A stretch of 64,000 bases of DNA, from contig JAJPHW010000138.1 of assembly GCA_021325035.1 (NCBI GenBank), forward strand, positions 6,910 to 70,909. Direction: 5' to 3'. The notes under the pieces are model-generated. The model searched no databases. It had not been told where the DNA came from and was given only the letters and a program-made list of their open reading frames with translations. A program made the translations under genes and the position numbers. This document shows, piece by piece, positions 1 to 64,000 of the stretch (positions within the stretch are counted from its first letter, which is position 1; every line of letters begins with the position of its first letter). This DNA is from Terriglobia bacterium (GTDB taxonomy: Bacteria > Acidobacteriota > Terriglobia > Terriglobales > Acidobacteriaceae).

Positions 1-5
1 GCTCC

Positions 6-833
6 TTACTCTGAAATTACTGGCAACGGCTCCAGGCCGCGGCCGCTGAGTATCTGTTCAAACTCGTGCATGACTTCGTCGTGGACGAATCCATTCGTCG
101 CAAGTGTTTGACGGCTGTCAATCAGAAATGGCCCTCCCCGAAAATCCGTGACCCTGCCGCCGGCTTCCTCGACCAGTAAAACACCCGCAGCCGTATCCCA
201 GGGGTTCAGGTTGAACTCCCAGAAAGCGTCAAACCGCCCGCAAGCTACGCAGCAAAGGTCAAGCGCCGCCGATCCGGCGCGCCGCACTCCGTGACTCCGC
301 AGGGTAATCTGGTGATAGAAAAAAATATTGGGGTTTTTATGCCGCTTATGGCTGGGAAATCCTGTCGCAACCAGGCTTTCGGCGAGCCTCGCTGTCTTGG
401 AGACCTCAATCCGTAAATCGTTCAAGAAAGCGCCTGAGCCTCTTTCCGCGGCAAAGAGTTCTTTGCGAGTGGGGTCATAGACCACTCCAGCGATGAGCTG
501 GCCCTTATGTTCGAGCGCAATCGAAACACAAAAAACCGGGAAGCCGTGGGCAAAATTTGTGGTGCCATCGAGCGGATCCACATACCAGCGATAATCGCTG
601 CCGCTGTCATGCAGTCCCTCCTCCTCGCCCAAGATGTCATGGCCGGGCCAGAGCCCAAGAATCCTCTCCCGGATAAGTGTTTCCGACTTGCGATCCGCCT
701 CCGTGACCAGATTGGCAACGCCCTTATATTCGATTTTGATGTTCTTATCGAAATACTCCATTAACAGCGTGCCTGCTTCGCGGGCGATGGTAGAAACGGC
801 GGGAATGTACGACGAGTGACGGTTTAAAGTCAT
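6..833 (-). CDS. suhB: Inositol monophosphatase family protein (SuhB/IMPase-like)
   Basis: 275-aa ORF. IMPase signatures are present: EEEG metal site, WYVDPLDGTTNF, WDTAAG. Confidence 0.85.
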   Translation of the reverse strand: MTLNRHSSYIPAVSTIAREAGTLLMEYFDKNIKIEYKGVANLVTEADRKSETLIRERILGLWPGHDILGEEEGLHDSGSDYRWYVDPLDGTTNFAHGFPVFCVSIALEHKGQLIAGVVYDPTRKELFAAERGSGAFLNDLRIEVSKTARLAESLVATGFPSHKRHKNPNIFFYHQITLRSHGVRRAGSAALDLCCVACGRFDAFWEFNLNPWDTAAGVLLVEEAGGRVTDFRGGPFLIDSRQTLATNGFVHDEVMHEFEQILSGRGLEPLPVISE

Positions 834-1002
834 GAACTAAGCATAACTACGCTCTCCGTATTTATAAACGAAAGGGTTCATCGTTTCTACTGAACTCGAT
901 GAAACTGATGACCTTTGTGATGCGCAATTAATTCCGGTCAGCGACAGCAATGAAAGGTAAAATGCACCCGGCGTTGCTAACAATACTCTGAGGGAGGTCC
1001 GA

Positions 1003-1332
1003 TTGAGACAATTCCTTCTATACCTGAGTTTTCTTATCTTTGTGTATGCTCTGCCCACCGGGGCCCAAGCACACCATGGTAGCGGCTATCCCCAACCACC
1101 AGAGCCCGCAGACAAGACAACAACCACCGCGCCGAGCGCTCCACCCACATTCAGGCCCCGCGCCCAGCCTGTCGAGTTACAACGCGATGCCAGAGAACTA
1201 TTGGAGCTTTCCCAGTCTCTACAGCCTGATATTGACTCCATCAATCATGGCCTGCTTCCCAAAGAGACGATTCAGAAGCTGAGGCGCATCGAGAAGCTCG
1301 CCAAACACCTGCGTACTGAAATCAGTCCGTAA
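1003..1332 (+). CDS. Small secreted hypothetical protein
   Basis: 109-aa ORF with a TTG start shortly after a GGGAGG Shine-Dalgarno. It has a signal peptide (LSFLIFVYALPTGAQA), a Pro/Thr-rich linker and a helical C-terminus. No family recognised. Confidence 0.45.
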   Translation: MRQFLLYLSFLIFVYALPTGAQAHHGSGYPQPPEPADKTTTTAPSAPPTFRPRAQPVELQRDARELLELSQSLQPDIDSINHGLLPKETIQKLRRIEKLAKHLRTEISP

Positions 1333-1351
1333 GCCAGCCAGAAAAATTTAG

Positions 1352-4300
1352 CTAAAAACTAAACTTCATCGAGAATTCCATGACCCTCGGTGAACCAAGA
1401 GCGAAAACTCCTGAACCCAGTCCCAAGCGGTTGCTGTTCGGTTGCCCGCCACCGGTTCCATTCGCGGAACCGGGGGTGCCAGTCAGCACGCCGCTGAGTG
1501 GATTCGCCGAACCATCAAAGTTGGCAAAGTTGAACACATTAAAGAAGGAAACTGTGGGTTCAAAAGTAAAACGTTCGCGGATGCGATAGTTCCAACTCAG
1601 GCTCAAGTCGAATGCGCGGAGCCAATCCATGCTGGCTTGATTGCCCGGAGCAAGTGGAATAGGTTGTTGCACCGCACCGATGGCTTGCAACTGTGTCTGT
1701 GTAAAGAGGCCGTTCTGCAGCAGGACATCCCCTGCAGGGGTCGGTTGCCCTGCAAAATTCTGATTGTAGCTTTGGATGTATTTGTTGATATTTCCACCGT
1801 TGACCGTGCGCCCAAAGGATCCAGTGCTGGTTCCAGGCAGAATATCGCCATTACCGCCATTGGAGGCGAAGCTGCCATCGCCAGTGCCATCACCCGTCAG
1901 GTCAGTTTGAAAGATGCCGCCGGCATTGCCGCTGGGCGCGAGGTAGAGCGTAGTTGCCAGTGGACTATAAAAGTGCCCGATAAAACCTATGCGGAAATTG
2001 TACGGAATGTCCATGGAGCCACCAAAGGAAACTTGATGGCGGCGATCAAGACCGTTAGGACCAAGGAAGCCCAGAGGTTTGTTGAAATCCTGCGCGATGT
2101 TTACAAAATCGCCGTCCTGCGCCGGGGCCGCAAATTTCGAGAGAGAGTACGAGATTTGAAGGTCAAGACTCTTCACATGCTTGAAGGGATTCTGAAGATT
2201 TTGCTTCAGTGAGAGCTGCAAGGCGTTATATACGGAGCGGCCAATGGGGAACAGCATCTGATTGGCGCCGACGTTTGGGTTGATGCCGGGGAATGCGCAC
2301 GTCGGGCAAGGGCTACCCGATGCAAATGAGTAGCCGGAATCTAGGCCGTTGCCCGCATAGTCGGCAATTTGCGCGCCGGCCGCGATGGCGCAGTTGATCG
2401 CACCTTGGCTGTAACTATTGCCGCATCCAAAGGAGCTATTGGTCGCGCTAATGGCGGCCTGTGCATTCGCCAGATTAAAAAAGCGCGAATCACCGACATG
2501 GTTCGTATCGACCGCCAAAAGCGTATGAGTTTCGATGTTACGCAGATAATCCGCGGAGAAAACCATCCCTTTGCGAATTTCATGCTGCAATCCGAAATTC
2601 ATCTGCACCGAACGAGGGCTGACGTAGTTGGGGGCGATTAGCGCAGTTCCAGTGGCGTCGAATCCATCGGAGAGAGCATTGCCAATGTACGACGGATTGC
2701 TGGCTGGGCCGGCGGCAAGCGTGGCCGCCTGATACTCGGCTTGCAATGCTTTAATCGCCGTAATCTGGCCGCTGATGGGTTGGCCGCAAATACTGGATGG
2801 GTCAACCACGACTCCGTTGGGCAATGTAAACGGCTGGCCTTGTCCATTGTTGCAAACGGTTGGTGTTGCTAGAAACAATCCTTGCGGCAGGCGGGCCGGG
2901 CGATCATATAGCAGGTTGTTCCATACGGAGTTTTCGTAGAAAAGCCCAATCCCGGCGCGAATTACAGTTTTTCCGCTGCGCTTCGGATCCCAGGCAATTC
3001 CCACCTGCGGAGCAAAATTCAAATTTGGCTGATGTATCCGGTTTCCCAACCCGCTATAGAACTGATTGTTGAATTGATTCAGGTCCGCAATAGGGCCGAG
3101 GTCGCTGTCGGTGCGACCAGAGTCGCGAACGTAACGTAGCCCGTAGGTGACGGTGAGATTCGGCTTTACCTTCCAGGCATCGCCAAAGTAGAGAGAAATG
3201 CGATTGTCGGGGCCAAGACGACCGGCGGGTAATCCGAACGAAGGAAGTTCACTGGAGTATCCGATGCCGTTACCCAACTGCACAGTGTTCGCGGGATAGT
3301 TGAGCGGATTGCTCGCTCCGCCCGGAAGTGCGAGGCAGGCGGTATTGCAATCACCAATTCCTGCGCCCACTGCGGGTGCGATGGCGAGGAAGCTGGCCGT
3401 TCCGCCGCCAAGAATATGGTTGTAGCCACCACCGTAACGGAAAATGTGTGCCCCCATCGCTTTGCTGCCGTCGTACTTGAATTGATGGTCAGACTGATAG
3501 GTGGTCTGCGGCGCGAGAAAGTTTGGGCCAGAGCAGAAATTATCGGCACCGCTGGTCAGACAATCCGGATCGCTGCCGATGGCGAGCTCAATTCCGGGAG
3601 CCGGATTGAAGATATTCGTGCCCGTAACCGCGTCCTGAATCGCATTGCTGAACTTCGTGTACCCGAAGCGAATACTGTGGGTAAAACCGCCGGTGATGAA
3701 ATCGAGGCCCATGGCATGCACGGGGGTATGGTTCGCGTTGGTAAAAGGCTGGAATGTATTCGGGATGTATGCCTGCGTGCTGCGGGTTACGTCGTAGGAA
3801 AACCGGTAAAAGAATTTATAGTTGTTGTTGATCTGCCAGTCCAGGCGAGCAACTCCTTCGGTCTCGCGGAAAGGTGAGTTGAAATTGCCCGTGAGACTTT
3901 CGAACGCGCCTGCGGGAAGGACCGGGTTTATTAAATCTTGCTTGGTGTGCTCAATGTCGGTAAAAAAGAAAAGCTTGTTCTTGATAATAGGACCGCCGAC
4001 GCTGCCTCCAGATTGATTCCGCTGAAAGTAATTATCGCTGGCACCGGGTAAATTGGCGTCCAAAGTCTGGTCACGAAAATAGTAGTAACCTTCGCCATGG
4101 AATTCATTGGTGCCGGATTTAGTCGTAACGTTCACCGACCCCGAGGAAGTCAATTCCGTCGAGAGATCAAGCGAAGACTGTTGGAGCTGAAATTCCTGTA
4201 TTGCCCCCTCGGGAATGTTCTGGGTCGTCGTGCCAACCGTTTCATCGCTGACGTCGAGGCCATCCACTTCGATGCGGGCAGTGCGCCCAAAGCGGCCGCC

Positions 4301-4948
4301 GAAAGAAATCGAAGAAAAACCAGTCTTTGTAGGATCGAAGTCGCCGCCATCCTGGATCTGCACGCCCGGTTCAAGTTGCGCCAGATCAAGAAAGTTGCGG
4401 CCGTTGATCGGTAACTTTTCAATCTGATCGGCAGTGAGAACGCCCTGAATAGTAGCTTGCTCAGTATTGACCGTAACTTCAGACGCCTGCACTTCCACGA
4501 TCTGCGCAGATTGTCCCACCTGTAGTTTCACATTGCCTGCGGAAGTCACACCCACTTGTACGGTCAATGGGATTTCTGTGGTCTTGAAACCCTGCGACTC
4601 TACTCGAACCACATAATCGCCCGGCGTTAATGCGCCGGATGTATATGTACCGGCAGAATTGGAAGTTACGGTGATAACACGGCCTGTGGCCTTATTGTTG
4701 ATCACCACTTTCGCGCCTCCGACCAGTGCGCCGCTCGGATCGGAAATCGTTCCCTGGATGCTGCCCGTGGAAATGGTTGTTTGCGAAAAGCCGGGCGTCC
4801 ATGCGCCGGAAACGAAAACAAGGGCAATGACTGCTACAAGCATTCGAAACAAATGCAGATTTTGTGCATAGAACTTCCGGGGCATGGGGCTCATCCTTGA
4901 GAACATCTTGAATTTGAGATTAGCGAACTGCTTTGCAGTTGTTTTCAC
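1352..4948 (-). CDS. TonB-dependent outer-membrane receptor with N-terminal carboxypeptidase-regulatory-like domain
   Basis: 1198-aa ORF. It has a signal peptide (LVAVIALVFVSGAWTPGFSQ), a CarboxypepD_reg-like sandwich (GTISDPSGALVGGAKVVINN...YVVRVESQGFK), a plug-like segment (LPINGRNFLDLAQLEPGV), a long barrel region and an aromatic C-terminus (...MKFSF). Which N-terminal Met is used is uncertain. Confidence 0.85.
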   Translation of the reverse strand: MKTTAKQFANLKFKMFSRMSPMPRKFYAQNLHLFRMLVAVIALVFVSGAWTPGFSQTTISTGSIQGTISDPSGALVGGAKVVINNKATGRVITVTSNSAGTYTSGALTPGDYVVRVESQGFKTTEIPLTVQVGVTSAGNVKLQVGQSAQIVEVQASEVTVNTEQATIQGVLTADQIEKLPINGRNFLDLAQLEPGVQIQDGGDFDPTKTGFSSISFGGRFGRTARIEVDGLDVSDETVGTTTQNIPEGAIQEFQLQQSSLDLSTELTSSGSVNVTTKSGTNEFHGEGYYYFRDQTLDANLPGASDNYFQRNQSGGSVGGPIIKNKLFFFTDIEHTKQDLINPVLPAGAFESLTGNFNSPFRETEGVARLDWQINNNYKFFYRFSYDVTRSTQAYIPNTFQPFTNANHTPVHAMGLDFITGGFTHSIRFGYTKFSNAIQDAVTGTNIFNPAPGIELAIGSDPDCLTSGADNFCSGPNFLAPQTTYQSDHQFKYDGSKAMGAHIFRYGGGYNHILGGGTASFLAIAPAVGAGIGDCNTACLALPGGASNPLNYPANTVQLGNGIGYSSELPSFGLPAGRLGPDNRISLYFGDAWKVKPNLTVTYGLRYVRDSGRTDSDLGPIADLNQFNNQFYSGLGNRIHQPNLNFAPQVGIAWDPKRSGKTVIRAGIGLFYENSVWNNLLYDRPARLPQGLFLATPTVCNNGQGQPFTLPNGVVVDPSSICGQPISGQITAIKALQAEYQAATLAAGPASNPSYIGNALSDGFDATGTALIAPNYVSPRSVQMNFGLQHEIRKGMVFSADYLRNIETHTLLAVDTNHVGDSRFFNLANAQAAISATNSSFGCGNSYSQGAINCAIAAGAQIADYAGNGLDSGYSFASGSPCPTCAFPGINPNVGANQMLFPIGRSVYNALQLSLKQNLQNPFKHVKSLDLQISYSLSKFAAPAQDGDFVNIAQDFNKPLGFLGPNGLDRRHQVSFGGSMDIPYNFRIGFIGHFYSPLATTLYLAPSGNAGGIFQTDLTGDGTGDGSFASNGGNGDILPGTSTGSFGRTVNGGNINKYIQSYNQNFAGQPTPAGDVLLQNGLFTQTQLQAIGAVQQPIPLAPGNQASMDWLRAFDLSLSWNYRIRERFTFEPTVSFFNVFNFANFDGSANPLSGVLTGTPGSANGTGGGQPNSNRLGLGSGVFALGSPRVMEFSMKFSF

Positions 4949-5057
4949 TTAAAGCGATTTCCAGAGTTGTTAGGTGCGCTTTAAAGAATATCAGTTTTAT
5001 TCTCGGATTTCGTTTTAAATCTTTCATTTCACACAACTTGCGTACCCTGTTGTGTTA

Positions 5058-6032
5058 TCAAAATCTACTCTTCGATGTGTAATATCCGGCACGGTGGCGA
5101 ATCTTGAAGTTCGGGCTGCTGTTCGTTCCACTCACTTTCACCTGAATCCGTCGAAAATCAGAATCGGCCAGCCGCCTTACCGGATAGTATCCGAGCAAAT
5201 ATTGCGTGCGCAGCTCGTCACTGATCTGTCGAAATGCTTCGTCCATCTGCGGCACCGTCGTGGCGTAAAAATATTTGCCGCCAGTGTCTTCGGAAATCTG
5301 GATCAGCGCGTGCTCGCCGCCCAAATCACGCCCGGCGCTGGCTTCAATCGGAACATCAATAATGCTATAGACGATCGCATCCGCCTCTTGCGCTGCACGC
5401 ACTGCCTCCTGGTAATCCACTTTGCTCGCTGTGTCCCCGCCGTCTGTAATGACCACCATCACTTTTCTTCCCTGGCGTTTTTCGAGTGCTTGCGATCCCA
5501 GATAAATCGCATCGTAAAGCGCCGTCGCCGCTCCGTGATGAACGTGTTCAATTCCGTGGTCAATCGTTTTCATGTCGGCGGTAAAGGGCACAACTTCATC
5601 CACGACTTCGCTGAATTCATAAAGGCTGAGCGCGTCCACGGGACGCAAAATATCGTGCACAAAACGTTTTGCCGAAGTCAGCTCAAGCGGCAGGTCTTTC
5701 CGCGTGCTCAAGCTGGTATCTATGTCGAGCACCACCGAAATTGGCAACGCCGACTCTTTATCGAAAACTGAAATCTCTTGCGCGACGCCATCTTCAAAGA
5801 GACTGAAATTGTCTTTGGTGAGATTGGCCACCGGCGCGCCGCGCTGGTCCGTAACAGTGACATAGGCGCTTACTAGCTTGACATGGACTTTTATCGCTAC
5901 TGCAGGATCATCCGCAGGCTTTTGCCCGCTGGAACCGGAAGCCCAGGGTGGCTTGGGAATTTGGGCCAACGCGGCCGATGCCGCCAAAAGCGAAAAAGCC
6001 AGAATTCTGGGGAGATGCGCTCGACGGCTCAT
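5058..6032 (-). CDS. VWA domain protein (VWFA-related acidobacterial type, TIGR03436-like)
   Basis: 324-aa ORF with a signal peptide, the FSLFEDGVAQEISVF motif and a MIDAS-like DIDTSLS. Its ATG overlaps the stop of the upstream moaD-moaE fusion (ATGA). Confidence 0.8.
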   Translation of the reverse strand: MSRRAHLPRILAFSLLAASAALAQIPKPPWASGSSGQKPADDPAVAIKVHVKLVSAYVTVTDQRGAPVANLTKDNFSLFEDGVAQEISVFDKESALPISVVLDIDTSLSTRKDLPLELTSAKRFVHDILRPVDALSLYEFSEVVDEVVPFTADMKTIDHGIEHVHHGAATALYDAIYLGSQALEKRQGRKVMVVITDGGDTASKVDYQEAVRAAQEADAIVYSIIDVPIEASAGRDLGGEHALIQISEDTGGKYFYATTVPQMDEAFRQISDELRTQYLLGYYPVRRLADSDFRRIQVKVSGTNSSPNFKIRHRAGYYTSKSRF

Positions 6033-6751
6033 TTATGTGTAGATGCAGGCTTTCCGCTACGGCTGCCTTCGATAGCTGGCACTTGTTCGGGAAATGGTTC
6101 GCCGTCAGCCCAAACCGCGCCGTCCTCGAAATGTTCCTTCTTCCAGATAGGCACCGTGCGTTTGAGTGTATCAATCAGCCATCGGCAAGCGTCAAAAGCA
6201 GCGGCGCGATGCGCGGAAGCGACCGCGATGAGCACGCTAGTCTCGCCGATTTCCAGGCGGCCCAGCCGGTGGACAATCGCAGCATCGCGGATCGGAAACT
6301 TCGAGATGGCTTCCGCAGCAAGCTGCTCCATCTGCTTATAAGCCATCTCCTCATAGGCTTCGTAATCGAGATAGAGCGTGCGTCGTCCTCGCGTTTGGTT
6401 ACGGACAATTCCCTCAAACACCGCCACGGCACCGTCCTCGGGATGTTTTATGCCGGCGACGATCTTCTGGGTGTCAATCACATCGCGCACGATAGCAATA
6501 CGCGGCGATCCGCCACTCACCGGAGGCAGTAGTGCGATTTCGTCTCCATCTTTGAGAATGGTATCGGATGAGGCATAACCCTGATTCACCGCCAGCGCGA
6601 TGGATCCGGCAAATTGCGGCAGGCCGGGAATGTTTGCTTGACAGCGCTCGAAAACATCTGACAACCGCGCCCCTTCTTCCAAGTCAAAAGACATGGCGGA
6701 TTTCCCTGCCATATCTTTAATCACGCCGAAAAATAGGACTTTAACTTGCAT
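6029..6751 (-). CDS. Molybdopterin synthase MoaD-MoaE fusion protein
   Basis: 240-aa ORF. Residues 1-81 are MoaD/ThiS-like and end in ...LLPPVSGG. The rest is MoaE-like (AVAVFEGIVRN, HRLGRLEIGETSVLIAVASAHR, PIWKKE). Confidence 0.85.
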   Translation of the reverse strand: MQVKVLFFGVIKDMAGKSAMSFDLEEGARLSDVFERCQANIPGLPQFAGSIALAVNQGYASSDTILKDGDEIALLPPVSGGSPRIAIVRDVIDTQKIVAGIKHPEDGAVAVFEGIVRNQTRGRRTLYLDYEAYEEMAYKQMEQLAAEAISKFPIRDAAIVHRLGRLEIGETSVLIAVASAHRAAAFDACRWLIDTLKRTVPIWKKEHFEDGAVWADGEPFPEQVPAIEGSRSGKPASTHK

Positions 6752-6853
6752 GGTTCGCGTGCCAGTAGTCTATCGCGCTTCCAGCACATGCAACATTCGG
6801 TGTATGCTGGCTGGCATCCGTTTCAACTTCCTTCCCCCAAGAAGGATGCCTAC

Positions 6854-8272
6854 ATGTCCGATCAACCAGCGCGTCCTGGTTCCTACGACTCCAGCGTGGT
6901 TTGGTGTTATGAAGTCATGCCCAATGACGCGCCCGCGGCCTACCGCGACGACGCCATCTTCGTCGTGCATGGTATCGGTGGCCGCATGGGCGGCAATGTC
7001 GCGGTGGAGTTGCGCCATGGATTTGAGAATGCCCTGGGCGCGCTCAAACCACCCGATGACGCCTCGTGGAAGTCCGTCCCCGCTACTTACATCAAAATCG
7101 GCTACTGGGGAAATTACGGCCAATTCGAGGATTGCTTCCCCTCGCTCTATAAAGCCATGAATAAAGCCTCTCGCGGATTCTTCAATCAAATGTGGCAATC
7201 GCGCACTGATTCCGCATCGAGCACGGCGTGGTGGTTTACCGAACAAGCCTGGCGTCTGCCCTTTCAAACTTTTAGCCACGGTGGTGCAGACCAAGGCTGG
7301 CTTTTTCCATTTTTACGCGCCGTCACCTATTTGGAGGTGGCTCTATTCACGACCTTCGCTCTGCTTTACATGTTGCTTGCAAAAGCGGGGCGTCAGATTC
7401 TCGGTTTGGTGGTTGGAGACGTTAACTTTTATCTCGCTCCCCAAGGGCCGATTGAATCGGCCATCGTGCAAAATATTGACCGCCGCGTGCGCGATTTGTT
7501 TCTGCAAATGATCGGCCTGGATTCCGATTTCAATGATCTAGCCAAACCCGGCATTCCCCCCACCGACGATCCTTTACTTTCTGCGAAGCAGCAACTTGAT
7601 GTCGGCGGTCGCCCGCAAGTCTTCAAACGCATCACTTGGGTCGCCCATAGTCTCGGGACCGTGGTCAGCTATAACGTGATTTCCGACTTATTGCATCAGT
7701 GCGAATCACTGGAAAAAAAAGCAGCAGAGGAAAACAACTATCTTCTGCTCGGCCGTGTCCGCCGCGTCGAAGAGGGCATTTCGCGCTTTATTACGCTGGG
7801 CTCGCCGCTGCAAAAAATGGCCGCGTTGTTTCCCGGAGTTTTGCGTCCGTGGCCGCCAAAATATCTAAAACAATTTGCGGACGAGAAAAAGTGGATCAAC
7901 TTCTATCACATCCTTGATCCAGTTTCTGGAGTCTTGCGGGATCCTGAGTGTTTTGCCGCCAAGAATGAAGATGGTAGCGAAGCTCTGGCTCCGCAAACTT
8001 ACCAGAGCCCAAAAATTTGCACGCTGCCGGGATTGGCGCATGTCAGCTATTGGGATACGCCTCTGATTTCCCAGTACATCATCGCTGCCACTTTTCCCTG
8101 CATGCCTAATGCAGACCGCGTCTCGCTCACTCATTGCCCGAGGAGTTGGTTCATCCTTTTTCTGTGGCATTCCGTAATGCTGATTTCGCTGGTAGTTTTT
8201 TTAAGTCTTGCATTGTTGCCGATCGGCCTTTTGGCGGAGCTCGCTTACCAAGTGGTATTACATTTTCACTAA
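6854..8272 (+). CDS. Membrane-associated alpha/beta-hydrolase-like hypothetical protein
   Basis: ATG at 6854 preceded by GAAGGA. The longer ORF from 6746 would overlap the divergent moaDE start, so I did not use it. Motifs seen: FVVHGIGG (oxyanion-hole-like), AHSLG (GxSxG nucleophile elbow), ITLGSP. It has one internal and one C-terminal hydrophobic helix. Family not recognised. Confidence 0.55.
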   Translation: MSDQPARPGSYDSSVVWCYEVMPNDAPAAYRDDAIFVVHGIGGRMGGNVAVELRHGFENALGALKPPDDASWKSVPATYIKIGYWGNYGQFEDCFPSLYKAMNKASRGFFNQMWQSRTDSASSTAWWFTEQAWRLPFQTFSHGGADQGWLFPFLRAVTYLEVALFTTFALLYMLLAKAGRQILGLVVGDVNFYLAPQGPIESAIVQNIDRRVRDLFLQMIGLDSDFNDLAKPGIPPTDDPLLSAKQQLDVGGRPQVFKRITWVAHSLGTVVSYNVISDLLHQCESLEKKAAEENNYLLLGRVRRVEEGISRFITLGSPLQKMAALFPGVLRPWPPKYLKQFADEKKWINFYHILDPVSGVLRDPECFAAKNEDGSEALAPQTYQSPKICTLPGLAHVSYWDTPLISQYIIAATFPCMPNADRVSLTHCPRSWFILFLWHSVMLISLVVFLSLALLPIGLLAELAYQVVLHFH

Positions 8273-8282
8273 ATTCTGACCA

Positions 8283-8317
8283 TAAAAAAATGCCAGTTCC
8301 TTTTCGGGAACTGGCAT
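8283..8317 (-). terminator. Rho-independent terminator downstream of 8336..10315
   Basis: On the - strand: ATGCCAGTTCC-loop-GGAACTGGCAT (11-bp stem) followed by TTTTTTT. It lies 19 nt after the stop codon. It also sits just after the convergent + gene that ends at 8272. Confidence 0.75.
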
Positions 8318-8335
8318 CCTTCTGACCTTCACTGC

Positions 8336-10315
8336 TTACTTGTGTGGAGGGCGTGGCGCTTCCATCCGAGGTGCTGGAGCCGATGGTCTCGGAGCAGAAA
8401 CCGGCCGCTGTTGCTGCCAAGTGTTGAACTTCTGCTCTTCGCGCTGCTGCACCTCCGGCCGGTTCTGCACGGGTGGCGCAGGCCGTACCTGTGGATTTGG
8501 TTCGCGTGCCGGTTCCGACCCGCGCTGATAGCCGTTCGCCGCCGGTGGCCGCGGTACTGGTCGCTCTTGCGGAGCGGTTTGTCTTTCTGGTTGCGGCTCG
8601 CGTGCTGCGGGTTGCGCAGGACGTGGCTGCGGCTCGCGAGCTTCCGGCTGCGCCGCACGAGGCTGCGCAATCGGCTGCTCCGGTCGGCTCACTTGCGGTT
8701 TGCCCTGCTCTTCGAGCGTGGCAGGGTGCGGTTTCTCTTGCGGAGTTTCCGTCCTGACATTCGCGGGCGTATTTTGCCGCTGTTCGAATGATGGCCGCGG
8801 CGGCGAGGGATTCCGCGTAGCCACAACCTGCCGGTTCATCACGGCCACCGGAGGTTTGACTCGAGCTGGCGCTCCCGCCCCAATCACGCTGGCACGTACC
8901 GGCTGGGCAGGCGCTCTGTACGTCACTGGAGCGCTCGCCAACTTTGCATCCACCGGAGCCAGATTGCGGGCCACAGGCCGCGCATTCACGAATGTTTCAT
9001 GGTTGACCGCGGTAATAGCATTGGCCACGCGCAAGTTGGTGTAAACCGGCCTGACCACGGTGGTGGTGTTGTTGTTATTAATAATCGTTGTGTTGTAAAC
9101 ATTCGTCACCTGCGTCACGTTCACCTGCGTATTGGTGATGTTGACGTTATTCACATAGCCGCGGCTGCCGCGATACCAAGGAACGTAAACTTCGCGCGGC
9201 GCCAGCGGAAACCACGCCACGCCCGCTCCAAACGCCGGGCCGCCGCCTACAAAAGCTACGAGCGCAGGCGCGTACACAGGACGCACAACGACCGGCCCGG
9301 GAACCCAGCACCATCCCCCGCCATAGAAAGCCCAACGCCCATAGTGGAAGGGAGCAAAGCCCCAGGGTTCATCTTCCACCCAGGTCCACCCCCACGGTCC
9401 GACCCAAACCCAGTGGCCGAAACGATAAGGCGCCCAACCGACTGGAACTCCCGTCGGACGCCACACCGGACCGTAGTCGCCCGCGTAGCTCCAGTTGCCA
9501 TATTCGTCGAGGTCTTCGGCGCCCGTCATCTCCGGAGAAATATAGTTCACCGATTGCGACTGGTCTTCACGCTGGTCGCGGCTCGACGCCCAATTGTCGA
9601 AATCGTCGTTGGGTGGAAGCTGGTTGATGTCATGATTCAACTGGTCAGTCCCGTTGAACACCGCCTGCTGCCCCGCGATGACCACATAAGACTCGCCGCC
9701 GCCCGTGACTTCGCCGCGTCCGCGCCAGACGGTGGTAATTGTCTGGTCGCCTGCGGAGTTCACATCTACACGGTAATCACCCACGCGCTGAATAGTGAAC
9801 GCCAGGTTCGGCGTATCCACTTCAAACAAATCTTCATCGTCGAGGTGGCGCACTTTCAGAATGATCGTGCCTTGCGAAAGTTTGATCTGCGTGGTGCGGT
9901 CATCGAGTTCGAGGAAAGTCACGCTCGTCTCCGAGCTCATTCGCAGTGCGGTAGAACCAATGTGCAGTTCGGCGCGGGAATTTTGGTCAGCCCACAAATT
10001 GTCGCCTGTAGTCAGCGGACGGTTCGGCACAGCCTGCACCCAATCGCCTTCGCCGCCAGGCTGGAACGATACTGATCCCTCAGAGTAATTCAGACGCGCA
10101 ATCCGCCCCGGAGGGTCTTGCGCGGGTGCTTGCCCCTGATCGGGCGGCTGTCCTTGTCCCTGGTCTGGGGGTGGTCCCTGATCCTGCGGCGGGTATTGTT
10201 GCTGGTCCTGGGCTACAGACACGAGCGGGGATTGCACCATCAAAATTCCCGCCATAAAAACCGCGACTGCAAGAAGTCTTCGTAAATTCATGGAATTAGC
10301 CTCGTAGCGGCGCAA
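8336..10315 (-). CDS. Secreted FecR/DUF6600-like protein with Trp-rich and Pro-rich low-complexity regions
   Basis: 659-aa ORF with a signal peptide. It has PPDQGQ repeats, a FecR-like beta-sandwich region (RIARLNYSEGSVSFQPGG...TIILKVRH), a W/G-rich block (GHWVWVGPWGWTWVEDEPWGF) and a Pro/Ala/Gln/Arg-rich tail. Confidence 0.7.
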   Translation of the reverse strand: MRRYEANSMNLRRLLAVAVFMAGILMVQSPLVSVAQDQQQYPPQDQGPPPDQGQGQPPDQGQAPAQDPPGRIARLNYSEGSVSFQPGGEGDWVQAVPNRPLTTGDNLWADQNSRAELHIGSTALRMSSETSVTFLELDDRTTQIKLSQGTIILKVRHLDDEDLFEVDTPNLAFTIQRVGDYRVDVNSAGDQTITTVWRGRGEVTGGGESYVVIAGQQAVFNGTDQLNHDINQLPPNDDFDNWASSRDQREDQSQSVNYISPEMTGAEDLDEYGNWSYAGDYGPVWRPTGVPVGWAPYRFGHWVWVGPWGWTWVEDEPWGFAPFHYGRWAFYGGGWCWVPGPVVVRPVYAPALVAFVGGGPAFGAGVAWFPLAPREVYVPWYRGSRGYVNNVNITNTQVNVTQVTNVYNTTIINNNNTTTVVRPVYTNLRVANAITAVNHETFVNARPVARNLAPVDAKLASAPVTYRAPAQPVRASVIGAGAPARVKPPVAVMNRQVVATRNPSPPRPSFEQRQNTPANVRTETPQEKPHPATLEEQGKPQVSRPEQPIAQPRAAQPEAREPQPRPAQPAAREPQPERQTAPQERPVPRPPAANGYQRGSEPAREPNPQVRPAPPVQNRPEVQQREEQKFNTWQQQRPVSAPRPSAPAPRMEAPRPPHK

Positions 10316-10403
10316 CTACTCCGCAGTTCTTTTCTCACCAGTTATAAACACGGAATGGTCTAGATAGTTGTATATCGCGGGTAACGTTACGGCACAAGTG
10401 GCA

Positions 10404-10437
10404 ACAAAAATGCCAGCTTCGTGTACGAAACTGGCAT
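10404..10437 (-). terminator. Rho-independent terminator downstream of 10526..11548
   Basis: On the - strand: ATGCCAGTTTCG-TACA-CGAAGCTGGCAT (12-bp stem with one G-U pair) followed by TTTTTG. Confidence 0.75.
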
Positions 10438-10525
10438 ACGGTACTCGTCCGATTGTCCAGACAGTGATTTACTACAGGGGTCCCATGAAACCACTTCTAT
10501 TTCTACAACTACCCATGCCGCTTGG

Positions 10526-11548
10526 CTAAAACTTGTAAAGACCGTCGTGGTTATAACCCGCCATCCAGACATTCGCACCGTCAAAAGCGATTCCGAGGTT
10601 GCTTCCCCCCGTCGTCGCGTTAAATATCTGCTTTCCGTCGCTTAGATTAAGCCTAGAGACCACCCCGATGCATGATACCCAAACGCTAGTCCCGTCGAAA
10701 GCTATCCCCGTGGGATCTGAACTGGGATAAAAAGTACCCAAGATCACGCCATCACTTGCACGAACCTTCGACACTGTTTCGTCGCCATTGTTGGCAGTCC
10801 AAATATTTTCCCCGTCGAATGCGATTCCTTCCGGATGGCTGCCAACGCCAAATGCGCCGAGCATGTTTCCGTCGGAAGCACGCAGCTTGCTTACAGTACT
10901 CGAACTGTAGTTGGTGATCCAGACGTTCTGTCCGTCAGTTGCGGCTGCAAACGGTGATGATCCGACATTAAATGTGCCCATGACCTTTCCGTCGCTAGCC
11001 TGCAGCTTCGTAACCGTGTTGTCCTGCCAGTTCGGCACCCAAATCGCTGACCCGTCGAACGCGGGCCACCATGGCTCCCGCCCCACGTTGAACGTGCCCA
11101 GTATCTTGCCATCGCTCGCTCGAACCTTGGTTACTGTATTCGCCGCGTTGTCCGTCACCCACATGTTTGCGCCGTCATAGGCGATTCCAATCGGGTGAAC
11201 CCCGATCTTCCAATTGCCGAGCACCGTGTTGTCGCTCGCGCTGACCTTGCTGACTGTTCCATCAAGAAAATTCGCCGTCCAGATATTCGCGCCATCAAAG
11301 GCAACACCATATGGCCCTTTGCCTACCACCACGCCAGTGGTGCGGTTCCCTTCATACCACTTCAGCAAGGCAATTTTGTTGGGATTCAACGCGGTGGAAT
11401 TTTCGGGAGCCTGAGCCTGCTGCGCATGCGCTGCTCCCAACGGAATAAGAGCCAGAAAAATGCCAAAGCGTAACTTTCGTAAGAGATTCTTGCGGCTGGC
11501 TGCTTTCTCAGACGTACATACGGCGGGGCATCGCGAGGAACTGCTCAT
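10526..11548 (-). CDS. Secreted beta-propeller repeat protein (NHL/YVTN/Vgb-like), paralogue A
   Basis: 340-aa ORF starting MSSSS, with a signal peptide ending AHA-QQ. It has seven ~40-aa blades of the pattern FDG.N[IV]W..N....TV[ST]K[LV]RASDG..LGTF.VG..P.GIA. AGGAG Shine-Dalgarno upstream of the ATG. Confidence 0.8.
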   Translation of the reverse strand: MSSSSRCPAVCTSEKAASRKNLLRKLRFGIFLALIPLGAAHAQQAQAPENSTALNPNKIALLKWYEGNRTTGVVVGKGPYGVAFDGANIWTANFLDGTVSKVSASDNTVLGNWKIGVHPIGIAYDGANMWVTDNAANTVTKVRASDGKILGTFNVGREPWWPAFDGSAIWVPNWQDNTVTKLQASDGKVMGTFNVGSSPFAAATDGQNVWITNYSSSTVSKLRASDGNMLGAFGVGSHPEGIAFDGENIWTANNGDETVSKVRASDGVILGTFYPSSDPTGIAFDGTSVWVSCIGVVSRLNLSDGKQIFNATTGGSNLGIAFDGANVWMAGYNHDGLYKF

Positions 11549-11565
11549 GCTCTTGACTCCTGCTC

Positions 11566-11597
11566 AAATTACGCTGCCCCCCCCCCGGAGATGTCAA
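11566..11597 (-). promoter_or_regulatory. Putative sigma70-type promoter with a G10 tract in the spacer (paralogue A)
   Basis: On the - strand: TTGACA (11597..11592), a 20-nt spacer containing G10 (11577..11586), then TAATTT (11571..11566). The ATG is 17 nt downstream. Confidence 0.4.
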
Positions 11598-11745
11598 GTG
11601 AAATCTGTATGAATGTGCAAAGACTTGCGGCTTTTCATTGCGTGAGGAACAAAAATGCCGGTTTCCCGGTCTGAGAAAACTATACGAGAAATCGGCATCG
11701 GTCAAGAGGCAGTTTTTAACGGGAGTTAAGCCACCGGCTAAGCGG

Positions 11746-11883
11746 TCATAGCTCGGTGCGTCCAATGTCGTTGTGCCACGTGCTTACGTTCACCTGCGCT
11801 TGGCTCGGTTGGGAAGTGAGTGAAAGGATGAAGGAGAGGGAGAGGGCCGCGAAGCCAGCCAGAGAAAGCACCTTACGGCTCAT
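11746..11883 (-). pseudogene. Orphan 45-aa ORF: signal peptide plus a few mature residues (possible gene remnant)
   Basis: MSRKVLSLAGFAALSLSFILSLTSQPSQAQVNVSTWHNDIGRTEL*. It is below the ORF-track size cutoff. It reads like the N-terminus of a secreted protein that stops ~15 residues after the predicted cleavage site. Confidence 0.3.
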
Positions 11884-11938
11884 CGGAAACTTGCTCCTTT
11901 TTGAAATGTGCTACATGTTTACCGCCCCGGTACCGCGA

Positions 11939-12955
11939 TTAAAGTTTTGCCACCACTTTCGAGTTGAGAATTGAAACCCAAACGTTCGCCCCATCAAATG
12001 CCACGCCGGTGCTCGCACCAAGAGGAAACCACTCGCCCAGCGTGGTCCCGTCCGAAGCGCGAAATTTCTGAATGTAGGGGGACCCTGCAACCCAGATATT
12101 ATTTCCGTCGAAGGCGATGCCGTACGGTCCGCCAGGAGCATTAAACGTCCCAAGCACAGTCCCGTCGCTGGCCCGCAGTTTTGTAATCGTGCCTTCGCCG
12201 CGATTCGCCGTCCAGATATTGGCGCCATCAAAACAGATACCCAGCGGATTGGCGCCGACGGTGAAGGTTCCCACCAAGCTGCCGTTGCTAGCATTCAATT
12301 CCGTAACCGTGCTCGCCCCGTTATTCGCGATCCACACATGAATCCCGTCAAAGGCGGCTTGGATCGGCCCCGATCCCACCGGGAACGTGCCGAGAACCTT
12401 ACCGGTGCTGGCACGCAGCTTAACGACTGTTCCCACGCCTTGCTGACCCGAAATCGGCACCCACACGTTTGCGCCATCAAACACCGGCCAGCCGGCCAAG
12501 CCAGAAAGAGCAAATGTTCCCAGTACCTTCCCATCGGTCGCACGCACCTTAACAACCGAGTCCGATGTCGTTACCCACACGTTGGCCCCGTCGAAAGCAA
12601 CGCCGTAAACAAAACCTCCGATGTTGAACTTTCCAAGTATTGCTCCGTCGTTGGCGCGGACTTTCGTTAGAATACCTGTGCCGCTCGCGACCCAAATATT
12701 CGCCCCGTCAAAACAAACCCCATAAGGCTGGTCGGCAACTGGAAATGTTGTCGGCGCCGTGTTCGCGCCATACCACTTGAGAATTGCAATCTGATTGGGA
12801 TTCTTCAGCGGCGACCCGCCACTTTCTTGATCGTCCGCTTGTTGCGCATTTACAGAAAGCGCAAGTAGGAACGCTACAAGGCAGTTGCACAATACATTGT
12901 TAAGGCGCTTTAAATAAAGCTTAGACATCGAAGAAGCTTGCGAGGAACTACTCAT
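11939..12955 (-). CDS. Secreted beta-propeller repeat protein (NHL/YVTN/Vgb-like), paralogue B
   Basis: 338-aa ORF starting MSSSS, with a signal peptide ending VNA-QQ. It has the same seven-blade repeat pattern as 10526..11548. About half of the aligned residues are identical by eye. Confidence 0.8.
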   Translation of the reverse strand: MSSSSQASSMSKLYLKRLNNVLCNCLVAFLLALSVNAQQADDQESGGSPLKNPNQIAILKWYGANTAPTTFPVADQPYGVCFDGANIWVASGTGILTKVRANDGAILGKFNIGGFVYGVAFDGANVWVTTSDSVVKVRATDGKVLGTFALSGLAGWPVFDGANVWVPISGQQGVGTVVKLRASTGKVLGTFPVGSGPIQAAFDGIHVWIANNGASTVTELNASNGSLVGTFTVGANPLGICFDGANIWTANRGEGTITKLRASDGTVLGTFNAPGGPYGIAFDGNNIWVAGSPYIQKFRASDGTTLGEWFPLGASTGVAFDGANVWVSILNSKVVAKL

Positions 12956-12972
12956 GCTCTTGACTCCTGCTC

Positions 12973-13005
12973 AAATTACGCTGGCCCCCCCCCCCGAGAT
13001 GTCAA
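12973..13005 (-). promoter_or_regulatory. Putative sigma70-type promoter with a G11 tract in the spacer (paralogue B)
   Basis: On the - strand: TTGACA (13005..13000), a 21-nt spacer containing G11 (12985..12995), then TAATTT (12978..12973). The ATG is 17 nt downstream. Only ~100 nt separate the lon terminator from this ATG. Confidence 0.4.
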
Positions 13006-13055
13006 GTGAAATCTGTATGACTGTGCAAAGACTTGCGGCCTTTCATTGCGGGGCA

Positions 13056-13094
13056 ACAAAAATGCCGGTTTTCCGAAGTTTGGAAAACCGGCAT
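13056..13094 (-). terminator. Rho-independent terminator downstream of lon
   Basis: On the - strand: ATGCCGGTTTTCC-loop-GGAAAACCGGCAT (13-bp perfect stem) followed by TTTTTG. It lies 20 nt after the stop of the out-of-frame lon C-terminal segment (13115). Confidence 0.8.
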
Positions 13095-13114
13095 TCGTTG
13101 TAGAAATGAACGGG

Positions 13115-13324
13115 TTATCCAACCGGCTGTGCAGTCAAGGCCCGCTCCGGCTTGGCTTTTGCAGGTTTCGGCGATGCTTTCTGCTCTGTCGCAGAGGGCA
13201 GAGCAAATTGCAACACTTCGGGAATCGTCTTCACATAGTGGATTTGCACATTCTCCAATTGTTCTGGAGTGAGGTCTTCCTCCACGTTGGTTTTGTTCTC
13301 CGCCGGCAAAATTACATCCACCAC
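13115..13324 (-). CDS. lon: Lon protease C-terminal segment, out of frame with the main lon ORF
   Basis: The 69-aa frame (V)[41 protein letters not shown]... matches the canonical Lon C-terminus that follows GGVKEKVLA. It is displaced by one nucleotide from 13312..15564. Confidence 0.75.
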
Positions 13325-15564
13325 GCCCGCGCGTTTTCGGCGAGAACTTTTTCTTTCACGCCGCCAATCGGCAGCACGTTGCCGCTTAGCGTGATTTCCC
13401 CAGTCATCGCCATGAGAGGACGTACAGGACGCCCAGTCAGCAGCGAAACCAGCGCGGTCACAATCGTGACTCCGGCAGATGGCCCATCCTTCGGAATCGC
13501 GCCCGCGGGCACGTGCACGTGGATGTCGTGGTTGGAGAAGAAATCCTCCTCAATCCCCAACTCGCTCGCGTTCGATCGCACCCAGCTATGCGCCGCCTGC
13601 ATGGATTCACGCATCACATCCTGAATTTGCCCGGTGATGGTAAATCCGCCTTTGCCTTTCATGCGGCTCGCTTCGACAAATAGAACATCGCCGCCAGCAG
13701 GAGTCCAAGCCAATCCGACAACCACGCCGGCTCGCTTGGTGCGCTCCTCAATCTCGCCCTCGCTGCGAACTTTAATTCCGCCGAGGAACTCCTGAATGAT
13801 TTGCGGTGTAACCACGAGCTTGTCGTTCTTTCCTTCAGCCAATCGCCGCGCCTGCTTGCGGCAGACCGTGCCGATCATGCGTTCGAGGTTGCGAACGCCG
13901 GCTTCCCGCGTGTAATGGCGGATAAGATAGCTCATCGCATCCGGAGGAAATTCAATCTGCTCCGCCGTAATGCCGTTCTCTTCGATCTGCCGTGGCACGA
14001 GGTATTGATAGGCAATGTGCACCTTCTCCTCCTCGGTGTAGCCTTGCAGTTCGATAATCTCCATGCGGTCGCGCAAAGGCTCCGCAATGGGATCGAGCAT
14101 GTTCGCCGTCGTAATGAACAAGACTTTCGACAGATCAAACGTCACGTCGAGATAGTTGTCGCGGAAGGTTGAGTTCTGCTCAGGATCAAGCGCCTCGAGC
14201 AATGCCGAACCCGGATCGCCTCGGAAGTCGCGCCCGACCTTGTCGATTTCGTCGAGCATGAAAACCGGATCTTTCGTCTCTGCCCGGCGAATGCCCTGAA
14301 TAATCTGTCCCGGCAATGCGCCGATGTAAGTCCGGCGATGGCCGCGGATTTCAGCTTCATCATGCACGCCGCCCAGCGAGATGCGGACGAACTTCCGCCC
14401 CAACGCTCGAGCGATTGATTTGCCCAGCGAAGTTTTGCCCACGCCCGGAGGGCCCACGAAGCAAAGAATCGGCCCCTTCATTCCCGGCTTCAAACGGCGC
14501 ACAGATAAATAATCCAGGATGCGATCTTTCACTTTCTTCAAGTCGTAGTGGTCGGCATCGAGGATTTCTTTCGCCTTGGGAATGTCCACTTCCCCGCCCG
14601 AAGTCTTGGTCCACGGCAATGCTGCGAGCCATTCCACATAGTTGCGGGTCAGCGAATAATCCGCTGCCATCGGCGACATGCGAGACAAACGCCCTAATTC
14701 CTTGAGCGCCTCCTTCTTCACCTCGTCGGGCATCCCAGCCGCTTCGATTTTCTGCCGAAGCTCTTCGCTGTCGCGAGCGCCTTCATCCTGCTCGCCCAAT
14801 TCTTTCTGAATCGCTTTCATCTGTTCGCGCAGGTAATATTCGCGCTGCGTCTGCTGCACGCGGTCCTGCACTTCCGATTGAATTTTGTTGCGAAGCTGCT
14901 GGACTTCCAGTTCTTTCGCCAGATGTTGATTAATTTTTTCCAAGCGAATGCGAACGTCGGTGGTTTCGAGCGTATCCTGCTTGTCGGCCGTTGAGAGCGA
15001 CGGCAATGACGACGCAATGAAGTCCACCAAGCGACCAGGTTCATCGATGTTCGCGGCTACAGTCGAAAGCTCGTCTGACAGAGTCGGCGATCCAGAAACA
15101 ATTTGCTGAAACAGTGTCAGCACATTGCGCTGCAGCGCTTCGACTTCAGAACTTGCTGGAGGAGCAGACTCCGGGACTGATTCAACTTTTCCCCGCATGA
15201 ACGGAGAAAGCTGGACGAATTCCGTGAGACGCACACGCTCCAGGCCTTCTGCGAAAACAAAAAGGCTCTGGTTGGGCATCTTCACAACTTTATGAACGAC
15301 CGCTAATGAACCAACGGTGTATAGATCTGCGGGTTGCGGAGAGTCAACGCGCGCTTCGCGCTGGGCGACCACGACAATGGTCTTGTCTTCTCCCAGCGAA
15401 TTGATCAACTGCACTGAGCTTTCGCGTCCCACAGTGAGGGGTAAAACTGCATGAGGAAACAGAACCGTATCGCGAACCGGGAGAATCGGCAGCGCGCGAT
15501 CGGCTGTATTGATTTCTTTATCTACCTTATTTTCAACCACTTCACTCTGAGTTTGCTTTGCCAT
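13312..15564 (-). CDS. lon: ATP-dependent Lon protease (main frame; apparent 1-nt frameshift near the 3' end)
   Basis: 750-aa ORF with a Lon N-domain, Walker [10 protein letters not shown] and the protease Ser motif [10 protein letters not shown]. After [11 protein letters not shown] the frame ends in 7 junk residues (NARAWWM*). Confidence 0.9.
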
Positions 15565-15734
15565 AATGTCACCTTGAGTGTATCTTGCTCAAGTTTTGAT
15601 GAATTCTACAGCCAAAAGATGCAATGCGCATCATTTTATGTCTATATCGGACGGGAGGATTCTAAACCCCAGTGGGCTAGATTGCACGGCACCATCAGTA
15701 CGTGTACGGTGCGTTTTCACCAGATTCCAAGAAC

Positions 15735-16220
15735 TCAGAGCTCTTTTTCCAGAGAATAGGCGTCCAGCCCGGTCTCGTAATAGTGCGGAATGGTGCCGGT
15801 TTTGGCATATCCGTGGCGGTTGTAGAAGGCGAGGGCGGCGATGTTATCCACTGCAGTCTCCAATCGCACCCGGAAGCATTTTGCTGCGCGCAGCCAATCC
15901 TCGGCTGCGGCTAGCAATTTCGATCCGGTTCCGGTGCGGCGAGCAACGGGCAAGACATCCACGGTGATAATGTGACCGACGCCCCGCGAACTCGCCTCGG
16001 CGATGATGAATCCCATAATTCCTGAAGGCATAACGTCTGGATCGGCAGGATGCCTTCCATCGGAAGCAGTTTCGGCGACCAACGTAAACGACTTCCTACG
16101 TTGGATGTAATCCGAAAGTTCATGTTTGGAGTAGGCAATCCCCGGCGGAAAACATTCCTGGTCTATTTTCCAGAGAATATCGAAGTCACTGCGCCGGAAT
16201 GGACGGAACGTCATTTCCAC
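15735..16220 (-). CDS. GNAT family N-acetyltransferase (RimI-like)
   Basis: 161-aa ORF. It has an acetyl-CoA binding segment (VLPVARRTGTGSKLL) and a typical GNAT C-terminus (AALAFYNRHGY). Confidence 0.8.
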   Translation of the reverse strand: MEMTFRPFRRSDFDILWKIDQECFPPGIAYSKHELSDYIQRRKSFTLVAETASDGRHPADPDVMPSGIMGFIIAEASSRGVGHIITVDVLPVARRTGTGSKLLAAAEDWLRAAKCFRVRLETAVDNIAALAFYNRHGYAKTGTIPHYYETGLDAYSLEKEL

Positions 16221-16344
16221 CCGGCTATTGTAAGCGGCTTACAAGAAATGATTCTGTACAAATAATCTTGCAAAGGGCTTGCCGTAACTGCACCCTTGGC
16301 CGTAACATGCGCATCATAGGAGTAAATGCATCCGGGTACGACGG

Positions 16345-17016
16345 GTGCGTGGTACGAGTTCCGTGGAGAACCCTCTTCTCATTAACGCCCTCGTCGTGGC
16401 CGCTATTTTTGCGCTCTGGTACACCTGTTTTACCCGTTACAACAAGAGAAAGGCCGCTCAAACCCTGCGCCGCTTCGAATCTGCCTGCTTGCATCGCGCA
16501 CGCATCACCGCACTCCACTGGCAAGGCTCGAGCAACCTGCAAGCGCAACTGGCTTTTGCTTCGCATTGGTTTGAAAATGCGCGGGTTACGGTCCGTTTGA
16601 AGCCGCGCCAACTCCCTCTGCGCTGGCTCTACTCGATCTGGCGGCGCGAGCGGGAGACGTTGACCTTTGAAGCCGATCTCGACTGCGCCCCCGGCTTCCA
16701 GTTGCAGGTGTTCCGCCATCGCTGGCTTACGCACAATCACACCCGCGGCGATGTTCAACACCGAGGTTGGGAGTTGCACCACTCCAGTCCGGTTTTGCTG
16801 ACCACGCGCAGCGAGTGGACGCAGGAATTAACTCCCGTCGTCAACACCTTGATGACCTCCCGAGGCCATAACCTGTTGAGCGTACGCTTCGGCGAAAAAT
16901 CGCCTCATCTGGCCGCGACTCTTCCTCTCGAAGCTCTGGGAGATGAACAAGCAGCGAATAGTTTCCTGAAAGTATTGCGCGCGCTGGCGGAAGGCGCATC
17001 GCTCCATCCGCAGTAA
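16345..17016 (+). CDS. Hypothetical membrane-anchored protein
   Basis: 223-aa ORF with a GTG start and one N-terminal TM helix (LLINALVVAAIFALWYTCF). No motif recognised. It competes with an overlapping 185-aa antisense ORF. Start uncertain. Confidence 0.45.
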   Translation: MRGTSSVENPLLINALVVAAIFALWYTCFTRYNKRKAAQTLRRFESACLHRARITALHWQGSSNLQAQLAFASHWFENARVTVRLKPRQLPLRWLYSIWRRERETLTFEADLDCAPGFQLQVFRHRWLTHNHTRGDVQHRGWELHHSSPVLLTTRSEWTQELTPVVNTLMTSRGHNLLSVRFGEKSPHLAATLPLEALGDEQAANSFLKVLRALAEGASLHPQ

Positions 17017-17032
17017 ATTCCTTATTCCCTTC

Positions 17033-17066
17033 AAAATAAAAAAGCCCGCTGAGCTTGCGCCCAGCG
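17033..17066 (-). terminator. Rho-independent terminator (serves 17093..18661; possibly bidirectional)
   Basis: On the - strand: CGCTGGGC-GCAA-GCTCAGCG (8-bp stem, one mismatch) followed by GGCTTTTTTATTTT. It lies between convergent genes. Confidence 0.65.
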
Positions 17067-17092
17067 AGCATTTAGAAAAATTCACCTACAAC

Positions 17093-18661
17093 TTATTGGC
17101 AGTTCCTGAACTTGAACGACGTGATGCGCGTCGCCCAATTCGTTCCGTTCGTCTTGCCATATTCCTGGGTGTACCAGAAGGTGCAGTCGTCAGCGGGATC
17201 CAGGCTCATGCTGCTGTAGTCTCCCCAACGATTGCTGCCCTGTTGGATTCCGGTTCCTTTTACGATCACCGCCGGAGCTTCCATAGTTCCCAGTTTGTCG
17301 GTGGCCAGGCGTCCGGTGTAGGCGATGCTCGGATCAAGCGTGGAACTACTCGCGCTGAAGCCCAACGCCATGTTGCCCATCTTGTCCATGGCGACGCTAC
17401 CCATCCAGATGCTGATGGTTGGGTGTTGCAGAGTTCCCGATTGATAGAGCGAGAACGTTCCACCCGGAGTTGCGCGCAGTTCGTACCAGCGAACGTCCGA
17501 AGCCGCAGTCGAGTTCTTGTTCGGCGCCACCGAATGCGTGACCACCATGGACTCGTGATCGCCAAAGTTGCGATAAGCCAGGCGGTACATCAGGCGGTCG
17601 CCAAGACCATCAAGAAGCGCTCCGCCGCTGGGCTGGGGAATGCAAGATCCGCCGCCGCCACCGCACAGCGTGGTATAGACCGGAACCTTGATCACGTTCG
17701 GGCCGGTGAAGGTGGCGTTGTTGGAATTGGAGAAGTCCACGTGGAACTCGTATTCGTTCAAAGTGCTGGTGTTGTTGCCCAGTTCTACGTAGTGGTTCGG
17801 CTCACCCGCCGGAGGCGGAGTCGCACCATCCAAGTCGGAAGGCATGAAGCTGAAGTTCGCAGCGTTGGGAGTGAAGCACTCCATGGTGGCAGCTTGTCCG
17901 GCCAGCATGGCCGTGCGGTCAAGAGCGCAAGGCTCGCCGTAACCAAAACCGAAGGAGTTCACGGAGAGGTAATAAGCATCCGGCCAAACCGCAAGCTTCG
18001 GATAATCCGGCAGGTTGCCGCCGAAATTGAAGACATAGCGGTTGTAGCTGCCGGTTGCGTCCGAAGTCGTAGAAACTGCGACGCAAACCTGGTTGGTAGT
18101 GGTGTACTCCAACTGCTCCACCAGCCAGCGCTGCGCCAGCTTGTCCCACAGAACAATCGGGTCGCCGCCGTTGTACTGCTGGCATTGGCCGCCAAATCCA
18201 GCCCAGATAACATTGATCCGCGTCGGAGCCAGAATCTGGTTGCCAGATTTGTCATAGACCGCATAGTCAAAGTTGGTGATTTCGACGTACTGCGTCGCGC
18301 CCACGGAACCATTCGTGTCCGGAGGAATCGCGCCGCCTTCGTTCCCATCCACTCCGTCAAAGCTCAAACCTTTCACCGTCGAAACTTCAGAACTGTAAGT
18401 TTCCTGCACCACCGGATCGGCTCCGGGCGTCACGTTAAAAATATGTTTGGGGGAACGATGCTCACGCATTTCCACCTGTCCGGCGGCTGGCTTGGGAGCG
18501 TTCTTGGCCATCTCGCGGAGTGGTTGCGAAACATCGTGTTTAACTTCGCGGGTCACCTGCGCGCCGCGTTGCACTTCCGCGGAAGCTACAGAACCCAACA
18601 AAATACAGGCCGCTGCGAGGCCCGTGAACATCCTCATGCCGGAACTCTCTTTCATTAGCAT
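17093..18661 (-). CDS. Secreted hypothetical protein (propeller-like, family not recognised)
   Basis: 522-aa ORF with a signal peptide (MRMFTGLAAACILLGSVASA). Motifs seen: PPDTNGSVGATQYVE and RWGDYSSMSLDP. The 520-aa + strand ORF is its antisense mirror. Confidence 0.7.
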   Translation of the reverse strand: MLMKESSGMRMFTGLAAACILLGSVASAEVQRGAQVTREVKHDVSQPLREMAKNAPKPAAGQVEMREHRSPKHIFNVTPGADPVVQETYSSEVSTVKGLSFDGVDGNEGGAIPPDTNGSVGATQYVEITNFDYAVYDKSGNQILAPTRINVIWAGFGGQCQQYNGGDPIVLWDKLAQRWLVEQLEYTTTNQVCVAVSTTSDATGSYNRYVFNFGGNLPDYPKLAVWPDAYYLSVNSFGFGYGEPCALDRTAMLAGQAATMECFTPNAANFSFMPSDLDGATPPPAGEPNHYVELGNNTSTLNEYEFHVDFSNSNNATFTGPNVIKVPVYTTLCGGGGGSCIPQPSGGALLDGLGDRLMYRLAYRNFGDHESMVVTHSVAPNKNSTAASDVRWYELRATPGGTFSLYQSGTLQHPTISIWMGSVAMDKMGNMALGFSASSSTLDPSIAYTGRLATDKLGTMEAPAVIVKGTGIQQGSNRWGDYSSMSLDPADDCTFWYTQEYGKTNGTNWATRITSFKFRNCQ

Positions 18662-18819
18662 CCTCCTGGGATGGGAAAGGAAAACAATTTTTTTATGGGA
18701 TCACGATTATGCAAACGAACGGCTTAAGCTTGCAGGAAAGCGACTACACTGCATAGTTAATAAACTTATTCACTGTAGTTGTCTAGAGTCTTTCTTCTCA
18801 TAGCGGCGGGTTTTCCGGT

Positions 18820-19584
18820 TTACGGCTCAGGTACGAAGCGATATCCCACGCCACGGACGGTGAGCAAATAGCGCGGGTGCGCCGGATCATCCTCAAGATA
18901 ACGGCGCAGCCGGACGACGAAGTTGTCAATGGCGCGCGTGTCTGTGTCTTCGTGCAGTCCCCATACTTCTTCCAAAATTGATTTGCGCGATACGACACGC
19001 CCTTGATTGACAATCAAATGACGCAGAAATTCGGCTTCCATCAAAGTGAGATGGATGACGTTCTCTTTGACCCGCAATTCCAGCTTGCCGAAATCAATGG
19101 TGCGCCCGCCAAAGGTAAATACGCCGTACTCCGCGACTTTTGCGGTGGGATTCTGTTCGTTTTCTGTGGAAGTGTTTTCGCGGCTCTGCTGCATCCATTC
19201 GCTGCGGCGCAGCAACCCTTGCAGGCGGGCTAACAAAATCGCCAACTCGAATGGTTTCGGTAAATAATCGTCCGCGCCGGAAGCGAAGCCTTTCAGCACA
19301 TCTTCGGGGCGGCCCCGCGCGGTCAACATCAGGATGGGAACAAATTTTTTAGCGGCGCGAAGCTCGGCGGCAACTGCGAATCCATCTTTGCCGGGAAGCA
19401 TAACGTCGAGAACGACCGCGTCAAATTCCTTAGGCGCTTTGTCGCCGTTTTTCGGTTTCAGCAACAACTCCAGCGCGCTTTCGCCATCACCGACCACAAC
19501 GACGTTGTGTCCTTCGGCTTCGAGATTAAACCGAAGTCCCTGCGCGATATGCGCTTCATCTTCGACGATAAGAACGCGGCTCAT
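18820..19584 (-). CDS. OmpR-family response regulator (REC + winged helix)
   Basis: 254-aa ORF with VLIVEDE, the phospho-acceptor region AVVLDVMLPGKDG, DDYLPKPF and a C-terminal LTVRGVGYRF winged helix. Confidence 0.9.
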   Translation of the reverse strand: MSRVLIVEDEAHIAQGLRFNLEAEGHNVVVVGDGESALELLLKPKNGDKAPKEFDAVVLDVMLPGKDGFAVAAELRAAKKFVPILMLTARGRPEDVLKGFASGADDYLPKPFELAILLARLQGLLRRSEWMQQSRENTSTENEQNPTAKVAEYGVFTFGGRTIDFGKLELRVKENVIHLTLMEAEFLRHLIVNQGRVVSRKSILEEVWGLHEDTDTRAIDNFVVRLRRYLEDDPAHPRYLLTVRGVGYRFVPEP

Positions 19585-19598
19585 ACTTATATTTGTAC

Positions 19599-20519
19599 TT
19601 ACGAAGGCCGCACCGGAGAGAGCCTTCGCGGCAAATCCATCACCACCGTCGTTCCCTGCCCCACGCCCGGACTCTGCGCGAACACGCTCCCGCCATGCTT
19701 CTTGGCAATCGAACGCACGATAAACAACCCCAACCCGGTGCCTTTCACCTGCCCCAGAGCGCGGCTGGGAACGCGATAGAAACGCTTAAAAATTCGTTTG
19801 AGTTCGTTCGCGGGAATGCCCACGCCGTGATCGCGCACGCTCAAAATCACTCGCTTGGTGTCGGGCGTATCCACACGCACGGCCACATCAATATTTTCAC
19901 CCGAATATTTGATCGCATTCTCAATCATGTTGGTAACGGCCGTGCGCAACTCTTCTCCATCGCCGAGCACGCCCGCGCCTTCACTGTTGCTCGACAACTG
20001 AAATTGCAAATGCTCTTCCGATAAATGATGGCGTGTGCGGGCCATTTCCACACACTCGCGCACCAGCCCGCCAAAATCCAGCAGCACGCGCTCTGGCGGC
20101 GTTTTCTTGTGGATAGCCTCGCCCGCCTTCAGCACCTGCTCCACCGTTTTCAGCAAACGGTCCGAATCGTCGAGCATGAGCCGGTAAAACTCTTTGCGCT
20201 TGGCTTCCTCCACTTCGCGGCTTTGCAGGGTTTGGAGATAAAGGCGAATCGAAGCAATCGGCGTCTTCAGTTCGTGGGTGACGGCGTTGATAAAGCTGTC
20301 GTGCTGCTCATTGCGTTTGATTTCGCGGACGAGAAAAATTGTATTGAGAATCAGCCCGGCGGAAATGGCCCCGAAAAAGATGATGCCGAGAAAAACTTTA
20401 ATGCCTTCGCGCCAGTTGAAAATGATCCAGCCAAAACCGACGGCCACCGCGATGGAAGCGAGCGTCACCCCCAGGACGAGAAAGGTGATCGTCGCCTTGC
20501 GGCGGCTGGAAATGCGCAT
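19599..20519 (-). CDS. Sensor histidine kinase (two TM helices, HisKA + HATPase_c, no obvious sensor domain)
   Basis: 306-aa ORF with H-box THELKTPIASI, N-box NMIENAIKYS and a G-box GTGLGLFIV. It ends 14 nt upstream of the response regulator. Confidence 0.9.
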   Translation of the reverse strand: MRISSRRKATITFLVLGVTLASIAVAVGFGWIIFNWREGIKVFLGIIFFGAISAGLILNTIFLVREIKRNEQHDSFINAVTHELKTPIASIRLYLQTLQSREVEEAKRKEFYRLMLDDSDRLLKTVEQVLKAGEAIHKKTPPERVLLDFGGLVRECVEMARTRHHLSEEHLQFQLSSNSEGAGVLGDGEELRTAVTNMIENAIKYSGENIDVAVRVDTPDTKRVILSVRDHGVGIPANELKRIFKRFYRVPSRALGQVKGTGLGLFIVRSIAKKHGGSVFAQSPGVGQGTTVVMDLPRRLSPVRPS

Positions 20520-20539
20520 GGAGTGATTCTAACTGGGTG

Positions 20540-20575
20540 CCCCACCCTTGTCGCGTCTCTTGCGACAGGGTGGGG
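20540..20575. repeat. REP-like palindrome (CCCACCC...GGGTGGG family), copy 1
   Basis: CCCCACCCTTGTCGC-loop-GCGACAGGGTGGGG (14 bp plus one bulge). It lies in the divergent HK/GloVer intergenic region. Confidence 0.6.
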
Positions 20576-20621
20576 ATTTCAGTCATTCTTTCTCATTGAG
20601 AAGTGTCATCTGGAGCATGGT

Positions 20622-20654
20622 TGCCCACCCTTCGCGGGGTTCGAAGGGTGGGCA
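20622..20654. repeat. REP-like palindrome (CCCACCC...GGGTGGG family), copy 2
   Basis: TGCCCACCCTTCG-CGGGGTT-CGAAGGGTGGGCA, a perfect 13-bp stem. Confidence 0.6.
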
Positions 20655-20803
20655 CGATGCTTCGACTGCGTGCGATGTTTCCCACTATTTTATGCGGCAC
20701 GCCGAACGCGCAGCACCTAACTAAACTGGAGACTTTCGGCTTCTGGCAATGCATTCCCATGAGTTATATATTTATGTGGTTTTTCGCAGTGCAGGAGTTG
20801 CCA

Positions 20804-22135
20804 ATGAACCGCTATCTTCAATTTATTGCCGCCACCTTTGTGATCGCCTACTCAACCGCTGCCTTGGCGCAGCACTATAAAGTTCTCTACAACTTTAAAG
20901 GGCCAAAAGCTAGTGACGGGGCGTATCCGATTGCCACCCTGATCCGTGATTCCGCTGGAAACCTTTACGGAACGACAGTCGCCGGCGGTACACACGATTG
21001 CGGACCTTATGGGGGATGCGGCACTGTTTTCGAGTTATCTCCTAATAGCGATGGCACATGGAACGAGAGCGTTCTTTACAGCTTTTGCGAAAATCGCGTG
21101 GGCAGCCAATGCTACGACGGACAGATGCCAGAAAGCGCGCTGATCCTTGACGCTGCGGGAAATTTGTTTGGCACGACGATCTATGGCGGCACGACTTCAT
21201 GTCCCACCAATAAGACGGGTTGTGGAATTGTGTTTGAGTTGTCGCCTCCCTCTGCTCCAGGCGGGGCCTGGATGCAAACGGTGCTTTACAGTTTCTGTGA
21301 ACAATTGGCAAACGGCATTTGCCTCGATGGCTCATTTCCGTCGCAAGGCTCGCTAACGACCGATGGTCTTGGCAATCTATACGGGACAACACTCAGTGGT
21401 GGTATGGGGGCTACATCGCTCATTGCCGGAGGAGTGGTGTTTGAACTAACTCCGAGCGCAGACAATTGGATGGAAAGTATTTTGTATAACTTCTGCGTGG
21501 GTGGCAGCGATCAAATCTGTCCAGATGGTAACATGCCTGCATCGGGAGTAACTTTCGACGCAGCCGGCAACCTCTACGGAACAACCGTTTGGGGTGGATT
21601 TCCACGAATACAAGGCGAAGGCACGGTGTATGAACTTTCACCAAACTCGGGTACATGGGGTGAAAAAGTGCTATATGCTCTCCGAGGTTCATACCGTACA
21701 CCTGGGGGAGACGTCAGTTTCGACTCTGCGGGAAATTTGTACGCTCCCATTGGAGAAGGGGGCCCATTGGGTAACTTCGGTGCAATTCTAAAGCTAAGCG
21801 CCCAAGGTGGTGGATCAGCTAGTTTTTACAGTTTTGCTGGTATAAATGGGGGAGGACCGGCTTCTGGCGTTTTATTAGATCCGAATACAAATTCTATTTA
21901 TGGAACTACTGTCTTCGGCGGAACCACGAATTTAGGTGTGCTATATCGCATCGGATCCAGCGGCAAGATATCTGCACTTCATTCGTTTTGTCAGCGTGCA
22001 AATTGTGTCGACGGCGAACTTCCAGTTGGAGGTCTCACACCTGACGGGCTGGGAAATGTATTTGGAACGACACAGCGCGGCGGCAAAACCACGAATGGCG
22101 CATCCTATGGCACTGTTTACGAAGTTTCGCCCTAA
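20804..22135 (+). CDS. Secreted Gloeo_Verruco (GloVer) repeat protein
   Basis: ATG at 20804 lies 6 nt after AGGAG, followed by a signal peptide (MNRYLQFIAATFVIAYSTAALA). Repeats of G.LYGTT..GG.....G.VFEL.P......W.E.VLYSF are present (TIGR03803-like). The longer ORF from 20603 only translates the REP palindromes. Confidence 0.8.
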   Translation: MNRYLQFIAATFVIAYSTAALAQHYKVLYNFKGPKASDGAYPIATLIRDSAGNLYGTTVAGGTHDCGPYGGCGTVFELSPNSDGTWNESVLYSFCENRVGSQCYDGQMPESALILDAAGNLFGTTIYGGTTSCPTNKTGCGIVFELSPPSAPGGAWMQTVLYSFCEQLANGICLDGSFPSQGSLTTDGLGNLYGTTLSGGMGATSLIAGGVVFELTPSADNWMESILYNFCVGGSDQICPDGNMPASGVTFDAAGNLYGTTVWGGFPRIQGEGTVYELSPNSGTWGEKVLYALRGSYRTPGGDVSFDSAGNLYAPIGEGGPLGNFGAILKLSAQGGGSASFYSFAGINGGGPASGVLLDPNTNSIYGTTVFGGTTNLGVLYRIGSSGKISALHSFCQRANCVDGELPVGGLTPDGLGNVFGTTQRGGKTTNGASYGTVYEVSP

Positions 22136-22142
22136 AAGTGAA

Positions 22143-22174
22143 CCCACCCTTTCGCAAAAGCCCGAAAGAGTGGG
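22143..22174. repeat. REP-like palindrome (CCCACCC...GGGTGGG family), copy 3
   Basis: CCCACCCTTTCG-loop-CGAAAGAGTGGG (12 bp, one mismatch). It lies between convergent genes. Confidence 0.55.
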
Positions 22175-22201
22175 ACATCCATCTGAATTATTTAGTGAAC
22201 T

Positions 22202-23143
<942 letters not shown>

Positions 23144-23388
23144 GGCTTTCTGTCCCCTGAACTGGTGGTATATCACCAACATAGCAGCGGATAAGAAAAC
23201 CGATTGTAAGACTTGTGTAATAGAGGGATTACCTGAGTAACAGGTACGTAGAAAATAGTCCGCGAAATTCAAATCGGAAAATCGCCCCAATTTGCAAGAT
23301 TCAGCGCAAGGGATGAAACGAAACTTTGCGCTCGATCACTATTGGGCAAGAGTCCGGTAATCAAGCCGGATGTAATCAAGGAGGAAGT

Positions 23389-23646
23389 ATGGCGTACAAC
23401 GTACCTTTTTGGGCGTTCATTCCAGCCGGCGCACAGAACTTTGGAATCGGCTTTTGGTTCAACAACGGCACCTCGGATGAAGGGGCGCAGTTTGCACAAG
23501 GCTCTCCACAAGACAATGGCGGCGTTCTGGTCACCAACAACCAGGGCAAGTCACTGGATTTGCAAGGCCGGGTGGGTTATTCCATCACAGTTTCGAACTT
23601 CGGCTCAGACACGTGGATGGAATTGGAAGGCGGCGGTCTGTCCTAA
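23389..23646 (+). CDS. Small hypothetical protein (85 aa)
   Basis: ATG preceded by a strong AAGGAGGAAGT Shine-Dalgarno. Sequence MAYNVPFWAFIPAGAQNFGIGFWFNNG...; beta-rich, no signal peptide, no family recognised. Confidence 0.55.
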   Translation: MAYNVPFWAFIPAGAQNFGIGFWFNNGTSDEGAQFAQGSPQDNGGVLVTNNQGKSLDLQGRVGYSITVSNFGSDTWMELEGGGLS

Positions 23647-23704
23647 GGGATTGGCCTTCCACAATCTCAACAACAAACGGGCCTTATGGCCGGAGGATTC
23701 GAAA

Positions 23705-23908
23705 ATGGCAAAGCTAAATGTAATTACCGATGCGAATGGCAAGTTGGTGGGTGCAGTACGCGCTGATTCGTTCAAGACCAGCGACGGAAAAACCCTGGAA
23801 TTTCGTCCGCATCCGCAACACAAACACCGCGTCATGGATGTGGACGACAAGCTGATCAAAGGCCCTGCATCAGAGCTGGGCAACTACCTTCGCGCCCAAG
23901 TGAAATAA
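23705..23908 (+). CDS. Small hypothetical protein (67 aa)
   Basis: ATG preceded by GGAGGATTCGAAA. Sequence MAKLNVITDANGKLVGAVRADSFKTSDGKTLEFRPHPQHKHRVMDVDDK.... No family recognised. Confidence 0.5.
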   Translation: MAKLNVITDANGKLVGAVRADSFKTSDGKTLEFRPHPQHKHRVMDVDDKLIKGPASELGNYLRAQVK

Positions 23909-23920
23909 ATTGGCGCTTTT

Positions 23921-23968
23921 CGGAGCGGGTGAGGTACCGGCAAAGCATCCGCTCCGGCTTTTAATTTT
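23921..23968 (+). terminator. Putative terminator after the small-gene pair
   Basis: CGGAGCGG...CCGCTCCG (8-bp stem, 20-nt loop) followed by GCTTTTAATTTT. Confidence 0.45.
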
Positions 23969-23974
23969 GCGGGC

Positions 23975-24352
23975 TTACCCCTCTGTTAGCGCTTTATATT
24001 GCTGCTTGGTCAGCGGGACGACGCTCAATCGGCCTATACGCACCAAGGGCGAATCGGCAAAGAGTTTATTCGCTTTGATTTCGGCCAGAGTTACAGGTTT
24101 TATCGGGCCGCCCACCTGAATTTTTACCAGCGGAACTTTGGGGTCTTTATCGTCCACGGAAACCACAGTCGCGGTGCCGACCGCGCTCTTCTCGTCGCCA
24201 GTGTGGTAAATAATCAGGTGATCACCGGGCTTCATCTCACGAAGATGCCTTACTGCGACGGGATTGGTCACGCCATCCCAAATGGTGGTTTTGTCTTTTT
24301 GTAAATTCGCGAAGGAATAAACGGTCGGTTCGGTTTTGAGTAGGTAGTCCAT
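23975..24352 (-). CDS. EVE (PUA-like) domain protein
   Basis: 125-aa ORF: MDYLLKTEP..YSFANL......WDGV.N..A...LR.MK.GD....YH, the typical EVE/DUF55 pattern. Confidence 0.8.
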   Translation of the reverse strand: MDYLLKTEPTVYSFANLQKDKTTIWDGVTNPVAVRHLREMKPGDHLIIYHTGDEKSAVGTATVVSVDDKDPKVPLVKIQVGGPIKPVTLAEIKANKLFADSPLVRIGRLSVVPLTKQQYKALTEG

Positions 24353-24376
24353 AAAATTCCTCTTAATTCGTCATGT

Positions 24377-24751
24377 TCAATCGTGATGGAAGTGGAAGAG
24401 ATTGCCGTCTAAATCCTGCACGGTAAATTGCCGCAATCCCCAGGGCTTCTTTTGCAGGGGATCGACGATGTTCGCGCCCGAGGACTTTAGTTCTTCGTAG
24501 GAGGCATCGATGTCTTCGGCGTACACCCAGTGAACCGCGGCTTCGAAGGGCGGTGTCTTTTTACGAAAGAAGATTGGGCCCATATCGCGGCGTGAAACCG
24601 ACCCAATCTCATTGCCGGGGTAAAGCCATCCAATCTCAAAGCCGAGCGTGGCTTTGTAGTACTGTTGCGCGCGCTCGAGATCGCGAACCGGCAACTCGGG
24701 GACGGGCTTGCCGAGCGAAGCCACTTTCTCTTTTATGTTCATGACGCTCAT
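24377..24751 (-). CDS. VOC family protein (glyoxalase/bleomycin-resistance fold)
   Basis: 124-aa ORF with YYKATLGFEI and the C-terminal WGLRQFTVQDLDGNLFHF pattern. Confidence 0.8.
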   Translation of the reverse strand: MSVMNIKEKVASLGKPVPELPVRDLERAQQYYKATLGFEIGWLYPGNEIGSVSRRDMGPIFFRKKTPPFEAAVHWVYAEDIDASYEELKSSGANIVDPLQKKPWGLRQFTVQDLDGNLFHFHHD

Positions 24752-24779
24752 AGCAACCTCGTTGTTTTCAAATTTGCGA

Positions 24780-25658
24780 TCATGCTGCGCCTTTTACTTC
24801 CACGCCGGCCCATTTTTCGAGGAGGGTCAGGGTTGCGGCGTAATCGAGATCTCCTTGGCCATCCTCGGCGGCGATTTCGTAAATCTCTTCGACAGTTTCG
24901 AGTCCCGGCAGCTTCACGCGCATTTCCTTCGCAGCTTCGAGCGCCAGGCGCAAGTCTTTATACATCAGTCGCAAAGGAAAATTGGGGGTAAAGTCGCGCT
25001 TGAGGATGAACGGGGCTTTATATTCGACAACGCCCGATTTCACCATGGAGGCATTGATGAGCGGCAGCAAAGTTTCGGCGTCCACGCCAAGTTTTGCGCC
25101 GAGAGTGAGGGCTTCGGCAAAGCCTTCGTAAATCATGGCAATTTGCAGGTTCATCACCAGCTTGGCGGCGTGGCCTTTGCTGGTCTCCCCCATGCGGAAG
25201 ATCTTTTTGCCCATCGCAGCGAAGAGCGGTTTGAGCGAATCAATCACAGCCTCGTCGCCGCCGACCATGAAGATCAGCGTTCCGCCTTCGGCGGCTACTT
25301 TTGAGCCCGTGACAGGAGCGTCCACATAACGAACACCTTGCGGCCGGAGGCGGTCAGCAAATTTCTGCGTGGCAGAGGGAGCGATAGTGCTGGAGTCCAC
25401 GACGGTCATGCCGGAAGCCAGAGATTCAGCCACTCCCTGCGCCCCAAAGAGAACGTTTTCAACGGCTTTGGTGTCGGAGACGCAAATCCATACGACTTCC
25501 GAGCCTTTAGCGGCCTCGGCCGGCGAAGCGGCGGTGCGCGCACCTTCGACCTCTTTGCCCGGAGTGCGGTTCCAAACCGTGACTTCGTGACCGGCCTTGG
25601 CCAGATTTGCCGCCATCGGCCGTCCCATGATGCCTAACCCCAGAAATGCGACTTTCAT
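24780..25658 (-). CDS. NAD(P)-dependent beta-hydroxyacid dehydrogenase (3-hydroxyisobutyrate dehydrogenase family)
   Basis: 292-aa ORF with the Rossmann motif KVAFLGLGIMGRPMAANL, DAPVTGS and the catalytic-Lys region ETSKGHAAKLVMN. Confidence 0.85.
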   Translation of the reverse strand: MKVAFLGLGIMGRPMAANLAKAGHEVTVWNRTPGKEVEGARTAASPAEAAKGSEVVWICVSDTKAVENVLFGAQGVAESLASGMTVVDSSTIAPSATQKFADRLRPQGVRYVDAPVTGSKVAAEGGTLIFMVGGDEAVIDSLKPLFAAMGKKIFRMGETSKGHAAKLVMNLQIAMIYEGFAEALTLGAKLGVDAETLLPLINASMVKSGVVEYKAPFILKRDFTPNFPLRLMYKDLRLALEAAKEMRVKLPGLETVEEIYEIAAEDGQGDLDYAATLTLLEKWAGVEVKGAA

Positions 25659-26029
25659 CGTGTATTCCTCCGTTAAAGCCTCTCTGGATTTTATACAACG
25701 ACGAAAAGAATTGCGTCTGGATGGAGATGACCAGGCAAAAGCTCTGGATGTTTATGAAATTAAACAGATTAGTGTGTTCTGCAAATATACGTACATTTTT
25801 GTACATATAAAAGAGTAAAATTTACATAGCCGACAATCGCATTTAAATGCGTTTTAACGCGATAGAGATTCCCCGCAGGGGTCAGATGGTCCGCGGCCTG
25901 ATCGTCGATCCTGGGGCAATCTAGGGCCACTACGTAGGGGTTTTAAACGTCAATGGAAACGAGGCTGGCAGGCCCGAGGATTCCCATTTTGGGAAGAACG
26001 GAGCGGGCGCGAGCACCCGCTCCTGAAAT

Positions 26030-27535
26030 TCACTGCTCGTAAGCGCCAATATCAATATCCGAACCCTGTACGCGGGCATTTCCGGCGTAGTCGAGCGCGC
26101 CTTCAATTGTCACGCCTAAATTGTTGCCGGCATTGACGGCACGGGAAGTGGGCTGCACCTGAAGATTGGGCGTTGTGATGCTTAGATACTCGGGATCCAC
26201 ATATTGCGAGTGGGAATCTTGCGCAGATGCTGTTTGATAAGCAGTAAATCCTGTAATTGCTTTAGCCTGCCAGACCCAATTGGAATTATTAGCAGCGGAA
26301 GGCGAGTAGTAGATGTTGTAGTCGAGCGTGGCCGGGCTGGGCGTGGATTTTGTGTAATCATTCACCAGCAAAGCCTGCTTTCCGGCATAGACGATGTTGT
26401 TTTCAAAGATGTTGTTGGTGGCATGGTATTGAATCTGGAATTCGCCGCTGCCGGTATTCTTTCCGTCGTTTTCGAGGAGCGAGTTGTTGACGATGTCAAT
26501 GTGATCGCTGCCGCCGACGCCGCTGGCATAGCCGCCGATGGAAATCCCCGCCGAGTTGCCGAAGTAAATGAGATTGCTGCGCGTGGTGATGTAACTCGAA
26601 GTCTTGCCGGAGTGTTCGCTGGCCATTTCAATGCCGAGATCAACATTGTGGACAAGATTGCGCTCGATAATGATCTCTGTGCCGCCGTCAACATAGATGC
26701 CGTCCGCGCACCAGCATCCGCTTGAGTAGGAAGGATTTCCCTGCGAAGTGATGTTGTAGACGCTGTTCTCGCCGATGTATCCGTTGCGCGCCTGATCATA
26801 AGCAGTCTGCGGAGAGACTCCTTCAAAGCCAATGGCGTCAATGCCAATGTTGTTGTTGTCGTGGATGGAGTTGTTGGCGACGGTGAAAGTATCCACATTG
26901 CCGTCGAAGGTGACGGACTCGCTGCAACCGGTTTTCAAATTGCTGACTTCATTGCCTGTGAATGTGATGTTATTGAGCGAGGCGGGCGCTTGCGTTCCAT
27001 AAAAAGCGACGCCCAAAGCGTTCGCGTTGCATCCAGTTGCCGTGGTGATGATGTCTTGCACGTGATTGTTGAGGATTTGGATGTAGCTTCCTGCGCCGGT
27101 TACATAAATTCCGACGGAAACGATATTTCGCTTGGTGGTTTTGTAGTTCTGTAAGGTAAACCCCTCAAAAATGATGTAGCTCTGGCTGGCGATGTTCAGC
27201 AAACCATATTGTCCGCCGGGGATACTGAGGCCGGTGCCGTCTATCACAGGAGTTTGGCCGGAATAGTTCTGAAAGGTGATATATCCCGCGGTCGCGGAGC
27301 CGGAGGCGGGAATGTTCACCGTTTCGTTGTAAGTACCTCCGAGCACTTCGACCGTGTCGCCGGCGACGACATGATTGGCCGCATATTGAATGTTGCGCCA
27401 GGCGGTGCTGGTGCTGAGTCCGTTGTTGCTGTTGCTGCCGGAGGTGGAAACGTAGTAAGTGGTGGCTGATGCGGAAATACAAAGTAGAGCAGCCATGAGC
27501 GCGGCTGCGAAGATGGAATACCAACGGGATTTCAT
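26030..27535 (-). CDS. Secreted right-handed parallel beta-helix repeat protein (DUF1565/pectate-lyase fold)
   Basis: 501-aa ORF with a signal peptide and N-terminal TYYVSTSGSNSNNGLSTSTAWRNIQYAANHVVAGDTVEV. Repeated N.I.NN.. coils are present. Confidence 0.8.
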   Translation of the reverse strand: MKSRWYSIFAAALMAALLCISASATTYYVSTSGSNSNNGLSTSTAWRNIQYAANHVVAGDTVEVLGGTYNETVNIPASGSATAGYITFQNYSGQTPVIDGTGLSIPGGQYGLLNIASQSYIIFEGFTLQNYKTTKRNIVSVGIYVTGAGSYIQILNNHVQDIITTATGCNANALGVAFYGTQAPASLNNITFTGNEVSNLKTGCSESVTFDGNVDTFTVANNSIHDNNNIGIDAIGFEGVSPQTAYDQARNGYIGENSVYNITSQGNPSYSSGCWCADGIYVDGGTEIIIERNLVHNVDLGIEMASEHSGKTSSYITTRSNLIYFGNSAGISIGGYASGVGGSDHIDIVNNSLLENDGKNTGSGEFQIQYHATNNIFENNIVYAGKQALLVNDYTKSTPSPATLDYNIYYSPSAANNSNWVWQAKAITGFTAYQTASAQDSHSQYVDPEYLSITTPNLQVQPTSRAVNAGNNLGVTIEGALDYAGNARVQGSDIDIGAYEQ

Positions 27536-27758
27536 GGAGCCTCCTAGGGGAAATTCCAGCGTTCGATTATTCCGATTTGTTTCGTTTATAACTTATTAGT
27601 TACGATTTATTACGTTTTACCGGCCTTGTCAAGCATATTCTTGCAGCGTCGCGAATCAGAAGTTCGCACGCTCTGGGAATAAACTCTTTACGATCAGCAC
27701 CTTGTGCCGCAATTGCCCTATCAAAGTTTTGCCATCCGGGCTTTGTATAATCCTGGTC

Positions 27759-29087
27759 ATGCCTGCATTGCCGGAAAATAAAAATGCCTCCGCGGAAATG
27801 TGCACTTTGGCGAGGAATCTTTTTGACCACGCGCTGGCCGAATCTTCCATTGACCGGGCATTCGAACGGCAGGTGCAGTGTGAACGCGGCGTACTGCGCA
27901 TCTGTGAAGATCTCTACGATCTGAATACCTTCGGGCGGATTGTGGTTGTCTCCATCGGCAAGGCAGCCCACAGCATGGCCCGCGCTCTGACCGCGCAGGC
28001 AGGCGACCGGTTTGAAGGCATTGTGGCCAGCTCAACTGAACCGGACTCGCAATTACGCGGATTTCGGTATTTTCGGGGAGGACATCCCACGCCGAATAAA
28101 GAGTCCATTCTTGCTGCGGAAGCCATATTGAAATCTTTGCAGGCGCAAAATGCAGCTTCGTTCGTGATTTACATGATCAGCGGAGGAGGATCTTCCATCG
28201 TCGAAAAACCGATGGATGACGAGATTTCGCTGGAAGATTTGATTGCCACGTACAAAACGCTGGTCCATTCGGGAGCGCCGATTGCGGAGATGAACACGAT
28301 CCGCAAGCATCTTTCCGCAGTCAAGGGCGGACGGATGGCGCAAGCAGCTTCTCCCGCGCAGCAGGTTTCTATTTTGATCTCAGACGTTCCCGATAACGCG
28401 CCGGATGCATTGGCCTCCGGACCGACGATGCCTGATTCGACGTCGGTGGAAGATTGCTATGCCATTGCAAACAAGTACGGTATGGCCGCGCAGTTTCCCG
28501 AAACGGTGCGGGAACTATTTCAACGGCGCGCGCTCGAAGAAACTCCAAAATCGGATGATGTGGCCTTTCAGCGTTCGCGCTGGTGGACGGTGTTATCGAA
28601 CGCCACGCTGCTGGAATCGGCAAAGGCCGAAGCTAAACGGCTGGGGTTTCATGTGGAAGTGGACAACAGTTGCGACGATTGGGATTATGCCGATGCCGCG
28701 AAGTATCTTCTTGGAAAAGTGCGAGATTTGAAACAGAAGTATGAGCGTGTTTGCCTGCTCTCCGGCGGAGAAGTGACGGTGAAAGTGACGAATGGAGGAA
28801 CAGGCGGGCGCAATCAGCAATTTGCGCTGGTTTGCGCGGAACAGATAGCAGAAGAAAATATCACGGTCCTAAGCGCAGGCACGGATGGCGTTGATGGAAA
28901 TAGTCCCGCAGCGGGAGCGGTCGTGGACGGGAGTACGCACGCGCGAGCGACCGAGTTAGGTAAAGATCCAGCCGCTTACCTGTCCGCTTTCAACGCATAT
29001 CCCCTGTTTAGTGAACTCGGCGATGCGATTATGACTGGGCCGACGGGTAACAATCTGCGAGATCTGCGAATTCTGCTGGCTTATTGA
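27759..29087 (+). CDS. Glycerate kinase, MOFRL family (DUF4147 + MOFRL)
   Basis: Motifs seen: SIGKAAHSMARAL, GGHPTPN, ISGGGSS, GGEVTVKVTNGGTGGRNQQFAL, SAGTDGVDGNSPAAGA, TGPTGNNLRD. Start set at ATG 27759. Confidence 0.85.
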   Translation: MPALPENKNASAEMCTLARNLFDHALAESSIDRAFERQVQCERGVLRICEDLYDLNTFGRIVVVSIGKAAHSMARALTAQAGDRFEGIVASSTEPDSQLRGFRYFRGGHPTPNKESILAAEAILKSLQAQNAASFVIYMISGGGSSIVEKPMDDEISLEDLIATYKTLVHSGAPIAEMNTIRKHLSAVKGGRMAQAASPAQQVSILISDVPDNAPDALASGPTMPDSTSVEDCYAIANKYGMAAQFPETVRELFQRRALEETPKSDDVAFQRSRWWTVLSNATLLESAKAEAKRLGFHVEVDNSCDDWDYADAAKYLLGKVRDLKQKYERVCLLSGGEVTVKVTNGGTGGRNQQFALVCAEQIAEENITVLSAGTDGVDGNSPAAGAVVDGSTHARATELGKDPAAYLSAFNAYPLFSELGDAIMTGPTGNNLRDLRILLAY

Positions 29088-29119
29088 AAAATAAAAGCGC
29101 GAGCATCGTGCCCGCGCTT
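29087..29119 (-). terminator. Rho-independent terminator between convergent genes
   Basis: On the - strand: AAGCGCGGGCA-CGA-TGCTCGCGCTT (11 bp, one mismatch) followed by TTATTTTT. Confidence 0.65.
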
Positions 29120-29139
29120 CCAAATTCTCAAGTTCTATT

Positions 29140-30945
29140 TTAGGGCAGCTTGAAGTTCACCGTGATTTGGGTCTCGATATCAATCGCCTGCCCATCGAGA
29201 TAGTAGGGCTTGTATTTCCATTGCTTCACCGCATCCGTGGCGGCGCCAGCCAACACAGCATCGCCGCTTAAGGTCTTCACGCTGGTAATGCTGCCATCTT
29301 TGCCGATATGGGCGTCCAACAGGACTGAGCCTTGAATGCGAGCCGACATCGCCTGCGGCGGATAAGTTGGATTCACGCGCTTGATGAGCAAGCCTTGTGA
29401 AACTCCCTGCGAAACTTTAATGGCCTGCCCCGAAGGCTTAGGCACATTTGCGGGTACAGAACTGACGATGCCGGAAAGAGCATTTTTGCTGGCATCGCTC
29501 GCGGCGACATCCATGCTGGGGGCTTCCGGAGCCGGTGTTTCAGCTACAGGCGCGGGGGGCGGTTGAGGCGCTTCATTCTTCACAAGAAGCGGAGCAACTT
29601 CTGCTGCTGCTTCGGAATTCTTCGCGGATGCGCTGGATTTCTCGGACTTCTCCGAGGTTTTGTCAGTCTTGTCTGCGGACTTTTCCGGAGATGTATTGGA
29701 CGAGGGTTTTGCGGGCTGAGTGTTCGAAATCTGCGAAGAAACTTGCGCTGCCGGTTTGGTTGACGTCGTTGACGTTAAGGCACTCGACTGCGAATTCGGT
29801 GTAGCCGTTGGAATCGGCGCGCTCTGCGACGCTGCCGGAGACGCCTGCGACGATTGCTGCGCTGGCGCGGCCGTTGGATGATGCGATTTGCTGACCACAA
29901 AATAACCCACTGCTGCCAAAGCTAAGACCGCCACGGCGATGATGCCAATCTTCTTGCCGCTGCCGTCTCCGGAAGCATCGGCATCCGCCGAGCCCGAGAT
30001 GGAAGAAAACATGGGAGCGTCGGAGTGCGTGATTTTTGCAGTTGCGAAGTCCTGGGTGTGGCTTACTTCGGGCGCCGACTCTTCTGTTTTCGGCAAGTTG
30101 AAAACGGTTGCCGCGGCTTTGTGTTCGGCTGGCTTTACTTCCGGCTCGATGGCCTTAACCGGCGTGGCTTCTTTTGCCGGCGCGACTTCTCTTGCCGGTG
30201 CGGCGGCGGCGCCGCTGGAAGCGTGAGCATCCGAGAAAGCAGGCGCGGGCTTGGAAATTTTGGTTTCACTGGCTGCGGGCCACGAATTTTTCAGCGGATT
30301 GACGGGCGTGGGCATGGACTCAAGCAATGCCGCATCATCGGGCGTGGCTGCGGGAAGCGGTTCTGGCTCCAACTCCAAAGCAGAAGCGGCGATTGCAGGA
30401 ACGGCTTTTGCAGGAGCGGGAGGCGGTTGCGGAATATGGATTGCCGGTTTGGCGGCAAAAGTCTGCACAGGCGCGCTCTCGGCGCGAGTGACGGGTTGTG
30501 CGGGTTTCTGCGCGGCAGGCGCGGATGGAGCAACAACTGATGGCGTTGATGTTGTTGTCTTTGGAGCTTCGCCTTTTTTCAGCAATCCCCGGGCGACGCG
30601 CAAGGTGCCCTTGGCCTGCTCGACGTTAATCGGCTTGGTTAAAACAAGATTGGCCCCCAAGCGGAAAGCTTTGGCGACGCCAGCTTGATCACCGACAACG
30701 GCTACGGTCAAAGCAGCCTGATTCATCTCGGAATTACGCACGCTCTTGAACATCAACGCCGCATTCTGGTCATTGTCGCAGTCCACAACCACGGCATCGA
30801 AACGCTGGGCCATCAATTTCTTGACAGCGGCAAAGGCTTCGGTGCAGGGTTCGACGGTAAACTCGACATCGTTAAGGACTTGCGTCAAAACGCGGGTAGT
30901 TTTTTCATCCGGGCAGAAAATGAGCGCAGCGTAGTTCATGGCCAA
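29140..30945 (-). CDS. REC-like domain / Pro-Ala-rich linker / single TM / TonB C-terminal domain fusion protein
   Basis: 601-aa ORF. The N-terminal receiver-like fold shows ALIFCPDE, AVVVDCD and LVLTKP. It has a central TM (IGIIAVAVLALAAVGYFVV) and a C-terminal TonB_C (RVNPTYPPQAMSARIQGSVLLDAHIGKDGSI...KYKPYYLDGQ). Start is TTG 30945 or ATG 30939. Confidence 0.75.
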   Translation of the reverse strand: MAMNYAALIFCPDEKTTRVLTQVLNDVEFTVEPCTEAFAAVKKLMAQRFDAVVVDCDNDQNAALMFKSVRNSEMNQAALTVAVVGDQAGVAKAFRLGANLVLTKPINVEQAKGTLRVARGLLKKGEAPKTTTSTPSVVAPSAPAAQKPAQPVTRAESAPVQTFAAKPAIHIPQPPPAPAKAVPAIAASALELEPEPLPAATPDDAALLESMPTPVNPLKNSWPAASETKISKPAPAFSDAHASSGAAAAPAREVAPAKEATPVKAIEPEVKPAEHKAAATVFNLPKTEESAPEVSHTQDFATAKITHSDAPMFSSISGSADADASGDGSGKKIGIIAVAVLALAAVGYFVVSKSHHPTAAPAQQSSQASPAASQSAPIPTATPNSQSSALTSTTSTKPAAQVSSQISNTQPAKPSSNTSPEKSADKTDKTSEKSEKSSASAKNSEAAAEVAPLLVKNEAPQPPPAPVAETPAPEAPSMDVAASDASKNALSGIVSSVPANVPKPSGQAIKVSQGVSQGLLIKRVNPTYPPQAMSARIQGSVLLDAHIGKDGSITSVKTLSGDAVLAGAATDAVKQWKYKPYYLDGQAIDIETQITVNFKLP

Positions 30946-31010
30946 ATCGTAAGTACATTCGTTTTGCCCAGCAAGTTACGCAGGTAATTGTATTTTCGAG
31001 TTTTTATGGG

Positions 31011-32423
31011 TTAGCGCTTCGGTTGGGGGAAATTCACCCTCACCTGGGTCTGAAATGCGACGGGCTGGCCATCCTGATAGTAGGGCTGGTATTGCCACTG
31101 TTGGACGGCTTCCTGCGCAGCCAGTGTCAGCATGGGATTTCCGCTGACCACATCGGTCGATTGCACGGTTCCGTCAGCTGCGACGTTCGCGTTCAGCACG
31201 ACTGCACCCTTGATGTGAGCATGACGGGCTTTTGTGGGATACCAGGGCGCGACACTATGAACGATGTGCGCGGCAGCCAAGTCTCCGGGCACGGCAACAG
31301 GCTGCGCATTGTCAGCCGCAGGCGCGGTGGATAAGGCCGATGCATCGGGCGGAGTATCTTGAAAACCTTGCGCCAGCGTGGATGGATCGGGAGCGGCTGG
31401 AGCAGCATCGGGCTGGGCCGCAGTTGCAGCCGCATCCGTGGGCGCGGCTTGAGTCGCAGGAGCTGGCTCCGGAGTTACAGGAGCTACCGGCGTGGCCGCA
31501 ACGTTGTGATGCACCAAGCGCGCATACTGCCATGCAATTGCGCTGCGGACTCGCGGCTGGAATGCCAGGGCCGCGATAGCAACAGCAGCCACCAACAATC
31601 CGATGATCACACCGCGATTGCTTTTCTTTTGTGTGTCCCCAAGCATGGCGAACGAAGGCGTAGCCACAGGCGTTTGCGCGCGGGGAACAGGCGGCTTGTT
31701 TTCCACCTGCGGCGCGGGAATTTTTGACGCGACGCTCTTCTCGACAGGCTGTGGAGCTGCCGGAGCTGCCTTGTGTTCAGCTGCTGGCGAGGCTTTTGGA
31801 GCTTCAACGGGAAGTTGCTCATTCGCCGGCTTGCTAAGGGCACGCGCAGGCGCGGCGGCTGCACCCTGGGCTGAAGCTGCGATCACAGGTTCCGACGCAG
31901 CGGCAGGTTGAACTCCTTCTGGAGCTTTCGGCGTAGCAAAAGTGCGAAATGAATTCGTGCTTAACGGTGACTCCAGCTCCGGCGCTGAAGAAGTTGGCGT
32001 GGCTGGAGGCTGAGAAACAGTGGCAGCCGCAGCGTGGGCTTTACTTTCCTGGGTATCGCGGCGCTGCATTGCCAGGGCGTTCCGCAACGTGGTGCGGGCC
32101 TGCTCCATGGAGAGCGGCTTGCTCAATACGGTTTTTGCGCCCAGGCGAAAAGCTGTGGGGACACCGGCTTTGCCGTCCACCATGGCAACGGACATAGCGC
32201 CGTGATTGATGGTGGAGCCGCGCAGGATCGCAAAAATCTGCGTGGCGGATTGCAAAGCATCGCAATCAACAAGAACTGCGTCGTATCCCTCGGAAGAGAT
32301 TTTCTTGACGGCGGTAACAGAATCCGAGCAATGCTCGTAAGACACCGCCAGTTCTTCAAAAATAAGAGTGAGAATTCCCAGCGTTTTCAAATCGCTGGAG
32401 AAAACGAACGCTCGCTGGGCCAT
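31011..32423 (-). CDS. REC-like domain / linker / single TM / TonB C-terminal domain fusion protein (paralogue)
   Basis: About 470 aa. Receiver-like motifs AFVFSSD, AVLVDCD and VLSKP are present. It has a central TM (VIIGLLVAAVAIAALAF) and a TonB_C (VAPWYPTKARHAHIKGAVVLNANVAADGTV...QYQPYYQDGQ). An alternative TTG start lies at 32447. Confidence 0.75.
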   Translation of the reverse strand: MAQRAFVFSSDLKTLGILTLIFEELAVSYEHCSDSVTAVKKISSEGYDAVLVDCDALQSATQIFAILRGSTINHGAMSVAMVDGKAGVPTAFRLGAKTVLSKPLSMEQARTTLRNALAMQRRDTQESKAHAAAATVSQPPATPTSSAPELESPLSTNSFRTFATPKAPEGVQPAAASEPVIAASAQGAAAAPARALSKPANEQLPVEAPKASPAAEHKAAPAAPQPVEKSVASKIPAPQVENKPPVPRAQTPVATPSFAMLGDTQKKSNRGVIIGLLVAAVAIAALAFQPRVRSAIAWQYARLVHHNVAATPVAPVTPEPAPATQAAPTDAAATAAQPDAAPAAPDPSTLAQGFQDTPPDASALSTAPAADNAQPVAVPGDLAAAHIVHSVAPWYPTKARHAHIKGAVVLNANVAADGTVQSTDVVSGNPMLTLAAQEAVQQWQYQPYYQDGQPVAFQTQVRVNFPQPKR

Positions 32424-32474
32424 GCCTGATGGTACGAATGGCCGCAAGAATGCCGCAAGTTACCGTGGTGTGGG

Positions 32475-34520
32475 CTATCCAGCAGTCACAATATCCAGGG
32501 CTTTTTGGGCGGCCGTGAGAAGGGCTTCGGCGCCCACCGGTTTGCCAGTGGCATTTTGCATCCACAGATCGGGCGTAAGACGGCCCATGGTGGCCATGCG
32601 CTCAAACTCGGGGCCGATGCTGCCGGCTTTTTTCATCTGCTCTTCGATTTGGTGGGAAATCAGGTGGCCGATGGGATAGTCGGGCAGGTACATGAAGGTA
32701 TCAATCATGTGCGAATAGACACCAAGAAGCGTAACGTCACGAACCCCAAAAATGGGAGCATAGAAGCGGTTCCAGGTATCTCTGGAGATTTGCAGAACTG
32801 CCTGCTTGAGTTCTGCCGGCGAGGCGTCGGGATGGTCGTACATCCAGTGCCAGACGGCGATGTCCACAAGCGCGACGGCGCTGATTTCGCAGGTGGCCCA
32901 GAAATCGTTAAGCGTTTTTTCGGCTTGGCTGCGAGCGTCGGGAGCGGGCAAGTCGAGCAGTTCGAGATCGTGACCTTGAAATAAGAATGCAAAAGCTTCA
33001 GTAAAAGATGTGTTGGGAACACCGCGCATGAGCGTGAAATCAACATTATTGAGGGAAAAGACTTGCTCGACGTTGTGGCCCATTTCGTGGGCGGCGACGT
33101 TAAAGCTTTTGTAATCCATCCCAGTTTTTGCGATGCGAGTGCGCAGGTGCGCTTTTTCGGAGCGCATGCCAGCGCTCATGGCGTGACCGGAGCCGCGCGC
33201 AGGATCGACGGCGATTTTGCCGGCGAGATATTGGGCGCGTTGCGAAGAAAATCCCAGTTTACCGAGAAGATTAGGAATGTCCTGTTCGTAAGATGCGGGC
33301 GTCGGGTACCGTTTGGCTACAACCGCATCCAACTCAGATTCGCTTTGCTGACTTCCGGGACGAAAACCGCTGTACCAGATGTCGAATGGTTCGAGCGGGC
33401 GGCCAAGACGGGACTGAATCAGTTTGGCGACCTTGGGCATGAGCGGAGAAGTCAGCGTTTGCTCGAGCATGGCCTTTACGCGCTCTTCGGGAATTTCGCG
33501 GTCTTCGTCGAAGCGGCGGGCAATGTGCGTGGGCGCGGTAGGCGAATATGGATCGGCTTTGCGGGCTGCATGGAAAGTTTTGAGCAGCATGGCATAGCGC
33601 GTATCCGGCTCGGCGGCGCTGCTGATTTCGCGTGAAGGAATTGGATCACTCGAGTCATTAATATTGCTGGCAGAGACCTGGTTGGTGAAGGGGTTCCAAT
33701 CCGCTGCGGGGTTGTTGACGACTGCTGCGGGAATGGTTTGATCAATCACGCGCTCCATCACGCGCTGGATCATGCGCTGCTTACGCAGGCCATTTTCTGG
33801 ATCGCTGTAGTTGGATTTGATTTCGTCACGCAATCCCCAATGGCTGAGCAGACGCATCTTTCGCGGAAAAAGGCGCTGGCCATCATCGGTTAGAAGATGG
33901 TGCATCCAGATGTTGTATTCAGCAATGTAGCGGCCGGAAACAGCTTCTGCCTGAGTTACCGCCTGACCTACCCAAGCGGGGATGCGTTTATCGAAACGTT
34001 GCGCCAGACGAATTTCTGCCCATTCGCGGCGGGAGCGTTGGGCGGCATCTTTGGTGCGCTCTTCTAATGTAGTGAGCGGAAAATTCAGCAACACAACGAA
34101 GCCGAGTTTGTTATCGAACATGTCGTCGGTCATTTGCGCGCCGGGATAGTAGCCGCCGAAAATTTCATCCACCGGAAGGACGGGGCCAAGATCAAGGTCA
34201 ATCTGCTGGCGGAATTGGCGATAAATCTCGTGCATGTGTCCGTCGAGTTGTTCGAAGAGGGTCTCGAAGCGATGAAAGAGCGCGTCGAGCGTAACGGCAT
34301 CTCCGGCAAAATAAGTACGAACGGTGTCTTCAAAAACCTGCTGGTCGCCATCGGTTTCACGCCAGAATTGCGCGACCTGATGCAGGCCGCGGCGGGCGCG
34401 CTCGCGCTGCGATTCGCCATGGATGGCGACGAGATCCGCTTCCAGTTTGGTGACCGCTTGATCCATCCAGGCTGGCGCGGTATTTTGAGATGCAACTTCG
34501 GGAACTGCGATAACAGACAT
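32475..34520 (-). CDS. Putative gluzincin zinc metallopeptidase (HEMGH...E), family uncertain
   Basis: 681-aa ORF without a signal peptide. It has AAHEMGHNVEQ followed 25 residues later by TEAFAF, the M2/M3/M32-like HExxH+E spacing. Confidence 0.55.
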   Translation of the reverse strand: MSVIAVPEVASQNTAPAWMDQAVTKLEADLVAIHGESQRERARRGLHQVAQFWRETDGDQQVFEDTVRTYFAGDAVTLDALFHRFETLFEQLDGHMHEIYRQFRQQIDLDLGPVLPVDEIFGGYYPGAQMTDDMFDNKLGFVVLLNFPLTTLEERTKDAAQRSRREWAEIRLAQRFDKRIPAWVGQAVTQAEAVSGRYIAEYNIWMHHLLTDDGQRLFPRKMRLLSHWGLRDEIKSNYSDPENGLRKQRMIQRVMERVIDQTIPAAVVNNPAADWNPFTNQVSASNINDSSDPIPSREISSAAEPDTRYAMLLKTFHAARKADPYSPTAPTHIARRFDEDREIPEERVKAMLEQTLTSPLMPKVAKLIQSRLGRPLEPFDIWYSGFRPGSQQSESELDAVVAKRYPTPASYEQDIPNLLGKLGFSSQRAQYLAGKIAVDPARGSGHAMSAGMRSEKAHLRTRIAKTGMDYKSFNVAAHEMGHNVEQVFSLNNVDFTLMRGVPNTSFTEAFAFLFQGHDLELLDLPAPDARSQAEKTLNDFWATCEISAVALVDIAVWHWMYDHPDASPAELKQAVLQISRDTWNRFYAPIFGVRDVTLLGVYSHMIDTFMYLPDYPIGHLISHQIEEQMKKAGSIGPEFERMATMGRLTPDLWMQNATGKPVGAEALLTAAQKALDIVTAG

Positions 34521-34529
34521 CCGTACTCC

Positions 34530-36323
34530 TTATGGTTTCGGCTTCCGCACTGATGCCTCGGGACGCGGATAAGCCAGCGAATTGCTGATTTCAAAAATTT
34601 CGTCGGCGGCGAAATCGGGGAAGGGCAACTTCCCTGCCGCGCGCCAATCACGTACTTTCTTTTCCGCTTCCGCGGCCTTCTCTTTATTCAATCCCGTGTC
34701 CTGACCGAGGTACACAGTCTGCGAGGGGAAGGCGAAACCGGTGCCGGAAGCTTCAACAATATCCATGATCCAAAGAAGAAGGTCTTCTTGAATAGCAGCA
34801 AAATCCGGGGTTTTCGTGGCGAGAATGAAGCAATTGATCTCGAGCGTCAAAGCGCTGGCGTCGAAAGAAACAAAGCGAATGCGCGCGCCATCGGTTTCCA
34901 CTTTCGGATGCTCATAGAGCAAGCGGCGAATCTCCGCCAGCACGTAACGCAGTTGATCGGCAGAAGTTTCGCAGCGCAGGCCCAGTTTCGCATTGAACAA
35001 CATTTTGTCGCGCCGGGAGAGGTTCTCAATGTTGGCTGTTGCGAGCGTCCCGTTGGGGATGGAAAGCTCGGTGCGATCAAGCGTGCGCAGCCGGGTTGAG
35101 CGGAGGCTGATGTCTTCCACCGTCCCCTGGCGGTCACCGACCTTGATCATGTCCCCGACGCGAATGACTTCATCGCCAAGGATGGAAACTCCACCGAAAA
35201 GATTTTCCAATGTTTTTTGCGCGGCAAAAGCCACGGCGATACCGCCGATGCCGAGTCCGGCAAGCGCGGTGCTCATATTGAAGCCCATCGTGCTGAGAAT
35301 GGCGAGAACCGCCACAACAAAGATGGCCGCCTTGAGCATGCGCTCGCCCAGGAGCATAAGCGAACCGGTGCCGGTACGTCCGGCATAGATTGCGCGCTGG
35401 CGTACACGGCGGAGAATCTGCTGCAAAATCCGCCACAACAACCAGCTTGCTCCGGCGATGAAGACCACGCTGGCCGTGATCAGGTAATAGTGCCGGGGCA
35501 GCAACTGCAACCGCAGACGCGCAATAATGAACGCGTGCGTCCAGGTGCTCAGCACCAGCCAAAGCGGCTTCATAATTGCGGGCCAGACTGCGGAACCTTT
35601 CTGTTTGCGGATGTGCAACCAAAAATATCTTGGAATTTCGCACAGGCGGGTCAGGACCCATCCGATTCCCGCCGCGATCGGAATGGCTAGAAAGATGGCA
35701 ATCCACTGCCAAAGGGCCAGACCGGAAAGTTCATGTCCCACCAAAAAATTCGGCAGTTTGGTTTCAACCTGATGAATTTCAAGCTGATCGTAGAGTTCGG
35801 GAACTTTGGCGAGAGTTTCCTCGGAAAAGAGCCAGATTTTCAGGCCATCCACGTCAGTGACGCGAACCAAAGTTAAATTGGCCTCGACATCGCCGGCGGC
35901 GAGTACGCCGAGTTCCTGGCGTCCGGGCGCAACGCCCTCCTGCGGATTTCCATCGGGCGAACTGCTGATGCGGCGCACGCTGCCCTTGTAGGCCTCATCC
36001 AGAACATCCTTTAACTGGGTTGCGAGTTCTTCAATCTGGGCCTGCGGAAGGCGCTTGCCGGCAGGCATTTGGAGGTATTGCGCGGCCACGGCGTTGTTAT
36101 GAGCTTGCGCGGCCTGAAGGAAACCAAAAACGGTCCCGCTGGGGGTATCGCGGCCCAGAGGATCTTGCGGAGCTTGCGGACTTGCGGTGGCCTGGGGATT
36201 GGTGAGTTGCTGAAGAAGCTGCGCGGAAGCGTTTGGCAAGAACGCGAAAACAAGGGCAACGTATAAGGCAATCCGGCCCAAAACCGCTTTTTGCGAGCGC
36301 ATCTTCATAGACGTAGCAAGCAT
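34530..36323 (-). CDS. Mechanosensitive ion channel family protein (MscS-like with large N-terminal periplasmic region)
   Basis: 597-aa ORF with a signal peptide and several TM helices. MscS core seen: LENLFGGVSILGDEVIRVGDMIKVGDRQGTVEDISLRSTRLRT. Confidence 0.85.
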   Translation of the reverse strand: MLATSMKMRSQKAVLGRIALYVALVFAFLPNASAQLLQQLTNPQATASPQAPQDPLGRDTPSGTVFGFLQAAQAHNNAVAAQYLQMPAGKRLPQAQIEELATQLKDVLDEAYKGSVRRISSSPDGNPQEGVAPGRQELGVLAAGDVEANLTLVRVTDVDGLKIWLFSEETLAKVPELYDQLEIHQVETKLPNFLVGHELSGLALWQWIAIFLAIPIAAGIGWVLTRLCEIPRYFWLHIRKQKGSAVWPAIMKPLWLVLSTWTHAFIIARLRLQLLPRHYYLITASVVFIAGASWLLWRILQQILRRVRQRAIYAGRTGTGSLMLLGERMLKAAIFVVAVLAILSTMGFNMSTALAGLGIGGIAVAFAAQKTLENLFGGVSILGDEVIRVGDMIKVGDRQGTVEDISLRSTRLRTLDRTELSIPNGTLATANIENLSRRDKMLFNAKLGLRCETSADQLRYVLAEIRRLLYEHPKVETDGARIRFVSFDASALTLEINCFILATKTPDFAAIQEDLLLWIMDIVEASGTGFAFPSQTVYLGQDTGLNKEKAAEAEKKVRDWRAAGKLPFPDFAADEIFEISNSLAYPRPEASVRKPKP

Positions 36324-36371
36324 AGACTTTCATCCACGCTCAAGCGATTTATTGTATCGAATGATGACTCC

Positions 36372-37796
36372 CTAACGTTTTTTAGGACGATAGATGTCGG
36401 TGGCCGTTCCAAAGAACACTTCCGCGGAAAACATGACTGTTTCCGACAACGTCGGGTGCGGATGGATGGTCAGAGCCAAGTCTTTCGCGCACGCGCCCAT
36501 CTCGATCGCCAGGACTCCCTCGGCGATGAGTTCTCCGGCGCCCGCGCCGACGATTCCGACACCAAGTACGCGTTCGGTTTTTGGATCGATGATGAGCTTG
36601 GTCATACCTTCGGTGCGATCGAGCGTGAGAGCACGTCCGGATGCAGCCCACGGAAAGCGCGCGACGGTGATTTCGCGATTGTCTTTTTGCGCCTGGGTTT
36701 CAGTGAGACCAGCCCATGCGATTTCGGGATCGGTAAAGACTACCGCTGGAATCGCGTTGGGCTCGAAAGCGACTTTGTGTCCGGCAATCGCTTCGATGGC
36801 GGTTCTACCTTCGTGCGAAGCTTTATGCGCCAGCATAGGCTCACCAGCAACATCGCCAATGGCGTAGATGGCTGGATCATCGGTCTGACGCTGGGCATTG
36901 ATTTTGATAAATCCCTTTGCGTCGGCCTGAACCTGTGTCTTATCGAGGCCGGGGATTTCAGAGTTCGGCTTGCGCCCAACGGAGACGAGAACTTTATCGA
37001 ATACGAGCTCTTTTTCTTTGACGTCGGGGCCATCGAAAGTGACGCAGATGCCGTTGGCTTCTTCTTTGACTCCGGCGACGGTGGTGTTTAACAGAATTGA
37101 ATCGAATATTTTTTCTAGGCGTTTGTGCAGCGGAAGCACGAGATCGCGGTCGGCACCGGGAAGAAGCCCGGGAAGCATTTCGACCACGGAAACTTTGGAG
37201 CCGAGCGCGGCATAGACGGTGCCAAGTTCGAGCCCGATGTAGCCGCCTCCGATGACCAACAGAGATCCAGGAACGTCGCTTAGATCGAGAGCGGATGTGG
37301 AGTCGAGCATCCGCGGCGTATTGAGCTTGAGGCTGGGAATAATCACAGGCCGCGAGCCGGTGGCAAGAACGATGCGGTCGAAACTGAGTGATTCGGCGCT
37401 GCCGTCATTTTTCGTGATGCGGAGCGTGGTCGAGTTTTCGAATCCAGCAGTGCCTTGAAAATAGGTGACTTTGCGTTGCTTGGAGAGCTGGCCAAGGCCT
37501 CCGGTTAACTTTTTTACGACGCCTTCTTTCCACGAGCGCAGTTGGGCAAGATCAATTTTCGGATCGGCGAATTCGACTCCCCAATTCTTGGCGTGGCGCG
37601 ATTCATCAATTAATTTGGCGACGTGAAGTAAAGCTTTGGAGGGGATGCAGCCGCGATAGAGGCAGACGCCGCCGGGATTAAGCTCAGGGTCAATGAGCGT
37701 GACATTCATGCCGAGGTCGGCCGCGAGAAATGCGGCAGCGTAACCGCCGGGGCCGGCACCGACAACTGCAATGCGCAAATTAGAAGATTCAGTCAT
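36372..37796 (-). CDS. lpdA: Dihydrolipoyl dehydrogenase (E3)
   Basis: 474-aa ORF with the FAD motif VVGAGPGGY, the redox disulfide GGVCLYRGCIPSK and C-terminal HPHPTLSE. Confidence 0.92.
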   Translation of the reverse strand: MTESSNLRIAVVGAGPGGYAAAFLAADLGMNVTLIDPELNPGGVCLYRGCIPSKALLHVAKLIDESRHAKNWGVEFADPKIDLAQLRSWKEGVVKKLTGGLGQLSKQRKVTYFQGTAGFENSTTLRITKNDGSAESLSFDRIVLATGSRPVIIPSLKLNTPRMLDSTSALDLSDVPGSLLVIGGGYIGLELGTVYAALGSKVSVVEMLPGLLPGADRDLVLPLHKRLEKIFDSILLNTTVAGVKEEANGICVTFDGPDVKEKELVFDKVLVSVGRKPNSEIPGLDKTQVQADAKGFIKINAQRQTDDPAIYAIGDVAGEPMLAHKASHEGRTAIEAIAGHKVAFEPNAIPAVVFTDPEIAWAGLTETQAQKDNREITVARFPWAASGRALTLDRTEGMTKLIIDPKTERVLGVGIVGAGAGELIAEGVLAIEMGACAKDLALTIHPHPTLSETVMFSAEVFFGTATDIYRPKKR

Positions 37797-37889
37797 TGTT
37801 TTCGCTCACCGCAGAGAACGCCAAGTACGCGGAGAAACCTGGAATTTGAAATCTGTCTCTGTGTACTCTGCGCGCTCGGCGGTTGAATT

Positions 37890-39632
37890 TTATCCCTGTA
37901 CTGACAATAAGAATGGCTGTTCAAAGGCTTCGGCGATCCAGCGCAGGAAGCGGGCCGCGTCAGCGCCGTCAATCAAGCGATGATCGTAGGAGAGCGAAAG
38001 CGGCAGCACGCGGCGCGCTTCGAACTTTCCATTCATCCAGACCGGCTCCATGCTGGAGCGCGAGAGGCCAAGAATCGCCACTTCAGGATGGTTCACAATC
38101 GGCGAAAAGCCGGTCCCGCCGATGCCGCCAAGATTGGTAATCGTGAATGTCCCGCCTTCCATGTCGGCTGGCTGAAGTTTTTTCTCTTTGGCTTTTTTCG
38201 ACATCTGGGTCAGTTCGGCAGCAAGTTCGACGATGTTCTTTTTGTCCACGTCGCGAATCACAGGAACGAGGAGGCCGCGATCGGTATCGACGGCGACGCC
38301 GATGTTGATGTACTGCTTGTAAACAACTTCTTCTTTCCCAATGTCAATACTGGCATTGAATTGCGGGAAAACTTTCAGGGCGGAGGCGCAGACTTTTAGC
38401 GCGATCGCCGTCACCGTCATCTTGCCGCCAGCTTCTTCAGCTTTGGGAGCGAAGCGGGCGCGAAGCTGCTCGAGTTCGGTGATATCGGCTTTGTCCTGCT
38501 GCGTGACGTGGGGAATGGTGTTCCAGGCTTCGCGGAGGTGCTCGGCGGTCTTTCGGCGAACGCCGCGCATGGCGACGCGCTCAATTTTTCCCCACTTGGA
38601 GAAATCGGGGAGCGCGGGCTCGGCGAAATGCGTGGCAGATGGGGCTGCTGCGGCGGCGAGCAATGATTTTGCAAAGAGCTTTACGTCATCTTCGCTGATG
38701 CGGCCGCCCGGGCCAGAGCCGGTTACTTGATGGATATCAACCCCGATTTCCCTCGCCAATCTTCGAACGGAGGGCGCGGCAGGTACGGGTTCACCGTGTT
38801 CGGTGCCGGCAACTTTTCCAAGTTGCGGAGGCATGCTGAAAGAGGGGAGCGATGCCGAAGGAGCATCGGGTTTAAAAACTTCCTCTTCAGTTTTTCCTTC
38901 CGCCTGAACCGCCATCTGGTAGGCAAGCCTCGCGCTATGCTGCCCGGAAACGTGTTCCACCGGAAGATGCTTTGGTTTTTCAGGCGCGGCAGATGCACCG
39001 CCTTCCAGAGTAAAGATCACCTGGCCAACTTTGACTTTTTCTCCAGCTTTGACGCGGATGTCTTTTACGGTACCGCTGACAGACGAGGGCACTTCGATGA
39101 CGGCTTTGTCGGTTTCCAGCTCCATCACCGGCTGGCCTTCGGAAACTTTGGCTCCGGGTGCAATCATCAGGCGGACTAAATCGCCTTGGTGGATGTTCTC
39201 GCCGAGCTCGGGAAGGCGGAACTCCGAGGGGCCGAATGAAGATGAAACCGCCGGCGATGTTGGCACCGTCGAGGAAGAGGCTGCCGCGGCCCTGGCCTCT
39301 TCTTTTTGAGGCACAACTTCTGTTTTTTGAGGTGCAACTTGCGGCACGGCTGCAGGAGCAGGGACGGGTTTTGCCGCAGGCTCAGCTTTCGCGCCTGAGC
39401 CATTTTCTACGGTGAAAATGACCTGGCCGACCTTGACTTTCTCGCCTTCTTTGACGCGGATATCTTTGACTTTCCCGGAAATCGAAGAAGGCACTTCGAC
39501 GACGGCCTTGTCCGTTTCCAGTTCCATCACCGGCTGCCCCTCGGCGATGCTCGCGCCGGGAGAAATCAGCAAGCGCACGAGATCTCCCTGATGAATGTTT
39601 TCGCCAAGTTCCGGTAGCTTAAAATCTGTCAC
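37890..39632 (-). CDS. aceF: Dihydrolipoyllysine-residue acetyltransferase (PDH E2) with two lipoyl domains
   Basis: 580-aa ORF with a GTG start after AGGAGAA. It has two lipoyl domains (ELETDKAV[VI]EVPSS), a PSBD (PSVRRLAREIGVDIHQVTGSGPGGRI) and the catalytic DHRLIDG. Confidence 0.92.
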   Translation of the reverse strand: MTDFKLPELGENIHQGDLVRLLISPGASIAEGQPVMELETDKAVVEVPSSISGKVKDIRVKEGEKVKVGQVIFTVENGSGAKAEPAAKPVPAPAAVPQVAPQKTEVVPQKEEARAAAASSSTVPTSPAVSSSFGPSEFRLPELGENIHQGDLVRLMIAPGAKVSEGQPVMELETDKAVIEVPSSVSGTVKDIRVKAGEKVKVGQVIFTLEGGASAAPEKPKHLPVEHVSGQHSARLAYQMAVQAEGKTEEEVFKPDAPSASLPSFSMPPQLGKVAGTEHGEPVPAAPSVRRLAREIGVDIHQVTGSGPGGRISEDDVKLFAKSLLAAAAAPSATHFAEPALPDFSKWGKIERVAMRGVRRKTAEHLREAWNTIPHVTQQDKADITELEQLRARFAPKAEEAGGKMTVTAIALKVCASALKVFPQFNASIDIGKEEVVYKQYINIGVAVDTDRGLLVPVIRDVDKKNIVELAAELTQMSKKAKEKKLQPADMEGGTFTITNLGGIGGTGFSPIVNHPEVAILGLSRSSMEPVWMNGKFEARRVLPLSLSYDHRLIDGADAARFLRWIAEAFEQPFLLSVQG

Positions 39633-39693
39633 CTAACGTTCTCCTGAATCTGTGCTTCGGCGGACGAAGCGGTTATGCAACAGTAAAACCCGG

Positions 39694-41226
39694 TTAGCTG
39701 ATGGCCGGGTTTGGTTTCTCTGGGTTGATGTCGAGGTCTTTCAACGCTTTTTGCACGACATCCACGCCGATCTGTTTTTCCCGCGCCAACGCACTCAAAG
39801 TGGCCAGCACAATGTGCTTGGCATCCACTTCAAAGAAGTCGCGGAGCGAAGCGCGGTTTTCGCTGCGGCCAAATCCATCCGTGCCGAGCGAAACCAGCTT
39901 TCCCGGCACCCATTGTCCGATGGATTCCGGCAGCACCTTCATGTAGTCGGAGGCGGCGATAAAAACGCCCGGCGCATCCTTTAAGGCTTGCGTGACATAG
40001 GGCACGCGCGGCACGGAACCGGGATGCAGCATGTTCCAGCGCTCGCAGTCATTGCCGTCGCGATAGAGTTCCTTGTAGCTGGTCACGCTCCAAACGTCGG
40101 CCGCGACGCCATATTTTTCTTCCAGAATCTGCTGCGCCTTGAGCACTTCGTACATGATGGTTCCGCTGCCGAAGAGTTGCGCGCGAAGCTTCGAGTCTTT
40201 CTTGCTTGAAGCCTTAAAACGGTAGAGGCCTTTCAGAATCCCCTCGCGCACACCGGGAGTGGATGGCATTTCCGGCATGGGCAATGGCTCGTTAGTGATG
40301 GTCAGGTAATAGAAGATATCTTCCTGATCGACGTACATCCGCCTGATGCCATCCTGAATGATGATGGCAAGTTCATAAGCAAACGAAGGATCGAAGGCCA
40401 ACAAGTTCGGCACGGGCAGTGCCAGAACATGGCTGTGGCCATCCTGATGTTGCAAACCTTCGCCGGCAAGGGTGGTGCGGCCAGCGGTGCCGCCCATCAG
40501 GAACCCGCGAGTGCGCATATCGGCGGCGGCCCAGATGAAGTCGCCGATCCGCTGGAAGCCGAACATCGAGTAATAAATAAAGAAAGGAATCGTGTTGATG
40601 CCGTGATTGGCAGCAGCCGTACCAGCGGCGATGAAAGAACACATCGAACCGGCTTCGGTGATGCCTTCTTCCAAAATCTGGCCGTCTTTTGCCTCTTTGT
40701 AATAAAGAAGCGTGTCCATATCCACGGGCTCGTAAAGCTGGCCGACGCTCGAGTAGATGCCGACCTGACGGAACAAAGCCTCCATGCCAAAGGTCCGGGC
40801 TTCGTCAGGAATAATCGGAACAATCAGTTTGCCGATTTCGGGGTCGCGCAATAATTTCGCGAGCATGCGCACAAAGACCATCGTGGTCGAAACTTCGCGG
40901 CCGTCGGTGCCTTTATAAAATTCTTCAAAGTGCGATTCGGAGATGGGGGCAAGCGGCTTGGCGCGCATTTTCCGCGTCGGCATATAACCGCCGAGTTGCT
41001 TGCGCCGCTGCTGCATGTACTCGATTTCCGGGCTGTCGTCGGCCGGACGGTAAAAGGGCGCATCGTGCAATTGCTCGTCGTGAATGGGAATGCCGAAGCG
41101 CGAGCGGAAAGTCGCCAATTCGGCCTCATTCAGTTTCTTTTGCTGGTGGGTGATGTTCTTGCCTTCGCCAGCTTCGCCGAGGCCATAACCTTTAATGGTT
41201 TTGGCGAGGATGATGGTGGGCGCCCC
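39694..41226 (-). CDS. aceE: Pyruvate dehydrogenase E1 (homodimeric AceE type), part downstream of an in-frame TAA
   Basis: Same reading frame as 41227..42375. Translation continues [31 protein letters not shown]... immediately after the stop. The track ORF (474 aa) begins only at a TTG at 41118. Confidence 0.8.
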   Translation of the reverse strand, partial: [510 protein letters not shown]

Positions 41227-42375
41227 TTAGTGATCCACAGCCGAACGGTAGGCCGCATGAACTTTGATGGGATCGTGCCCACCCAGCCGCAAACGTGCCA
41301 GTTGTTCGTCGGAAAGATGCTCGACCATCTTGAGCAGGCGAGGATCACTTCCGAAAAGATTGTGCCGGAAGTATGCTCCGCTCTCGACGAAGTATTTCTG
41401 ATATTGCCCGTCGCTAATTTCCCCGAGACGTTTGACCAGTAGGCCGTCGCGGTCGTTTTGGATGAGCGTATCCCAATCGCCGCCCCAAACAACCTTAATG
41501 ACATTCCATCCAGCGCCACGGAAAATGGCTTCCAGTTCCTGAATAATCTTGCCATTACCCCGGACCGGGCCATCCAGTCGCTGCAAGTTGCAGTTCACAA
41601 CAAAAATCAGATTGTCGAGCTTTTCCCGGGAAGCAAGAGTAATGGAACCGAGCGCTTCGGGCTCATCCATTTCGCCGTCGCCCATGAAAGCCCATACTTT
41701 GCCGCCGGTCGAAGTCTTGAGGCCGCGGTTTTCCAGATAACGGATGAAACGTGCATGATAGATCGCTTGAATGGGACCGAGTCCCATGGAAACGGTGGGA
41801 AATTCCCAGAAATCCGGCATCAGCCAAGGGTGAGGATACGAAGATAGGCCGCCCTCCGGTTTTAGTTCGCGGCGGAAGTTGTGCAATTTTTCAATGCCAA
41901 GCCGCCCTTCCAAATAGGCCCGGGCATAGATTCCGGGCGCGGCATGACCCTGAAAATAAACGACATCGCGATCGCCAGCTTCGGTTTGCGCACGAAAGAA
42001 ATGATTGAAAGCCACTTCATAGAGCGTGGCCGCGGAAGCGAATGTCGAAATGTGTCCACCAATGCCCTCCGTCTTTTTATTGGAGCGGACCACCATGGCC
42101 AGAGCGTTCCATCGAACCAGGCTTTTAATGCGCCGCTCCATATCCTGACTGCCGGGGAACGGAGGCTGCTGGCGCACGGAAATCGTGTTTTGGTAAGGAG
42201 TTGTCGCGGTGAAGGGCAGGTTTACGCCGGCAGAAAGCCGCGCATGCAGCGACAACTGCTGAATCAGGCGCCCCGCGCGTTCAGGGCCACCTTTGGCCAG
42301 CACATAATCCAAAGAATCCAGCCATTCACGCGTTTCAATAACTTCCAGTCCATTTGTCTTCTGCGCCTCAGCCAC
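41227..42375 (-). CDS. aceE: Pyruvate dehydrogenase E1 (AceE type), N-terminal 382 aa ending at a premature in-frame TAA
   Basis: ThDP-binding region GDGEMDEPE...[14 protein letters not shown] is present. It ends ...AYRSAVDH* where full-length AceE proteins continue. Confidence 0.85.
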   Translation of the reverse strand: [382 protein letters not shown]

Positions 42376-42548
42376 GTCTTATTTCTCCGCCTTAGGATGG
42401 GAACTTTTCATGATAATTGACTACGAGGATTTCTGCTGGCACGGAGGGCTAATAAACCCTGTTCATCTCGAAAATTTAAGATTTCCCGCCATGTGATGTC
42501 TCCACGAGGGGAACTGTGGCATCCAACAGACAGGCCCAAGCTTTTTTT

Positions 42549-42564
42549 GAAATAATTATTCTCA
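42549..42564 (+). promoter_or_regulatory. Fur/PerR-box-like AT-rich palindrome upstream of dps
   Basis: GAAATAATTATTCTCA contains the perfect palindrome AATAATTATT. It ends 13 nt before the dps ATG. By my recollection of the 7-1-7 PerR/Fur box (TTATAATNATTATAA) it matches 10 of 14 positions. Confidence 0.3.
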
Positions 42565-42577
42565 TAAGGAGACTCCC

Positions 42578-43171
42578 ATGGCGACAAAAACCGCATCAGG
42601 CAACCACGCAAAAACCGCACAACCTCGCTTACATCAACGTGCCAATGTGATTCAAGAGTTCGGAACGGTGACCCATGCTCTACCGCTGGACTTGGAAGAA
42701 CCTGTTCGTCTGGAGATGACGGAACAACTGAACTTCCTGCTCGCGGACACGATGGCGATTCGCGATCTCTATAAGAAGTCGCACTGGCAGGTGTCAGGGC
42801 CCACTTTTTATCAACTCCATCTTCTTTTCGACAAACATTTCAACGAACAATCTGAGATTGTGGATACCATTGCCGAGCGCATTCAGCTTTTGGGGGGATT
42901 GCCGCTTGCCATGGCCCACGACGTAGCGGAAACAACTCGTGTTGAGCGTCCCCCGAAGGGCCGCGAAGAAGTTCCGGTTCAGATTTCCCGTTTGCTCGAC
43001 GCTCATCAGATTATCATCGGGGCATGCCGACAGTTGGCCAAGCGCGCATCCACGCTGGGCGACGATGGTACGAATGATTTGGCGGTCAGTGATGTTCTGC
43101 GCACCAATGAACTACAAGCGTGGTTTTTGAGTGAACATCTGGTGGATATGCCGCTGGTAAAAGCCGAATAA
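42578..43171 (+). CDS. dps: Dps family DNA-protection/ferritin-like protein
   Basis: 197-aa ORF with AAGGAGA Shine-Dalgarno and the motif LYKKSHWQVSGPTFYQLHLLFDKHFNEQSEIVDTIAERIQLLGG. Confidence 0.9.
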   Translation: MATKTASGNHAKTAQPRLHQRANVIQEFGTVTHALPLDLEEPVRLEMTEQLNFLLADTMAIRDLYKKSHWQVSGPTFYQLHLLFDKHFNEQSEIVDTIAERIQLLGGLPLAMAHDVAETTRVERPPKGREEVPVQISRLLDAHQIIIGACRQLAKRASTLGDDGTNDLAVSDVLRTNELQAWFLSEHLVDMPLVKAE

Positions 43172-43180
43172 CGCTTTGAT

Positions 43181-44086
43181 CTAGCCTTTAAGAACGGCCA
43201 TTACGATCAACACAACCGGCAGGTAGAGAACGGAAGCGTGCAGTAAACGGCTGGCCATTTTACGCGAGGCGGATTCTGACAGCTTGATGGAGTGGTAGAG
43301 CAGGAATCCGCCGGCCAGCACCATGCTCAAGGTATAAGCGGGGCCGCCGCGATCTACGAATGGCAGTAATGTGGTGACGATTAAAGCTACAGTAAAAGCC
43401 ACAATTTCTGCCCGCGTGAACTTGGAATCCAAATCGAAACTCGGCAGCATTTTGTATCCCGCGCGCTCATAGTCTTCGCGGTACATCAGCGCAATTGCCA
43501 GAAAATGCGGGAACTGCCACAAAAACAAGATGGCGAAGAGGTACCAGGCGTGCAGACTAATGCTGGCCGTTGCGCCAGCCCATCCGATGAGCGTGGGCAT
43601 CGCGCCGGGAAAGGCTCCAAGCATGGTGCAAAGCGGAGTCTTGCGCTTCAGCGGCGTGTAAATCAGAAGATAGGACAACAAAGTCGAAACCGCTAACGCG
43701 GAAGCCAGCCGGTTGACCGTCAGCGCCAGGTAAATTCCCCCGGCCAAGCTCAAAGAAACGCCAAAGATAAAAGCTTCCAACGGGCTCACACGCCCCGAAG
43801 GCAGGGGCCGATTGGCGGTGCGGCGCATCTGGCCGTCCCACACGCGCTCCATCCATTGATTTAAAGTCGCGGTGCCGCTGGCCACTAATAACGTGCCGAT
43901 CAGCGTATGCACCAATCCCGCCCATTGGAAACTACCTTTGCCGCCCAAATAGTAGCCGGCCGAGGTGGTCATCAAAATAAGCAGGTTCACTTCCGGCTTG
44001 GTCAGGGTGTAATAATCCCGCAATTTGGTGACAAGCAGAGACGGAAGCGTCACGTTCGGAGGAGCTACTGTTTGAGTAGATGCCAT
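43181..44086 (-). CDS. ctaB: Protohaem IX farnesyltransferase (haem O synthase)
   Basis: 301-aa polytopic UbiA-family ORF with NQWMERVWDGQMRRTANRPLPSG and FLWQFPHFLAIALMYREDY. Confidence 0.9.
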   Translation of the reverse strand: MASTQTVAPPNVTLPSLLVTKLRDYYTLTKPEVNLLILMTTSAGYYLGGKGSFQWAGLVHTLIGTLLVASGTATLNQWMERVWDGQMRRTANRPLPSGRVSPLEAFIFGVSLSLAGGIYLALTVNRLASALAVSTLLSYLLIYTPLKRKTPLCTMLGAFPGAMPTLIGWAGATASISLHAWYLFAILFLWQFPHFLAIALMYREDYERAGYKMLPSFDLDSKFTRAEIVAFTVALIVTTLLPFVDRGGPAYTLSMVLAGGFLLYHSIKLSESASRKMASRLLHASVLYLPVVLIVMAVLKG

Positions 44087-44096
44087 TATTCGGTCG

Positions 44097-44402
44097 TTAC
44101 CAGTCCCGCTCAGAGGCAGCAGCGCTTTCAGGATTTGCGAATTGGTTCCGCTTGCGATATGCCATTACGGTCACGCCCACCGATAAAAATGCCGGCGGAA
44201 TGACCAGCACCAAAATGCCGCTACGCAACGATTGAATGACACGCTGTCCAGCCGATGCCGCTTGCGTGTAACAGAGTGCGCAACTCTGGGCGTGAGCTGC
44301 CGGCAAAACGAGAGCAAGGAAACACACTCCCAACATCCAATGCCAAGCCCGAATCTGTGTGAAGCCTTTCACTCGCCCCATGGTCACAATCGCCACTCTC
44401 AA
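44097..44402 (-). CDS. Small membrane protein with a periplasmic CxxC motif (oxidase-operon associated)
   Basis: About 100 aa. It has a signal peptide ending AHA-QSCALCY and one TM helix (GILVLVIPPAFLSVGVTVMAY). Its start (TTG 44402 or ATG 44381) overlaps or abuts the subunit IV stop. Confidence 0.5.
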   Translation of the reverse strand: MRVAIVTMGRVKGFTQIRAWHWMLGVCFLALVLPAAHAQSCALCYTQAASAGQRVIQSLRSGILVLVIPPAFLSVGVTVMAYRKRNQFANPESAAASERDW

Positions 44403-44713
44403 TGATAACTCGAATATGGCACGCCGCCTACAATCCGGAAAGCATCGGGCCAGCTATATTGCAAAGTTGCCAGCACGAACAAAACAAAAATGGAGACAAA
44501 AATCAGCAATGCGCGCTTCTCGCTCCACAGGTGCATAAAGAAGAGAACGCCAAGTGCAGCTTCCAGCATCGCTAACAAAAACATGCGGACAAACATTTCC
44601 GAATAGCTGGCGGAGTGGTAGGCCACAACAAACTGCAATCCGGCAATGGCCAGAATACAAACGTAAACCACCAAGTATCTGCCAAGTCCGCTAGCTTGAT
44701 CATTTGTGCTCAT
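44399..44713 (-). CDS. Cytochrome c oxidase subunit IV (prokaryotic COX4 family)
   Basis: 104-aa ORF with three TM helices and the typical LVVYVCILAIAGLQFVVAY...FMHL pattern. Confidence 0.75.
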   Translation of the reverse strand: MSTNDQASGLGRYLVVYVCILAIAGLQFVVAYHSASYSEMFVRMFLLAMLEAALGVLFFMHLWSEKRALLIFVSIFVLFVLATLQYSWPDAFRIVGGVPYSSYH

Positions 44714-44737
44714 GATTCGGCTCCTGCGTCTGAAAAT

Positions 44738-45358
44738 TTAGTGACTCAAGTTCAACAGATAAATGAACGGAACCACGAACATCCAAACCAAATCCACAAA
44801 GTGCCAATAAAGGCCCAGCACTTCAATATCATCGGCGTTGTAACGCCCTCCTTGATAGCGGAATCCCACCACTATCAAAGCAATTACGCCGCAAGTGACG
44901 TGAAACAAGTGAAGTCCGGTAATGCTGTAAAACGCCGATCCGAATAAACCCGTTCCCCATGGATTTTTGAAAATGGTCATGCCTTCTTCGATCAGTTGAG
45001 ACCATTCCCGCAAGTGGAGCAGTCCGAACAAGATGCCGAGGGCCGCGGTCATCAAGATCCAGCGAAAGGCTTTTCCTTTGTCTCCCGCTCGCGCCGCGCG
45101 CATGCCGATCAGCATGGTCAAGCTGCTCGTGACCAGAATGAAGGTCATGATGGCGACGTTGGTAATGCTGTGGAAAGGCGTTGGCCAATTGGGCGTGGAG
45201 TTGCGCAGAAATCCATAAGCAACCAGACACGCCGCGAACGTCATAGCGTCAGAAATAATGAACAGCCACATCGCAAGCTTTTTCGAAGGAATGGAAAACG
45301 GCGACGGTTCCATGGCTCCGGATTGGTGCGCTCCGAGGGCGATATTGGCTTGGCTCAC
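44738..45358 (-). CDS. coxC: Cytochrome c oxidase subunit III family protein (second of two)
   Basis: GTG start at 45358 lies 4 nt after AGGAGG. Motifs seen: LAMWLFIISDAMTFAA, GLHLFHVTCGV, YWHFVDLVWMFV. Confidence 0.8.
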   Translation of the reverse strand: MSQANIALGAHQSGAMEPSPFSIPSKKLAMWLFIISDAMTFAACLVAYGFLRNSTPNWPTPFHSITNVAIMTFILVTSSLTMLIGMRAARAGDKGKAFRWILMTAALGILFGLLHLREWSQLIEEGMTIFKNPWGTGLFGSAFYSITGLHLFHVTCGVIALIVVGFRYQGGRYNADDIEVLGLYWHFVDLVWMFVVPFIYLLNLSH

Positions 45359-45381
45359 AGTGCCTCCTGAAATGTTGTGGT

Positions 45382-46044
45382 CTAAATCTTGCTCCAAAGC
45401 ACAAACAGCAGGTACAACCACAAGACGTCCATAAAATGCCAGTAATGCGATGCCGCATCCAGCGTGCTCTTCCGAAGAATGCCTTTATGGAAACGGCGGA
45501 TTACATATCCCAATCCTAATAGTCCGCCCAGCACATGCAGCGCATGGATAGTGGTGAACACATAGAAGAACGAGCTATTCGGACTGGTCGCGATGTAAAG
45601 CCCCTGTGCGCGCAACTGCATCCACGCGATGTATTGCCCGGCGACAAACAGCAGACCCAAGCCCATCGTGGCATGCAGCCAGAATGCAGGATTGGAAATT
45701 TTCGTTCCACCCATGAATAAAGCAATGCGCTTACGCGCAGTTTGTAAAGTGAAACTACTGATCAACAACAGAACCGTATTGAAATACAAAATCGGAGGCA
45801 GCGTTAAGTGCTTCCAATCCGGCGCTCCACCTTTGCGCACCACCAGTGCGCTGGTGAAAGCAAAAAATGACATGGTGATAGCGGCAATCCCCACCCAAAC
45901 CGCAGTACTAGCAGGAGGCGGAGAATAATTGTCCAACTTCTTGAGGTCACCCCCAGTTGTAACGTTATTTCTGCCGCCGTCGCCCGAAGTCGTGCGAGGC
46001 GTGCGGCCTAAATCAATCGGTGGTTCGTGAACAGTCGTTGCCAT
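45382..46044 (-). CDS. coxC: Cytochrome c oxidase subunit III family protein (first of two)
   Basis: 220-aa ORF with FYVFTTIHALHVLGGL and HYWHFMDVLWLYLL. Confidence 0.8.
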   Translation of the reverse strand: MATTVHEPPIDLGRTPRTTSGDGGRNNVTTGGDLKKLDNYSPPPASTAVWVGIAAITMSFFAFTSALVVRKGGAPDWKHLTLPPILYFNTVLLLISSFTLQTARKRIALFMGGTKISNPAFWLHATMGLGLLFVAGQYIAWMQLRAQGLYIATSPNSSFFYVFTTIHALHVLGGLLGLGYVIRRFHKGILRKSTLDAASHYWHFMDVLWLYLLFVLWSKI

Positions 46045-46061
46045 GAGTTACTTCTCGTCTC

Positions 46062-47870
46062 TTATTTCTCATCCCCGGGTGTTGCCACTTGCTCCGGCGA
46101 AGTTTGCATCACATAGTCGCCCATCGAGCCTTGTACCCCGTATTGATAAGGATCGTGATAGACGACGATGTGCTTGCCGTTAAAGTTGTTCCAGGACGGC
46201 GGTGAATCGGTTGACCACTCGAGCGATGTGGCCTCCCATGGATTTTCCGTCGCTTTCGCACCCCAGAAGCGGCTATGGATCAGGTTGTAAAGGAAGATAA
46301 GCTGTGCGAATCCAGTAAACAGCGCAGCCACTGTGATGAACTTGTGTACTGGAATAAGCGGTTGCAGGTAATCATCAACAAACGCCTGATAGCGGCGGAT
46401 ATTGGCGGCAAGCCCCAAATAATGAAATGGCATGAACAGGGCGTAGGCGCCGACAAACGACATCCAGAAGTGAACTCTGCCCAAGGTTTCGTTCATCATG
46501 CGTCCGGTCATCTTGGGGAACCAGAAATAGGTTCCGGCGAAGATGCCGAACATCGCCGCCACGCCCATCACCATGTGGAAGTGACCGACGACGAAATAAG
46601 TCGCGTGTAAAAGAATGTCGAGCGAAGGTTGCGCGAGGAAGAATCCGCTGACGCCCCCGCTGATAAACATGGAGATGAAACCAAGCGCGAACAGCGATGC
46701 CGAGTTAATTCGAAGGCGTGAGCCGTAGAGACTCCCCAGCCATATCAATACGATGATCGTGGCGGGAATCGTAATGACCAGCGTCGGGAAAGAAAAAACC
46801 AGAGCCGAGAACGGGTTCATGCCGCTCACAAACATGTGATGGCCATAAACCACATAGCTCAGGAAGCCAATGCCCATCATGCAATAGATAAGCACGCGAT
46901 GGCTGAGCATGGGTTTGCGCATATTCGTGACCAGAATGTGCGAAACCACGCCCATCGCAGGGACGATCGCGATATACACCTCTGGGTGCCCGAAGAACCA
47001 GAAAAGATGCTGCCACAGAAGCGTTGAGCCGCCGGAGTGAGGCAAGAGCTTGTCGTTAATCACGAGGCCCGAAGGAATAAAGAAGCTCGTTCCAGCAACG
47101 TGATCGAGAATCAGCAGAATGCAGGCCGGGAGCAGAACTGCAAATGCGGTGAGACCGATACAGGAAGTAATGAACCAAGCCCACGCGGAAAGCGGCAGGC
47201 GCATAAGCGACATGCCTTTGGTGCGCATGTCGAGAGTGGTGGAAATGAAGTTGAGAGCGCCAAGTAGCTGGCCGATGCAGAACAATCCGATCGAGGCTGC
47301 CCACAGAACCGCTCCGGTACCTTGACCGGGGCCAGACGCCGATCCGACTGCACTGAGCGGGGCATACTGCGTCCAACCGCCGAGCGTGGGGCCATCCCCG
47401 ACGATAAACGAGGCGACCAAGACGAGAAAGGCCATGAAGGTCACCCAAAACGACATCATGTTAAAACGGGGGAAGGGCATATCCTCAGCGCCGACCTGGA
47501 TGGGCAAAAAGAAATTGCCGAAGGCCGCAAATGGCGCAGTGGTCAAAACGAAAAAGACCATAATGGTGCCGTGCATGGTCATTAACTGCAAATAAAATTC
47601 AGGCGTGATTACGCCGCCCGGCGCTCCAGTGCTGGAGAGTAATTGCGTGCCGGGAATGGCCGCGTTCGTCCAGCCCAAATGGATGCGCATGATCCAGGAA
47701 AGCATCATGCCGAAAAACGCAGCCACGAGGGCCAGCGCATAGTATTGCTTGCCGATTACTTTATGGTCCGTACTGAAGATGTGCTTACGGATAAAAGTTG
47801 TCGGTGGACCATGATGCGTCGCGTGAGATACATCGTGCATGCTGCTCACCTCGAGAAAGTTTTTGCTCAC
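46062..47870 (-). CDS. coxA: Cytochrome c oxidase subunit I (haem-copper oxidase, A-type)
   Basis: 602-aa ORF with FFGHPEVYI, GMISHI-like VVSHILV and HHMFVSGM, and about 12 TM helices. Confidence 0.92.
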   Translation of the reverse strand: MSKNFLEVSSMHDVSHATHHGPPTTFIRKHIFSTDHKVIGKQYYALALVAAFFGMMLSWIMRIHLGWTNAAIPGTQLLSSTGAPGGVITPEFYLQLMTMHGTIMVFFVLTTAPFAAFGNFFLPIQVGAEDMPFPRFNMMSFWVTFMAFLVLVASFIVGDGPTLGGWTQYAPLSAVGSASGPGQGTGAVLWAASIGLFCIGQLLGALNFISTTLDMRTKGMSLMRLPLSAWAWFITSCIGLTAFAVLLPACILLILDHVAGTSFFIPSGLVINDKLLPHSGGSTLLWQHLFWFFGHPEVYIAIVPAMGVVSHILVTNMRKPMLSHRVLIYCMMGIGFLSYVVYGHHMFVSGMNPFSALVFSFPTLVITIPATIIVLIWLGSLYGSRLRINSASLFALGFISMFISGGVSGFFLAQPSLDILLHATYFVVGHFHMVMGVAAMFGIFAGTYFWFPKMTGRMMNETLGRVHFWMSFVGAYALFMPFHYLGLAANIRRYQAFVDDYLQPLIPVHKFITVAALFTGFAQLIFLYNLIHSRFWGAKATENPWEATSLEWSTDSPPSWNNFNGKHIVVYHDPYQYGVQGSMGDYVMQTSPEQVATPGDEK

Positions 47871-47895
47871 CCCATCCAGGGATGGCCTGCCTGAT

Positions 47896-48705
47896 TTACT
47901 GCAATGCCGCCTGTTGTTTCAGCCAATTGTCGTAATCGGACTGCGACATCACTTCGAGATACGCTTTCATGTTGTAGTGACCAAGTCCGCACAACTGCGT
48001 GCAGACGATTTCATACTTGCCGACCTTGGTCGCCGTGAAATGCAGCGACAGGTCGAGACCGGGGACGAAATCCTGCTGCACGCGCAATTCAGGAACAAAG
48101 AAGGAGTGCCCCAAGTCCTTTGAGTGCATCAGCAGATGGATTTCCTTGTTCACGGGGATTGCCATTTCCGCAGCGACGATGTCGTCTTTGGAGGCAGCGT
48201 CGTTCGTCGTGTCTAAGCCGAAATAGTTCTGGTTGCCTTCGTTGATCAGTTCCGGATGCAAGGGACCAAACTTCCCGTCTGGGCCGGGATAGCGGAAATA
48301 GAATGCAAACTGACCGGCCTGCACTTGTATCGGCAACGCGTCCGCGGCAGGCGGCTGGAAATACACACTGGCCCAGGCTTTGGTTCCGAAAACACCAAGC
48401 GCGAGGACCTCCGTACCCACCAACAGGAACCCAGCAATCACCATTGCCTTTGCGCCACCGGGAAAGTAGCCGAGCTTGTCTTTCGTGGTGTGGTTGCCAA
48501 ACGACCAGATGAACCATGCGAGCAGGATTTGCGAGGCCAGAAATGCCACGCCCGCTTCGATCATGGTGTCTTTCATCTGGTGGTCAATCAGATAACCATG
48601 CGTGGAAATATCCTGCGGCGCTGCGGTAAACCAACTATTGGCAATAATGGGATATGCCGAAGCAATGGCAATGACGAAAATCGTGACCGCAAAAAACTTG
48701 GCCAT
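47896..48705 (-). CDS. coxB: Cytochrome c oxidase subunit II (CuA domain only, no fused cytochrome c)
   Basis: 269-aa ORF with two N-terminal TM helices. CuA ligands: LHF...VCTQLCGLGHYNM. Confidence 0.9.
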   Translation of the reverse strand: MAKFFAVTIFVIAIASAYPIIANSWFTAAPQDISTHGYLIDHQMKDTMIEAGVAFLASQILLAWFIWSFGNHTTKDKLGYFPGGAKAMVIAGFLLVGTEVLALGVFGTKAWASVYFQPPAADALPIQVQAGQFAFYFRYPGPDGKFGPLHPELINEGNQNYFGLDTTNDAASKDDIVAAEMAIPVNKEIHLLMHSKDLGHSFFVPELRVQQDFVPGLDLSLHFTATKVGKYEIVCTQLCGLGHYNMKAYLEVMSQSDYDNWLKQQAALQ

Positions 48706-48760
48706 GACGAAACGCCTCCGAGCGAATTGAACGCGTGTTGCTGAGACCGGAACCGGGAAT

Positions 48761-48839
48761 CCGGATTTTCAAATCTCTCAAGCGGACTGTTGTGTGAGAG
48801 ATTTAAAAATCCGGCCGCCGCAACCAAATTGCAGCGGCC
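48761..48839 (-). other. Two adjacent stem-loops between the cupredoxin gene and coxB (terminator/attenuator-like)
   Basis: On the - strand RNA there are two hairpins. The first is GGCCGCUGCA-loop-UGCGGCGGCC (10 bp, one G-U), followed by GGAUUUUUAAAUC. The second has a 20-bp stem, CCGGAUUUUUAAAUCUCUCA-14 nt-UGAGAGAUUUGAAAAUCCGG (one G-U). The U-run of the first hairpin is part of the second stem. Confidence 0.55.
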
Positions 48840-48844
48840 AAATC

Positions 48845-49582
48845 TTATTTCGCCTTGAACGTAAAGTTCGCGCTCGCAGCCTTGCCCGCAGCGACGGTTA
48901 CCTGCTGCGTTTGTGTGCCATAAGTTTCCTGCCATGCAGTCAGGGTGTAGCTTCCGGGGGCTACATTCGACAACGTGAAGGCGCCACTGTCATCGCTCAC
49001 CCCATAAGGCCCTTTCACAACTGCGATATAGCCGTGCATCCAAGGGTGAATATTGCACTTCACAGGAACGGCGATTTCCTCGTTCGCCCAAGTCACGTCA
49101 AACGGCGCCGATCCGGGCGGTTGTGATTTATTCCACTCCGCATTCTTCGTTGGCTGCGGGTGAATGTTGTGCGAAGTCGAGTCGGAATTGACGACCTTCA
49201 TGTGTTGACCGGCATCGAGGGCCACAACGTGCGGAATATATTGACAGCCTTTTTGCGTCAAGGTAACGGCATCGGAAGAGGCCGCTTCGTTACCGCTCAA
49301 CCCCTGGCTAATGTAAACCACTACGTTGGCCAAACCGCCATTTGCGCCAGCGACAACCGACTCCATCATTGCCGGTTTGTCTTTATGGATCGCCGCGCAG
49401 CTGGGTTCCTTGGACATGTCAATACCCTTTTGGTGCGGAGCCACGCCATCCAGTTTCACGGTTCCAGTGATGCTGGAACCTGACGGCGGAGCCGCACTCA
49501 CGCTACTCCCCAAGATCAGCGCGCCCATCATCATAAACACTACGGCGAATAGTACAACAACTGATTTTTTATGACTTTTCAT
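48845..49582 (-). CDS. Secreted cupredoxin (type-1 copper-like) protein with CarboxypepD_reg-like C-terminal sandwich
   Basis: 245-aa ORF with a signal peptide. Candidate T1Cu ligands are SHNIH...(~37 aa)...KCNIHPWM (C-x2-H-x2-M). The C-terminus is SGAFTLSNVAPGSYTLTAWQE. Confidence 0.7.
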   Translation of the reverse strand: MKSHKKSVVVLFAVVFMMMGALILGSSVSAAPPSGSSITGTVKLDGVAPHQKGIDMSKEPSCAAIHKDKPAMMESVVAGANGGLANVVVYISQGLSGNEAASSDAVTLTQKGCQYIPHVVALDAGQHMKVVNSDSTSHNIHPQPTKNAEWNKSQPPGSAPFDVTWANEEIAVPVKCNIHPWMHGYIAVVKGPYGVSDDSGAFTLSNVAPGSYTLTAWQETYGTQTQQVTVAAGKAASANFTFKAK

Positions 49583-49611
49583 TTACTCCCTCTCCTGATT
49601 GCGAAATTGTT

Positions 49612-50514
49612 TTACGGTTGACCGCCCGACGATGCAGCCGGAGCTGCCGGCGCAGGAGCGTTCGGATCAATCGGTTTCAAACCAAGCTGCTTGGCAATGG
49701 CTCTTTCTTTCATGTTGTAAGCATTCTTGGGTTGGAGCGTACGCAGATAGAAAACGAGATCCCAAGCCTCATCTGGTTTCACATTGTCAATGAAGGATGG
49801 CATCGGTGTCCCGTCCAAACCAGACATGAAGATCTTGTAGATGTCGCGATCCGTGCTTCCGCATTTAGGCCGCGAGCCTTCGGTGAAATTGTACGGCTTG
49901 ATGGGACGATTTTGATCGTCCTGAAGGGTGTCCGACGATGGCCCATTTGCCCGACCTTCGACACCGTGACACTTCCAGCACTCCAGCTTTTGGAACAAAG
50001 CCTGCCCCGCTTTGACGCGGTCAGCTGTAACTTCTGGTTCAGCCGGAATCGGGAAAACTTCTCCAGCCTTTTCGGTGGTCCACTTCGATGAGAAGTGTTT
50101 GACGTAGGCCACTAAATCAACTTTGTCCTGATTGGTGAGCTGGTTCCAAATTGGCATGACCGAACGGTCAAAACCTCGCCCGACGGAGTTGTAAAGGTCT
50201 TCGTCGGTCGGCAGGGTACCACTCGGCGTCGAGCGGCACTTGAACTGACCCAGCGTGAAGTTGCGGGGTTGAGGATCAAGCCATTGGGCATTTTCACCTT
50301 GGCCGTCGCCCTCGACGCCGTGACAGCCTACGCAATAACGGCGGTAATTCGCCTGAGCATCGGCGGCGTGTCCGGTGTATTTGCCGACGTGGGCTTCCAT
50401 GTTAAGCCGTTGATCTTCCTGGTACTTTGTCATTTGCGCCCAGGAGACCGCGGACATCAAGAGCAGCGAAGCTGCCCCCAGCAGTAACGACGATTTCATG
50501 AATTTGGTTTCCAT
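49612..50514 (-). CDS. Dihaem c-type cytochrome
   Basis: 300-aa ORF with a signal/anchor peptide. It has two CxxCH motifs (CVGCH, CWKCH) with candidate distal Met (SVMPIW, TPMPSF). Its start is 11 nt after the upstream stop. Confidence 0.85.
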   Translation of the reverse strand: METKFMKSSLLLGAASLLLMSAVSWAQMTKYQEDQRLNMEAHVGKYTGHAADAQANYRRYCVGCHGVEGDGQGENAQWLDPQPRNFTLGQFKCRSTPSGTLPTDEDLYNSVGRGFDRSVMPIWNQLTNQDKVDLVAYVKHFSSKWTTEKAGEVFPIPAEPEVTADRVKAGQALFQKLECWKCHGVEGRANGPSSDTLQDDQNRPIKPYNFTEGSRPKCGSTDRDIYKIFMSGLDGTPMPSFIDNVKPDEAWDLVFYLRTLQPKNAYNMKERAIAKQLGLKPIDPNAPAPAAPAASSGGQP

Positions 50515-50525
50515 CGTTTTCTCTC

Positions 50526-51884
50526 CTAGAATGCAAAGTCAAATCCCAGCAACAACTCGCTGCTGGTCAGGTCTGTGCCATCTGGCGCCGCCTTGGACTG
50601 TCGTAGCCAGTTGTACTCGTTATGCCAGGCAAAACCAGCCCGGCTGGTCATGATCGGCATGTAGCGGTAGCCGATCGTGAAGGTCTGAATATTGCCCGCG
50701 TCGGAGGGTGTCGCCGCCAACGCTTGCTGCGAAACGTTGATGCCCTCATATCTCCCGATGAAAATAAGCTGCGGACTGAACACGTAATGGGGCTCAACCA
50801 GGAAGCCATTCCATGTCGCATTCCGCGCTCCAGCGGGAAGCGCTCCCGAAGGTACGTTACCCGGAACCGGGTTGTAGGGCGAAGTTGCAGTTGCGAAATA
50901 CTTGTCATCGGAACCGTGCTGCGTAACCACCTGGAAGTCAAGTTTTCCTAGGTATATTTGGCCGGTAAATCCATAGCGGCTGAAACTCTTGTTCCCAAAA
51001 CCCGTGCCGGGAATCGGAACCCCTCCGGAGCTTAGGAATTGGGTCGGAGCCTCGCCGACCATGGCATAGAAGCCGAGCCTTTGCACGCCCAACTTTCCAG
51101 TATCAAAAGCTTGGCTCGCTGCAAAGAATCCGCTGTAGGAATTGCCGGCAGGCAAGCCGACCGTCCCGTCGTTCGAACTTAACAAGGCTGCCGAAACGCG
51201 GGTGCGGTCGTTATAGGAGTGACCCATGTATTCCACGCCCAGTTGGTTGTCGCCGATCTGGCCATAGCCGTTGGTGTCTCCCAGTGGCGAGAAGTGATAG
51301 AGCTGATAAATTCCACCGTTCCCAGTCAGAGTCAGAATGCGCTTTTCGGAGAGCAGGTTGTCCAATTCAAACTTACCCAGCTTCACGTTGAGCCACGTCG
51401 AGCCGAACAGGTTGTCGAGCCGGGCCATCACCGTTTCAAAGTGGAAGGAAGCAGTGTTGTCGGAAGAAGGGAGCACGTAAAACGAAATATTTTTATCCAG
51501 CGTGCCGCCGGTATGGAAGTCGAGGCCACTTAGGTCAAAACCGTGAGAAGTAATTTGAACTTCGCCGGTGTTCGGCCCTGCCGCCGTATCTACGCCAACC
51601 TTGTCGGTGCTTACACGATGCCAAATTGGAGTAATACGAAAGGTCACCGGCCAGTAAGAAGGGTTTTGCCAGATTGGGGCATCCCTGTCATTCATAAGCT
51701 GGTAGCCATTGTCTTTAAACTTTTGACCAAATGGATTCAGTTGGGGCCACGCTTCGTGGCAGGCAGAACAACGCAGTCCGTACTTGCGAGCAAAAGCCGG
51801 TAAGGCATGGGCATCACTAAAACCGGCAAACACAAAGCAAGCAAGGAAAAGCAGGCCCGCGACCCACTTACGGGGGAGACTCAT
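50526..51884 (-). CDS. Putative fused monohaem cytochrome c / outer-membrane beta-barrel protein (Cyc2-like architecture)
   Basis: ATG at 51884 after AGGAGGA, with a signal peptide ending DAHA. The single CSACH lies in LPAFARKYGLRCSACHEAWPQLNPFG. It is followed by ~420 aa with about 16 amphipathic strand-like segments and the terminus ...LLLGFDFAF. Confidence 0.65.
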   Translation of the reverse strand: MSLPRKWVAGLLFLACFVFAGFSDAHALPAFARKYGLRCSACHEAWPQLNPFGQKFKDNGYQLMNDRDAPIWQNPSYWPVTFRITPIWHRVSTDKVGVDTAAGPNTGEVQITSHGFDLSGLDFHTGGTLDKNISFYVLPSSDNTASFHFETVMARLDNLFGSTWLNVKLGKFELDNLLSEKRILTLTGNGGIYQLYHFSPLGDTNGYGQIGDNQLGVEYMGHSYNDRTRVSAALLSSNDGTVGLPAGNSYSGFFAASQAFDTGKLGVQRLGFYAMVGEAPTQFLSSGGVPIPGTGFGNKSFSRYGFTGQIYLGKLDFQVVTQHGSDDKYFATATSPYNPVPGNVPSGALPAGARNATWNGFLVEPHYVFSPQLIFIGRYEGINVSQQALAATPSDAGNIQTFTIGYRYMPIMTSRAGFAWHNEYNWLRQSKAAPDGTDLTSSELLLGFDFAF

Positions 51885-51974
51885 TCGATCCTCCTGAAAC
51901 GGAAGCATTTTAGAAGCAAGCACTGAGAACACGCGCAGTGACCGGGAGTTATTTTCTAGTGCACGTGGACGCAC

Positions 51975-52004
51975 TAATTATCATGAGAAAAAATTTGGTG
52001 TCAA
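51975..52004 (-). promoter_or_regulatory. Putative strong sigma70 promoter of the cytochrome-porin/oxidase cluster
   Basis: On the - strand: TTGACA, 18-nt spacer, TAATTA with an extended -10 TG (caTGaTAATTA). It lies ~90 nt upstream of the ATG at 51884 and is followed by an AGTGC-N8-GCACT inverted repeat. Confidence 0.5.
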
Positions 52005-52068
52005 GGGGAAATATCAAAAGCAGTAGTAGATTTCTTTTCGCAGGGAGAAAAGTGCCGCCAAGATTCGG

Positions 52069-52770
52069 CTAACAAGAGACCGCCAGAATGGTTGCAAGCC
52101 GAGTTGCAACGTCCCTTTCGCTATGCCGGTCACGGCCCAAAACTTCCGGACGGAGGAAGCCGAATACAAACCCGAAGACCCCTATTGCGCAAGTCATGTT
52201 CTTCATACCGCCTTCCTGAAGACGCTGCCCCTCAGGAAAATGCTTCAGACGGCCAGTCATCGCGCGCATTCTGCCGGACTCGACAAGTTCGCCAAGTACT
52301 TTGCCTAGGGAAGGATCCACCATGGCTCGCGACACTACAATGCGAAGAAAATCGCGGTCCTCCCACATGCGGTCAATTTCCCATTGAACCAGCCGCACGA
52401 ATTCTTGAGCAAAATTTTGGGCATGTGGTACCCGGTTTAAGTCATTCATTTCCAGCCGCATGCGGTCGCGAACCAAAGCCAGCAGCAATCCGGCTTTACC
52501 GCCGAAGTAGCGATGAATCAATCCCTCGGCGCAACCCGCAACCGTGGCAATCTCTCGGGTAGTTGCCGCCTCGTAGCCTTTGGAAGAAAAAAGTTTGATG
52601 CCCGCGAGCAGCAAAGCTTTTTCTTTGGCAGCGCGATCACGAATTCGTGGTGCCGAAGACCGATTTTTTGCCACACGCAGCGCGCTATTGATGGCTTCTT
52701 TGGTAGAGTTATGTTCCTGAAAATGCATGGATAGAAGATCGCCCCTAACGAATTGAACGGACATTAGCAC
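52069..52770 (-). CDS. TetR/AcrR family transcriptional regulator
   Basis: HTH region KALLLAGIKLFSSKGYEAATTREIATVAGCAEGLIHRYF. Start uncertain (GTG 52770, ATG 52764 or ATG 52728). Confidence 0.85.
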   Translation of the reverse strand: MLMSVQFVRGDLLSMHFQEHNSTKEAINSALRVAKNRSSAPRIRDRAAKEKALLLAGIKLFSSKGYEAATTREIATVAGCAEGLIHRYFGGKAGLLLALVRDRMRLEMNDLNRVPHAQNFAQEFVRLVQWEIDRMWEDRDFLRIVVSRAMVDPSLGKVLGELVESGRMRAMTGRLKHFPEGQRLQEGGMKNMTCAIGVFGFVFGFLRPEVLGRDRHSERDVATRLATILAVSC

Positions 52771-52837
52771 AGCCTGATAAAGGCATTTGTCAAAAAATTG
52801 TCTCCTCGGTTAATTTTTTAAGATTTTTTGCGGCAGG

Positions 52838-52867
52838 TTGACAGTAGCCGTGCTTGAAGAGTAACAA
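52838..52867 (+). promoter_or_regulatory. Putative sigma70 promoter for 52906..53772
   Basis: TTGACA, 18-nt spacer, TAACAA. It lies 39 nt upstream of the TTG start. Confidence 0.4.
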
Positions 52868-52905
52868 TCCATCAGATTAGTTACGCCATACAGGAAAGAA
52901 CCATT

Positions 52906-53772
52906 TTGCTCCAGCCCCGATCATTCCAACGAATCTTCGCGACACTTTTGTTCCTTGCCATGTGCGCCGGGATTGTTTCCGCAAGAGAGAAGAAATCGAA
53001 AGAAGACGCAGGCCTTGGTTTTACCGCCGAAGTCACTGCTTCCACGGCCGAGTTAACGGAGGCCGTGCAGGATGTTATTAACAACGGGATCATCCAAGGC
53101 AGCAAGGAATACGACAAAGATCCTTATGTCACCGGAGCAAATTCAGCCGAAAGCTCACCGCTGTTTCCAAAGTGGACGGGCCCGGGGGATGTTTACTTTA
53201 AAGTACGCACCGATGTGATCGCCCCACGGAATTTTGTGGATAGCGGCGATCAAGGAACCTTGGCGGTGCGCTACATCGTCCAGCCGAAAGATGCGACCAG
53301 AAGCATTTTGCGCATAGATGCTGTATATGTCGAAAACGAGCGCCACACAGTCCATCCCTCCAACGGAACGGTTGAAACCAGCGAATTTCACGATATCCAG
53401 GACCGGGTTGATGCCATTCAACTCAAGAAAAAACAGGCAATTGAGGGCGAAAAGAACCGGCAACAAGAAATTGCTCGCCGGGCCCTTGAGCAACGCCAGC
53501 AGATGGATGCTGACAATCTGGCTGCATCCACCAGTACACAGCAGGGACTGGAAGAAAAAGTTCATAGTTTGCGGCAACAATTGGAGCGCGTCGTAAAAGG
53601 CCCCGGGGTGCAGCTTAAGACTGCGCCTTACCGCACGGCAGCAAATTTAAAAATACTTCCGCCGGGAACTCAAGTTGTGATCGTCGTTGTGACTCCATAT
53701 TGGCTTGGTATCGAGACTGAAGATGGTCTACATGGCTGGATTCATCACGACCAGTTGGAGATCCTGCCCTGA
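52906..53772 (+). CDS. Secreted hypothetical protein with C-terminal bacterial SH3 domain
   Basis: 288-aa ORF with a TTG start and a signal peptide (IFATLLFLAMCAGIVSA). It has a coiled-coil middle and a C-terminal SH3_3-like LKTAPYRTAANLKILPPGTQVVIVVVTPYWLGIETEDGLHGWIHHDQLE. Confidence 0.65.
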   Translation: MLQPRSFQRIFATLLFLAMCAGIVSAREKKSKEDAGLGFTAEVTASTAELTEAVQDVINNGIIQGSKEYDKDPYVTGANSAESSPLFPKWTGPGDVYFKVRTDVIAPRNFVDSGDQGTLAVRYIVQPKDATRSILRIDAVYVENERHTVHPSNGTVETSEFHDIQDRVDAIQLKKKQAIEGEKNRQQEIARRALEQRQQMDADNLAASTSTQQGLEEKVHSLRQQLERVVKGPGVQLKTAPYRTAANLKILPPGTQVVIVVVTPYWLGIETEDGLHGWIHHDQLEILP

Positions 53773-53795
53773 ACACATTCGTTAAGGCGTCCCTA

Positions 53796-55019
53796 TTGTT
53801 GGCTGCTTTGCTTAGCTTGGAAGCATTTGCCCAGAATGCGAACGTGCGAACTTTCTCGCAACCTAAAGCTGCAATTGAGAAGGCTCTTCACAGCCTGCAA
53901 CCAACTTCGGGCCGCCTCCCCACTCTCGAAGGGTTCGTCCAAGAGGAAGGACAGAATCTCAAACAATTTCAGAGGGGTTTCTACGAATGTTCTGTCGCCG
54001 TCGCAGCCAATTCTTCAGGCGGATCAACTGTTCACGTGCAAGCCAAAATTACGGCTTGGTACCAAGACCCGACGGCGGCAAAGTCGGGCTATCGCGCCCT
54101 GCCCTCCAACGGAAGGCTGGAAGCCGACTTGCTCGATCGTCTCGACGATGCGTTGCAGAATGGCGCCGCCCCGGTTTCATCCGCGAAACAGCCAAGCAAT
54201 AGTTCGATTGCTTCCAAAACCAGCGATTCCGATTCATCCGCGCCCAAATTGATGGCCCCCATGCCTCAGTTGCCCACGGTGAATAATCCCCTGACCGGTT
54301 CCAGTATTGGCGCGCCGTCGAGCGACAGGAATGGGGTTTCACAAACTCAGCGGCAGCCACATCAAGGCCCGGATGGGCAACTCGCGGCATTGCTCAATGA
54401 AGAAAAGAACCTGGAAGAAATTTTGCGAAACCAGAATCATCCTAATAATTTGGCTGCGGTAAAGAAGAATGGCGCTCCCGTGCTGGCCAGCCCCGCGGAA
54501 GGCGCAAAAATTTTATTTACCGCCGCGCCAGAAGACGAATTTGAAGTACTCGATGAAAACACAAGCTGGGTGCATGTGCGGATTTCTGGCCTGTCGCGCG
54601 GCTGGATTTTACGCGCAAATCTTGAAATGCCGGGAGATGCCGTGCAGGGCAAATCTTCTGAGCCATCCCAGCAATTCCGCGTGACCAATGACCAGATCGT
54701 CTCATTTCCCGGCGACTGGGAACCGCTGCGTGGAAAGACGGTCAAGATCGTTTCCGTGCAAGCGACTAGCGATTCGATTATCGGATGGCGCGCCAAACTC
54801 GATTACGCCAAAACAGTATTTCGAAACGACTACGAAGCTTTGGCCGCATCAGGTGGTGAGTCGGGTGAAGTGCTCATCTTTGATGCGCAGGATGGCGGCA
54901 TGATCGCTGCAACTTTGGAAAACGTTAAGAAATGGCGTGACGGCGCGCTCACCGATGACGCCTTCTGGAAGATTTGTTATTTTGACCCGCCGGAGACGTT
55001 TGGAGCCGCAAGCCAGTAG
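53796..55019 (+). CDS. Hypothetical protein with SH3-like domain (paralogous N-terminal module to 52906..53772)
   Basis: 407-aa ORF; start uncertain because the signal peptide looks truncated. SH3-like segment: AAVKKNGAPVLASPAEGAKILFTAAPEDEFEVLDENTSWVHVRISGLSRGWI. Its N-terminal LPSNGRLEADLLDRL parallels HPSNGTVETSEFHDIQDRV in the neighbour. Confidence 0.6.
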   Translation: MLAALLSLEAFAQNANVRTFSQPKAAIEKALHSLQPTSGRLPTLEGFVQEEGQNLKQFQRGFYECSVAVAANSSGGSTVHVQAKITAWYQDPTAAKSGYRALPSNGRLEADLLDRLDDALQNGAAPVSSAKQPSNSSIASKTSDSDSSAPKLMAPMPQLPTVNNPLTGSSIGAPSSDRNGVSQTQRQPHQGPDGQLAALLNEEKNLEEILRNQNHPNNLAAVKKNGAPVLASPAEGAKILFTAAPEDEFEVLDENTSWVHVRISGLSRGWILRANLEMPGDAVQGKSSEPSQQFRVTNDQIVSFPGDWEPLRGKTVKIVSVQATSDSIIGWRAKLDYAKTVFRNDYEALAASGGESGEVLIFDAQDGGMIAATLENVKKWRDGALTDDAFWKICYFDPPETFGAASQ

Positions 55020-55029
55020 GACTCTCGCC

Positions 55030-55140
55030 TTATAAAACGTAGAGTTTCAGCATCCACCAAACCAGAAAAAGCGCGATTAAGGCAACGACAATGTGCTTAA
55101 TCCATTGTTTTGGAGTTTTCGGATTGCTTTCGTCGATCAC
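55030..55140 (-). CDS. Candidate 36-aa small membrane protein
   Basis: GTG start 4 nt after GAGGA: MIDESNPKTPKQWIKHIVVALIALFLVWWMLKLYVL*. It is below the ORF-track cutoff and has a single TM helix. Confidence 0.3.
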   Translation of the reverse strand: MIDESNPKTPKQWIKHIVVALIALFLVWWMLKLYVL

Positions 55141-55169
55141 AAAGTCCTCGTGGGTGATGAGGTTTTAAG

Positions 55170-55244
55170 TTGGAGGCGCGGGTCGGAATCGAACCGACGC
55201 ATAAAGGTTTTGCAGACCTCTCCCTTACCACTTGGGTACCGCGC
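55170..55244 (-). tRNA. tRNA-Cys (anticodon GCA)
   Basis: The reverse complement GGCGCGG...CUGCAAA...GGTTCGATTCC...CCGCGCCTCCA folds as a cloverleaf: 7-bp acceptor stem, T-loop TTCGATT, encoded CCA. Confidence 0.93.
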
Positions 55245-55325
55245 CTTGCTTTCTAAATTAACGGGCTTGGGCGAAAAAGTCCACCGCAGGAGCAGGCCGC
55301 TAAATAGCTCAATTGTGAGGGAAAA

Positions 55326-55400
55326 TGGAGCGGGAGACGAGGGTCGAACTCGCGACATCGACCTTGGCAAGGTCGCGCTCTACCACTGAGCTACTCCCGC
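55326..55400 (-). tRNA. tRNA-Gly (anticodon GCC)
   Basis: The reverse complement is GCGGGAGTAGCTCAGTGGTAGAGCGCGACCTTGCCAAGGTCGATGTCGCGAGTTCGACCCTCGTCTCCCGCTCCA. It has a canonical D-loop, the anticodon loop TTGCCAA and an encoded CCA. Confidence 0.95.
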
Positions 55401-55412
55401 CCTGCGTTTTCA

Positions 55413-55441
55413 ATTATAAACAAGCATCCGAATTGCAGCAA
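55413..55441 (-). promoter_or_regulatory. Sigma70 promoter of the tRNA-Gly/tRNA-Cys unit
   Basis: On the - strand: TTGCTG, 17-nt spacer, TATAAT. The -10 ends 12 nt before the tRNA-Gly 5' end. Confidence 0.6.
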
Positions 55442-55471
55442 CGCGCGCGCGTATATTCGACCAGAACGCAA

Positions 55472-55501
55472 GAAAAAGGCCCGGTTGGGAGAAACCGGGC
55501 C
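55472..55501 (-). terminator. Rho-independent terminator downstream of 55531..57207
   Basis: On the - strand: GGCCCGGTT-TCTCCC-AACCGGGCC (perfect 9-bp stem) followed by TTTTTCTTG. Confidence 0.8.
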
Positions 55502-55530
55502 TGAGCAACCGCACTTCTTACATCTGCGAA

Positions 55531-57207
55531 CTACTGCGTTACAGTGAAGCTGCTCGTGCTTATCCCCGTACCACCCGGTGTTAAGACGCCGACTGGCCCA
55601 GTGATGGCGCCCGAGGGAACGGTCGCAGTAATTTGCGTGTCTGAGTTGACGGTAAACTTGGCGCCTACACGATTGCCAAATCCGACTCCCTGCGACTGAG
55701 TCAGACTCACTCCCGTGATCGTCACAGTCGTTCCTACTGGACCGCTCGGAGGATCGAAGCTTAGAACCTGCGGTGTGACCAGGAACTTGCGATTGCTCTT
55801 AAGCGTGCCTCCGGAAGTTGCGACGGTGATAAACCCTGTGGTCGCACCTGTGGGAACAGTCGCCGTGAGATAAGTATCCGATACAACTTTGAACGTAGCC
55901 GCAGTGCCATTGAATGAAACCTTGGTTGCGCCGGTGAAACCCTGGCCTAGAATTTCCACCGTCTTGCCGACTTTACCCGTCCAGTTGACGAGCCGGGCAA
56001 AAGGACTCAACCCCATGTCCAAGCTGTAGAAAGTGCTGCAACACAGAGAATTCCCGCTGGCATTTCCATAAAACTTCCCGTTCGTGTGCTGAATCAAGGC
56101 TGTGACGGGATAGATTCCGTCAATGCAACCTTTCAGTGAACAGAAGTTGTAGAGAAGGCTGTATCCGCCGGCCGTGGTGACCTGGAAGATCGTGCCGTAG
56201 TTATGCACGCCGCCTGAACCAGTCACGCCGTACATGTTTCCATCCGTGCCCAAGATCAGCCCCGCCTGCGGAAGGCTGCCATCAGTGCCACCACCTGCAA
56301 AGTTGTGGATGATGGACAAAACGCCAGAAGCCGAAATCTTAAAAACTGTACCGAGATTATTCGATCCGCCCTCATAGGTTGTTCCGTAAAAATTCCCATC
56401 GCCTGCCTGAATCAAGATTCCCTTGGGTATAGTGCCATCGTTGGGATAGCCCTTGAAGGCGTGCAGCAGCGAGATCGTGCCGTTAGCTGTAACTTTGTAA
56501 ATCGTGCCGCAGCGGCAAGTGGGATCTCCTCCGAGCTGGGCACTTCCATAGAAATTACCGTCGGTTCCCTGGGCGGGAAGGTTGGGGTCGGCCCCATTGG
56601 CGTAGTCGAAGGGATATGGCGTCAGTTGTCCCTTCGGCGTGATCTTGTAAAAGACTCCGTAGGTACCGGAGTAAACTCCCGCGTCGGTGCCGTAGAAATT
56701 TCCATCGAGCCCCTGAAGCGGAGCATAGTATGGCGCTCCGTCATCGTTCATGCTTCCGGCGGTAAAGTCCCAGAGTTTGGTCCATGAAGCGCCGGATGTG
56801 ACTTTGAACACGGTGCCATCACCATAAACGCCGCCTCCGGTGGTCGTTCCGTAGAGTTCGCCATCCGTGCCGAGGGTGACGCCGCCGGAAGGATTTGCGC
56901 CTGTGGTTGCGCAGTGACCACCCTCCGAACAGAAGCTGTAAATCAAGCTGTACTGCCCTGCCGTGGTCATCTGATAGACGCTTCCTTCATTGGCAGACCC
57001 ATTTGTTTGTATGGTGTTGTAGAGATTTCCGTCCTGGGCCTGTGAAAAGACACTGGTAGGAACAATGCCGCTGCTGTTGTTGGAAGTGTTCGGATAGGTA
57101 TATAACGCGGTGACGGTTTGGGCATGGAGCGCAGTCGTAAAGCACGCCACGACCATAAAGATAAACGCTACTGTAACTTGTATTCGTGACGCACAATTCT
57201 TCTGCAT
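55531..57207 (-). CDS. Secreted GloVer (Gloeo_Verruco) repeat protein with two C-terminal IPT/TIG domains
   Basis: 558-aa ORF with a signal peptide. Repeats of GN[FL]YGTT..GG....GT[VI]FK[IV] are present. The C-terminus has two Ig-like IPT/TIG units (SFDPPSGPVGTTVTITG, TVEILGQGFTGATKVSFNG). Confidence 0.8.
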   Translation of the reverse strand: MQKNCASRIQVTVAFIFMVVACFTTALHAQTVTALYTYPNTSNNSSGIVPTSVFSQAQDGNLYNTIQTNGSANEGSVYQMTTAGQYSLIYSFCSEGGHCATTGANPSGGVTLGTDGELYGTTTGGGVYGDGTVFKVTSGASWTKLWDFTAGSMNDDGAPYYAPLQGLDGNFYGTDAGVYSGTYGVFYKITPKGQLTPYPFDYANGADPNLPAQGTDGNFYGSAQLGGDPTCRCGTIYKVTANGTISLLHAFKGYPNDGTIPKGILIQAGDGNFYGTTYEGGSNNLGTVFKISASGVLSIIHNFAGGGTDGSLPQAGLILGTDGNMYGVTGSGGVHNYGTIFQVTTAGGYSLLYNFCSLKGCIDGIYPVTALIQHTNGKFYGNASGNSLCCSTFYSLDMGLSPFARLVNWTGKVGKTVEILGQGFTGATKVSFNGTAATFKVVSDTYLTATVPTGATTGFITVATSGGTLKSNRKFLVTPQVLSFDPPSGPVGTTVTITGVSLTQSQGVGFGNRVGAKFTVNSDTQITATVPSGAITGPVGVLTPGGTGISTSSFTVTQ

Positions 57208-57227
57208 GAGATTCTCCTGTGTTTTAT

Positions 57228-57488
57228 CTATTGTTCAAACTCCGGCACGGTGCGGATAGCAAGCAGTTCACCGCCCCGGTCAAACTCCGCCTCGACAACC
57301 ATGCCTGCATGCGGCGGGGTCGTGGACTTCCATAAGCCGCTCAACGAGAAGGGATATTGCCTGCCTTCCACGATCAGTAAGCCTAGCCCTGCGGACGCAT
57401 CGCGCAAGATTTTGCCGCGCTTTCTGTCCTCCGGCGGTGCGCCCCGGAACAGGGTGCGAACCAGAGATTTTGCTGCAAGAAATTGCAT
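57228..57488 (-). CDS. Small hypothetical protein (86 aa)
   Basis: Internal ATG of the 125-aa track ORF: MQFLAAKSLVRTLFRGAPPEDRKRGKILRD.... It ends 20 nt upstream of the GloVer/IPT gene start. No family recognised. Confidence 0.4.
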   Translation of the reverse strand: MQFLAAKSLVRTLFRGAPPEDRKRGKILRDASAGLGLLIVEGRQYPFSLSGLWKSTTPPHAGMVVEAEFDRGGELLAIRTVPEFEQ

Positions 57489-57722
57489 ATAGCCTCTTGG
57501 TTGCATGGGCGAAGAAACGATGCTGACATTTCGGGGCTTCGGGGCGGAAGGACTCGCCCCGCCTCCCCTTCGGAGGCATCCCCCAAGATGGTCTCCACTA
57601 TGCATTGCGCAAAAGTTCGGGGAAAACCGTCATGGCATCGTCAGATTGGCTAGGAACGGGATGGGTAAGAGGAATTAACCACCCTGAAGCAGCCCGGGCA
57701 GGCTGCTAAATTCCAATAAAGC

Positions 57723-58460
57723 TTAGTATTTCGAGTTCGTTCCGGATTGCTGTAAGCGTTCGTTTGCTTCCGCAGTGATTTGATTGCGGACGTCCCACAA
57801 GTTTTTGTAAAAGAGGTGTTCCATTCGCTGGTGCAAAACTTCTACAGGTGTGCCCATGGTACCAATCACGCCTCCGCCAATAATCCGTTGCGCCAACTTC
57901 AAATGATGAAAGCGGAACAGATGCATGCGCTCGTCGAAATCGAGTAAAGCTTCGGCGGTTTCGTGCAATCCGAAAAATTCATCGTGACGGCGGTACATTT
58001 CGATCAGGCTGACACCCGCTTGTTTCAGTTGTTGATGAAACGCGTCGCCAAGACGCGGCCCCATGTGAAGCAGAGAAAGAAATCCCGGCGAATCGAGGCC
58101 GCTGCCGTGTCCTAACCCTGCGCGAATGATCTGGTAATCGAAGGGAGAGATCGTCTCCAACAGGTGCAGGAGCGTAATGCAATGCTCAATCATGGGATTC
58201 GCCCGCCGCATCAGACGACAAGCGTTTCCAAAATCGGCAGCCTCAATGTATTCGCGCGAACGGCCCAGCTCCCACGCCGCGCCCTTCATCAATAATTCTT
58301 CCGATTGATGCACGACGAAAAAAAGCATCTCATCTTTGTGGGAAAGCGTCCCCGGCGTTTTTTGCAGGGAGAGCAGAACATCGGTGCTGAGATAGCGCTC
58401 GTAATCAGACGCGCCTTTTCCCGGCAAAATCGGTTTCTTCATGTCTTCATTCATGAGCAA
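57723..58460 (-). CDS. Tryptophan 2,3-dioxygenase family protein (divergent, short)
   Basis: 245-aa ORF with YERYLSTDVLLSLQ....HKDEMLFFVVHQSEELLMK and FRFHHLKLAQRIIG...GTMGT, which follow the TDO helix pattern including a candidate proximal His. Confidence 0.65.
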   Translation of the reverse strand: MLMNEDMKKPILPGKGASDYERYLSTDVLLSLQKTPGTLSHKDEMLFFVVHQSEELLMKGAAWELGRSREYIEAADFGNACRLMRRANPMIEHCITLLHLLETISPFDYQIIRAGLGHGSGLDSPGFLSLLHMGPRLGDAFHQQLKQAGVSLIEMYRRHDEFFGLHETAEALLDFDERMHLFRFHHLKLAQRIIGGGVIGTMGTPVEVLHQRMEHLFYKNLWDVRNQITAEANERLQQSGTNSKY

Positions 58461-58493
58461 TGAACTCCCAAAACATTTCGCAATACGCGGGTA

Positions 58494-59204
58494 TTATTTT
58501 GTCACTCCAGCCCACTGAGGATCTTTTTCCGGCGGCACAATTCCACCGTCACGCATGTGGATGATGCGGTCGCCATAACGCGCAGCCTCCGGATTGTGGG
58601 TGATCATGAGTACGGTTTGACCTAATTCCTGATTGGTCTGGCGCAACATTTTAAGAACAATTTCAGAATTTTCGGAATCGAGATTTCCTGTCGGCTCGTC
58701 TGCGAGCACGAGCGCAGGTTTATTGATCAGCGCACGGGCCAACGCCACGCGTTGCTGCTCACCGCCCGATAATTCTGAAGGACGATGGGGCAAGCGCTTC
58801 GATAAACCCAGCAAGCTCGTTATCTTTTCAAAGTTGGCTGAATCATAGCCGCCGTTCGCTCCCGCAATATCAACAGCGATCTGAATGTTCGAGCGGGCAT
58901 CCAACGTCGGCAGCAAATTAAATTTCTGAAATACGAATCCAATTTTTTTCTTGCGCAGGCGTGTGCGTTCAGCATCGGAGAGCGCGGCAAAATCATCGCC
59001 ATCCACAAAAATATGGCCGGAATCCGGACGCGCCAGGCCTCCTAATAAATAAAAAAGCGTGGATTTTCCGCTGCCAGATGGGCCTACGATGCTGACAAAT
59101 TCGCCTTTGGCAACATCGAACGAAACCCCACGAAGTGCCGGGACCTGGATTTTCCCTACGCGATAAGTCTTGCGCAGATCCTGCGCTTGAATAAAGGCTG
59201 ACAT
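58494..59204 (-). CDS. ABC transporter ATP-binding protein (MacB/LolD-type), no adjacent permease gene
   Basis: 236-aa ORF with Walker [10 protein letters not shown], signature [15 protein letters not shown] and Walker [13 protein letters not shown]. Confidence 0.88.
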
Positions 59205-59282
59205 TCCGTTGATTGAGGGCCCCGCATAAAGTTTACACGAAGGCTGGCGACAGTCTCGATTGTTGGTGCTTTGAAATTCTGT

Positions 59283-59705
59283 TTAGGCTATGCCAATTTG
59301 GCTGACTGTGTTCTTAGGTTGATCGATGTGGCGTTTTGGGCCGCGCTTCCGCACCAACAACAAGCGAATGCGCTCGAGCAATTCGGCGGGAGCGCACATG
59401 CCTTTAGGAAGAAACGCATCGGCGCGTGTGTCGTGTTGATAGATTTTGGCCTTACCGGAGGTGAGAATTACGGGAGTGTGCGGAGATAGGCCTTTGATTT
59501 CTTCGATCAAGCGCGCTCCATCCACGCCGGGCATGATCAGATCGGTCAGGACGAGGTCCACTCCGCCCTTTCTGAAACGGTCTAAAGCGTCCTGCCCGTT
59601 GCTGCACGTAATCACACGATAACCGCGGGTTTCCAACATCACCTTGCGGATGGAGAGACATTGCTCATTGTCGTCAATGCACAAAATCGTTCGTTTCGGC
59701 TTCAT
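59283..59705 (-). CDS. Single-domain response regulator (CheY-like)
   Basis: 140-aa ORF with ILCIDDNE, the phospho-acceptor region DLVLTDLIMPGVDG, and ILTSG...FLPKG. Confidence 0.85.
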   Translation of the reverse strand: MKPKRTILCIDDNEQCLSIRKVMLETRGYRVITCSNGQDALDRFRKGGVDLVLTDLIMPGVDGARLIEEIKGLSPHTPVILTSGKAKIYQHDTRADAFLPKGMCAPAELLERIRLLLVRKRGPKRHIDQPKNTVSQIGIA

Positions 59706-59919
59706 TCTTCCTTCTGAAGTGGCATGAGGACGGCGGCCGGGACGCGCGCGCAGGTCATGATCTTTAATTTATTTTTTTGGAATACCAGAGCGAACTGAAT
59801 CCTAACGGGGTAATGCGTGCGTGTAAAGTAACGCGGATGCTAATGGACAATTTGGGTGATTGAAAAATTTCCTCATGTGTGCGTACCGCGCTTTTTCGCG
59901 CATGCGCGAGAGTTTCTCT

Positions 59920-60822
59920 TCAGAAAAAAATTTCTCCGCGTAAAACTTCAACAACATTTCCACCGACGCGCACGTTAACCACTCTGTCATCCTGACGGGA
60001 AGCACGGACGAAAATTCGACTGGGGCGAAACATTTCGACTCCTTGCTCGATGATTACGCGCTCATCCGGCTTTGCGACGCCGTGCGCGACCATCCAAGCC
60101 GTTGCACAACCAGCCGCCGATCCTGTCGCTGGATCCTCACCGTTGTAAAAAATCATGCGGGCATGAAGCCGCGCCGAGGGATCCACAGTTTCCCGAGTAA
60201 CAAAATAAAAAAACTTCCCTCCTGTACGTTCGAGGTAGGCGGCAGATGAAGGCACATCAATGTGCAGTGTTTGTGCGATGTCCAATCCGCGCAAAGGAAC
60301 AATGGTGAAGGGCACGCCCGTAGAAACGGTCTGAATGGGCAAAGAAGGATCTATATCGCCGTCGCGTAACCCAGCGGCGCGAGCTACCGCTTCGCGATCA
60401 TGCACCGGACCAAACTCCGGGGGACGCTGGGTCATCTCGCCAAAGACCGGCTTCCCTTTCTCTTGTTCAAACGTTACGGGAATTTTTCCAGCTTTGAGAT
60501 CCAAAGCTATTTCTGCGGCGTTACCGGAGCCGCGAAGAACAAAGGCGGTCCCCAGCGTCGGATGCCCGGCGAAAGGCAACTCTTCTGCAACGGTAAAAAT
60601 GCGGACGTGCACGCCAGATTCGCGCTCGACCGCTGCCTCGCGCGGCAGAACAAATGTGGTTTCGGAAAGATTCATTTCGCGGGCAATCGTCTGCATTTCT
60701 GCGTCGCTTAGGCCGCGGCCATCGGTAAAAGCAGCAAGCGAATTGCCTTCGAAGGGCGTTGCAGTAAACACATCCACTTGCGTAAAAGAGTAGCGGCGTT
60801 GGGTCGGGCTCATGGGCAACAT
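59920..60822 (-). CDS. PhzF family isomerase
   Basis: 300-aa ORF with FTQVDVFTATPFEGNSLAAF and EMNLSETTFVL. Confidence 0.85.
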   Translation of the reverse strand: MLPMSPTQRRYSFTQVDVFTATPFEGNSLAAFTDGRGLSDAEMQTIAREMNLSETTFVLPREAAVERESGVHVRIFTVAEELPFAGHPTLGTAFVLRGSGNAAEIALDLKAGKIPVTFEQEKGKPVFGEMTQRPPEFGPVHDREAVARAAGLRDGDIDPSLPIQTVSTGVPFTIVPLRGLDIAQTLHIDVPSSAAYLERTGGKFFYFVTRETVDPSARLHARMIFYNGEDPATGSAAGCATAWMVAHGVAKPDERVIIEQGVEMFRPSRIFVRASRQDDRVVNVRVGGNVVEVLRGEIFF

Positions 60823-60972
60823 TCTACCGTTTGCAAAAGGGTAAATTGTGAACGTTTGACGGCATTTTTTGGGCCGCGTATCTTGATAGGTGAGTATGCA
60901 GCTTCAATCCATGCCGGCTTGCGAGCGCTGTTGTATGCAGGCTCCGGCGTGTGGGTAACTGAGAATTTCCGG

Positions 60973-60999
60973 ACCCACCCGGCAGCGAATCGGGTGGGT
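60973..60999. repeat. REP-like palindrome (CCCACCC...GGGTGGG family), copy 4
   Basis: ACCCACCCG-GCAGCGAAT-CGGGTGGGT, a perfect 9-bp stem. It lies in the divergent PhzF/peroxiredoxin intergenic region. Confidence 0.55.
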
Positions 61000-61093
61000 T
61001 TGCAGTTGCAATCTCTCACGGTTGCCGGCCAGGCGGGTTCTGACAACAATCCGGGTTCACCGGACGAACATTGCAAAATCTTAAGGAGATATT

Positions 61094-61765
61094 ATGAGCA
61101 CCGGTTCTATTCCCCGCATTAATGACACCGCCCCCGACTTTACCGCCGAAACGACGCAAGGTACGATTCATTTTCACGAATGGATCGGCGACGGCTGGGC
61201 GATTCTGTTTTCCCATCCCAAAGACTTCACGCCGGTTTGCACCACTGAGTTGGGCGCAATGGCAGGCCTGCAACCTGAATTTGCCAAACGCAACACAAAG
61301 ATCATCGGATTGAGCGTCGATCCCGTGAGCAGCCACGGCAAATGGGCCGTGGATATCGAAGAAACTCAAGGACACAAAGTCAATTACCCAATGATCGGCG
61401 ATCCGGAGTTAAAGGTGGCGAAACTTTATGGCATGTTGCCAGCGGAGAGCGGTAGCACTTCGGATGGCCGCACTGCAGCCGACAACGCCACGGTTCGTAC
61501 TGTCTTTGTGATTGGCCCGGACAAGAAAGTCAAACTACAACTAAGCTATCCAATGACCACAGGCCGCAACTTTGACGAAATCCTGCGCGTGATTGATTCG
61601 CTTCAGTTGACCGCCAAACACAAAGTGGCAACGCCCGCGAACTGGAAGCAGGGCGATGACGTCATCATCAGCGGATCGGTTTCCAACGAAGATGCGCAGA
61701 AGATTTATCCCAACGGGTGGAAGGCTCCCCGGCCTTATTTGCGCATCGTACCGCAACCCAAATAA
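61094..61765 (+). CDS. 1-Cys peroxiredoxin (Prx6-like)
   Basis: 223-aa ORF with AAGGAGA Shine-Dalgarno and WAILFSHPKDFTPVCTTELG (peroxidatic Cys). Confidence 0.9.
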   Translation: MSTGSIPRINDTAPDFTAETTQGTIHFHEWIGDGWAILFSHPKDFTPVCTTELGAMAGLQPEFAKRNTKIIGLSVDPVSSHGKWAVDIEETQGHKVNYPMIGDPELKVAKLYGMLPAESGSTSDGRTAADNATVRTVFVIGPDKKVKLQLSYPMTTGRNFDEILRVIDSLQLTAKHKVATPANWKQGDDVIISGSVSNEDAQKIYPNGWKAPRPYLRIVPQPK

Positions 61766-61800
61766 CAAGCTGGAGCGGGCGCGCAGCGCCCGCTTAACTC

Positions 61801-63030
61801 ATGGGTCAACATATCGAAACCCAATGCTGCATTGTTGGCGGTGGCCCGGCGGGCATGGTGCTCGCTCTGCTTCTGGCACGCATGGGCGTAGATGTCGTCG
61901 TTCTTGAGAAACATGGCGACTTCCTGCGCGATTTTCGCGGCGATACCATTCATCCTTCCACTCTAGAAATCATGTACGAGCTGGGCATTTTGGATGAATT
62001 CTTAAAACGACCGCATCAGGAAGTACGCGAGGCTTCCGCGCAAATCGGACAGGATACGATTCCGGTCCTCGATTGCAGCCACCTCCCAACACGTTGCAAA
62101 TTCATCGCCCTCATGCCGCAGTGGCATTTTCTCGATTTCATCTCGGAGCAAGCTGAGAAATACCCCGGCTTTCACTTGAAGATGCAGGCCGAAGTCACCG
62201 ATCTGATTCAAGACAACAATCAGGTTCAAGGCGTCAATGCGAAAACGCCCGAAGGGCCGCTCGAAGTTCGTGCCAAGCTCATAGTTGGAGCCGACGGGCG
62301 GCGCTCGGTGGTGCGCGAACGAGCCGGACTTGAAGTCATTCAGATCGGCGCACCGATGGACGTTCTGTGGATGCGCATCAACCGCAATCCTACTGATCCT
62401 AAGCAGAGTCTAGGGCGCATCGATCGCGGCAAGATGATGATCATGATTAACCGTGAAGAATATTGGCAATGTGCTTTTATCATCGCCAAAGGAGCAGCCG
62501 ACGAAATTCGCCAGAAAGGAATTGAGGCGTTCCAGAATTCGATTCTCGAAATTGCACCGTTTCTCGGTGAGCGAGTGAAAGAATTGAGGGATTGGAACGA
62601 CGTCAGCCTGCTGACCGTCGCCGTGGACCGGCTCAAGCACTGGGCAAAGCCCGGGCTTCTTTGTATCGGTGATGCGGCACATGCGATGTCACCGATTGGC
62701 GGTGTGGGAATCAATTTGGCGATTCAGGATGCGGTGGCTACGGCAAATTTGTTGGGCGCGATTCTTTTACAGCGAACGCCCACGCAAGAAGAATTGCAGA
62801 TGGTGCAACGCCGCCGGACTTTCCCGACGGAAGTCACACAGCGCTTTCAAGTCTTTGTGCAGAACAACGTTATTCGACGTGTTCTTGCGTCCGATAAGCC
62901 CATGCGCGCGCCATGGTTTATGAAGCTTTTCGGACGATTGCCTTTTCTCCGGCGAATTCCGGCACGAATGCTGGGCGTCGGCGTTCGGCCGGAGCATGTG
63001 CAAACGCCCGCTAAAGATTTTCCTGAATAA
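61801..63030 (+). CDS. FAD-dependent monooxygenase/oxidoreductase
   Basis: 409-aa ORF with the FAD fingerprint CCIVGGGPAGMVLALLLARMGVDVVVLEK, GADGRRS and GDAAHAMSPIGGVGINLAIQD. Confidence 0.85.
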   Translation: MGQHIETQCCIVGGGPAGMVLALLLARMGVDVVVLEKHGDFLRDFRGDTIHPSTLEIMYELGILDEFLKRPHQEVREASAQIGQDTIPVLDCSHLPTRCKFIALMPQWHFLDFISEQAEKYPGFHLKMQAEVTDLIQDNNQVQGVNAKTPEGPLEVRAKLIVGADGRRSVVRERAGLEVIQIGAPMDVLWMRINRNPTDPKQSLGRIDRGKMMIMINREEYWQCAFIIAKGAADEIRQKGIEAFQNSILEIAPFLGERVKELRDWNDVSLLTVAVDRLKHWAKPGLLCIGDAAHAMSPIGGVGINLAIQDAVATANLLGAILLQRTPTQEELQMVQRRRTFPTEVTQRFQVFVQNNVIRRVLASDKPMRAPWFMKLFGRLPFLRRIPARMLGVGVRPEHVQTPAKDFPE

Positions 63031-63343
63031 ACCTCGGGCTGACGTGCACATCAAGTTGTATCAGCGGCGAATCGCCGACAGCCTTAAAACTATGGATTTC
63101 TCCGGCCTTGATAACGAAGATATCTCCAGCGCCGCCCTCAAACGTCTGGCCATTCACCGTCCAAACGCCGCGGCCCTCGCGGATGAACTGGATTTCGTCA
63201 TACGGATGCCTGTGCGGCCCCGGCCCCGAACCGGGCTTGCCCTGAAATAGAAAAACAGAAACCGGGGCGTCGCCCTGCTGCTCTCCGACAAATTGATGCG
63301 AACTGCCGACAAAGGGCAGATTTTCCTGTCGTATGTGATGCAT
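63011..63343 (-). CDS. Cupin domain protein
   Basis: ATG at 63343 after AGGAGGAAG. Cupin motifs GPGPHRHPYDEIQFI and GDIFVIKAGEIHSF are present. Its 3' end overlaps the convergent monooxygenase gene by 20 nt. Confidence 0.8.
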   Translation of the reverse strand: MHHIRQENLPFVGSSHQFVGEQQGDAPVSVFLFQGKPGSGPGPHRHPYDEIQFIREGRGVWTVNGQTFEGGAGDIFVIKAGEIHSFKAVGDSPLIQLDVHVSPRFIQENL

Positions 63344-63579
63344 TCGCTTCCTCCTTTGAAAATAGATGCGGGGAGTATGACATTGGACGCTGAGAACGGT
63401 GCACCGCTGAATCAAGTAAAGTTATATTGGATTCCATCGCGGAAGCGCATCTGGTCCGGTGATCGGCGCGGTCTTCAAAACCGTCGAGCGGCATCTCTGA
63501 TGTCACTGATGGGTTCGACTCCCATTCGCTTCCGCCAAGCTTCAGGTTGCACTACTCTATACACGGAGGGATTCCCCAC

Positions 63580-64000
63580 GTGACGGCAACGGATATTCAC
63601 AGCGATCTGCTCAAACAATTTGAAACGCGCTCTCTTTCAGCGGATGGAGCCGAGGCTTTGATGCGGCACATTTCCGAGCAACTGCATAAGAATCTGTCAC
63701 GCTACAACTGGGTCGGCTTTTACCTGATGGAAACTTCCGGCAATGCTTTGACTTTGGGGCCCTACGTGGGAAGCTTCGTGCCCACGGTCCGCATTCCGCT
63801 CGATAAGGGGTTGTGCGGCGCCGCGGCAAATTCGCGAGCAACGGTAGTTGTGAATGACGTTTCCAAAGATCCTCGTTACATCGGCTCCGACATCGTGAAA
63901 TCGAACATCGTGGCTCCTATCTTGTTGCATGGAAATGTAGTCGCAGAGCTGGACATTGAAAGCTACTTCACGGACACTTTCGGCCCATCGGAACAAAAAT
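63580..64000 (+). CDS. GAF domain protein (free methionine-R-sulfoxide reductase-like), 3'-truncated by the window end
   Basis: Not in the ORF track because there is no stop in the window. GTG start after GGAGGG. Sequence seen: ...RYNWVGFYLMETSGNALTLGPYVGSFVPTVRIPLDKGLCGAAANSRATVVVNDVSKDPRYIGSDIVKSNIVAPILLHGNVVAELDIES. Confidence 0.7.
   Translation, partial: MTATDIHSDLLKQFETRSLSADGAEALMRHISEQLHKNLSRYNWVGFYLMETSGNALTLGPYVGSFVPTVRIPLDKGLCGAAANSRATVVVNDVSKDPRYIGSDIVKSNIVAPILLHGNVVAELDIESYFTDTFGPSEQK

Follow-up and report, generated by a model that had tools for sequence, protein, structure and literature searches.

Two neighbouring genes, here called A and B, lie on the minus strand of a 64,000-nucleotide stretch of DNA (the window) from a soil acidobacterium, with B placed upstream of A (Table 1). 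The longest open reading frame of A spans 29140..30945 (−) and encodes 601 aa counted from a TTG codon; that of B spans 31011..32447 (−) and encodes 478 aa, again counted from TTG. For both genes, we used internal ATG starts, as in database orthologues and gene calls. The B orthologue P0121 (470 aa) shares 95% identity with B.

The N-terminal domains of the two proteins are 41% identical across 123 aa (E 3e-30), and their C-terminal regions align too. Judged from these alignments, A and B are true paralogues with a common layout, consisting of an N-terminal CheY-fold domain, an Ala/Pro linker predicted to be disordered, one transmembrane (TM) helix, a likewise disordered Pro/Ala/Ser spacer, and a TonB C-terminal domain (TonB_C). 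This agrees with a sequence-only reading of the locus, which had described tandem paralogues joining a receiver domain to TonB_C across a central TM helix; both minus-strand open reading frames were confirmed, and the motifs it quoted (AVVVDCD in A and AVLVDCD in B, LTKP and LSKP, PDE and SD) are present. A-type proteins form a widespread orthologue group, while the B type has a narrower distribution.

The unusual architecture is the one point in favor of an artefact, namely a response-regulator gene and a separate tonB gene joined by an assembly or gene-calling error. We rejected this explanation, whose probability we regard as negligible: the open reading frames are uninterrupted, full-length collinear orthologues occur in hundreds of independent assemblies, complete chromosomes included, and both domains are found in 97 of the 101 representatives of at least 500 aa.

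The gap between B and the 681-aa gene upstream is 28–50 nt, and no hairpin of the kind found beyond A lies between this gene, B, and A; the 681-aa gene is possibly co-transcribed with them. Its protein gave no match above cut-off in Pfam, NCBIfam, or the PDB, and the gene is found near an A-type gene at 28 of 80 related loci. Other neighbours of A and B encode PDH, MscS, and proteins of unknown family.

Table 1. Positions of genes, protein segments, and other features at the A/B locus, counted from the first letter of the window
Feature	Position	Strand	Basis or remark
Terminator-like hairpin, 14-bp stem and T-run	29092..29122	−	Directly 3' of the A stop codon
Gene A	29140..30939	−	599 aa; open reading frame and identical 599-aa database protein P0001, same ATG
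A TonB_C with YP motif, residues 513–599	29143..29403	−	PF03544 70.2 bits; pLDDT >90
A periplasmic spacer, residues 351–512	29404..29889	−	Ser/Ala/Pro-rich, predicted disordered; pLDDT <50
A TM helix, residues 331–350	29890..29949	−	Kyte-Doolittle 19-residue maximum 2.73; AF2 helix 331–350
A cytoplasmic linker, residues 123–330	29950..30573	−	Ala/Pro-rich, predicted disordered; composition, pLDDT <50
A pseudo-receiver, CheY fold, residues 1–122	30574..30939	−	PDB profile match, AF2, Foldseek
Gene B	31011..32423	−	470 aa; open reading frame and gene call; orthologue P0121 starts MAQRAF
B TonB_C	31014..31247	−	PF03544 64.1 bits; TIGR01352 38 bits
B TM helix, residues 271–289 of 470	31557..31613	−	Kyte-Doolittle 19-residue maximum 2.46
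B pseudo-receiver, residues 1–~122 (FVFSSD, LVDCD, LSKP)	32058..32423	−	Similarity to the A domain
681-aa gene upstream of B	32475..34520	−	Conserved HExxH…TEAF signature

A receiver-like domain with an incomplete active site

Against the Pfam Response_reg model (PF00072), the A domain scores 27.6 bits (E 3.5e-6) and the B domain 16.1 bits (E 0.013). Both fall under the gathering threshold of 30.2 bits, and the Pfam check proposed in the sequence-only reading therefore formally failed. Other subfamilies score 16.9–26.7 bits, and some family members pass Response_reg in precomputed annotation. Against the family profile, the B domain reaches 178 bits. Searched as a single sequence against the PDB, the A domain matched CheY2 (E 9.4e-6), while the family profile matched 65 PDB sequences, with CheY at 4.3e-7; among the 60 listed of these 65, all are receivers or receiver-containing constructs, except for one de novo designed protein. 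The AF2 model of the domain (pLDDT 92.4) has the (βα)5 order β1α1…β5α5. Its top 50 Foldseek matches are receivers throughout (best TM-scores 0.79–0.83, rmsd ~2.4 Å), and FrzS, the CpaE N-domain, and AmiR are among the structural matches. Because of the profile matches to solved receivers and the AF2 and Foldseek results, receiver homology and a receiver fold are secure despite the sub-threshold Pfam score, and the CheY-like character first assigned to this domain is borne out.

The acceptor residue D53, which aligns with CheY D57, is invariant in 26 sequences from at least four subfamilies and in 142 of 142 representatives. K102-P103, at the position of CheY K109, is invariant in the same alignment of 26 (K in 141 and P in 142 of 142 representatives). 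In place of the acidic pair (CheY D12 and D13), there is a single acidic residue, D11, with the D12 position occupied by a Pro/Ser/Gly/Cys-type residue. Position 11 is D or E in 140 of 142 representatives, although its register is ambiguous, as a gapless α1 register would put D11 at DD+1. The Thr/Ser that closes β4 in receivers (CheY T87) is absent; its place is taken by V82 or residue 83, and at position 83 A has Gly, B has Asp, and 141 of 142 A-type representatives have Glu, none of them a hydroxyl residue. This missing member of the receiver quintet had been overlooked in the sequence-only reading.

A pseudo-receiver is defined as a recognisable receiver in which one or more of DD, D, T, and K are missing (PMC12632262). 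With one D of the pair and the T missing, the N-terminal domains of A and B are therefore pseudo-receivers by this definition, although they keep the acceptor Asp and the Lys. The invariance of D53, K102-P103, and D/E11 would be hard to explain if the phosphorylation or metal site were dead; it speaks for some chemistry being kept at the Asp site, and so counts against the tether model proposed below.

These residues bear directly on whether the domain is an atypical but true response regulator, which was the idea put forward in the sequence-only reading. Here, an orphan histidine kinase or a small-molecule phosphodonor would phosphorylate D53, the domain would dimerise, and the activity or availability of TonB_C would change, placing outer-membrane transport or trans-envelope signalling under phospho-control. 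In its favor, divergent subfamilies and 142 further representatives show little or no variation in the Asp, the Lys-Pro pair, and one acidic metal-binding residue, and phosphorylation is not always lost when DD, T, or K is substituted (PMC12632262). The passing members noted above point the same way, as does the presence of kinases and regulators encoded elsewhere in the window. However, the catalytic quintet lacks two members (the first Asp, and the Thr/Ser, replaced by Val, Glu, Gly, or Asp), the one acidic residue left has an uncertain register, and the Pfam scores of A and B fall short. No kinase gene is adjacent; the nearest histidine kinase and OmpR-type regulator pair lies ~9 kb off (18820..20519), and kinases occur near the family gene at only 16 of 80 loci, 7–9 genes away. 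A disordered linker of about 200 aa would also be unable to transmit an allosteric change. We consider this explanation, with its putative phosphorylation-type signal, unlikely, though with a substantial chance of being correct.

The A receiver also carries cysteines at positions 9, 32, and 54, where strands β1, β2, and β3 end on their C-terminal side and where they would flank the acceptor Asp. C9 is present in 141, C54 in 140, and C32 in 112 of 142 representatives, with all three in 110, and they make up nearly all the Cys of these ~600-aa proteins (2.9 of 3.0 per protein). In the CheY fold, strands β2-β1-β3 are adjacent. In A-type proteins, the three residues could make up a site of thiol/disulfide or metal type, which would control receiver dimerisation and replace Mg2+/phosphoryl chemistry. 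Cys-mediated redox dimerisation of the atypical regulator RitR offers a precedent (PMC12632262). Against such a switch, B-type proteins retain C54 alone of the three, and the Cys at D+1 may be a mere small hydrophobic residue. We regard it as a long shot, albeit one compatible with the tether model proposed below.

Conservation in the receiver peaks in α4, α5, and the loop joining β5 to α5 (entropy 0.78–1.15 bits across at least four subfamilies), compared with 1.7–2.1 bits for α1/β2/α2. Solved pseudo-receiver dimers use α4β5α5 as their interface in all but four cases (PMC12632262).

Membrane anchor, linkers, and TonB C-terminal domain

Each protein has a single strongly hydrophobic segment, and a sequence check found no signal peptide in A or B. 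In 174 relatives, the 12 residues flanking the TM helix carry 2.30 Lys/Arg on the N-side versus 1.18 on the other side. Together with the known compartments of receiver and TonB_C domains, these features point to an N-in/C-out topology, in support of the earlier prediction. About 270–330 cytoplasmic residues would precede the TM helix, including an Ala/Pro linker of ~150–200 aa. The linkers as a whole contain 18–32% Ala and 13–17% Pro. In ORF numbering, the spacer composition is Ser 19%, Ala 18%, and Pro 13% for A 355–520, and Ala 32% and Pro 16% for B 300–395. Both linkers are disordered in the full-length AF2 model of A. The A linker holds islands of conservation (DDAALLESM, GAAAAPAR, and a juxtamembrane P-x-F-S-S-[IL]-[GS]), the last being present in 58% of cases versus 0.8% of control windows.

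The C-terminal domains of A and B exceed the PF03544 cut-off of 24.6 bits by a wide margin, passing the check suggested for them, and score 49.1 and 38 bits against TIGR01352 (cut-off 27.1 bits). Compared with PDB sequences, the A domain matched V. anguillarum TonB2 (3.5e-9) and E. coli TonB (5.6e-5). With Foldseek, the A domain model matched TonB1 bound to FoxA (TM-score 0.83, rmsd 1.4 Å), and the best TonB C-terminal domain (CTD) gave an E of 7.5e-6. Ranked highest by structure were CTDs of TonB captured in complex with transporters (FoxA, TbpA, and BtuB). Sequence and model comparisons thus agree in identifying a genuine TonB CTD.

We then considered whether A and B are classical energy-transducing TonB paralogues with an N-terminal extension, on which ExbB-ExbD from another locus would act through the TM helix to open specific transporters. 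The YP-bearing CTD and the Pro-rich spacer in the periplasm fit this explanation, as they are shared with E. coli TonB, P. aeruginosa TonB1, and V. anguillarum TonB2; sources also label family members 'TonB family protein', and bacteria with many TonB-dependent transporters often have several paralogues of TonB. However, these classical proteins, which are usually linked to exbBD, have a short cytoplasmic N-terminus and an N-terminal Ser/His TM anchor that A and B lack. In E. coli TonB, a Ser-x3-His signature in the TM helix couples to ExbB/ExbD. The TM core has a His in 0 of 174 relatives, taking E. coli SxxxH as a yardstick that may not be that of the host. This absence had also escaped the sequence-only reading.

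The TM helix of A and B is central and is the least TonB-like part of the protein. Across 74 orthologues, A shows 78% identity in the receiver, 71% in TonB_C, 39% in the TM helix, and 26–27% in the linkers. The N-terminal domain, as the best-conserved part, is hence not decorative. A cytoplasmic domain is generally missing from TonB proteins (PMC8262864).

The gene neighbourhood adds to this picture. The gene-called part of the window (~4.3–60.5 kb) contains no exbB/exbD, no TonB-dependent receptor, and no adjacent kinase, which bears out, over ~56 kb, the earlier statement that exbBD and a kinase are missing next to the pair. At the 80 related loci, exbBD is absent from the conserved neighbours, and the neighbourhoods reveal no obligate cis partner; exbBD could be encoded at another locus of the genome. 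Taken with the central, poorly conserved, His-free TM helix, these data make a classical TonB role seem improbable to us. The TonB-dependent transport gating suggested in the sequence-only reading assumes a working TonB, and the same TM helix counts against it.

A possible cytoplasmically controlled trans-envelope tether

The explanation we favor, tentatively and at somewhat less than an even chance, is that A and B are trans-envelope tethers or adaptors under cytoplasmic control and not classical ExbBD-energised TonBs. They would be bitopic inner-membrane proteins in which a TM helix serves as a passive anchor between a cytoplasmic pseudo-receiver and a periplasmic TonB_C, three conserved modules joined by long, disordered, fast-evolving linkers. 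From the fold and the YP motif, we infer that TonB_C pairs β-strands with the TonB box of outer-membrane proteins of the TonB-dependent-transporter type, like solved TonB CTDs. The receiver may use its highly conserved α4-β5-α5 face and active-site loops either to form dimers (A–A or A–B) or to engage a conserved partner in the cytoplasm. With ~200 disordered residues between receiver and TM helix, conformational transmission along the chain is not expected. Allosteric gating through the chain is therefore implausible, and control by recruitment, clustering, or a change of oligomeric state would fit better, as for the cytoplasmic ZnR-GYF module of GltJ.

In GltJ, a regulatory region in the cytosol is followed by one TM helix, a flexible region, and a TonB-C domain, and the protein connects cytoplasmic MglA/AglZ with an envelope machine (PMC11135422). 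The layout of A and B matches that of GltJ (AgmX) and GltG (PglI) from the Agl-Glt gliding system of Myxococcus xanthus, where paired paralogous TonB-like proteins likewise serve one system, and where the cytoplasmic module of GltJ binds partners rather than acting by allostery, as we propose for A and B. The cytosolic module of GltJ is ZnR-linker-GYF, whereas A and B carry a receiver and show no ZnR or GYF match; they score 12.3 and 14.6 bits against the AgmX/PglI model NF033768 (cut-off 40), have no glt/agl genes nearby, and belong to another phylum.

The pseudo-receivers FrzS, CpaE N-domain, and AmiR share with A and B the (βα)5 fold, an incomplete quintet, a conserved α4β5α5 face, and an aliphatic K+2 residue. 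The A/B family differs from FrzS in keeping an invariant acceptor Asp, and the output of A and B is a TM helix with a periplasmic TonB_C, a regulator output for which we found no counterpart in the literature. TolA is also bitopic and envelope-spanning, with a related C-terminal fold. However, A and B fall below its models (PF06519, 14.4 and 14 bits vs 25; TIGR02794, 20.7 bits vs 59.45), TolA CTD structures match the A TonB_C at E 0.05–0.1, far weaker than the best TonB CTD, and domain II of TolA is a long helix, whereas the A spacer is a disordered Pro/Ala/Ser segment.

The receiver-like–TM–TonB_C family is found in at least 407 species genomes. The titles of the best 80 matches are all from Acidobacteriota, and the family has so far been found only in Acidobacteriota (Terriglobia). 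Our searches of the literature found no characterised example or prior description of this architecture, in keeping with the sequence-only reading, and the receiver–TM–TonB_C design is uncharacterised yet widespread. It may link intracellular signalling to outer-membrane transporters.

Sister proteins (P0166 and P0170–P0172) keep the TM–TonB_C chassis, with GAF or PilZ plus GAF replacing the receiver. These relatives, themselves uncharacterised and a parallel to A and B rather than an explanation of them, indicate that cytoplasmic signalling domains have been added to this chassis repeatedly. The sensor differs, while the juxtamembrane motif is common to the receiver and GAF/PilZ proteins.

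Layout of the paired proteins

An ORF search of the window gave two adjacent reading frames on the − strand, 29140..30945 and 31011..32447. Database orthologues and the gene calls start both at internal ATGs, which yields A (29140..30939, 599 aa) and B (31011..32423, 470 aa). The N-terminal domains of A and B share 41% identity over 123 residues (E 3e-30) and their C-terminal regions align as well, identifying the two, at the sequence level, as paralogues. Exactly one segment in each protein is strongly hydrophobic (A 333–351, B 279–297, ORF numbering), and a signal peptide was looked for and found in neither. The linkers on either side of the transmembrane (TM) helix are abundant in Ala, Pro and Ser in both proteins.

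A full-length AlphaFold2 model of A, built with 76 orthologues, delimits the domains (Table). Docking of conserved linker islands onto the receiver was considered and rejected, as the linkers are plainly disordered in this model. The sequence-only reading had described tandem paralogous ORFs, each combining a receiver fold, a TM helix and TonB_C, and this description is confirmed. Its interpretation is supported in part: the architecture stands, while the phospho-gated mechanism attached to it keeps the status of a proposal.

The C-terminal domain (CTD) is a genuine TonB CTD. PF03544 scores 70.2 bits in A and 64.1 bits in B against a cut-off of 24.6, and TIGR01352 scores 49.1 and 38 bits, respectively. 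Among PDB sequences, Vibrio anguillarum TonB2 (3.5e-9) and E. coli TonB (5.6e-5) match the CTD, and the YP motifs align. In a structure search it superposes on P. aeruginosa TonB1–FoxA (TM-score 0.83, rmsd 1.4 Å), and TbpA–TonB and BtuB–TonB are also among the matches, all TonB CTDs crystallised on their transporters. The earlier call of a canonical TonB_C domain is thus borne out by profile, sequence and structure. TolA CTDs match structurally only at E 0.05–0.1, and membership in the TolA family was rejected on model scores and context.

Lys and Arg residues flank the TM helix at 2.30 per 12 residues on the N-side versus 1.18 on the other. This bias, the single TM helix and the absent signal peptide together support an N-in/C-out topology, which would place each domain in its usual compartment. 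Textbooks present TonB proteins as having next to no cytoplasmic part, and response regulators nearly always work within the cell. A cytoplasmic domain is generally missing from TonB proteins (PMC8262864).

Three features of classical TonB were tested, the N-terminal anchor, the TM signature and the short cytoplasmic tail, and all are missing from A and B. In E. coli TonB, a Ser-x3-His signature provides the coupling to ExbBD; none of 174 relatives has a His in the TM helix, and the signature is therefore absent. That A and B, which have a TonB CTD, are classical TonB proteins energised by ExbBD is improbable.

Features of A, B and their genomic surroundings (window coordinates unless a locus is named; L008 and L009 are two A-type loci in species-representative genomes)
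Feature	Residues	Coordinates	Strand	Remarks
A receiver-like domain	1–~122			full-length AlphaFold2
A linker between receiver and TM helix				disordered, pLDDT <50; full-length AlphaFold2
A TM helix	331–350			full-length AlphaFold2
A stretch between TM helix and CTD				disordered; full-length AlphaFold2
A CTD	513–599			pLDDT >90; full-length AlphaFold2
C9 of A		~30913–30915	−	present in 141/142
C32 of A		~30844–30846	−	present in 112/142
C54 of A		~30778–30780	−	present in 140/142
Juxtamembrane motif of A	~309–316	~29992–30015	−	
Juxtamembrane motif of B				PSFAMLG, about 17 residues ahead of TM
Strong terminator-like hairpin		29122..29092		after A
681-aa protein gene		32475..34520	−	directly upstream of B
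HisKA/HATPase kinase and OmpR-type regulator pair		18820..20519	−	~9 kb from A
Stand-alone 140-aa receiver		59283..59705	−	
FecR-like/DUF6600 protein		8336..10315	−	
~209-aa multi-TM protein, example		L009 6764..7387	−	
~220–232-aa protein, example		L008 14859..15521	−	

The receiver domain and its active site

The Pfam Response_reg model, which the sequence-only reading had proposed as a check, formally fails: A scores 27.6 bits and B 16.1, both under the gathering score of 30.2. This threshold was set aside as the sole test of a receiver, since both the PDB profile search and structure return the receiver fold. Searched against the PDB as a single sequence, the domain of A matches CheY2, DrrD and FrzS, at best with 9.4e-6. 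A profile built from 26 sequences, which span four or more subfamilies, matches 65 PDB sequences, including CheY at 4.3e-7, and the 60 matches listed are all receiver domains or constructs with one, save one de novo designed protein. The AlphaFold2 model of the N-domain (pLDDT 92.4, pTM 0.87) shows the exact β1α1…β5α5 order. Its best 50 Foldseek matches are all receiver domains (TM-score ~0.8, rmsd ~2.4 Å), and the pseudo-receivers FrzS, CpaE-N and AmiR are among the Foldseek matches. The receiver fold is therefore established by three independent lines of sequence comparison and modelling, despite the sub-threshold Pfam score.

D53, equivalent to CheY D57, is invariant in the profile sequences (26/26) and in the A-type representatives (142/142). 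K102-P103 (CheY K109-P110) is conserved almost as strictly, with Lys in 141 and Pro in all 142. In 140/142, position 11, aligned to CheY D13, carries Asp or Glu. Its register is uncertain: the profile alignments require α1 to be gapped by one residue, and without that gap D11 would fall at DD+1. The position of CheY D12 is occupied by a Pro, Ser or Gly-type residue in the A/B family. CheY T87 corresponds to V82 or to residue 83, which is Gly in A, Asp in B and Glu in 141 of 142 A-type sequences; Ser or Thr was never found at this position in the aligned family sequences. Here, residues 83–84 of A (~30688–30693, −) lie in V-V-G-D-Q in the window's A and its closest relatives, and in V-V-E-G-Q in 141/142 other A-type representatives, which by sequence is a lineage-specific swap within an otherwise near-invariant segment.

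A pseudo-receiver has been defined as a receiver without any one of the five active-site residues (PMC12632262). Falling short of this quintet, the A/B N-domains classify by alignment as pseudo-receivers that retain the Asp. Substitutions of DD, T or K need not abolish phosphorylation, the α4β5α5 face is used in almost every pseudo-receiver dimer, and the aliphatic K+2 class is enriched among pseudo-receivers (PMC12632262). K+2 is Ile in 137/142 representatives, and thus aliphatic. A phospho-regulated version of A/B function, as initially proposed, is kept alive by the invariance of D53, K102 and D11; with the remaining quintet positions substituted as described, we hold it to be somewhat unlikely.

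A-type proteins have 3.0 cysteines over the whole protein, 2.9 of which sit at the active-site (C-terminal) ends of β1, β2 and β3. All three (C9, C32 and C54) occur together in 110/142 representatives and flank the acceptor Asp, and C54 alone of the three is retained in B-type proteins. This triad could be a redox or metal site.

Distribution, constraint and possible modes of action

A word-indexed search returned over 3,700 matches, the best 120 of which are all collinear and full-length (~560–630 aa, ~45% identity). An exhaustive N-domain profile search gave 437 clusters (50% identity) at E ≤ 1e-30 and 1,446 at ≤ 1e-10, with the domain almost always at the extreme N-terminus; TonB_C is also present in 97 of 101 representatives of ≥500 aa. 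The A-type protein is encoded by at least 407 species-representative genomes, a figure that, coming from a tight A-type alignment, covers A-type only. A gene-fusion artefact was rejected on these collinear relatives, genome numbers and co-occurring domains. The best 80 loci from these genomes are all from Acidobacteriota, with Terriglobia, Terriglobales, Acidobacteriaceae, 'Ca. Sulfotelmatobacter' and one 'Ca. Solibacter' among the taxa. B-type proteins are less common, with about two dozen full-length orthologue clusters.

The same central-TM and TonB_C chassis also carries other N-terminal domains, in PilZ+GAF–TM–TonB_C (818 aa) and GAF–TM–TonB_C (~590 aa) proteins (database relatives P0166 and P0170–P0172) and, without a domain assignment, in P0162- and P0169-type relatives. 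These sister fusions point to a wider class of TonB-like proteins with cytoplasmic sensors, and those with GAF or PilZ+GAF argue that the chassis is built for control by cytoplasmic signals.

Between A and 74 orthologues, identity is 78% in the receiver, 71% in TonB_C, 39% in the TM helix and 26–27% in the linkers. Across subfamilies, conservation within the receiver peaks in α4, the β5-α5 loop and α5, with the ends of β3 and β4 next. Short linear motifs persist in the cytoplasmic linker. One of these, a juxtamembrane [PAST]-x-F-[SGAT]-x-[LIFMV] located 13–21 residues ahead of the TM helix, is present in 58% of proteins versus 0.8% of control linker windows, and is also seen in GAF–TonB_C relatives.

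Both globular ends of these proteins, the receiver-like switch and the TonB CTD, are conserved; between them lie long disordered linkers and a TM anchor that is not conserved. Our tentatively preferred reading, at a little under even confidence, is that A and B are tether or adaptor proteins across the envelope. The CTD would bind TonB boxes of outer-membrane proteins, and the α4β5α5 face of the receiver would dimerise or bind a conserved cytoplasmic partner. As ~200 disordered residues would not be able to pass on a conformational change, coupling would proceed via recruitment or clustering, or through the oligomeric state. Of the analogues, GltJ is the best characterised: it combines a cytosolic ZnR-linker-GYF module with a single TM helix, a flexible region and TonB-C, and through the cytoplasmic module it brings MglA-GTP and AglZ to an envelope machine (PMC11135422). 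By analogy, A and B would resemble GltJ/GltG most closely in their mode of action. However, they do not reach the NF033768 cut-off, lack ZnR and GYF and are not in a glt cluster; GltJ family membership was rejected on model scores and context.

A more speculative reading, which we rate as unlikely, unites A, B and their GAF/PilZ sisters in a 'sensor-TonB' class, in which the cytoplasmic domain gates periplasmic TonB engagement with outer-membrane TonB-box proteins. Here, the receiver, with its Asp/Lys site and conserved Cys triad, might read phosphorylation, redox state or metal. If true, two-component-type signalling would gain a new output class, and outer-membrane transport a new level of regulation, in a dominant soil phylum. 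Few soil bacteria are as abundant and as little understood as Acidobacteriota, which depend strongly on TonB-dependent uptake.

A full-text literature search found no description of REC–TonB_C or of PilZ/GAF–TonB_C, in line with the earlier remark that no characterised example was known. NCBIfam provides only domain-level models for A and B, and the source annotations read 'TonB family protein'. By sequence, they may be regarded as TonB-like proteins with a cytoplasmic regulatory module or, equally, as an atypical response regulator whose output is new. This is a real and widespread family, under strong constraint and uncharacterised, of interest to both the TonB and two-component fields; its design has a precedent in GltJ, and its mechanism is one that we infer. 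A receiver-type switch joined to a periplasmic TonB domain suggests direct coupling of cytoplasmic signalling to the outer membrane, and this receiver is the most constrained part of a family conserved in at least 407 Acidobacteriota species. An active Asp site would make it a new response-regulator output, and an inactive one a clean, abundant model of an Asp-retaining pseudo-receiver. The occurrence of GAF and PilZ in parallel fusions points to a general principle and not a one-off.

Genomic context

Along the − strand, the window encodes PDH E1-E2-E3, a large MscS-type channel, a 681-aa protein, B and A, with a convergent glycerate kinase beyond A. No terminator-like hairpin was found between the 681-aa gene, B and A, which makes their co-transcription plausible. 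In the gene-called part of the window (~4.3–60.5 kb) there is no ExbB/ExbD, TonB-dependent receptor or adjacent kinase, in agreement with the sequence-only reading as to exbB/exbD and kinase. The kinase/OmpR pair, the stand-alone receiver and the FecR-like gene (Table) do not adjoin the A/B pair.

Across the 80 loci, PDH/MscS synteny upstream is frequent and most simply reflects relatedness. The 681-aa gene (28/80 Terriglobia loci), the 209-aa membrane gene (48/80) and the tandem paralogue (20/80, in B-then-A order) co-occur in all combinations. Kinases occur in 16/80 loci, 7–9 genes distant, and no obligate cis partner was found among the clustered neighbours.

Searches with the 681-aa protein found nothing above cut-off in Pfam, NCBIfam or the PDB sequences. 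The protein lacks a signal peptide and carries a conserved HEMGH…TEAFAF signature, and may represent a novel gluzincin-type metallopeptidase family. The ~209-aa multi-TM protein, without a Pfam match and absent from the window, is encoded divergently just upstream of the A-type gene in 47 (clustering) or 48 (phmmer) of the 80 loci. In 26/80 loci, the opposite strand encodes a ~220–232-aa protein 3–6 genes downstream. Its N-terminus is receiver-like, and it contains a HisKA-only region (23 bits) and no ATPase domain; it could be a phosphotransfer-type protein.

Elsewhere in the window, two opposite-strand ORFs, 17093..18661 (−) and 17096..18658 (+), are near-perfectly coextensive (522 and 520 aa); only one of them is called as a gene, without a Pfam match.

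Follow-up and report, generated by a model that had tools for sequence, protein, structure and literature searches.

Does a run of minus-strand genes in an uncultured soil bacterium of the Terriglobia (Terriglobales) encode a dedicated route by which electrons from outside the cell reach oxygen, or do its carriers serve the ordinary respiratory chain? The window, by which we mean the whole 64,000-nucleotide stretch of DNA analysed, holds adjoining genes for a cytochrome-porin, a dihaem cytochrome c, a cupredoxin, an A-type oxidase and a haem O synthase, an order that a sequence-only reading had likened to the rus operon and taken as a sign of extracellular electron donation.

A contiguous and conserved cluster

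Checked gene by gene, the cluster described in that reading was borne out in full: every member is encoded on the minus strand, with the coordinates collected in Table 1, and the intergenic distances of 11, 29 and 139 nt agree to the nucleotide. Its four functional layers (haem-porin, dihaem cytochrome, blue-copper protein and A-type oxidase) are encoded contiguously, and they are also conserved as a unit. The genes stand in their full order at 67 of 70 informative species-level loci from Terriglobia, and the trio of Cyc2, dihaem cytochrome and cupredoxin is preserved at 74 of 76; all carriers are metagenome-assembled genomes (MAGs). This retention of order, together with a Cyc2 motif present in every one of 87 orthologues, places the cluster beyond chance. 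The same cluster occurs in the clade of P0151, whose Cyc2 is 49% identical to that of the window; one cluster member bears the name Candidatus Acidoferrales. A divergent pair of genes for secreted proteins accompanies the cluster in 69 of 74 informative loci, and in the P0151 clade as well.

Table 1. Features of the cluster and its surroundings (positions are those of the window)
Feature	Position	Strand	Basis and remarks
Peroxiredoxin gene	61094-61765
Divergent pair of secreted proteins, 288 and 407 aa	52906-55019	+	Second: SH3_3, E 1.4e-6
TetR-family regulator	52069-52770	-	Pfam TetR_N, E 7e-14; directly upstream of the cluster, same strand
Putative sigma-70-type promoter, TTGACA-16-GATAAT	51977-52004	-	11 of 12 consensus positions match
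Inverted repeat, TAGTGCG-N6-TGCACTA	51957-51976	-	Abuts the -10 hexamer
Cyc2-family outer-membrane monohaem cytochrome-porin, 452 aa	50526-51884	-	Signal peptide, haem motif, beta-barrel
Periplasmic dihaem cytochrome c, 300 aa	49612-50514	-	CVGCH and CWKCH; starts 11 nt after cyc2
Periplasmic cupredoxin, 245 aa	48845-49582	-	29 nt after the dihaem gene; profile search and structure model
Structured 139-nt spacer	48706-48844	-	Two strong hairpins
coxB, subunit II	47896-48705	-	Pfam COX2, TIGR02866; CuA site only
coxA, haem-copper oxidase subunit I	46062-47870	-	Pfam COX1, E 1e-120; TIGR02891, E 1.5e-159
Subunit III gene	45382-46044	-	Pfam COX3
Subunit III gene	44738-45421	-	Pfam COX3
coxD, subunit IV	44399-44713	-	Pfam COX4_pro, E 3e-6, just below gathering score
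Small secreted or membrane-anchored CxxC protein	44097-44402	-	Mature N-terminus QSCALCYTQAA; C-terminal helix
ctaB, haem O synthase	43181-44086	-	TIGR01473, 266.5 bits (cut-off 210.3)
Dps gene	42578-43171		Adjoins ctaB

The porin-cytochrome is a Cyc2-family protein

The sequence-only reading made its case hinge on kinship of the first gene to Cyc2, and motifs, profile alignment and predicted structure now confirm that gene as a real member of the family. Its ORF runs to 51974, and the ATG at 51884 yields a protein with a signal peptide followed by the motif order ALPAFARKY-GLR-CSACH-EAW-PQL, with a single CXXCH. All the motif criteria for Cyc2 given by Keffer 2021 (PMC8406198) are found in this sequence and throughout the 87 orthologues. 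Direct similarity to Acidithiobacillus Cyc2 is concentrated in the haem region (51% identity over 43 aa, E 6e-11 by BLASTP; about 18% overall), and over 379 columns the family profile can be aligned to Cyc2 from an Acidithiobacillus ferrivorans rus operon (hhalign probability 97.5%, E 7e-12). An AF2 model (pLDDT 83.8) predicts a barrel of some 16 strands, for which the best Foldseek matches are OprP (2o4v) and OprO (4rjw), the templates also reported for Cyc2.

Two periplasmic carriers and an A1-type oxidase

The second gene product matches Pfam Cytochrom_C and Cytochrome_CBB3 in two stretches and is about 50% identical, over some 210 aa that include both haem motifs, to PDB 6h5l_B (E 1.9e-55). 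That chain is annotated as a 'conserved hypothetical cytochrome protein', and we take it to be the partner of an octahaem HAO-like enzyme of the anammox bacterium Kuenenia; the family found here differs in having a Cyc2 porin and a cupredoxin as its partners. Descent from the c4/Cyc1 lineage was considered and rejected, since comparison with Cyc1 of the rus operon shows no real similarity. The NCBIfam model for cytochrome 579 is matched weakly (E 2e-13), at 50 bits against a cut-off of 280.

Profile search and modelling likewise confirm the third gene product as a true type-1 copper cupredoxin. Pfam gives no cupredoxin match for it, and only CarboxypepD_reg at the C-terminus; the copper domain, at approximately residues 105-190, is inserted in the CarboxypepD_reg beta-sandwich. 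The ligands H138, C176, H179 and M182 are invariant in orthologue alignments (C176 nearly so), a profile search of the PDB returns the cupredoxin 5fc9 (E 0.0016), and the AF2 model (pLDDT 80) is matched best by 5fc9, amicyanin, pseudoazurin and plastocyanin, all with Foldseek probability 1.00. A relationship to rusticyanin or Cup was rejected, as the protein is unrelated in sequence to both.

Motifs identify the oxidase as an aa3 enzyme of type A1 whose subunit II has a CuA site alone. CoxA carries GHPEV within FFGHPEVY, and CoxB has the CuA motif CTQLCGLGHYNM (C-x3-C-x3-H-x2-M), while the translation of coxB contains no CXXCH and hence no fused cytochrome c. Separate carriers are therefore needed, whatever the source of the electrons. 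Both subunit III genes and coxD are kept in related loci. The small CxxC protein matches no family in Pfam or NCBIfam; its CxxC is nonetheless present in all 72 orthologues, 51 of which have QSCALCYT, and we would guess at a part in copper handling or assembly.

Likeness to the rus operon and other systems

The comparison with the rus operon (cyc2-cyc1-cup-coxBACD-rus) of Acidithiobacillus ferrooxidans and A. ferrivorans, for which locus L008 served as the example, stands as to layout and fails as to ancestry: on the sequences compared, the likeness is one of design, not descent. In both clusters the first gene is for a Cyc2-family haem-porin and the next for a dihaem cytochrome c; each also has a copper protein, an aa3-type oxidase whose subunit II bears CuA alone, and a haem O synthase nearby, and each holds the path from outer membrane to oxidase within one cluster. 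Homology, however, is limited to Cyc2 and the oxidase, with CoxA 29% identical, whereas the dihaem cytochrome and the cupredoxin are unrelated to their counterparts. The cupredoxin gene precedes the oxidase genes while that of rusticyanin follows them, and the second subunit III gene and the small CxxC protein set the present cluster further apart. The hosts differ too, the one an acidobacterium that is probably heterotrophic, the other an acidophilic autotroph.

Cyt572 and Cyt579 of Leptospirillum likewise combine an outer-membrane Cyc2-family cytochrome with a periplasmic c-type cytochrome, the likeness to Cyt579 being the weak model match given above; the Leptospirillum oxidase is of the cbb3 type. 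A similarity network joins Cyc572 with a dense cluster of homologues from Acidobacteria and Nitrospira (PMC10654088). The Cyc2 proteins of neutrophiles (Mariprofundus PV-1, Gallionellaceae, Chlorobium) share the family-defining motifs and the predicted 16-strand fused cytochrome-porin, but their hosts are lithoautotrophs, and it is to this neutrophile cluster that broad functional support for Cyc2 is confined, function elsewhere in the family being uncertain (Keffer 2021, PMC8406198).

A proposed path from ferrous iron to oxygen

Taken together, the predicted products make up a complete electron path from the cell exterior to oxygen, and its best explanation is Fe(II)-to-O2 respiration, which we infer with belief and doubt in equal measure. 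Dissolved Fe(II), or another small extracellular reductant in its place, would enter the narrow barrel and give up its electron to the one haem of the Cyc2 homologue; the dihaem cytochrome and then the cupredoxin would hand this electron on to the CuA of the oxidase, which would reduce O2 and pump protons. The neighbouring genes are of heterotroph type, and iron would on this account be a supplementary, facultative energy source and not the basis of an obligate lithotrophy. Against the explanation, no genes for carbon fixation or reverse electron flow were found within the window.

The most serious alternative, although an unlikely one, is an ordinary aerobic chain in which the carriers link a quinol:cytochrome c oxidoreductase (bc1 or alternative complex III, with genes at another locus) to the aa3 oxidase during growth on organic carbon. 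Cyc2 would then have some secondary task, for example in sensing redox state, in keeping the periplasm in redox balance, or in moving metal or haem for the assembly of the oxidase. A CuA-only subunit II would call for soluble carriers here as well, and either complex could just as well be the source of the electrons that the dihaem cytochrome and cupredoxin carry. Acidobacteriaceae have several A-type oxidases, some of them 'single' and apart from complex III genes (Trojan 2021, PMC8407424). The cluster is near-universal across an uncultured lineage; at least hundreds of heterotroph genomes retain it, and it may have a core role other than lithotrophy. Ralstonia, Caballeronia, Paraburkholderia and Methylocystis, none of which is, to our knowledge, familiar as an iron oxidizer, also encode Cyc2-family proteins, whose wider presence in bacteria without known iron oxidation has been remarked upon (Keffer 2021, PMC8406198). 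Against such a chain, however, the unit opens with the porin-cytochrome gene, just 11 nt from the dihaem gene, and the trio persists where oxidase genes are absent. Two loci (L027 and L028) have it without cox genes, and in clades at 33-35% Cyc2 identity the Cyc2 and dihaem genes adjoin those of proteins with the same cupredoxin architecture; the trio is a three-gene module recurring in distant lineages without the oxidase. The carriers are thereby bound to the outer-membrane protein no less closely than to the oxidase.

Flow in the opposite direction seems improbable. Under low O2, the Cyc2 homologue would let periplasmic electrons out to Fe(III) complexes or humics, and at the carriers the flow would divide between O2 and acceptors outside the cell; Fe(III) reduction has indeed been linked to uncultured Acidobacteriia (Ca. 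Acidoferrum) and to Acidobacterium capsulatum (PMC7980381), and a cytochrome bd oxidase gene is found within a few kb of one distant trio. Yet the unit shares its transcript with a low-affinity aa3 oxidase, or at the least adjoins it; one haem set behind a narrow pore is ill-suited to insoluble acceptors; and all Cyc2-family proteins tested so far act as Fe(II) oxidases (PMC8406198). We also give little credence to a protective role, in which Fe(II) in the envelope would be burnt off against Fenton damage in acidic, redox-fluctuating soil with energy as a by-product: the adjoining Dps gene, the peroxiredoxin gene in the window and, in this strain, a putative repressor in place of constitutive expression would suit it, but the Dps adjacency is limited to the closest relatives, a proton-pumping A1 oxidase conserves energy regardless of purpose, and the mechanism overlaps that of Fe(II)-to-O2 respiration.

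The cluster suggests, short of proof, that Terriglobales, which are abundant in soil, can respire dissolved ferrous iron. The sequence-only reading knew of no well-described trait of this kind in the phylum, and our literature search found no paper describing this cluster; Acidobacteriota MAGs had, however, already been flagged as cyc2 carriers by FeGenie-type surveys (PMC13594681).

Regulation and the intergenic spacer

The adjacent tetR gene is found in only 19 of 80 related species loci. Its true start is probably some 14 codons into the ORF, since in the near-identical locus L001 the gene is called at 219 aa. The putative promoter occupies the site proposed earlier, although the version with an 18-nt spacer and extended TG reads two bases further on; the arrangement TTGAC..N16..(A/G)TGATAAT is kept in the close relatives L005, L010, L011, L012 and L053. 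The inverted repeat (comparative consensus AGTGCG-N6-CGCACT), already guessed to be a TetR operator, precedes cyc2 in 18 of the 19 loci with an adjacent tetR as against 2 of the 61 without (Fisher p about 1e-14), a co-occurrence that makes it a likely operator. A TetR repressor would then probably gate the promoter, here and in some relatives, by binding the repeat next to the -10 box.

The spacer between the cupredoxin gene and coxB, previously described as structured, does fold well beyond expectation (-62.2 kcal/mol, z = -5.4; none of 200 shuffles folds equally well), and no Rfam family matches it. Hairpin 2, of 18 bp, lies at about 48763-48812; hairpin 1 (about 48813-48839), coming after the three closely packed genes of the trio, is terminator-like, a GC stem and then a T run, and is kept in L010, L011, L042 and L066.

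The gene cluster

The layout of the cluster, its control signals and the neighbouring features is collected in the table. Pfam and NCBIfam support the assignment of the TetR regulator, the cytochrome, every oxidase subunit and the haem O synthase, and the gaps of 11, 29 and 139 nt that the sequence-only reading had placed between the porin-cytochrome, dihaem cytochrome, cupredoxin and coxB genes are exact. Over 21 kb the window is 97.2% identical to a contig of the MAG GCA_037025025.1.

Coordinates of the cluster and neighbouring features, and of an additional STAS-domain gene present in some related loci
Feature	Locus	Coordinates	Strand	Content
Cluster including the TetR regulator gene	window	52770-43181	-	in order: tetR, 452-aa one-CXXCH protein, 300-aa dihaem cytochrome c, 245-aa protein, coxB, coxA, two subunit III genes, subunit IV gene, small CxxC protein, ctaB
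Best promoter-like site of the region	window	52004..51977	-	TTGACA-16-GATAAT
Inverted repeat	window	51976..51957		20 nt, TAGTGCG-N6-TGCACTA
Porin-cytochrome start	window	51884		ATG
Small protein gene after coxD	window	44097-44402	-
Divergent secreted protein, first	window	52906-53772	+
Divergent secreted protein, second	window	53796-55019	+	SH3_3 domain
tRNA gene	window	55174-55245	-	Rfam RF00005, 66 bits
tRNA gene	window	55329-55400	-	Rfam RF00005, 67 bits
Dps/ferritin-like gene	window	42578-43171	+
Pyruvate dehydrogenase E1 gene	window	39694-42375
In-frame stop codon in E1	window	41227-41229	-	TAA
TonB_C protein, first	window	29140-30945	-	N-terminal response-regulator receiver domain, terminal TonB_C
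TonB_C protein, second	window	31011-32447	-	terminal TonB_C
STAS-domain gene	L018	13203-14147
STAS-domain gene	L024	13073-13981
STAS-domain gene	L025	13476-14333
STAS-domain gene	L051	13104-13973
STAS-domain gene	L069	13334-14200
STAS-domain gene	L074	13279-14145
STAS-domain gene	L039			disrupted

A Cyc2-family protein

Members of the Cyc2 family are recognised by a signal peptide, a single CXXCH, an AXPXFAR[Q/K][T/Y] motif before it, PXL four residues past it, a minimum length of 365 aa and a 16-strand porin (Keffer 2021, PMC8406198). The first structural gene of the cluster encodes a protein of 452 aa with a signal peptide, judged by inspection, in MSLPRKWVAGLLFLACFVFAGFSDAHA ahead of the motif. 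The sequence then reads ...SDAHA-LPAFARKY-GLR-CSACH-EAW-PQL..., which contains both the AXPXFAR[Q/K][T/Y] and the PXL elements around CSACH, the sole CXXCH of the protein, near its N-terminus. C39, C42 and H43 are invariant in two family alignments (A1 and A3), P47 is likewise invariant by alignment, and a slightly relaxed AXPXFAR-type motif with CXXCH and PX[L/F] is found in all 87 of 87 orthologues. The spacing from motif to haem site is the same in Acidithiobacillus Cyc2 (ALPSFARQT-GWS-CAACH) as in the window (ALPAFARKY-GLR-CSACH). In an AlphaFold2 model (pLDDT 83.8, pTM 0.80) residues 3-20 form an N-terminal helix, and a short, helical haem region precedes 16 strand elements over residues 80-451 (DSSP). 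Its best Foldseek matches in the PDB are OprP (2o4v, E 1.5e-13) and OprO (4rjw), the structural templates reported for Cyc2 (PMC8406198).

For direct comparison, a reference Cyc2 was taken from the rus operon of Acidithiobacillus ferrivorans, located via its rusticyanin. BLASTP aligned the window protein with it at 51% identity in the 43-residue haem region (E 6e-11), and hhalign matched a 47-member family profile to it with a probability of 97.5% (E 7e-12, 379 columns). Overall identity is 18%, inside the 17-23% that published Cyc2 clusters share between them (Fig. S7, PMC8406198). Pfam and NCBIfam assigned the protein to no named family, their sole match being to a BBP2 porin below threshold, and a sequence search of the PDB returned no match. 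The sequence-only reading had hinged on a Cyc2-related first gene; this holds by motifs, by profile alignment with A. ferrivorans Cyc2 and by the 16-strand OprP/OprO-like model, and because these three agree we file the product, at the level of family, as a member of Cyc2.

Carriers and oxidase

The dihaem cytochrome finds its best solved relative in PDB 6h5l chain B (E 1.9e-55), with about half of the residues identical across 210 aa; its match to the cytochrome 579 model is weak and sub-threshold. For the 245-aa third protein, sequence searches of the PDB and Pfam recognised the CarboxypepD_reg part only, at the C-terminus, so that plain sequence search misses its cupredoxin domain, which came to light through a profile and a modelled structure. 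The orthologue profile matched the cupredoxin 5fc9 in the PDB (E 0.0016). Foldseek matched the AlphaFold2 model (pLDDT 80) to 5fc9, amicyanin, pseudoazurin and plastocyanin, each with a probability of 1.00 and with target TM-scores between 0.55 and 0.70; the model places the cupredoxin domain between the first strand and the remainder of the CarboxypepD_reg sandwich. The likely copper ligands are H138, C176, H179 and M182, of which the two histidines and the methionine are invariant in the alignments and C176 is invariant or nearly so; the loop C-N-I-H-P-W-M (C-x2-H-x2-M) has amicyanin spacing. The earlier assignment as a cupredoxin is thus borne out by profile match, modelled fold and conserved ligands, and the protein is best viewed as a putative type-1 copper cupredoxin, with a Greek-key beta-sandwich and His, Cys, His and Met ligands.

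The oxidase genes follow in the order COX2, COX1, COX3, COX4_pro by Pfam, in agreement with the aa3-type coxBACD arrangement originally read from the DNA. The translation of coxB carries a CuA motif, CTQLCGLGHYNM, without any haem motif, as had also been noted. CoxA reads FFGHPEVY, i.e. the helix-VI glutamate motif GHPEV, a mark of A1-type haem-copper oxidases. With GHPEV in subunit I and CuA in subunit II, the enzyme is predicted to be of A1 type; CoxA matches TIGR02891 with E 1.5e-159 and 532 bits, under the equivalog cut-off of 671.

The small protein encoded downstream of coxD carries a signal peptide; its mature form starts with QSCALCYTQAA, and its C-terminal helix ends in KRNQF. It matched no known family; orthologues occur in related loci from L005 to L089, and the CxxC is kept in 72 of 72. 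A role in copper handling for, or assembly of, the cluster oxidase is possible.

Conservation and a separable module

Homologues of the window Cyc2 amount to 2589 representatives (50% identity level) at E <=1e-3 and 165 at E <=1e-30. One genome per GTDB species was scanned with the pattern PAFARKYG[LVM], derived from a 9-sequence alignment, which gave at least 600 places; 594 of the 600 listed were confirmed. The best 80 of these are 66-89% identical and every one is from a MAG. Their titles name Terriglobales, Terriglobia, Acidobacteriaceae, Ca. Sulfotelmatobacter and Ca. Acidoferrum, with one Candidatus Binatia, and many isolate names suggest surveys of peat, palsa, bog or soil. Among these 80, the cyc2 homologue, dihaem cytochrome and cupredoxin genes stand in order in 74 of 76 informative loci, and the full cluster through coxD in 67 of 70; tetR adjoins it in only 19 of the 80. 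The P0151 clade, too, has the cluster intact; the Cyc2 of P0151 is 49% identical to that of the window, and its sequence cluster includes one member named Candidatus Acidoferrales.

Two species-level MAGs (L027 and L028) retain cyc2, the dihaem and cupredoxin genes and ctaB, with the cox genes absent within 8 kb downstream. In five cases compared from more distant clades (Cyc2 identity 29-37%), a dihaem cytochrome follows Cyc2 in four, and one Cyc2 homologue is an orphan. Two of them have Cyc2 flanked by cupredoxin-in-CarboxypepD_reg proteins whose ligand loops read C-D-A-H-x-W/H-M, and near these an aa3 oxidase is absent. Since the two MAGs and these two distant cases group the genes without an aa3 oxidase, the first three genes constitute a module of their own, which among the loci examined is joined to an aa3 operon only in Terriglobia.

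Other genes accompany the cluster to varying extents. The divergent pair of secreted-protein genes travels with it in 69 of 74 loci, and also in the P0151 clade; in many relatives a second UbiA/ctaB-like gene comes after this pair. About nine related species have an extra gene of some 290 aa between the cupredoxin gene and coxB, which is absent from the window. In its product a METAIGVF...GVPE domain lies at the N-terminus and a STAS (anti-sigma-factor antagonist) domain at the C-terminus (TIGR00377, E 1e-18); the protein also has a membrane stretch rich in glycine.

Regulation

The scan for promoter-like sites found 3 against 7.4 expected, and their number was therefore rejected as a sign of enrichment; what counts instead is the quality and conservation of the one site upstream of the porin-cytochrome gene. 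The inverted repeat follows this site directly, and a good AGGAGG lies 7 nt ahead of the porin-cytochrome ATG. Of the 19 loci that have tetR next to the cluster, 18 carry the repeat upstream of cyc2 (consensus AGTGCG-N6-CGCACT, at most one mismatch per arm); of the 61 that lack tetR there, 2 do (Fisher p ~1e-14). This gives good comparative support to the original guess of a TetR operator. The AGTGC-N8-GCACT repeat proposed after the -10 is indeed present, its arms now refined from five nucleotides about N8 to six about N6. TetR and the repeat are a candidate repressor-operator pair.

The 139-nt spacer, noted as structured, folds far better than its shuffled versions (z = -5.4) and matched no family in Rfam. 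Several relatives share its first hairpin, a GC stem with a T run that sits right behind the stop codon of the cupredoxin gene. Such a hairpin could cause partial termination, which would yield more carrier than oxidase transcript.

Comparison with the rus operon

The likeness to the rus operon that was first proposed stands for overall design, from outer membrane to oxidase, and for the presence of Cyc2 and an aa3 oxidase, the only homologous components; it does not extend to the carriers. These come from other families. BLASTP of the dihaem cytochrome against Cyc1 of the A. ferrivorans operon matched 13 aa around the haem motif only (E 0.007); the second gene thus encodes a dihaem cytochrome without real similarity to rus Cyc1, and a c4-type Cyc1 is ruled out. 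Against both rusticyanin and Cup/ORF1, hhalign gave the cupredoxin family a probability of 0.2%, so that a relationship to either by sequence was rejected and only the fold class is shared; amicyanin, pseudoazurin and 5fc9 are structurally the nearest. CoxA is distant, only 29% identical to its rus counterpart, so that the enzyme family is shared and the operon lineage is not. This identity and the unrelated carriers rule out a horizontally acquired rus operon, and on these comparisons the cluster is a case of parallel assembly.

Hints have appeared in print before. A similarity network connects Leptospirillum Cyc572 with acidobacterial homologues (PMC10654088), and in surveys based on FeGenie some unclassified Acidobacteriota MAGs figure as putative iron oxidisers (PMC13594681). 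Ca. Acidoferrum owes its name to iron cycling, mainly reduction (PMC7980381). An account of acidobacterial oxidases describes bc1-caa3 and ACIII-caa3 superoperons and "single" oxidases, with the porin-cytochrome unmentioned (PMC8407424). Our literature search found no paper describing the present cluster; one with both "cyc2" and "Terriglob..." concerned myxobacterial natural products.

Possible function

The components of an outer-membrane-to-O2 path are all encoded in the cluster and conserved as a unit; the direction of flow along this chain, and its electron donor, we infer. In favour of Fe(II), every biochemically tested Cyc2-family member is an Fe(II) oxidase, and the narrow Cyc2 barrel is predicted to pass only small solutes, e.g. 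Fe2+ (PMC8406198). Counting against certainty, Keffer et al. urge caution on Cyc2 function outside the neutrophile cluster (PMC8406198), and homologues occur also in Ralstonia, Caballeronia, Paraburkholderia and Methylocystis, beside HiPIP or c-type cytochromes. On a plasmid of Caballeronia sp. SBC1 the Cyc2-family gene has a HiPIP gene on one side and a c-type cytochrome gene on the other; on a plasmid of the peat-bog Methylocystis sp. MJC1, three genes for c-type cytochromes come after it. Neither of these bacteria is known to oxidise iron.

It also speaks for the Fe(II) reading that the module is tied to an oxidase that pumps protons. On the question of whether the cluster respires Fe(II) with O2 we find the scales level. 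Around it lie genes of a heterotroph, among them those for pyruvate dehydrogenase, an MscS channel and TonB-domain proteins, so that any iron oxidation would be supplementary. That the cluster serves simply as an ordinary aerobic respiratory chain is unlikely. Still less probable are an outward flow of electrons and a role confined to the detoxification of iron, each of which we consider a slim prospect.

More tentatively than for Fe(II) respiration by the cluster itself, we propose that many uncultured Terriglobia may be facultative Fe(II)-oxidising lithoheterotrophs with a previously undescribed chain of Cyc2 porin-cytochrome, 6H5L_B-like dihaem cytochrome, CarboxypepD_reg-embedded cupredoxin and aa3 oxidase. 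Its first three genes would form a portable electron-uptake module, leading from outer membrane to periplasm, that serves different terminal acceptors in other lineages. Terriglobia are among the most abundant bacteria of soil and peat, where iron oxidation is usually put down to chemistry or to a small number of specialised lithotrophs. If a widespread group of abundant heterotrophic Acidobacteriota does feed electrons from Fe(II) to O2, models of iron-carbon coupling would change, as would those of organic-matter protection by iron oxides and of redox cycling at oxic-anoxic interfaces. The compact, highly conserved three-gene module also offers a handle on the uncertain function of Cyc2 homologues beyond the classic iron oxidisers, and the candidate repressor-operator pair could reveal the inducing signal.

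Other features of the window

The Dps/ferritin-like gene is convergent to ctaB; of the relatives, only the closest, L001 and L010, have it beside the cluster. The single in-frame TAA splits the pyruvate dehydrogenase E1 gene; at this position L001, a 97%-identical contig, has AAA (Lys) and an intact 893-aa gene, and the TAA reflects either a true nonsense mutation or a mistake in sequencing or assembly. The two tRNA genes lie just past the divergent pair. Farther off, two adjacent genes encode large TonB_C proteins, and the receiver domain in the first makes an unusual combination.

Follow-up and report, generated by a model that had tools for sequence, protein, structure and literature searches.

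A predicted Cyc2-like cytochrome-porin gene heads a conserved operon with periplasmic carriers and a terminal oxidase in a Terriglobales bacterium

To our knowledge, no marker gene for microbial Fe(II) oxidation other than Cyc2 can be used widely, and how to read its presence outside the classical iron oxidisers is recognised as unsettled. Its homologues are also found in organisms not known as iron oxidisers and in Mn(II) oxidisers. The family has a defining motif, AXPXFAR[Q/K][T/Y], followed by a PXL after the CXXCH, and function in its divergent clusters is regarded as uncertain by the authors of that definition (Keffer 2021). The Cyc2 of Mariprofundus ferrooxydans PV-1, a Cluster 1 member and a validated Fe2+ oxidase (Keffer 2021), is about 440 aa long and has a signal peptide, one CXXCH and, fused to these, a porin barrel. 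In Acidithiobacillus, Acidiferrobacter and Acidihalobacter the published order of the rus operon is cyc2-cyc1-cup-coxBACD-rus/ctaB, and its logic leads from the outer membrane through periplasmic carriers to an aa3 oxidase. Leptospirillum combines an outer-membrane monohaem cytochrome-porin, Cyt572 (a Cluster 3 Cyc2), with a periplasmic c-type carrier, Cyt579, the two genes not being clustered; in a published similarity network Cyt572 lies beside Acidobacteria homologues. A further group of outer-membrane electron conduits for iron redox chemistry, MtrCAB, MtoAB and PioAB, is built from separate decahaem cytochromes in 26-strand barrels.

Here we describe a locus from a Terriglobia bacterium that resembles these systems to different degrees. 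The window, i.e. the whole stretch of DNA that was analysed, covers 64,000 nucleotides, and the gene under study encodes a predicted outer-membrane conduit which, in contrast to MtrCAB and its analogues, would combine a single haem and a barrel of about 16 strands in one protein chain. It has the overall composition of the PV-1 Cyc2; unlike that protein, it comes from a lineage of heterotrophs and its gene lies in an operon with carriers and an oxidase. The first-pass annotation had assigned the DNA to an Acidobacteriota-like genome, and the closest named homologues among the matches listed indeed belong to Terriglobales MAGs. The gene, its expression signals and the parts of its product are as follows:

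51977..52004, minus strand: sigma-70-type promoter-like site, TTGACA-16 nt-GATAAT, 11/12 consensus match, about 90 nt 5' of the start codon
51890..51895, minus strand: Shine-Dalgarno AGGAGG, 5 nt 5' of the ATG at 51884, read from the sequence
50526..51884, minus strand: cyc2-like gene (452 aa plus stop) for a predicted fusion of a monohaem cytochrome c with an outer-membrane porin
51804..51884, minus strand: signal peptide (residues 1-27) with basic n-region, hydrophobic core and AHA cleavage motif, by inspection
51660..51803, minus strand: cytochrome module (residues 28-75), ALPAFARKY-GLR-CSACH-EAW-PQLNPFG, three short helices
50529..51659, minus strand: predicted beta-barrel porin domain (residues 76-452), 16-17 strands in the AF2 model, C-terminal ...GFDFAF

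The ORF at 50526-51884 runs on the minus strand, an orientation not given in the first-pass annotation, the plus-strand translation of the same interval being interrupted by stops throughout. Its product begins with MSLPRKWVAGLLFLACFVFAGFSDAHA followed by LPAFARKYGLRCSACHEAWPQLNPFGQKFKDNGY, contains three Cys in total and ends in ...LLLGFDFAF, exactly as quoted in the first-pass annotation. The 452-aa gene model is supported by the promoter, by the AGGAGG and by the fact that an identical product was called independently on four metagenome contigs. Three promoter-like sites were observed in 10 kb, against 7.4 expected, and the one at 52004-51977 scores best. We rejected a longer GTG start at 51974, which overlaps the transcribed edge of the promoter and has no Shine-Dalgarno, and disregarded a terminator-like hairpin at 50566-50546, which falls inside the coding end of the cyc2-like gene. 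The ORF is a real feature and not a chance one, since residues of the haem module have been kept in 49 full-length relatives with identities as low as 28%: P29, F31, C39, C42, H43 and P47 in all of them, and A27, A30, A32, R33 and L49 in nearly all. The ALPAFARKY motif is kept in all distant relatives inspected.

The signal peptide recognized in the earlier reading is borne out by inspection and by the AF2 model, in which a helix at residues 5-19 is followed by a low-confidence or disordered stretch at 19-29. The sole CxxCH of the protein is, as had been claimed, a single one: CSACH at residues 39-43 (51756-51770, minus strand), to which haem c would be covalently attached. Its position 13 residues after the cleavage site, as first annotated, holds for cleavage after SDA and not for cleavage after AHA, where the distance is 11; the estimate of about 420 aa beyond it gives way to a count of 409 residues. 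The P-x-F-A-R-type motif that had been named there as conserved in Cyc2 proves to be the published Cyc2 motif, represented here by ALPAFARKY (Keffer 2021).

For a direct comparison, the authentic Cyc2(PV-1) was recovered with the MS peptides of Keffer 2021 and corresponds to P0284, in which 9/12 peptides match exactly. The haem regions, AIPAFARQTGAACLSCHFQTFPALNAFG in Cyc2(PV-1) and ALPAFARKYGLRCSACHEAWPQLNPFG in the target, have in common A-[IL]-P-A-F-A-R-x-[TY]-G-x-x-C-x-x-C-H...P-x-L-N-x-F-G. The spacing from FAR to the first Cys is five residues in both (FAR-QTGAA-C in PV-1), whereas the PXL lies one residue nearer the CXXCH in the target: three residues (EAW) separate CSACH from it, against four in PV-1 (FQTF-PAL) and also four in the relative P0246. 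Profile-profile comparison by hhalign of the target family with the Cyc2(PV-1) family at full length gives a probability of 98.1 and E 7e-14, with the signal sitting in the haem module; confined to this module, the comparison reaches E 2.2e-16. The pairwise scores of target and Cyc2(PV-1) are only 22-30 bits. These profile matches indicate that the haem module is clearly homologous to that of the validated Cyc2 of Mariprofundus PV-1.

The barrel gives a different picture, as barrel-only profiles of the two families show no sequence similarity by hhalign (E 0.33), and the likeness of this part emerges from the predicted structures. The AF2 model of the target is confident (pLDDT 84.9, pTM 0.82) and contains 16 DSSP strand elements beyond residue 80; one of them, at 103-130, is long enough for a hairpin, hence a count of 16-17. 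The first-pass annotation had seen roughly 16 alternating segments and called for strands to be counted on a predicted structure; the count of 16-17, in a porin barrel that follows the N-terminal haem module, is in keeping with what it saw. The top PDB matches of the model by Foldseek are OprP 2O4V (2.7e-12) and OprO 4RJW (2e-11), the templates published for Cyc2 (Keffer 2021), followed by general 16-strand porins such as PorB, Omp32 and OmpF. Overall the matches of the barrel fall at E 1e-12 to 1e-9 with TM about 0.5 and identities of only 10-14%, and these porins, unlike the target, have neither an N-terminal haem module nor a redox function. A control model of Cyc2(PV-1) retrieved the same porins, with OprO, OprP, PorB and Omp32 as neighbors of both, at the same TM-scores. 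The secondary structures of the two models are co-linear (359/470 states; score 246 against 96+/-21 for shuffled segments) and both have a long helix-bearing loop after strand 6. The predicted architecture thus suggests common descent of the whole protein with Cyc2, and its barrel would be located in the outer membrane.

Neither Pfam nor NCBIfam yields an above-threshold match for the target; a sub-threshold BBP2 match (23.8 vs 26.2 bits), present in 1/49 family members, was disregarded. Since the authentic Cyc2 likewise has no match in these libraries, the missing Pfam match does not refute membership in the family. A PDB sequence search with the target returned nothing at E <= 10. Weak conservation of the barrel is itself a documented property of true Cyc2, and, judged from its sequence and model, the target agrees with every published sequence and architecture criterion for that family (Keffer 2021): a signal peptide by inspection, a single N-terminal CXXCH, the AXPXFAR[Q/K][T/Y] motif as ALPAFARKY, the PXL as PQL, a length of 452 aa where at least 365 aa are expected, and a fused OprO/OprP-like porin of about 16 strands by AF2 and Foldseek. 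Thus, the protein is probably a Sec-exported, Cyc2-family fused cytochrome-porin in which a monohaem c module of about 45 residues precedes a 16-17-strand barrel.

The cyc2-like gene is the first of an operon that continues with a dihaem cytochrome c, a type-1-copper cupredoxin, coxBACCD and ctaB. The gaps among its first three genes are 11 and 29 nt, and one strong promoter lies upstream. The neighboring genes are:

52069..52764, minus strand: TetR-family regulator, just upstream of the cyc2-like gene
49612..50514, minus strand: periplasmic dihaem cytochrome c (CVGCH, CWKCH) with signal peptide, two Pfam Cytochrom_C domains, starting 11 nt past the cyc2-like stop
48845..49582, minus strand: type-1 (blue) copper cupredoxin whose C-terminal part is CarboxypepD_reg-like; H138, C176, H179 and M182 are the putative ligands
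47896..48705, minus strand: CoxB, subunit II; its CuA site is complete (H-x34-C-x-Q-x-C-x3-H-x2-M) and it lacks a fused cytochrome c
46062..47840, minus strand: CoxA, subunit I, A-family haem-copper oxidase, in an ORF that reaches 47870
45382..46044, minus strand: COX3-family subunit, first copy
44738..45358, minus strand: COX3-family subunit, second copy, in an ORF that reaches 45421
44399..44713, minus strand: CoxD, subunit IV
43181..44086, minus strand: CtaB haem O synthase (TIGR01473, 266 bits, above cutoff)

This order matches that of the rus operon from the cytochrome-porin through the dihaem cytochrome c, the cupredoxin, coxB, coxA, coxC and coxD to ctaB, and the predicted logic is the same. 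The differences are in the parts: the operon has two COX3 genes and no rusticyanin gene, and within the locus no rusticyanin or second cupredoxin gene was found either in the coxD-ctaB interval or beside these two genes. The genes around coxD and ctaB include a ferritin-like gene and PDH genes. The second gene is not an orthologue of the c4-type Cyc1 of the rus operon; its best solved relative in the PDB is 6H5L_B (E 1.9e-55), which makes it homologous to the redox-partner chain of 6H5L, and no c4/CYC41 entry was matched at E <= 0.01. Its match to cytochrome 579 (NF033864) reaches 50.3 bits against an equivalog cutoff of 280, a domain-level similarity only, so that, in addition to the clustering of its gene, this neighbor differs from the Leptospirillum carrier. 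The cupredoxin, set apart from its rus counterpart by the CarboxypepD_reg-like part, has a ligand set H...C-x2-H-x2-M whose residues are invariant or at least 90% conserved, and its profile matches the blue copper protein 5FC9 (E 2.2e-4) and amicyanin (about 0.01). As CoxB has CuA, the oxidase is predicted to accept electrons from periplasmic carriers and not from quinol. The TetR-family protein is possibly a local regulator; as parts of the system, both it and the ferritin-like gene were rejected, each being adjacent in 1/80 distant loci and otherwise in close relatives only.

Our survey of gene neighborhoods took in 80 related loci, whose hosts belong to Acidobacteriota, Gemmatimonadota, Myxococcota and Proteobacteria. 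The dihaem c gene lies directly 3' of the cyc2-like gene in 79/80, and a cupredoxin is encoded no more than 6 kb away in 69/80. Linkage to a haem-copper oxidase occurs in 54/80, comprising 41 of aa3-type (A-family), 12 of cbb3-type and one locus with both. In other phyla, in a departure from the rus operon, cbb3 oxidases accompany this front module; among the 68 loci with full flanks, 14 have no oxidase nearby. In one Myxococcales locus (1/80) the gene next after that for the dihaem cytochrome encodes a multicopper oxidase of three domains. The family itself is large, with at least 5658 matches and, in a separate search, 2622 clusters at 50% identity, and shows about 70% identity across Terriglobales; such sequence conservation indicates that it is under strong selection. 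In a genome-collection scan seeded with a distant relative, the matches listed were all soil or sediment MAGs, with no Acidithiobacillus, Gallionella or Leptospirillum among them. Cluster look-ups returned no functional name beyond 'hypothetical' for distant relatives, and our search for close homologues found long-read MAG contigs only and no isolate genomes. A literature search retrieved nothing that links Cyc2 with Terriglobales or describes a cyc2-like/dihaem/cupredoxin/cox operon.

The operon context, on which the first-pass annotation did not draw, strongly suggests that electrons are passed on to a terminal oxidase, and the linkage of one module to two different families of O2 reductases argues that the electrons flow to O2. 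Together with the Cyc2 motifs, the porin fold and the homology of the haem module, the oxidase operon supports the electron-transfer role proposed in the first-pass annotation. We regard it as fairly likely that the cyc2-like protein is the entry point of an electron-uptake chain from the outer membrane to O2, with Fe2+ as the probable donor. A dissolved extracellular reductant, most probably Fe2+, would enter the pore and reduce the haem; in the periplasm the electron would then be taken over by the dihaem cytochrome, the cupredoxin or both, before it moves to the CuA of CoxB in the aa3-type oxidase and finally to O2. The outcome may be supplementary respiratory energy (lithoheterotrophy), removal of Fe2+, or both. 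Fe2+ is stable in acidic, micro-oxic soils, and a dihaem cytochrome c and a cupredoxin are plausible carriers. Against such a chain speak the host lineages, which are known as aerobic heterotrophs, the lack of rusticyanin in the operon and the fully flanked loci that have no oxidase.

A chain of the same architecture and inward direction might instead draw on another donor, such as Mn(II), Cu(I), reduced humics or quinones, or the surface of a mineral or of a partner cell. Blue copper carriers are suited to high-potential donors generally. For the Mn(II) lithotrophy of Ca. Manganitrophaceae a part has been ascribed to Cyc2 homologues, which also occur in the electrode-oxidising Tenderia, and the multicopper oxidase in the Myxococcales locus would fit such a donor; that linkage, however, is confined to the one locus in 80, all biochemically tested Cyc2 (A. 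ferrooxidans Cyc2, Cyt572, PV-1 Cyc2 and a Nitrospirota Cyc2) oxidise Fe2+, and the narrow OprP-like pore is argued to pass small dissolved ions only (Keffer 2021). We therefore hold a donor other than Fe2+ to be unlikely, if still worth keeping in view. The reverse direction appears very improbable. Here the chain would run outwards and dump respiratory electrons on extracellular Fe(III) or humics under O2 limitation, for which a haem-porin is reversible in principle, and Fe(III) reduction in acid soils has been suggested for Acidobacteriia, among them Ca. Acidoferrum, which has the module at one locus (L070); the Ca. Acidoferrum paper deals with Fe(III)-reduction genes only. Yet the described conduits for Fe(III) reduction use multihaem cytochromes and 26-strand porins (Keffer 2021), the genes of the module are linked with those for two families of O2 reductases, and the high potentials of type-1 copper carriers are ill-suited to the reduction of Fe(III) oxides.

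The barrel-only comparison with the validated Cyc2, which was not significant, would be accounted for if a haem module had been fused convergently to a porin unrelated to the Cyc2 barrel. Such a protein might be a redox-gated or redox-sensing channel, or supply Cu or haem to the oxidase, with no uptake of electrons: the oxidase requires Cu and haem A, and the dihaem cytochrome and cupredoxin could be its ordinary donors from complex III. This explanation, which we consider improbable, is opposed by the strand-by-strand co-linearity with the Cyc2(PV-1) model, including the helix-bearing loop, by the identical PDB neighbors of the two models and by the poor barrel conservation documented for true Cyc2. 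Further, the trio of genes is kept in the 14 loci without a nearby oxidase gene and alongside either aa3 or cbb3, unlike what is expected of a biogenesis factor for one enzyme.

Returning to the uptake of electrons from Fe2+ through a Cyc2-type porin, what the present locus adds is context: a Cyc2-type gene that heads a conserved operon with the rus gene order in Terriglobales and other dominant soil phyla is no stray homologue. A vague marker-gene match thereby becomes a genetically testable hypothesis, in which electrons would pass from Fe2+ to an outer-membrane haem, then to a dihaem c and a blue copper protein, and on to an aa3 or cbb3 oxidase. These sequence and model comparisons suggest, without proving, that common soil heterotrophs are able to pass electrons from dissolved iron to O2. 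More tentatively, at somewhat under even chances, the front module, firmly coupled to either an aa3 or a cbb3 oxidase across hundreds of genomes of Acidobacteriota, Gemmatimonadota, Myxococcota and Proteobacteria, may constitute a functional rus-like electron-uptake chain, with a distinct Cyc2 clade and dedicated carriers. If this is true, many of the most abundant soil 'heterotrophs' would be facultative lithoheterotrophs that oxidise Fe(II) or another donor, a large unrecognised guild in soil iron cycling, and both the estimates of iron oxidisers in acidic or micro-oxic soils and peat and the reading of 'cyc2' counts in metagenomes would change. If it is false, the motif-based definition of Cyc2 would over-predict iron oxidisers, which would be equally useful to know.

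The Cyc2-like gene that the first-pass annotation had placed at 50526-51884 stands, and its strand, which had been left unstated, is minus: the plus-strand translation is riddled with stops, while the minus strand yields a 452-aa protein that reproduces the quoted N- and C-termini exactly. Its sole CxxCH by motif count, also as claimed earlier, is CSACH (residues 39-43), with three cysteines in the whole protein. We retain this gene model because a near-consensus promoter (TTGACA-16-GATAAT, 52004-51977) lies upstream, AGGAGG precedes the ATG by 5 nt, the gene calls are identical on four independent metagenome contigs, and the alternative start GTG 51974 sits at the promoter edge. The gene heads a run of same-strand genes:

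Genes of the operon and its upstream neighbor
52069-52764, minus: TetR regulator, upstream of the cyc2-like gene; not conserved
50526-51884, minus: cyc2-like gene
49612-50514, minus: dihaem cytochrome c, after an 11-nt gap
48845-49582, minus: 245-aa cupredoxin-like protein, after a 29-nt gap
47896-48705, minus: coxB
46062-47840, minus: coxA
45382-46044 and 44738-45358, minus: two COX3 genes
44399-44713, minus: coxD
43181-44086, minus: ctaB

CoxB has a complete CuA site, and the oxidase would therefore be fed by periplasmic carriers. An identical operon is present in close relatives on Mb-scale contigs. Between the cupredoxin gene and coxB lies a 139-nt gap, with two weak promoter-like sites just within the coxB 5' end (48671-48644, 48587-48560); in an 82%-identical relative (locus L087) a STAS-domain (anti-sigma-antagonist-like) gene (12190-13047, plus) is inserted at this point, a hint that the oxidase genes may be regulated on their own. 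Upstream of the operon lie two divergently oriented genes for secreted proteins of unassigned function (52906-53772 and 53796-55019, plus), one lacking a Pfam match and the other with an SH3_3 domain; this pair also recurs upstream in close relatives (L085-L087). A ferritin/Dps-like gene (42578-43171, plus) converges with ctaB at the operon end, an adjacency shared with the closest relative (L067) alone and therefore probably coincidental.

Elsewhere in the window, the pyruvate dehydrogenase E1 gene (39694-42375, minus) has an in-frame TAA at 41227-41229, where the metagenome contig L001 (99.96% identity; 8 mismatches over 21,359 nt) carries the lysine codon AAA and encodes a single 893-aa product; the TAA is either a sequence error or, in this assembly, a nonsense mutation or the mark of a pseudogene. 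A selenocysteine tRNA (63441-63533, plus; Rfam tRNA-Sec, 66.9 bits) implies that the organism probably makes selenoproteins. The minus strand also encodes two ordinary tRNAs (55174-55245, 55329-55400). The stretches 29140-32447 and 32475-34520 (both minus) hold two large proteins with a C-terminal TonB_C domain, one of them bearing an N-terminal response-regulator receiver domain, and an adjoining 681-aa ORF without a Pfam match; the TonB-like architecture is unusual.

Keffer et al. (2021) delineated Cyc2 as a protein of at least 365 aa that has a signal peptide, only one CXXCH, the AXPXFAR[Q/K][T/Y] motif, which they call unique to Cyc2, a PXL further downstream, and a fused porin of 16 strands, for which OprO/OprP served as models. 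As read from its sequence, our protein has every one of these features, and the P-x-F-A-R-type motif named in the first-pass annotation as preceding the CxxCH is indeed the published one. The authentic Cyc2 of Mariprofundus ferrooxydans PV-1, Cyc2(PV-1), was retrieved via the MS peptides in Table S1 of Keffer et al. (2021), 9 of the 12 being exact in the protein P0284. Its N-terminus reads EAIPAFARQTGAACLSCHFQTFPALNAFGRAFK and that of our protein HALPAFARKYGLRCSACHEAW-PQLNPFGQKFK: the FAR-to-Cys spacing is equal, whereas PXL is nearer CXXCH by one residue in the latter. Profile-profile comparison of the two families gave Prob 98.1% and E 7e-14 over 353 columns; compared separately, the haem modules matched at E 2.2e-16, and for the barrels E was 0.33. 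Thus, sequence homology is proven for the haem module only, in agreement with the published poor conservation of the Cyc2 porin part and with the 17-30% identity between Cyc2 clusters, while we infer common descent for the whole protein.

The family to which the protein belongs is very large and wholly unannotated, with at least 5,658 proteins at E <= 1e-3 in a word-indexed search and 2,622 clusters at 50% identity in an exhaustive one; the best 120 matches (69-100% identity) are all 'hypothetical' and, where named, come from Terriglobales MAGs. Full-length relatives down to 28-30% identity share the layout A-x-P-x-F-A-R-x-[Y/T], 3 aa, CxxCH, 3(4) aa, PxLNxFG and keep the C-terminal aromatic residue. 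Neither this family nor that of Cyc2(PV-1) has a Pfam model, or a solved relative in a PDB sequence search.

An AF2 model built from a 49-sequence alignment (pLDDT 84.9, pTM 0.82) has three short helices round the haem motif, then a linker and 16 DSSP strand elements, one of which is probably a hairpin in the model, giving 16-17 strands; the barrel of about 16 strands anticipated earlier is supported by this prediction, with porins as the nearest PDB folds. Foldseek ranked OprP (2O4V, 2.7e-12) first and OprO (4RJW, 2e-11) third, followed by 16-strand porins. As a like-for-like control, an AF2 model of Cyc2(PV-1) (pLDDT 79.5) matches the same porins (TM ~0.53 to OprO/OprP), and both models have a long helix-bearing loop after strand 6. 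Their secondary-structure strings align at 359 of 470 positions, scoring 246 against 96 +/- 21 in segment-shuffled controls.

The dihaem protein matches Leptospirillum cytochrome 579 weakly and is strongly related (E 1.9e-55) to chain B of 6H5L, the structure of a Kuenenia HAO-type enzyme. This chain, deposited merely as a 'conserved hypothetical cytochrome protein', is presumably the dihaem redox partner of that enzyme. When 25 homologues of the 245-aa protein are aligned, two histidines (H138, H179) do not vary and C176 and M182 are at least 90% conserved, a picture repeated with 74 sequences; this H...C-x2-H-x2-M set is a predicted amicyanin-like type-1 copper loop. Amicyanins and, at E 2.2e-4, the blue copper protein 5FC9 are among the matches of the protein's profile. 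At the C-terminus it has a CarboxypepD_reg-like sandwich, one end of which is matched by an N-terminal strand, 'SITGTVKLDG', and the other by the C-terminal residues 195-242, and the copper domain appears to be nested between them; C62 and C113 are also invariant and may form a disulfide.

A scan of species-representative genomes with an alignment of distant relatives recovered at least 575 stretches encoding one, the best 80 of which were used for context. These are MAGs of Myxococcota, Gemmatimonadota, Acidobacteriota (Terriglobia, Vicinamibacteria, Thermoanaerobaculia and Ca. Acidiferrales/Acidoferrum), Hyphomicrobiales, Steroidobacterales and others. The dihaem gene is directly downstream in 79 of these 80 loci, the remaining one being truncated, and 69 have the cupredoxin no more than 6 kb away. 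Of the 68 loci with adequate flanks, 54 show linkage to a haem-copper oxidase (41 A-family, 12 cbb3-type, 1 both); 14 full-flank loci have only the trio of Cyc2-like, dihaem and cupredoxin genes. The cbb3-type loci encode CcoN and a CcoO/P fusion, as in L015 (12166-15319, plus), where these replace the aa3-type oxidase after the Cyc2-like and dihaem pair; the same replacement occurs in L012, L016-L019, L021, L024, L025, L030, L034 and L078, the hosts being Acidobacteriota, Gammaproteobacteria and Steroidobacterales MAGs. In a single locus of the 80, from a Myxococcales MAG (L005, 11999-13504, plus), a three-domain multicopper oxidase, possibly an alternative metal-oxidising partner, directly follows the pair in place of a haem-copper oxidase. 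Adjacency of the TetR and ferritin-like genes is not conserved across the 80 loci.

Read most economically, the operon would encode a Cyc2/rus-type chain that takes up electrons at the outer membrane and delivers them to O2. A dissolved reductant, most probably Fe2+, would reduce the pore-embedded haem; the dihaem cytochrome, the blue copper protein or both would then accept the electrons and hand them on to the CuA of the oxidase. Haem attachment, location and activity are predicted. The strongest argument for inward flow, as against outward transfer onto Fe(III) or humics, is that the same front module is linked to two O2-reductase families. Other rivals concern the donor, which might be Mn(II), Cu(I) or humics rather than Fe2+, and the protein itself, which might have arisen by convergent fusion of haem module and porin and act outside respiration.

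Cyc2 homologues are widespread, including in organisms not known as iron oxidisers, and marker-gene surveys report cyc2 from several phyla represented among soil MAGs; a network analysis put Acidobacteria homologues near Leptospirillum Cyt572 and rus-like operons in Acidiferrobacter and Acidihalobacter only. Our literature search found no paper tying Cyc2 to Terriglobales or describing this operon. Another Cyc2 homologue by itself would not surprise a specialist; what is new is a rus-like operon spanning phyla with carriers of its own, namely the 6H5L_B-type dihaem cytochrome c and a cupredoxin that bears a CarboxypepD_reg-like part. Because the link to terminal oxidases is conserved among heterotrophs that are dominant in soil, whether these organisms use Fe(II) becomes a directly testable question.
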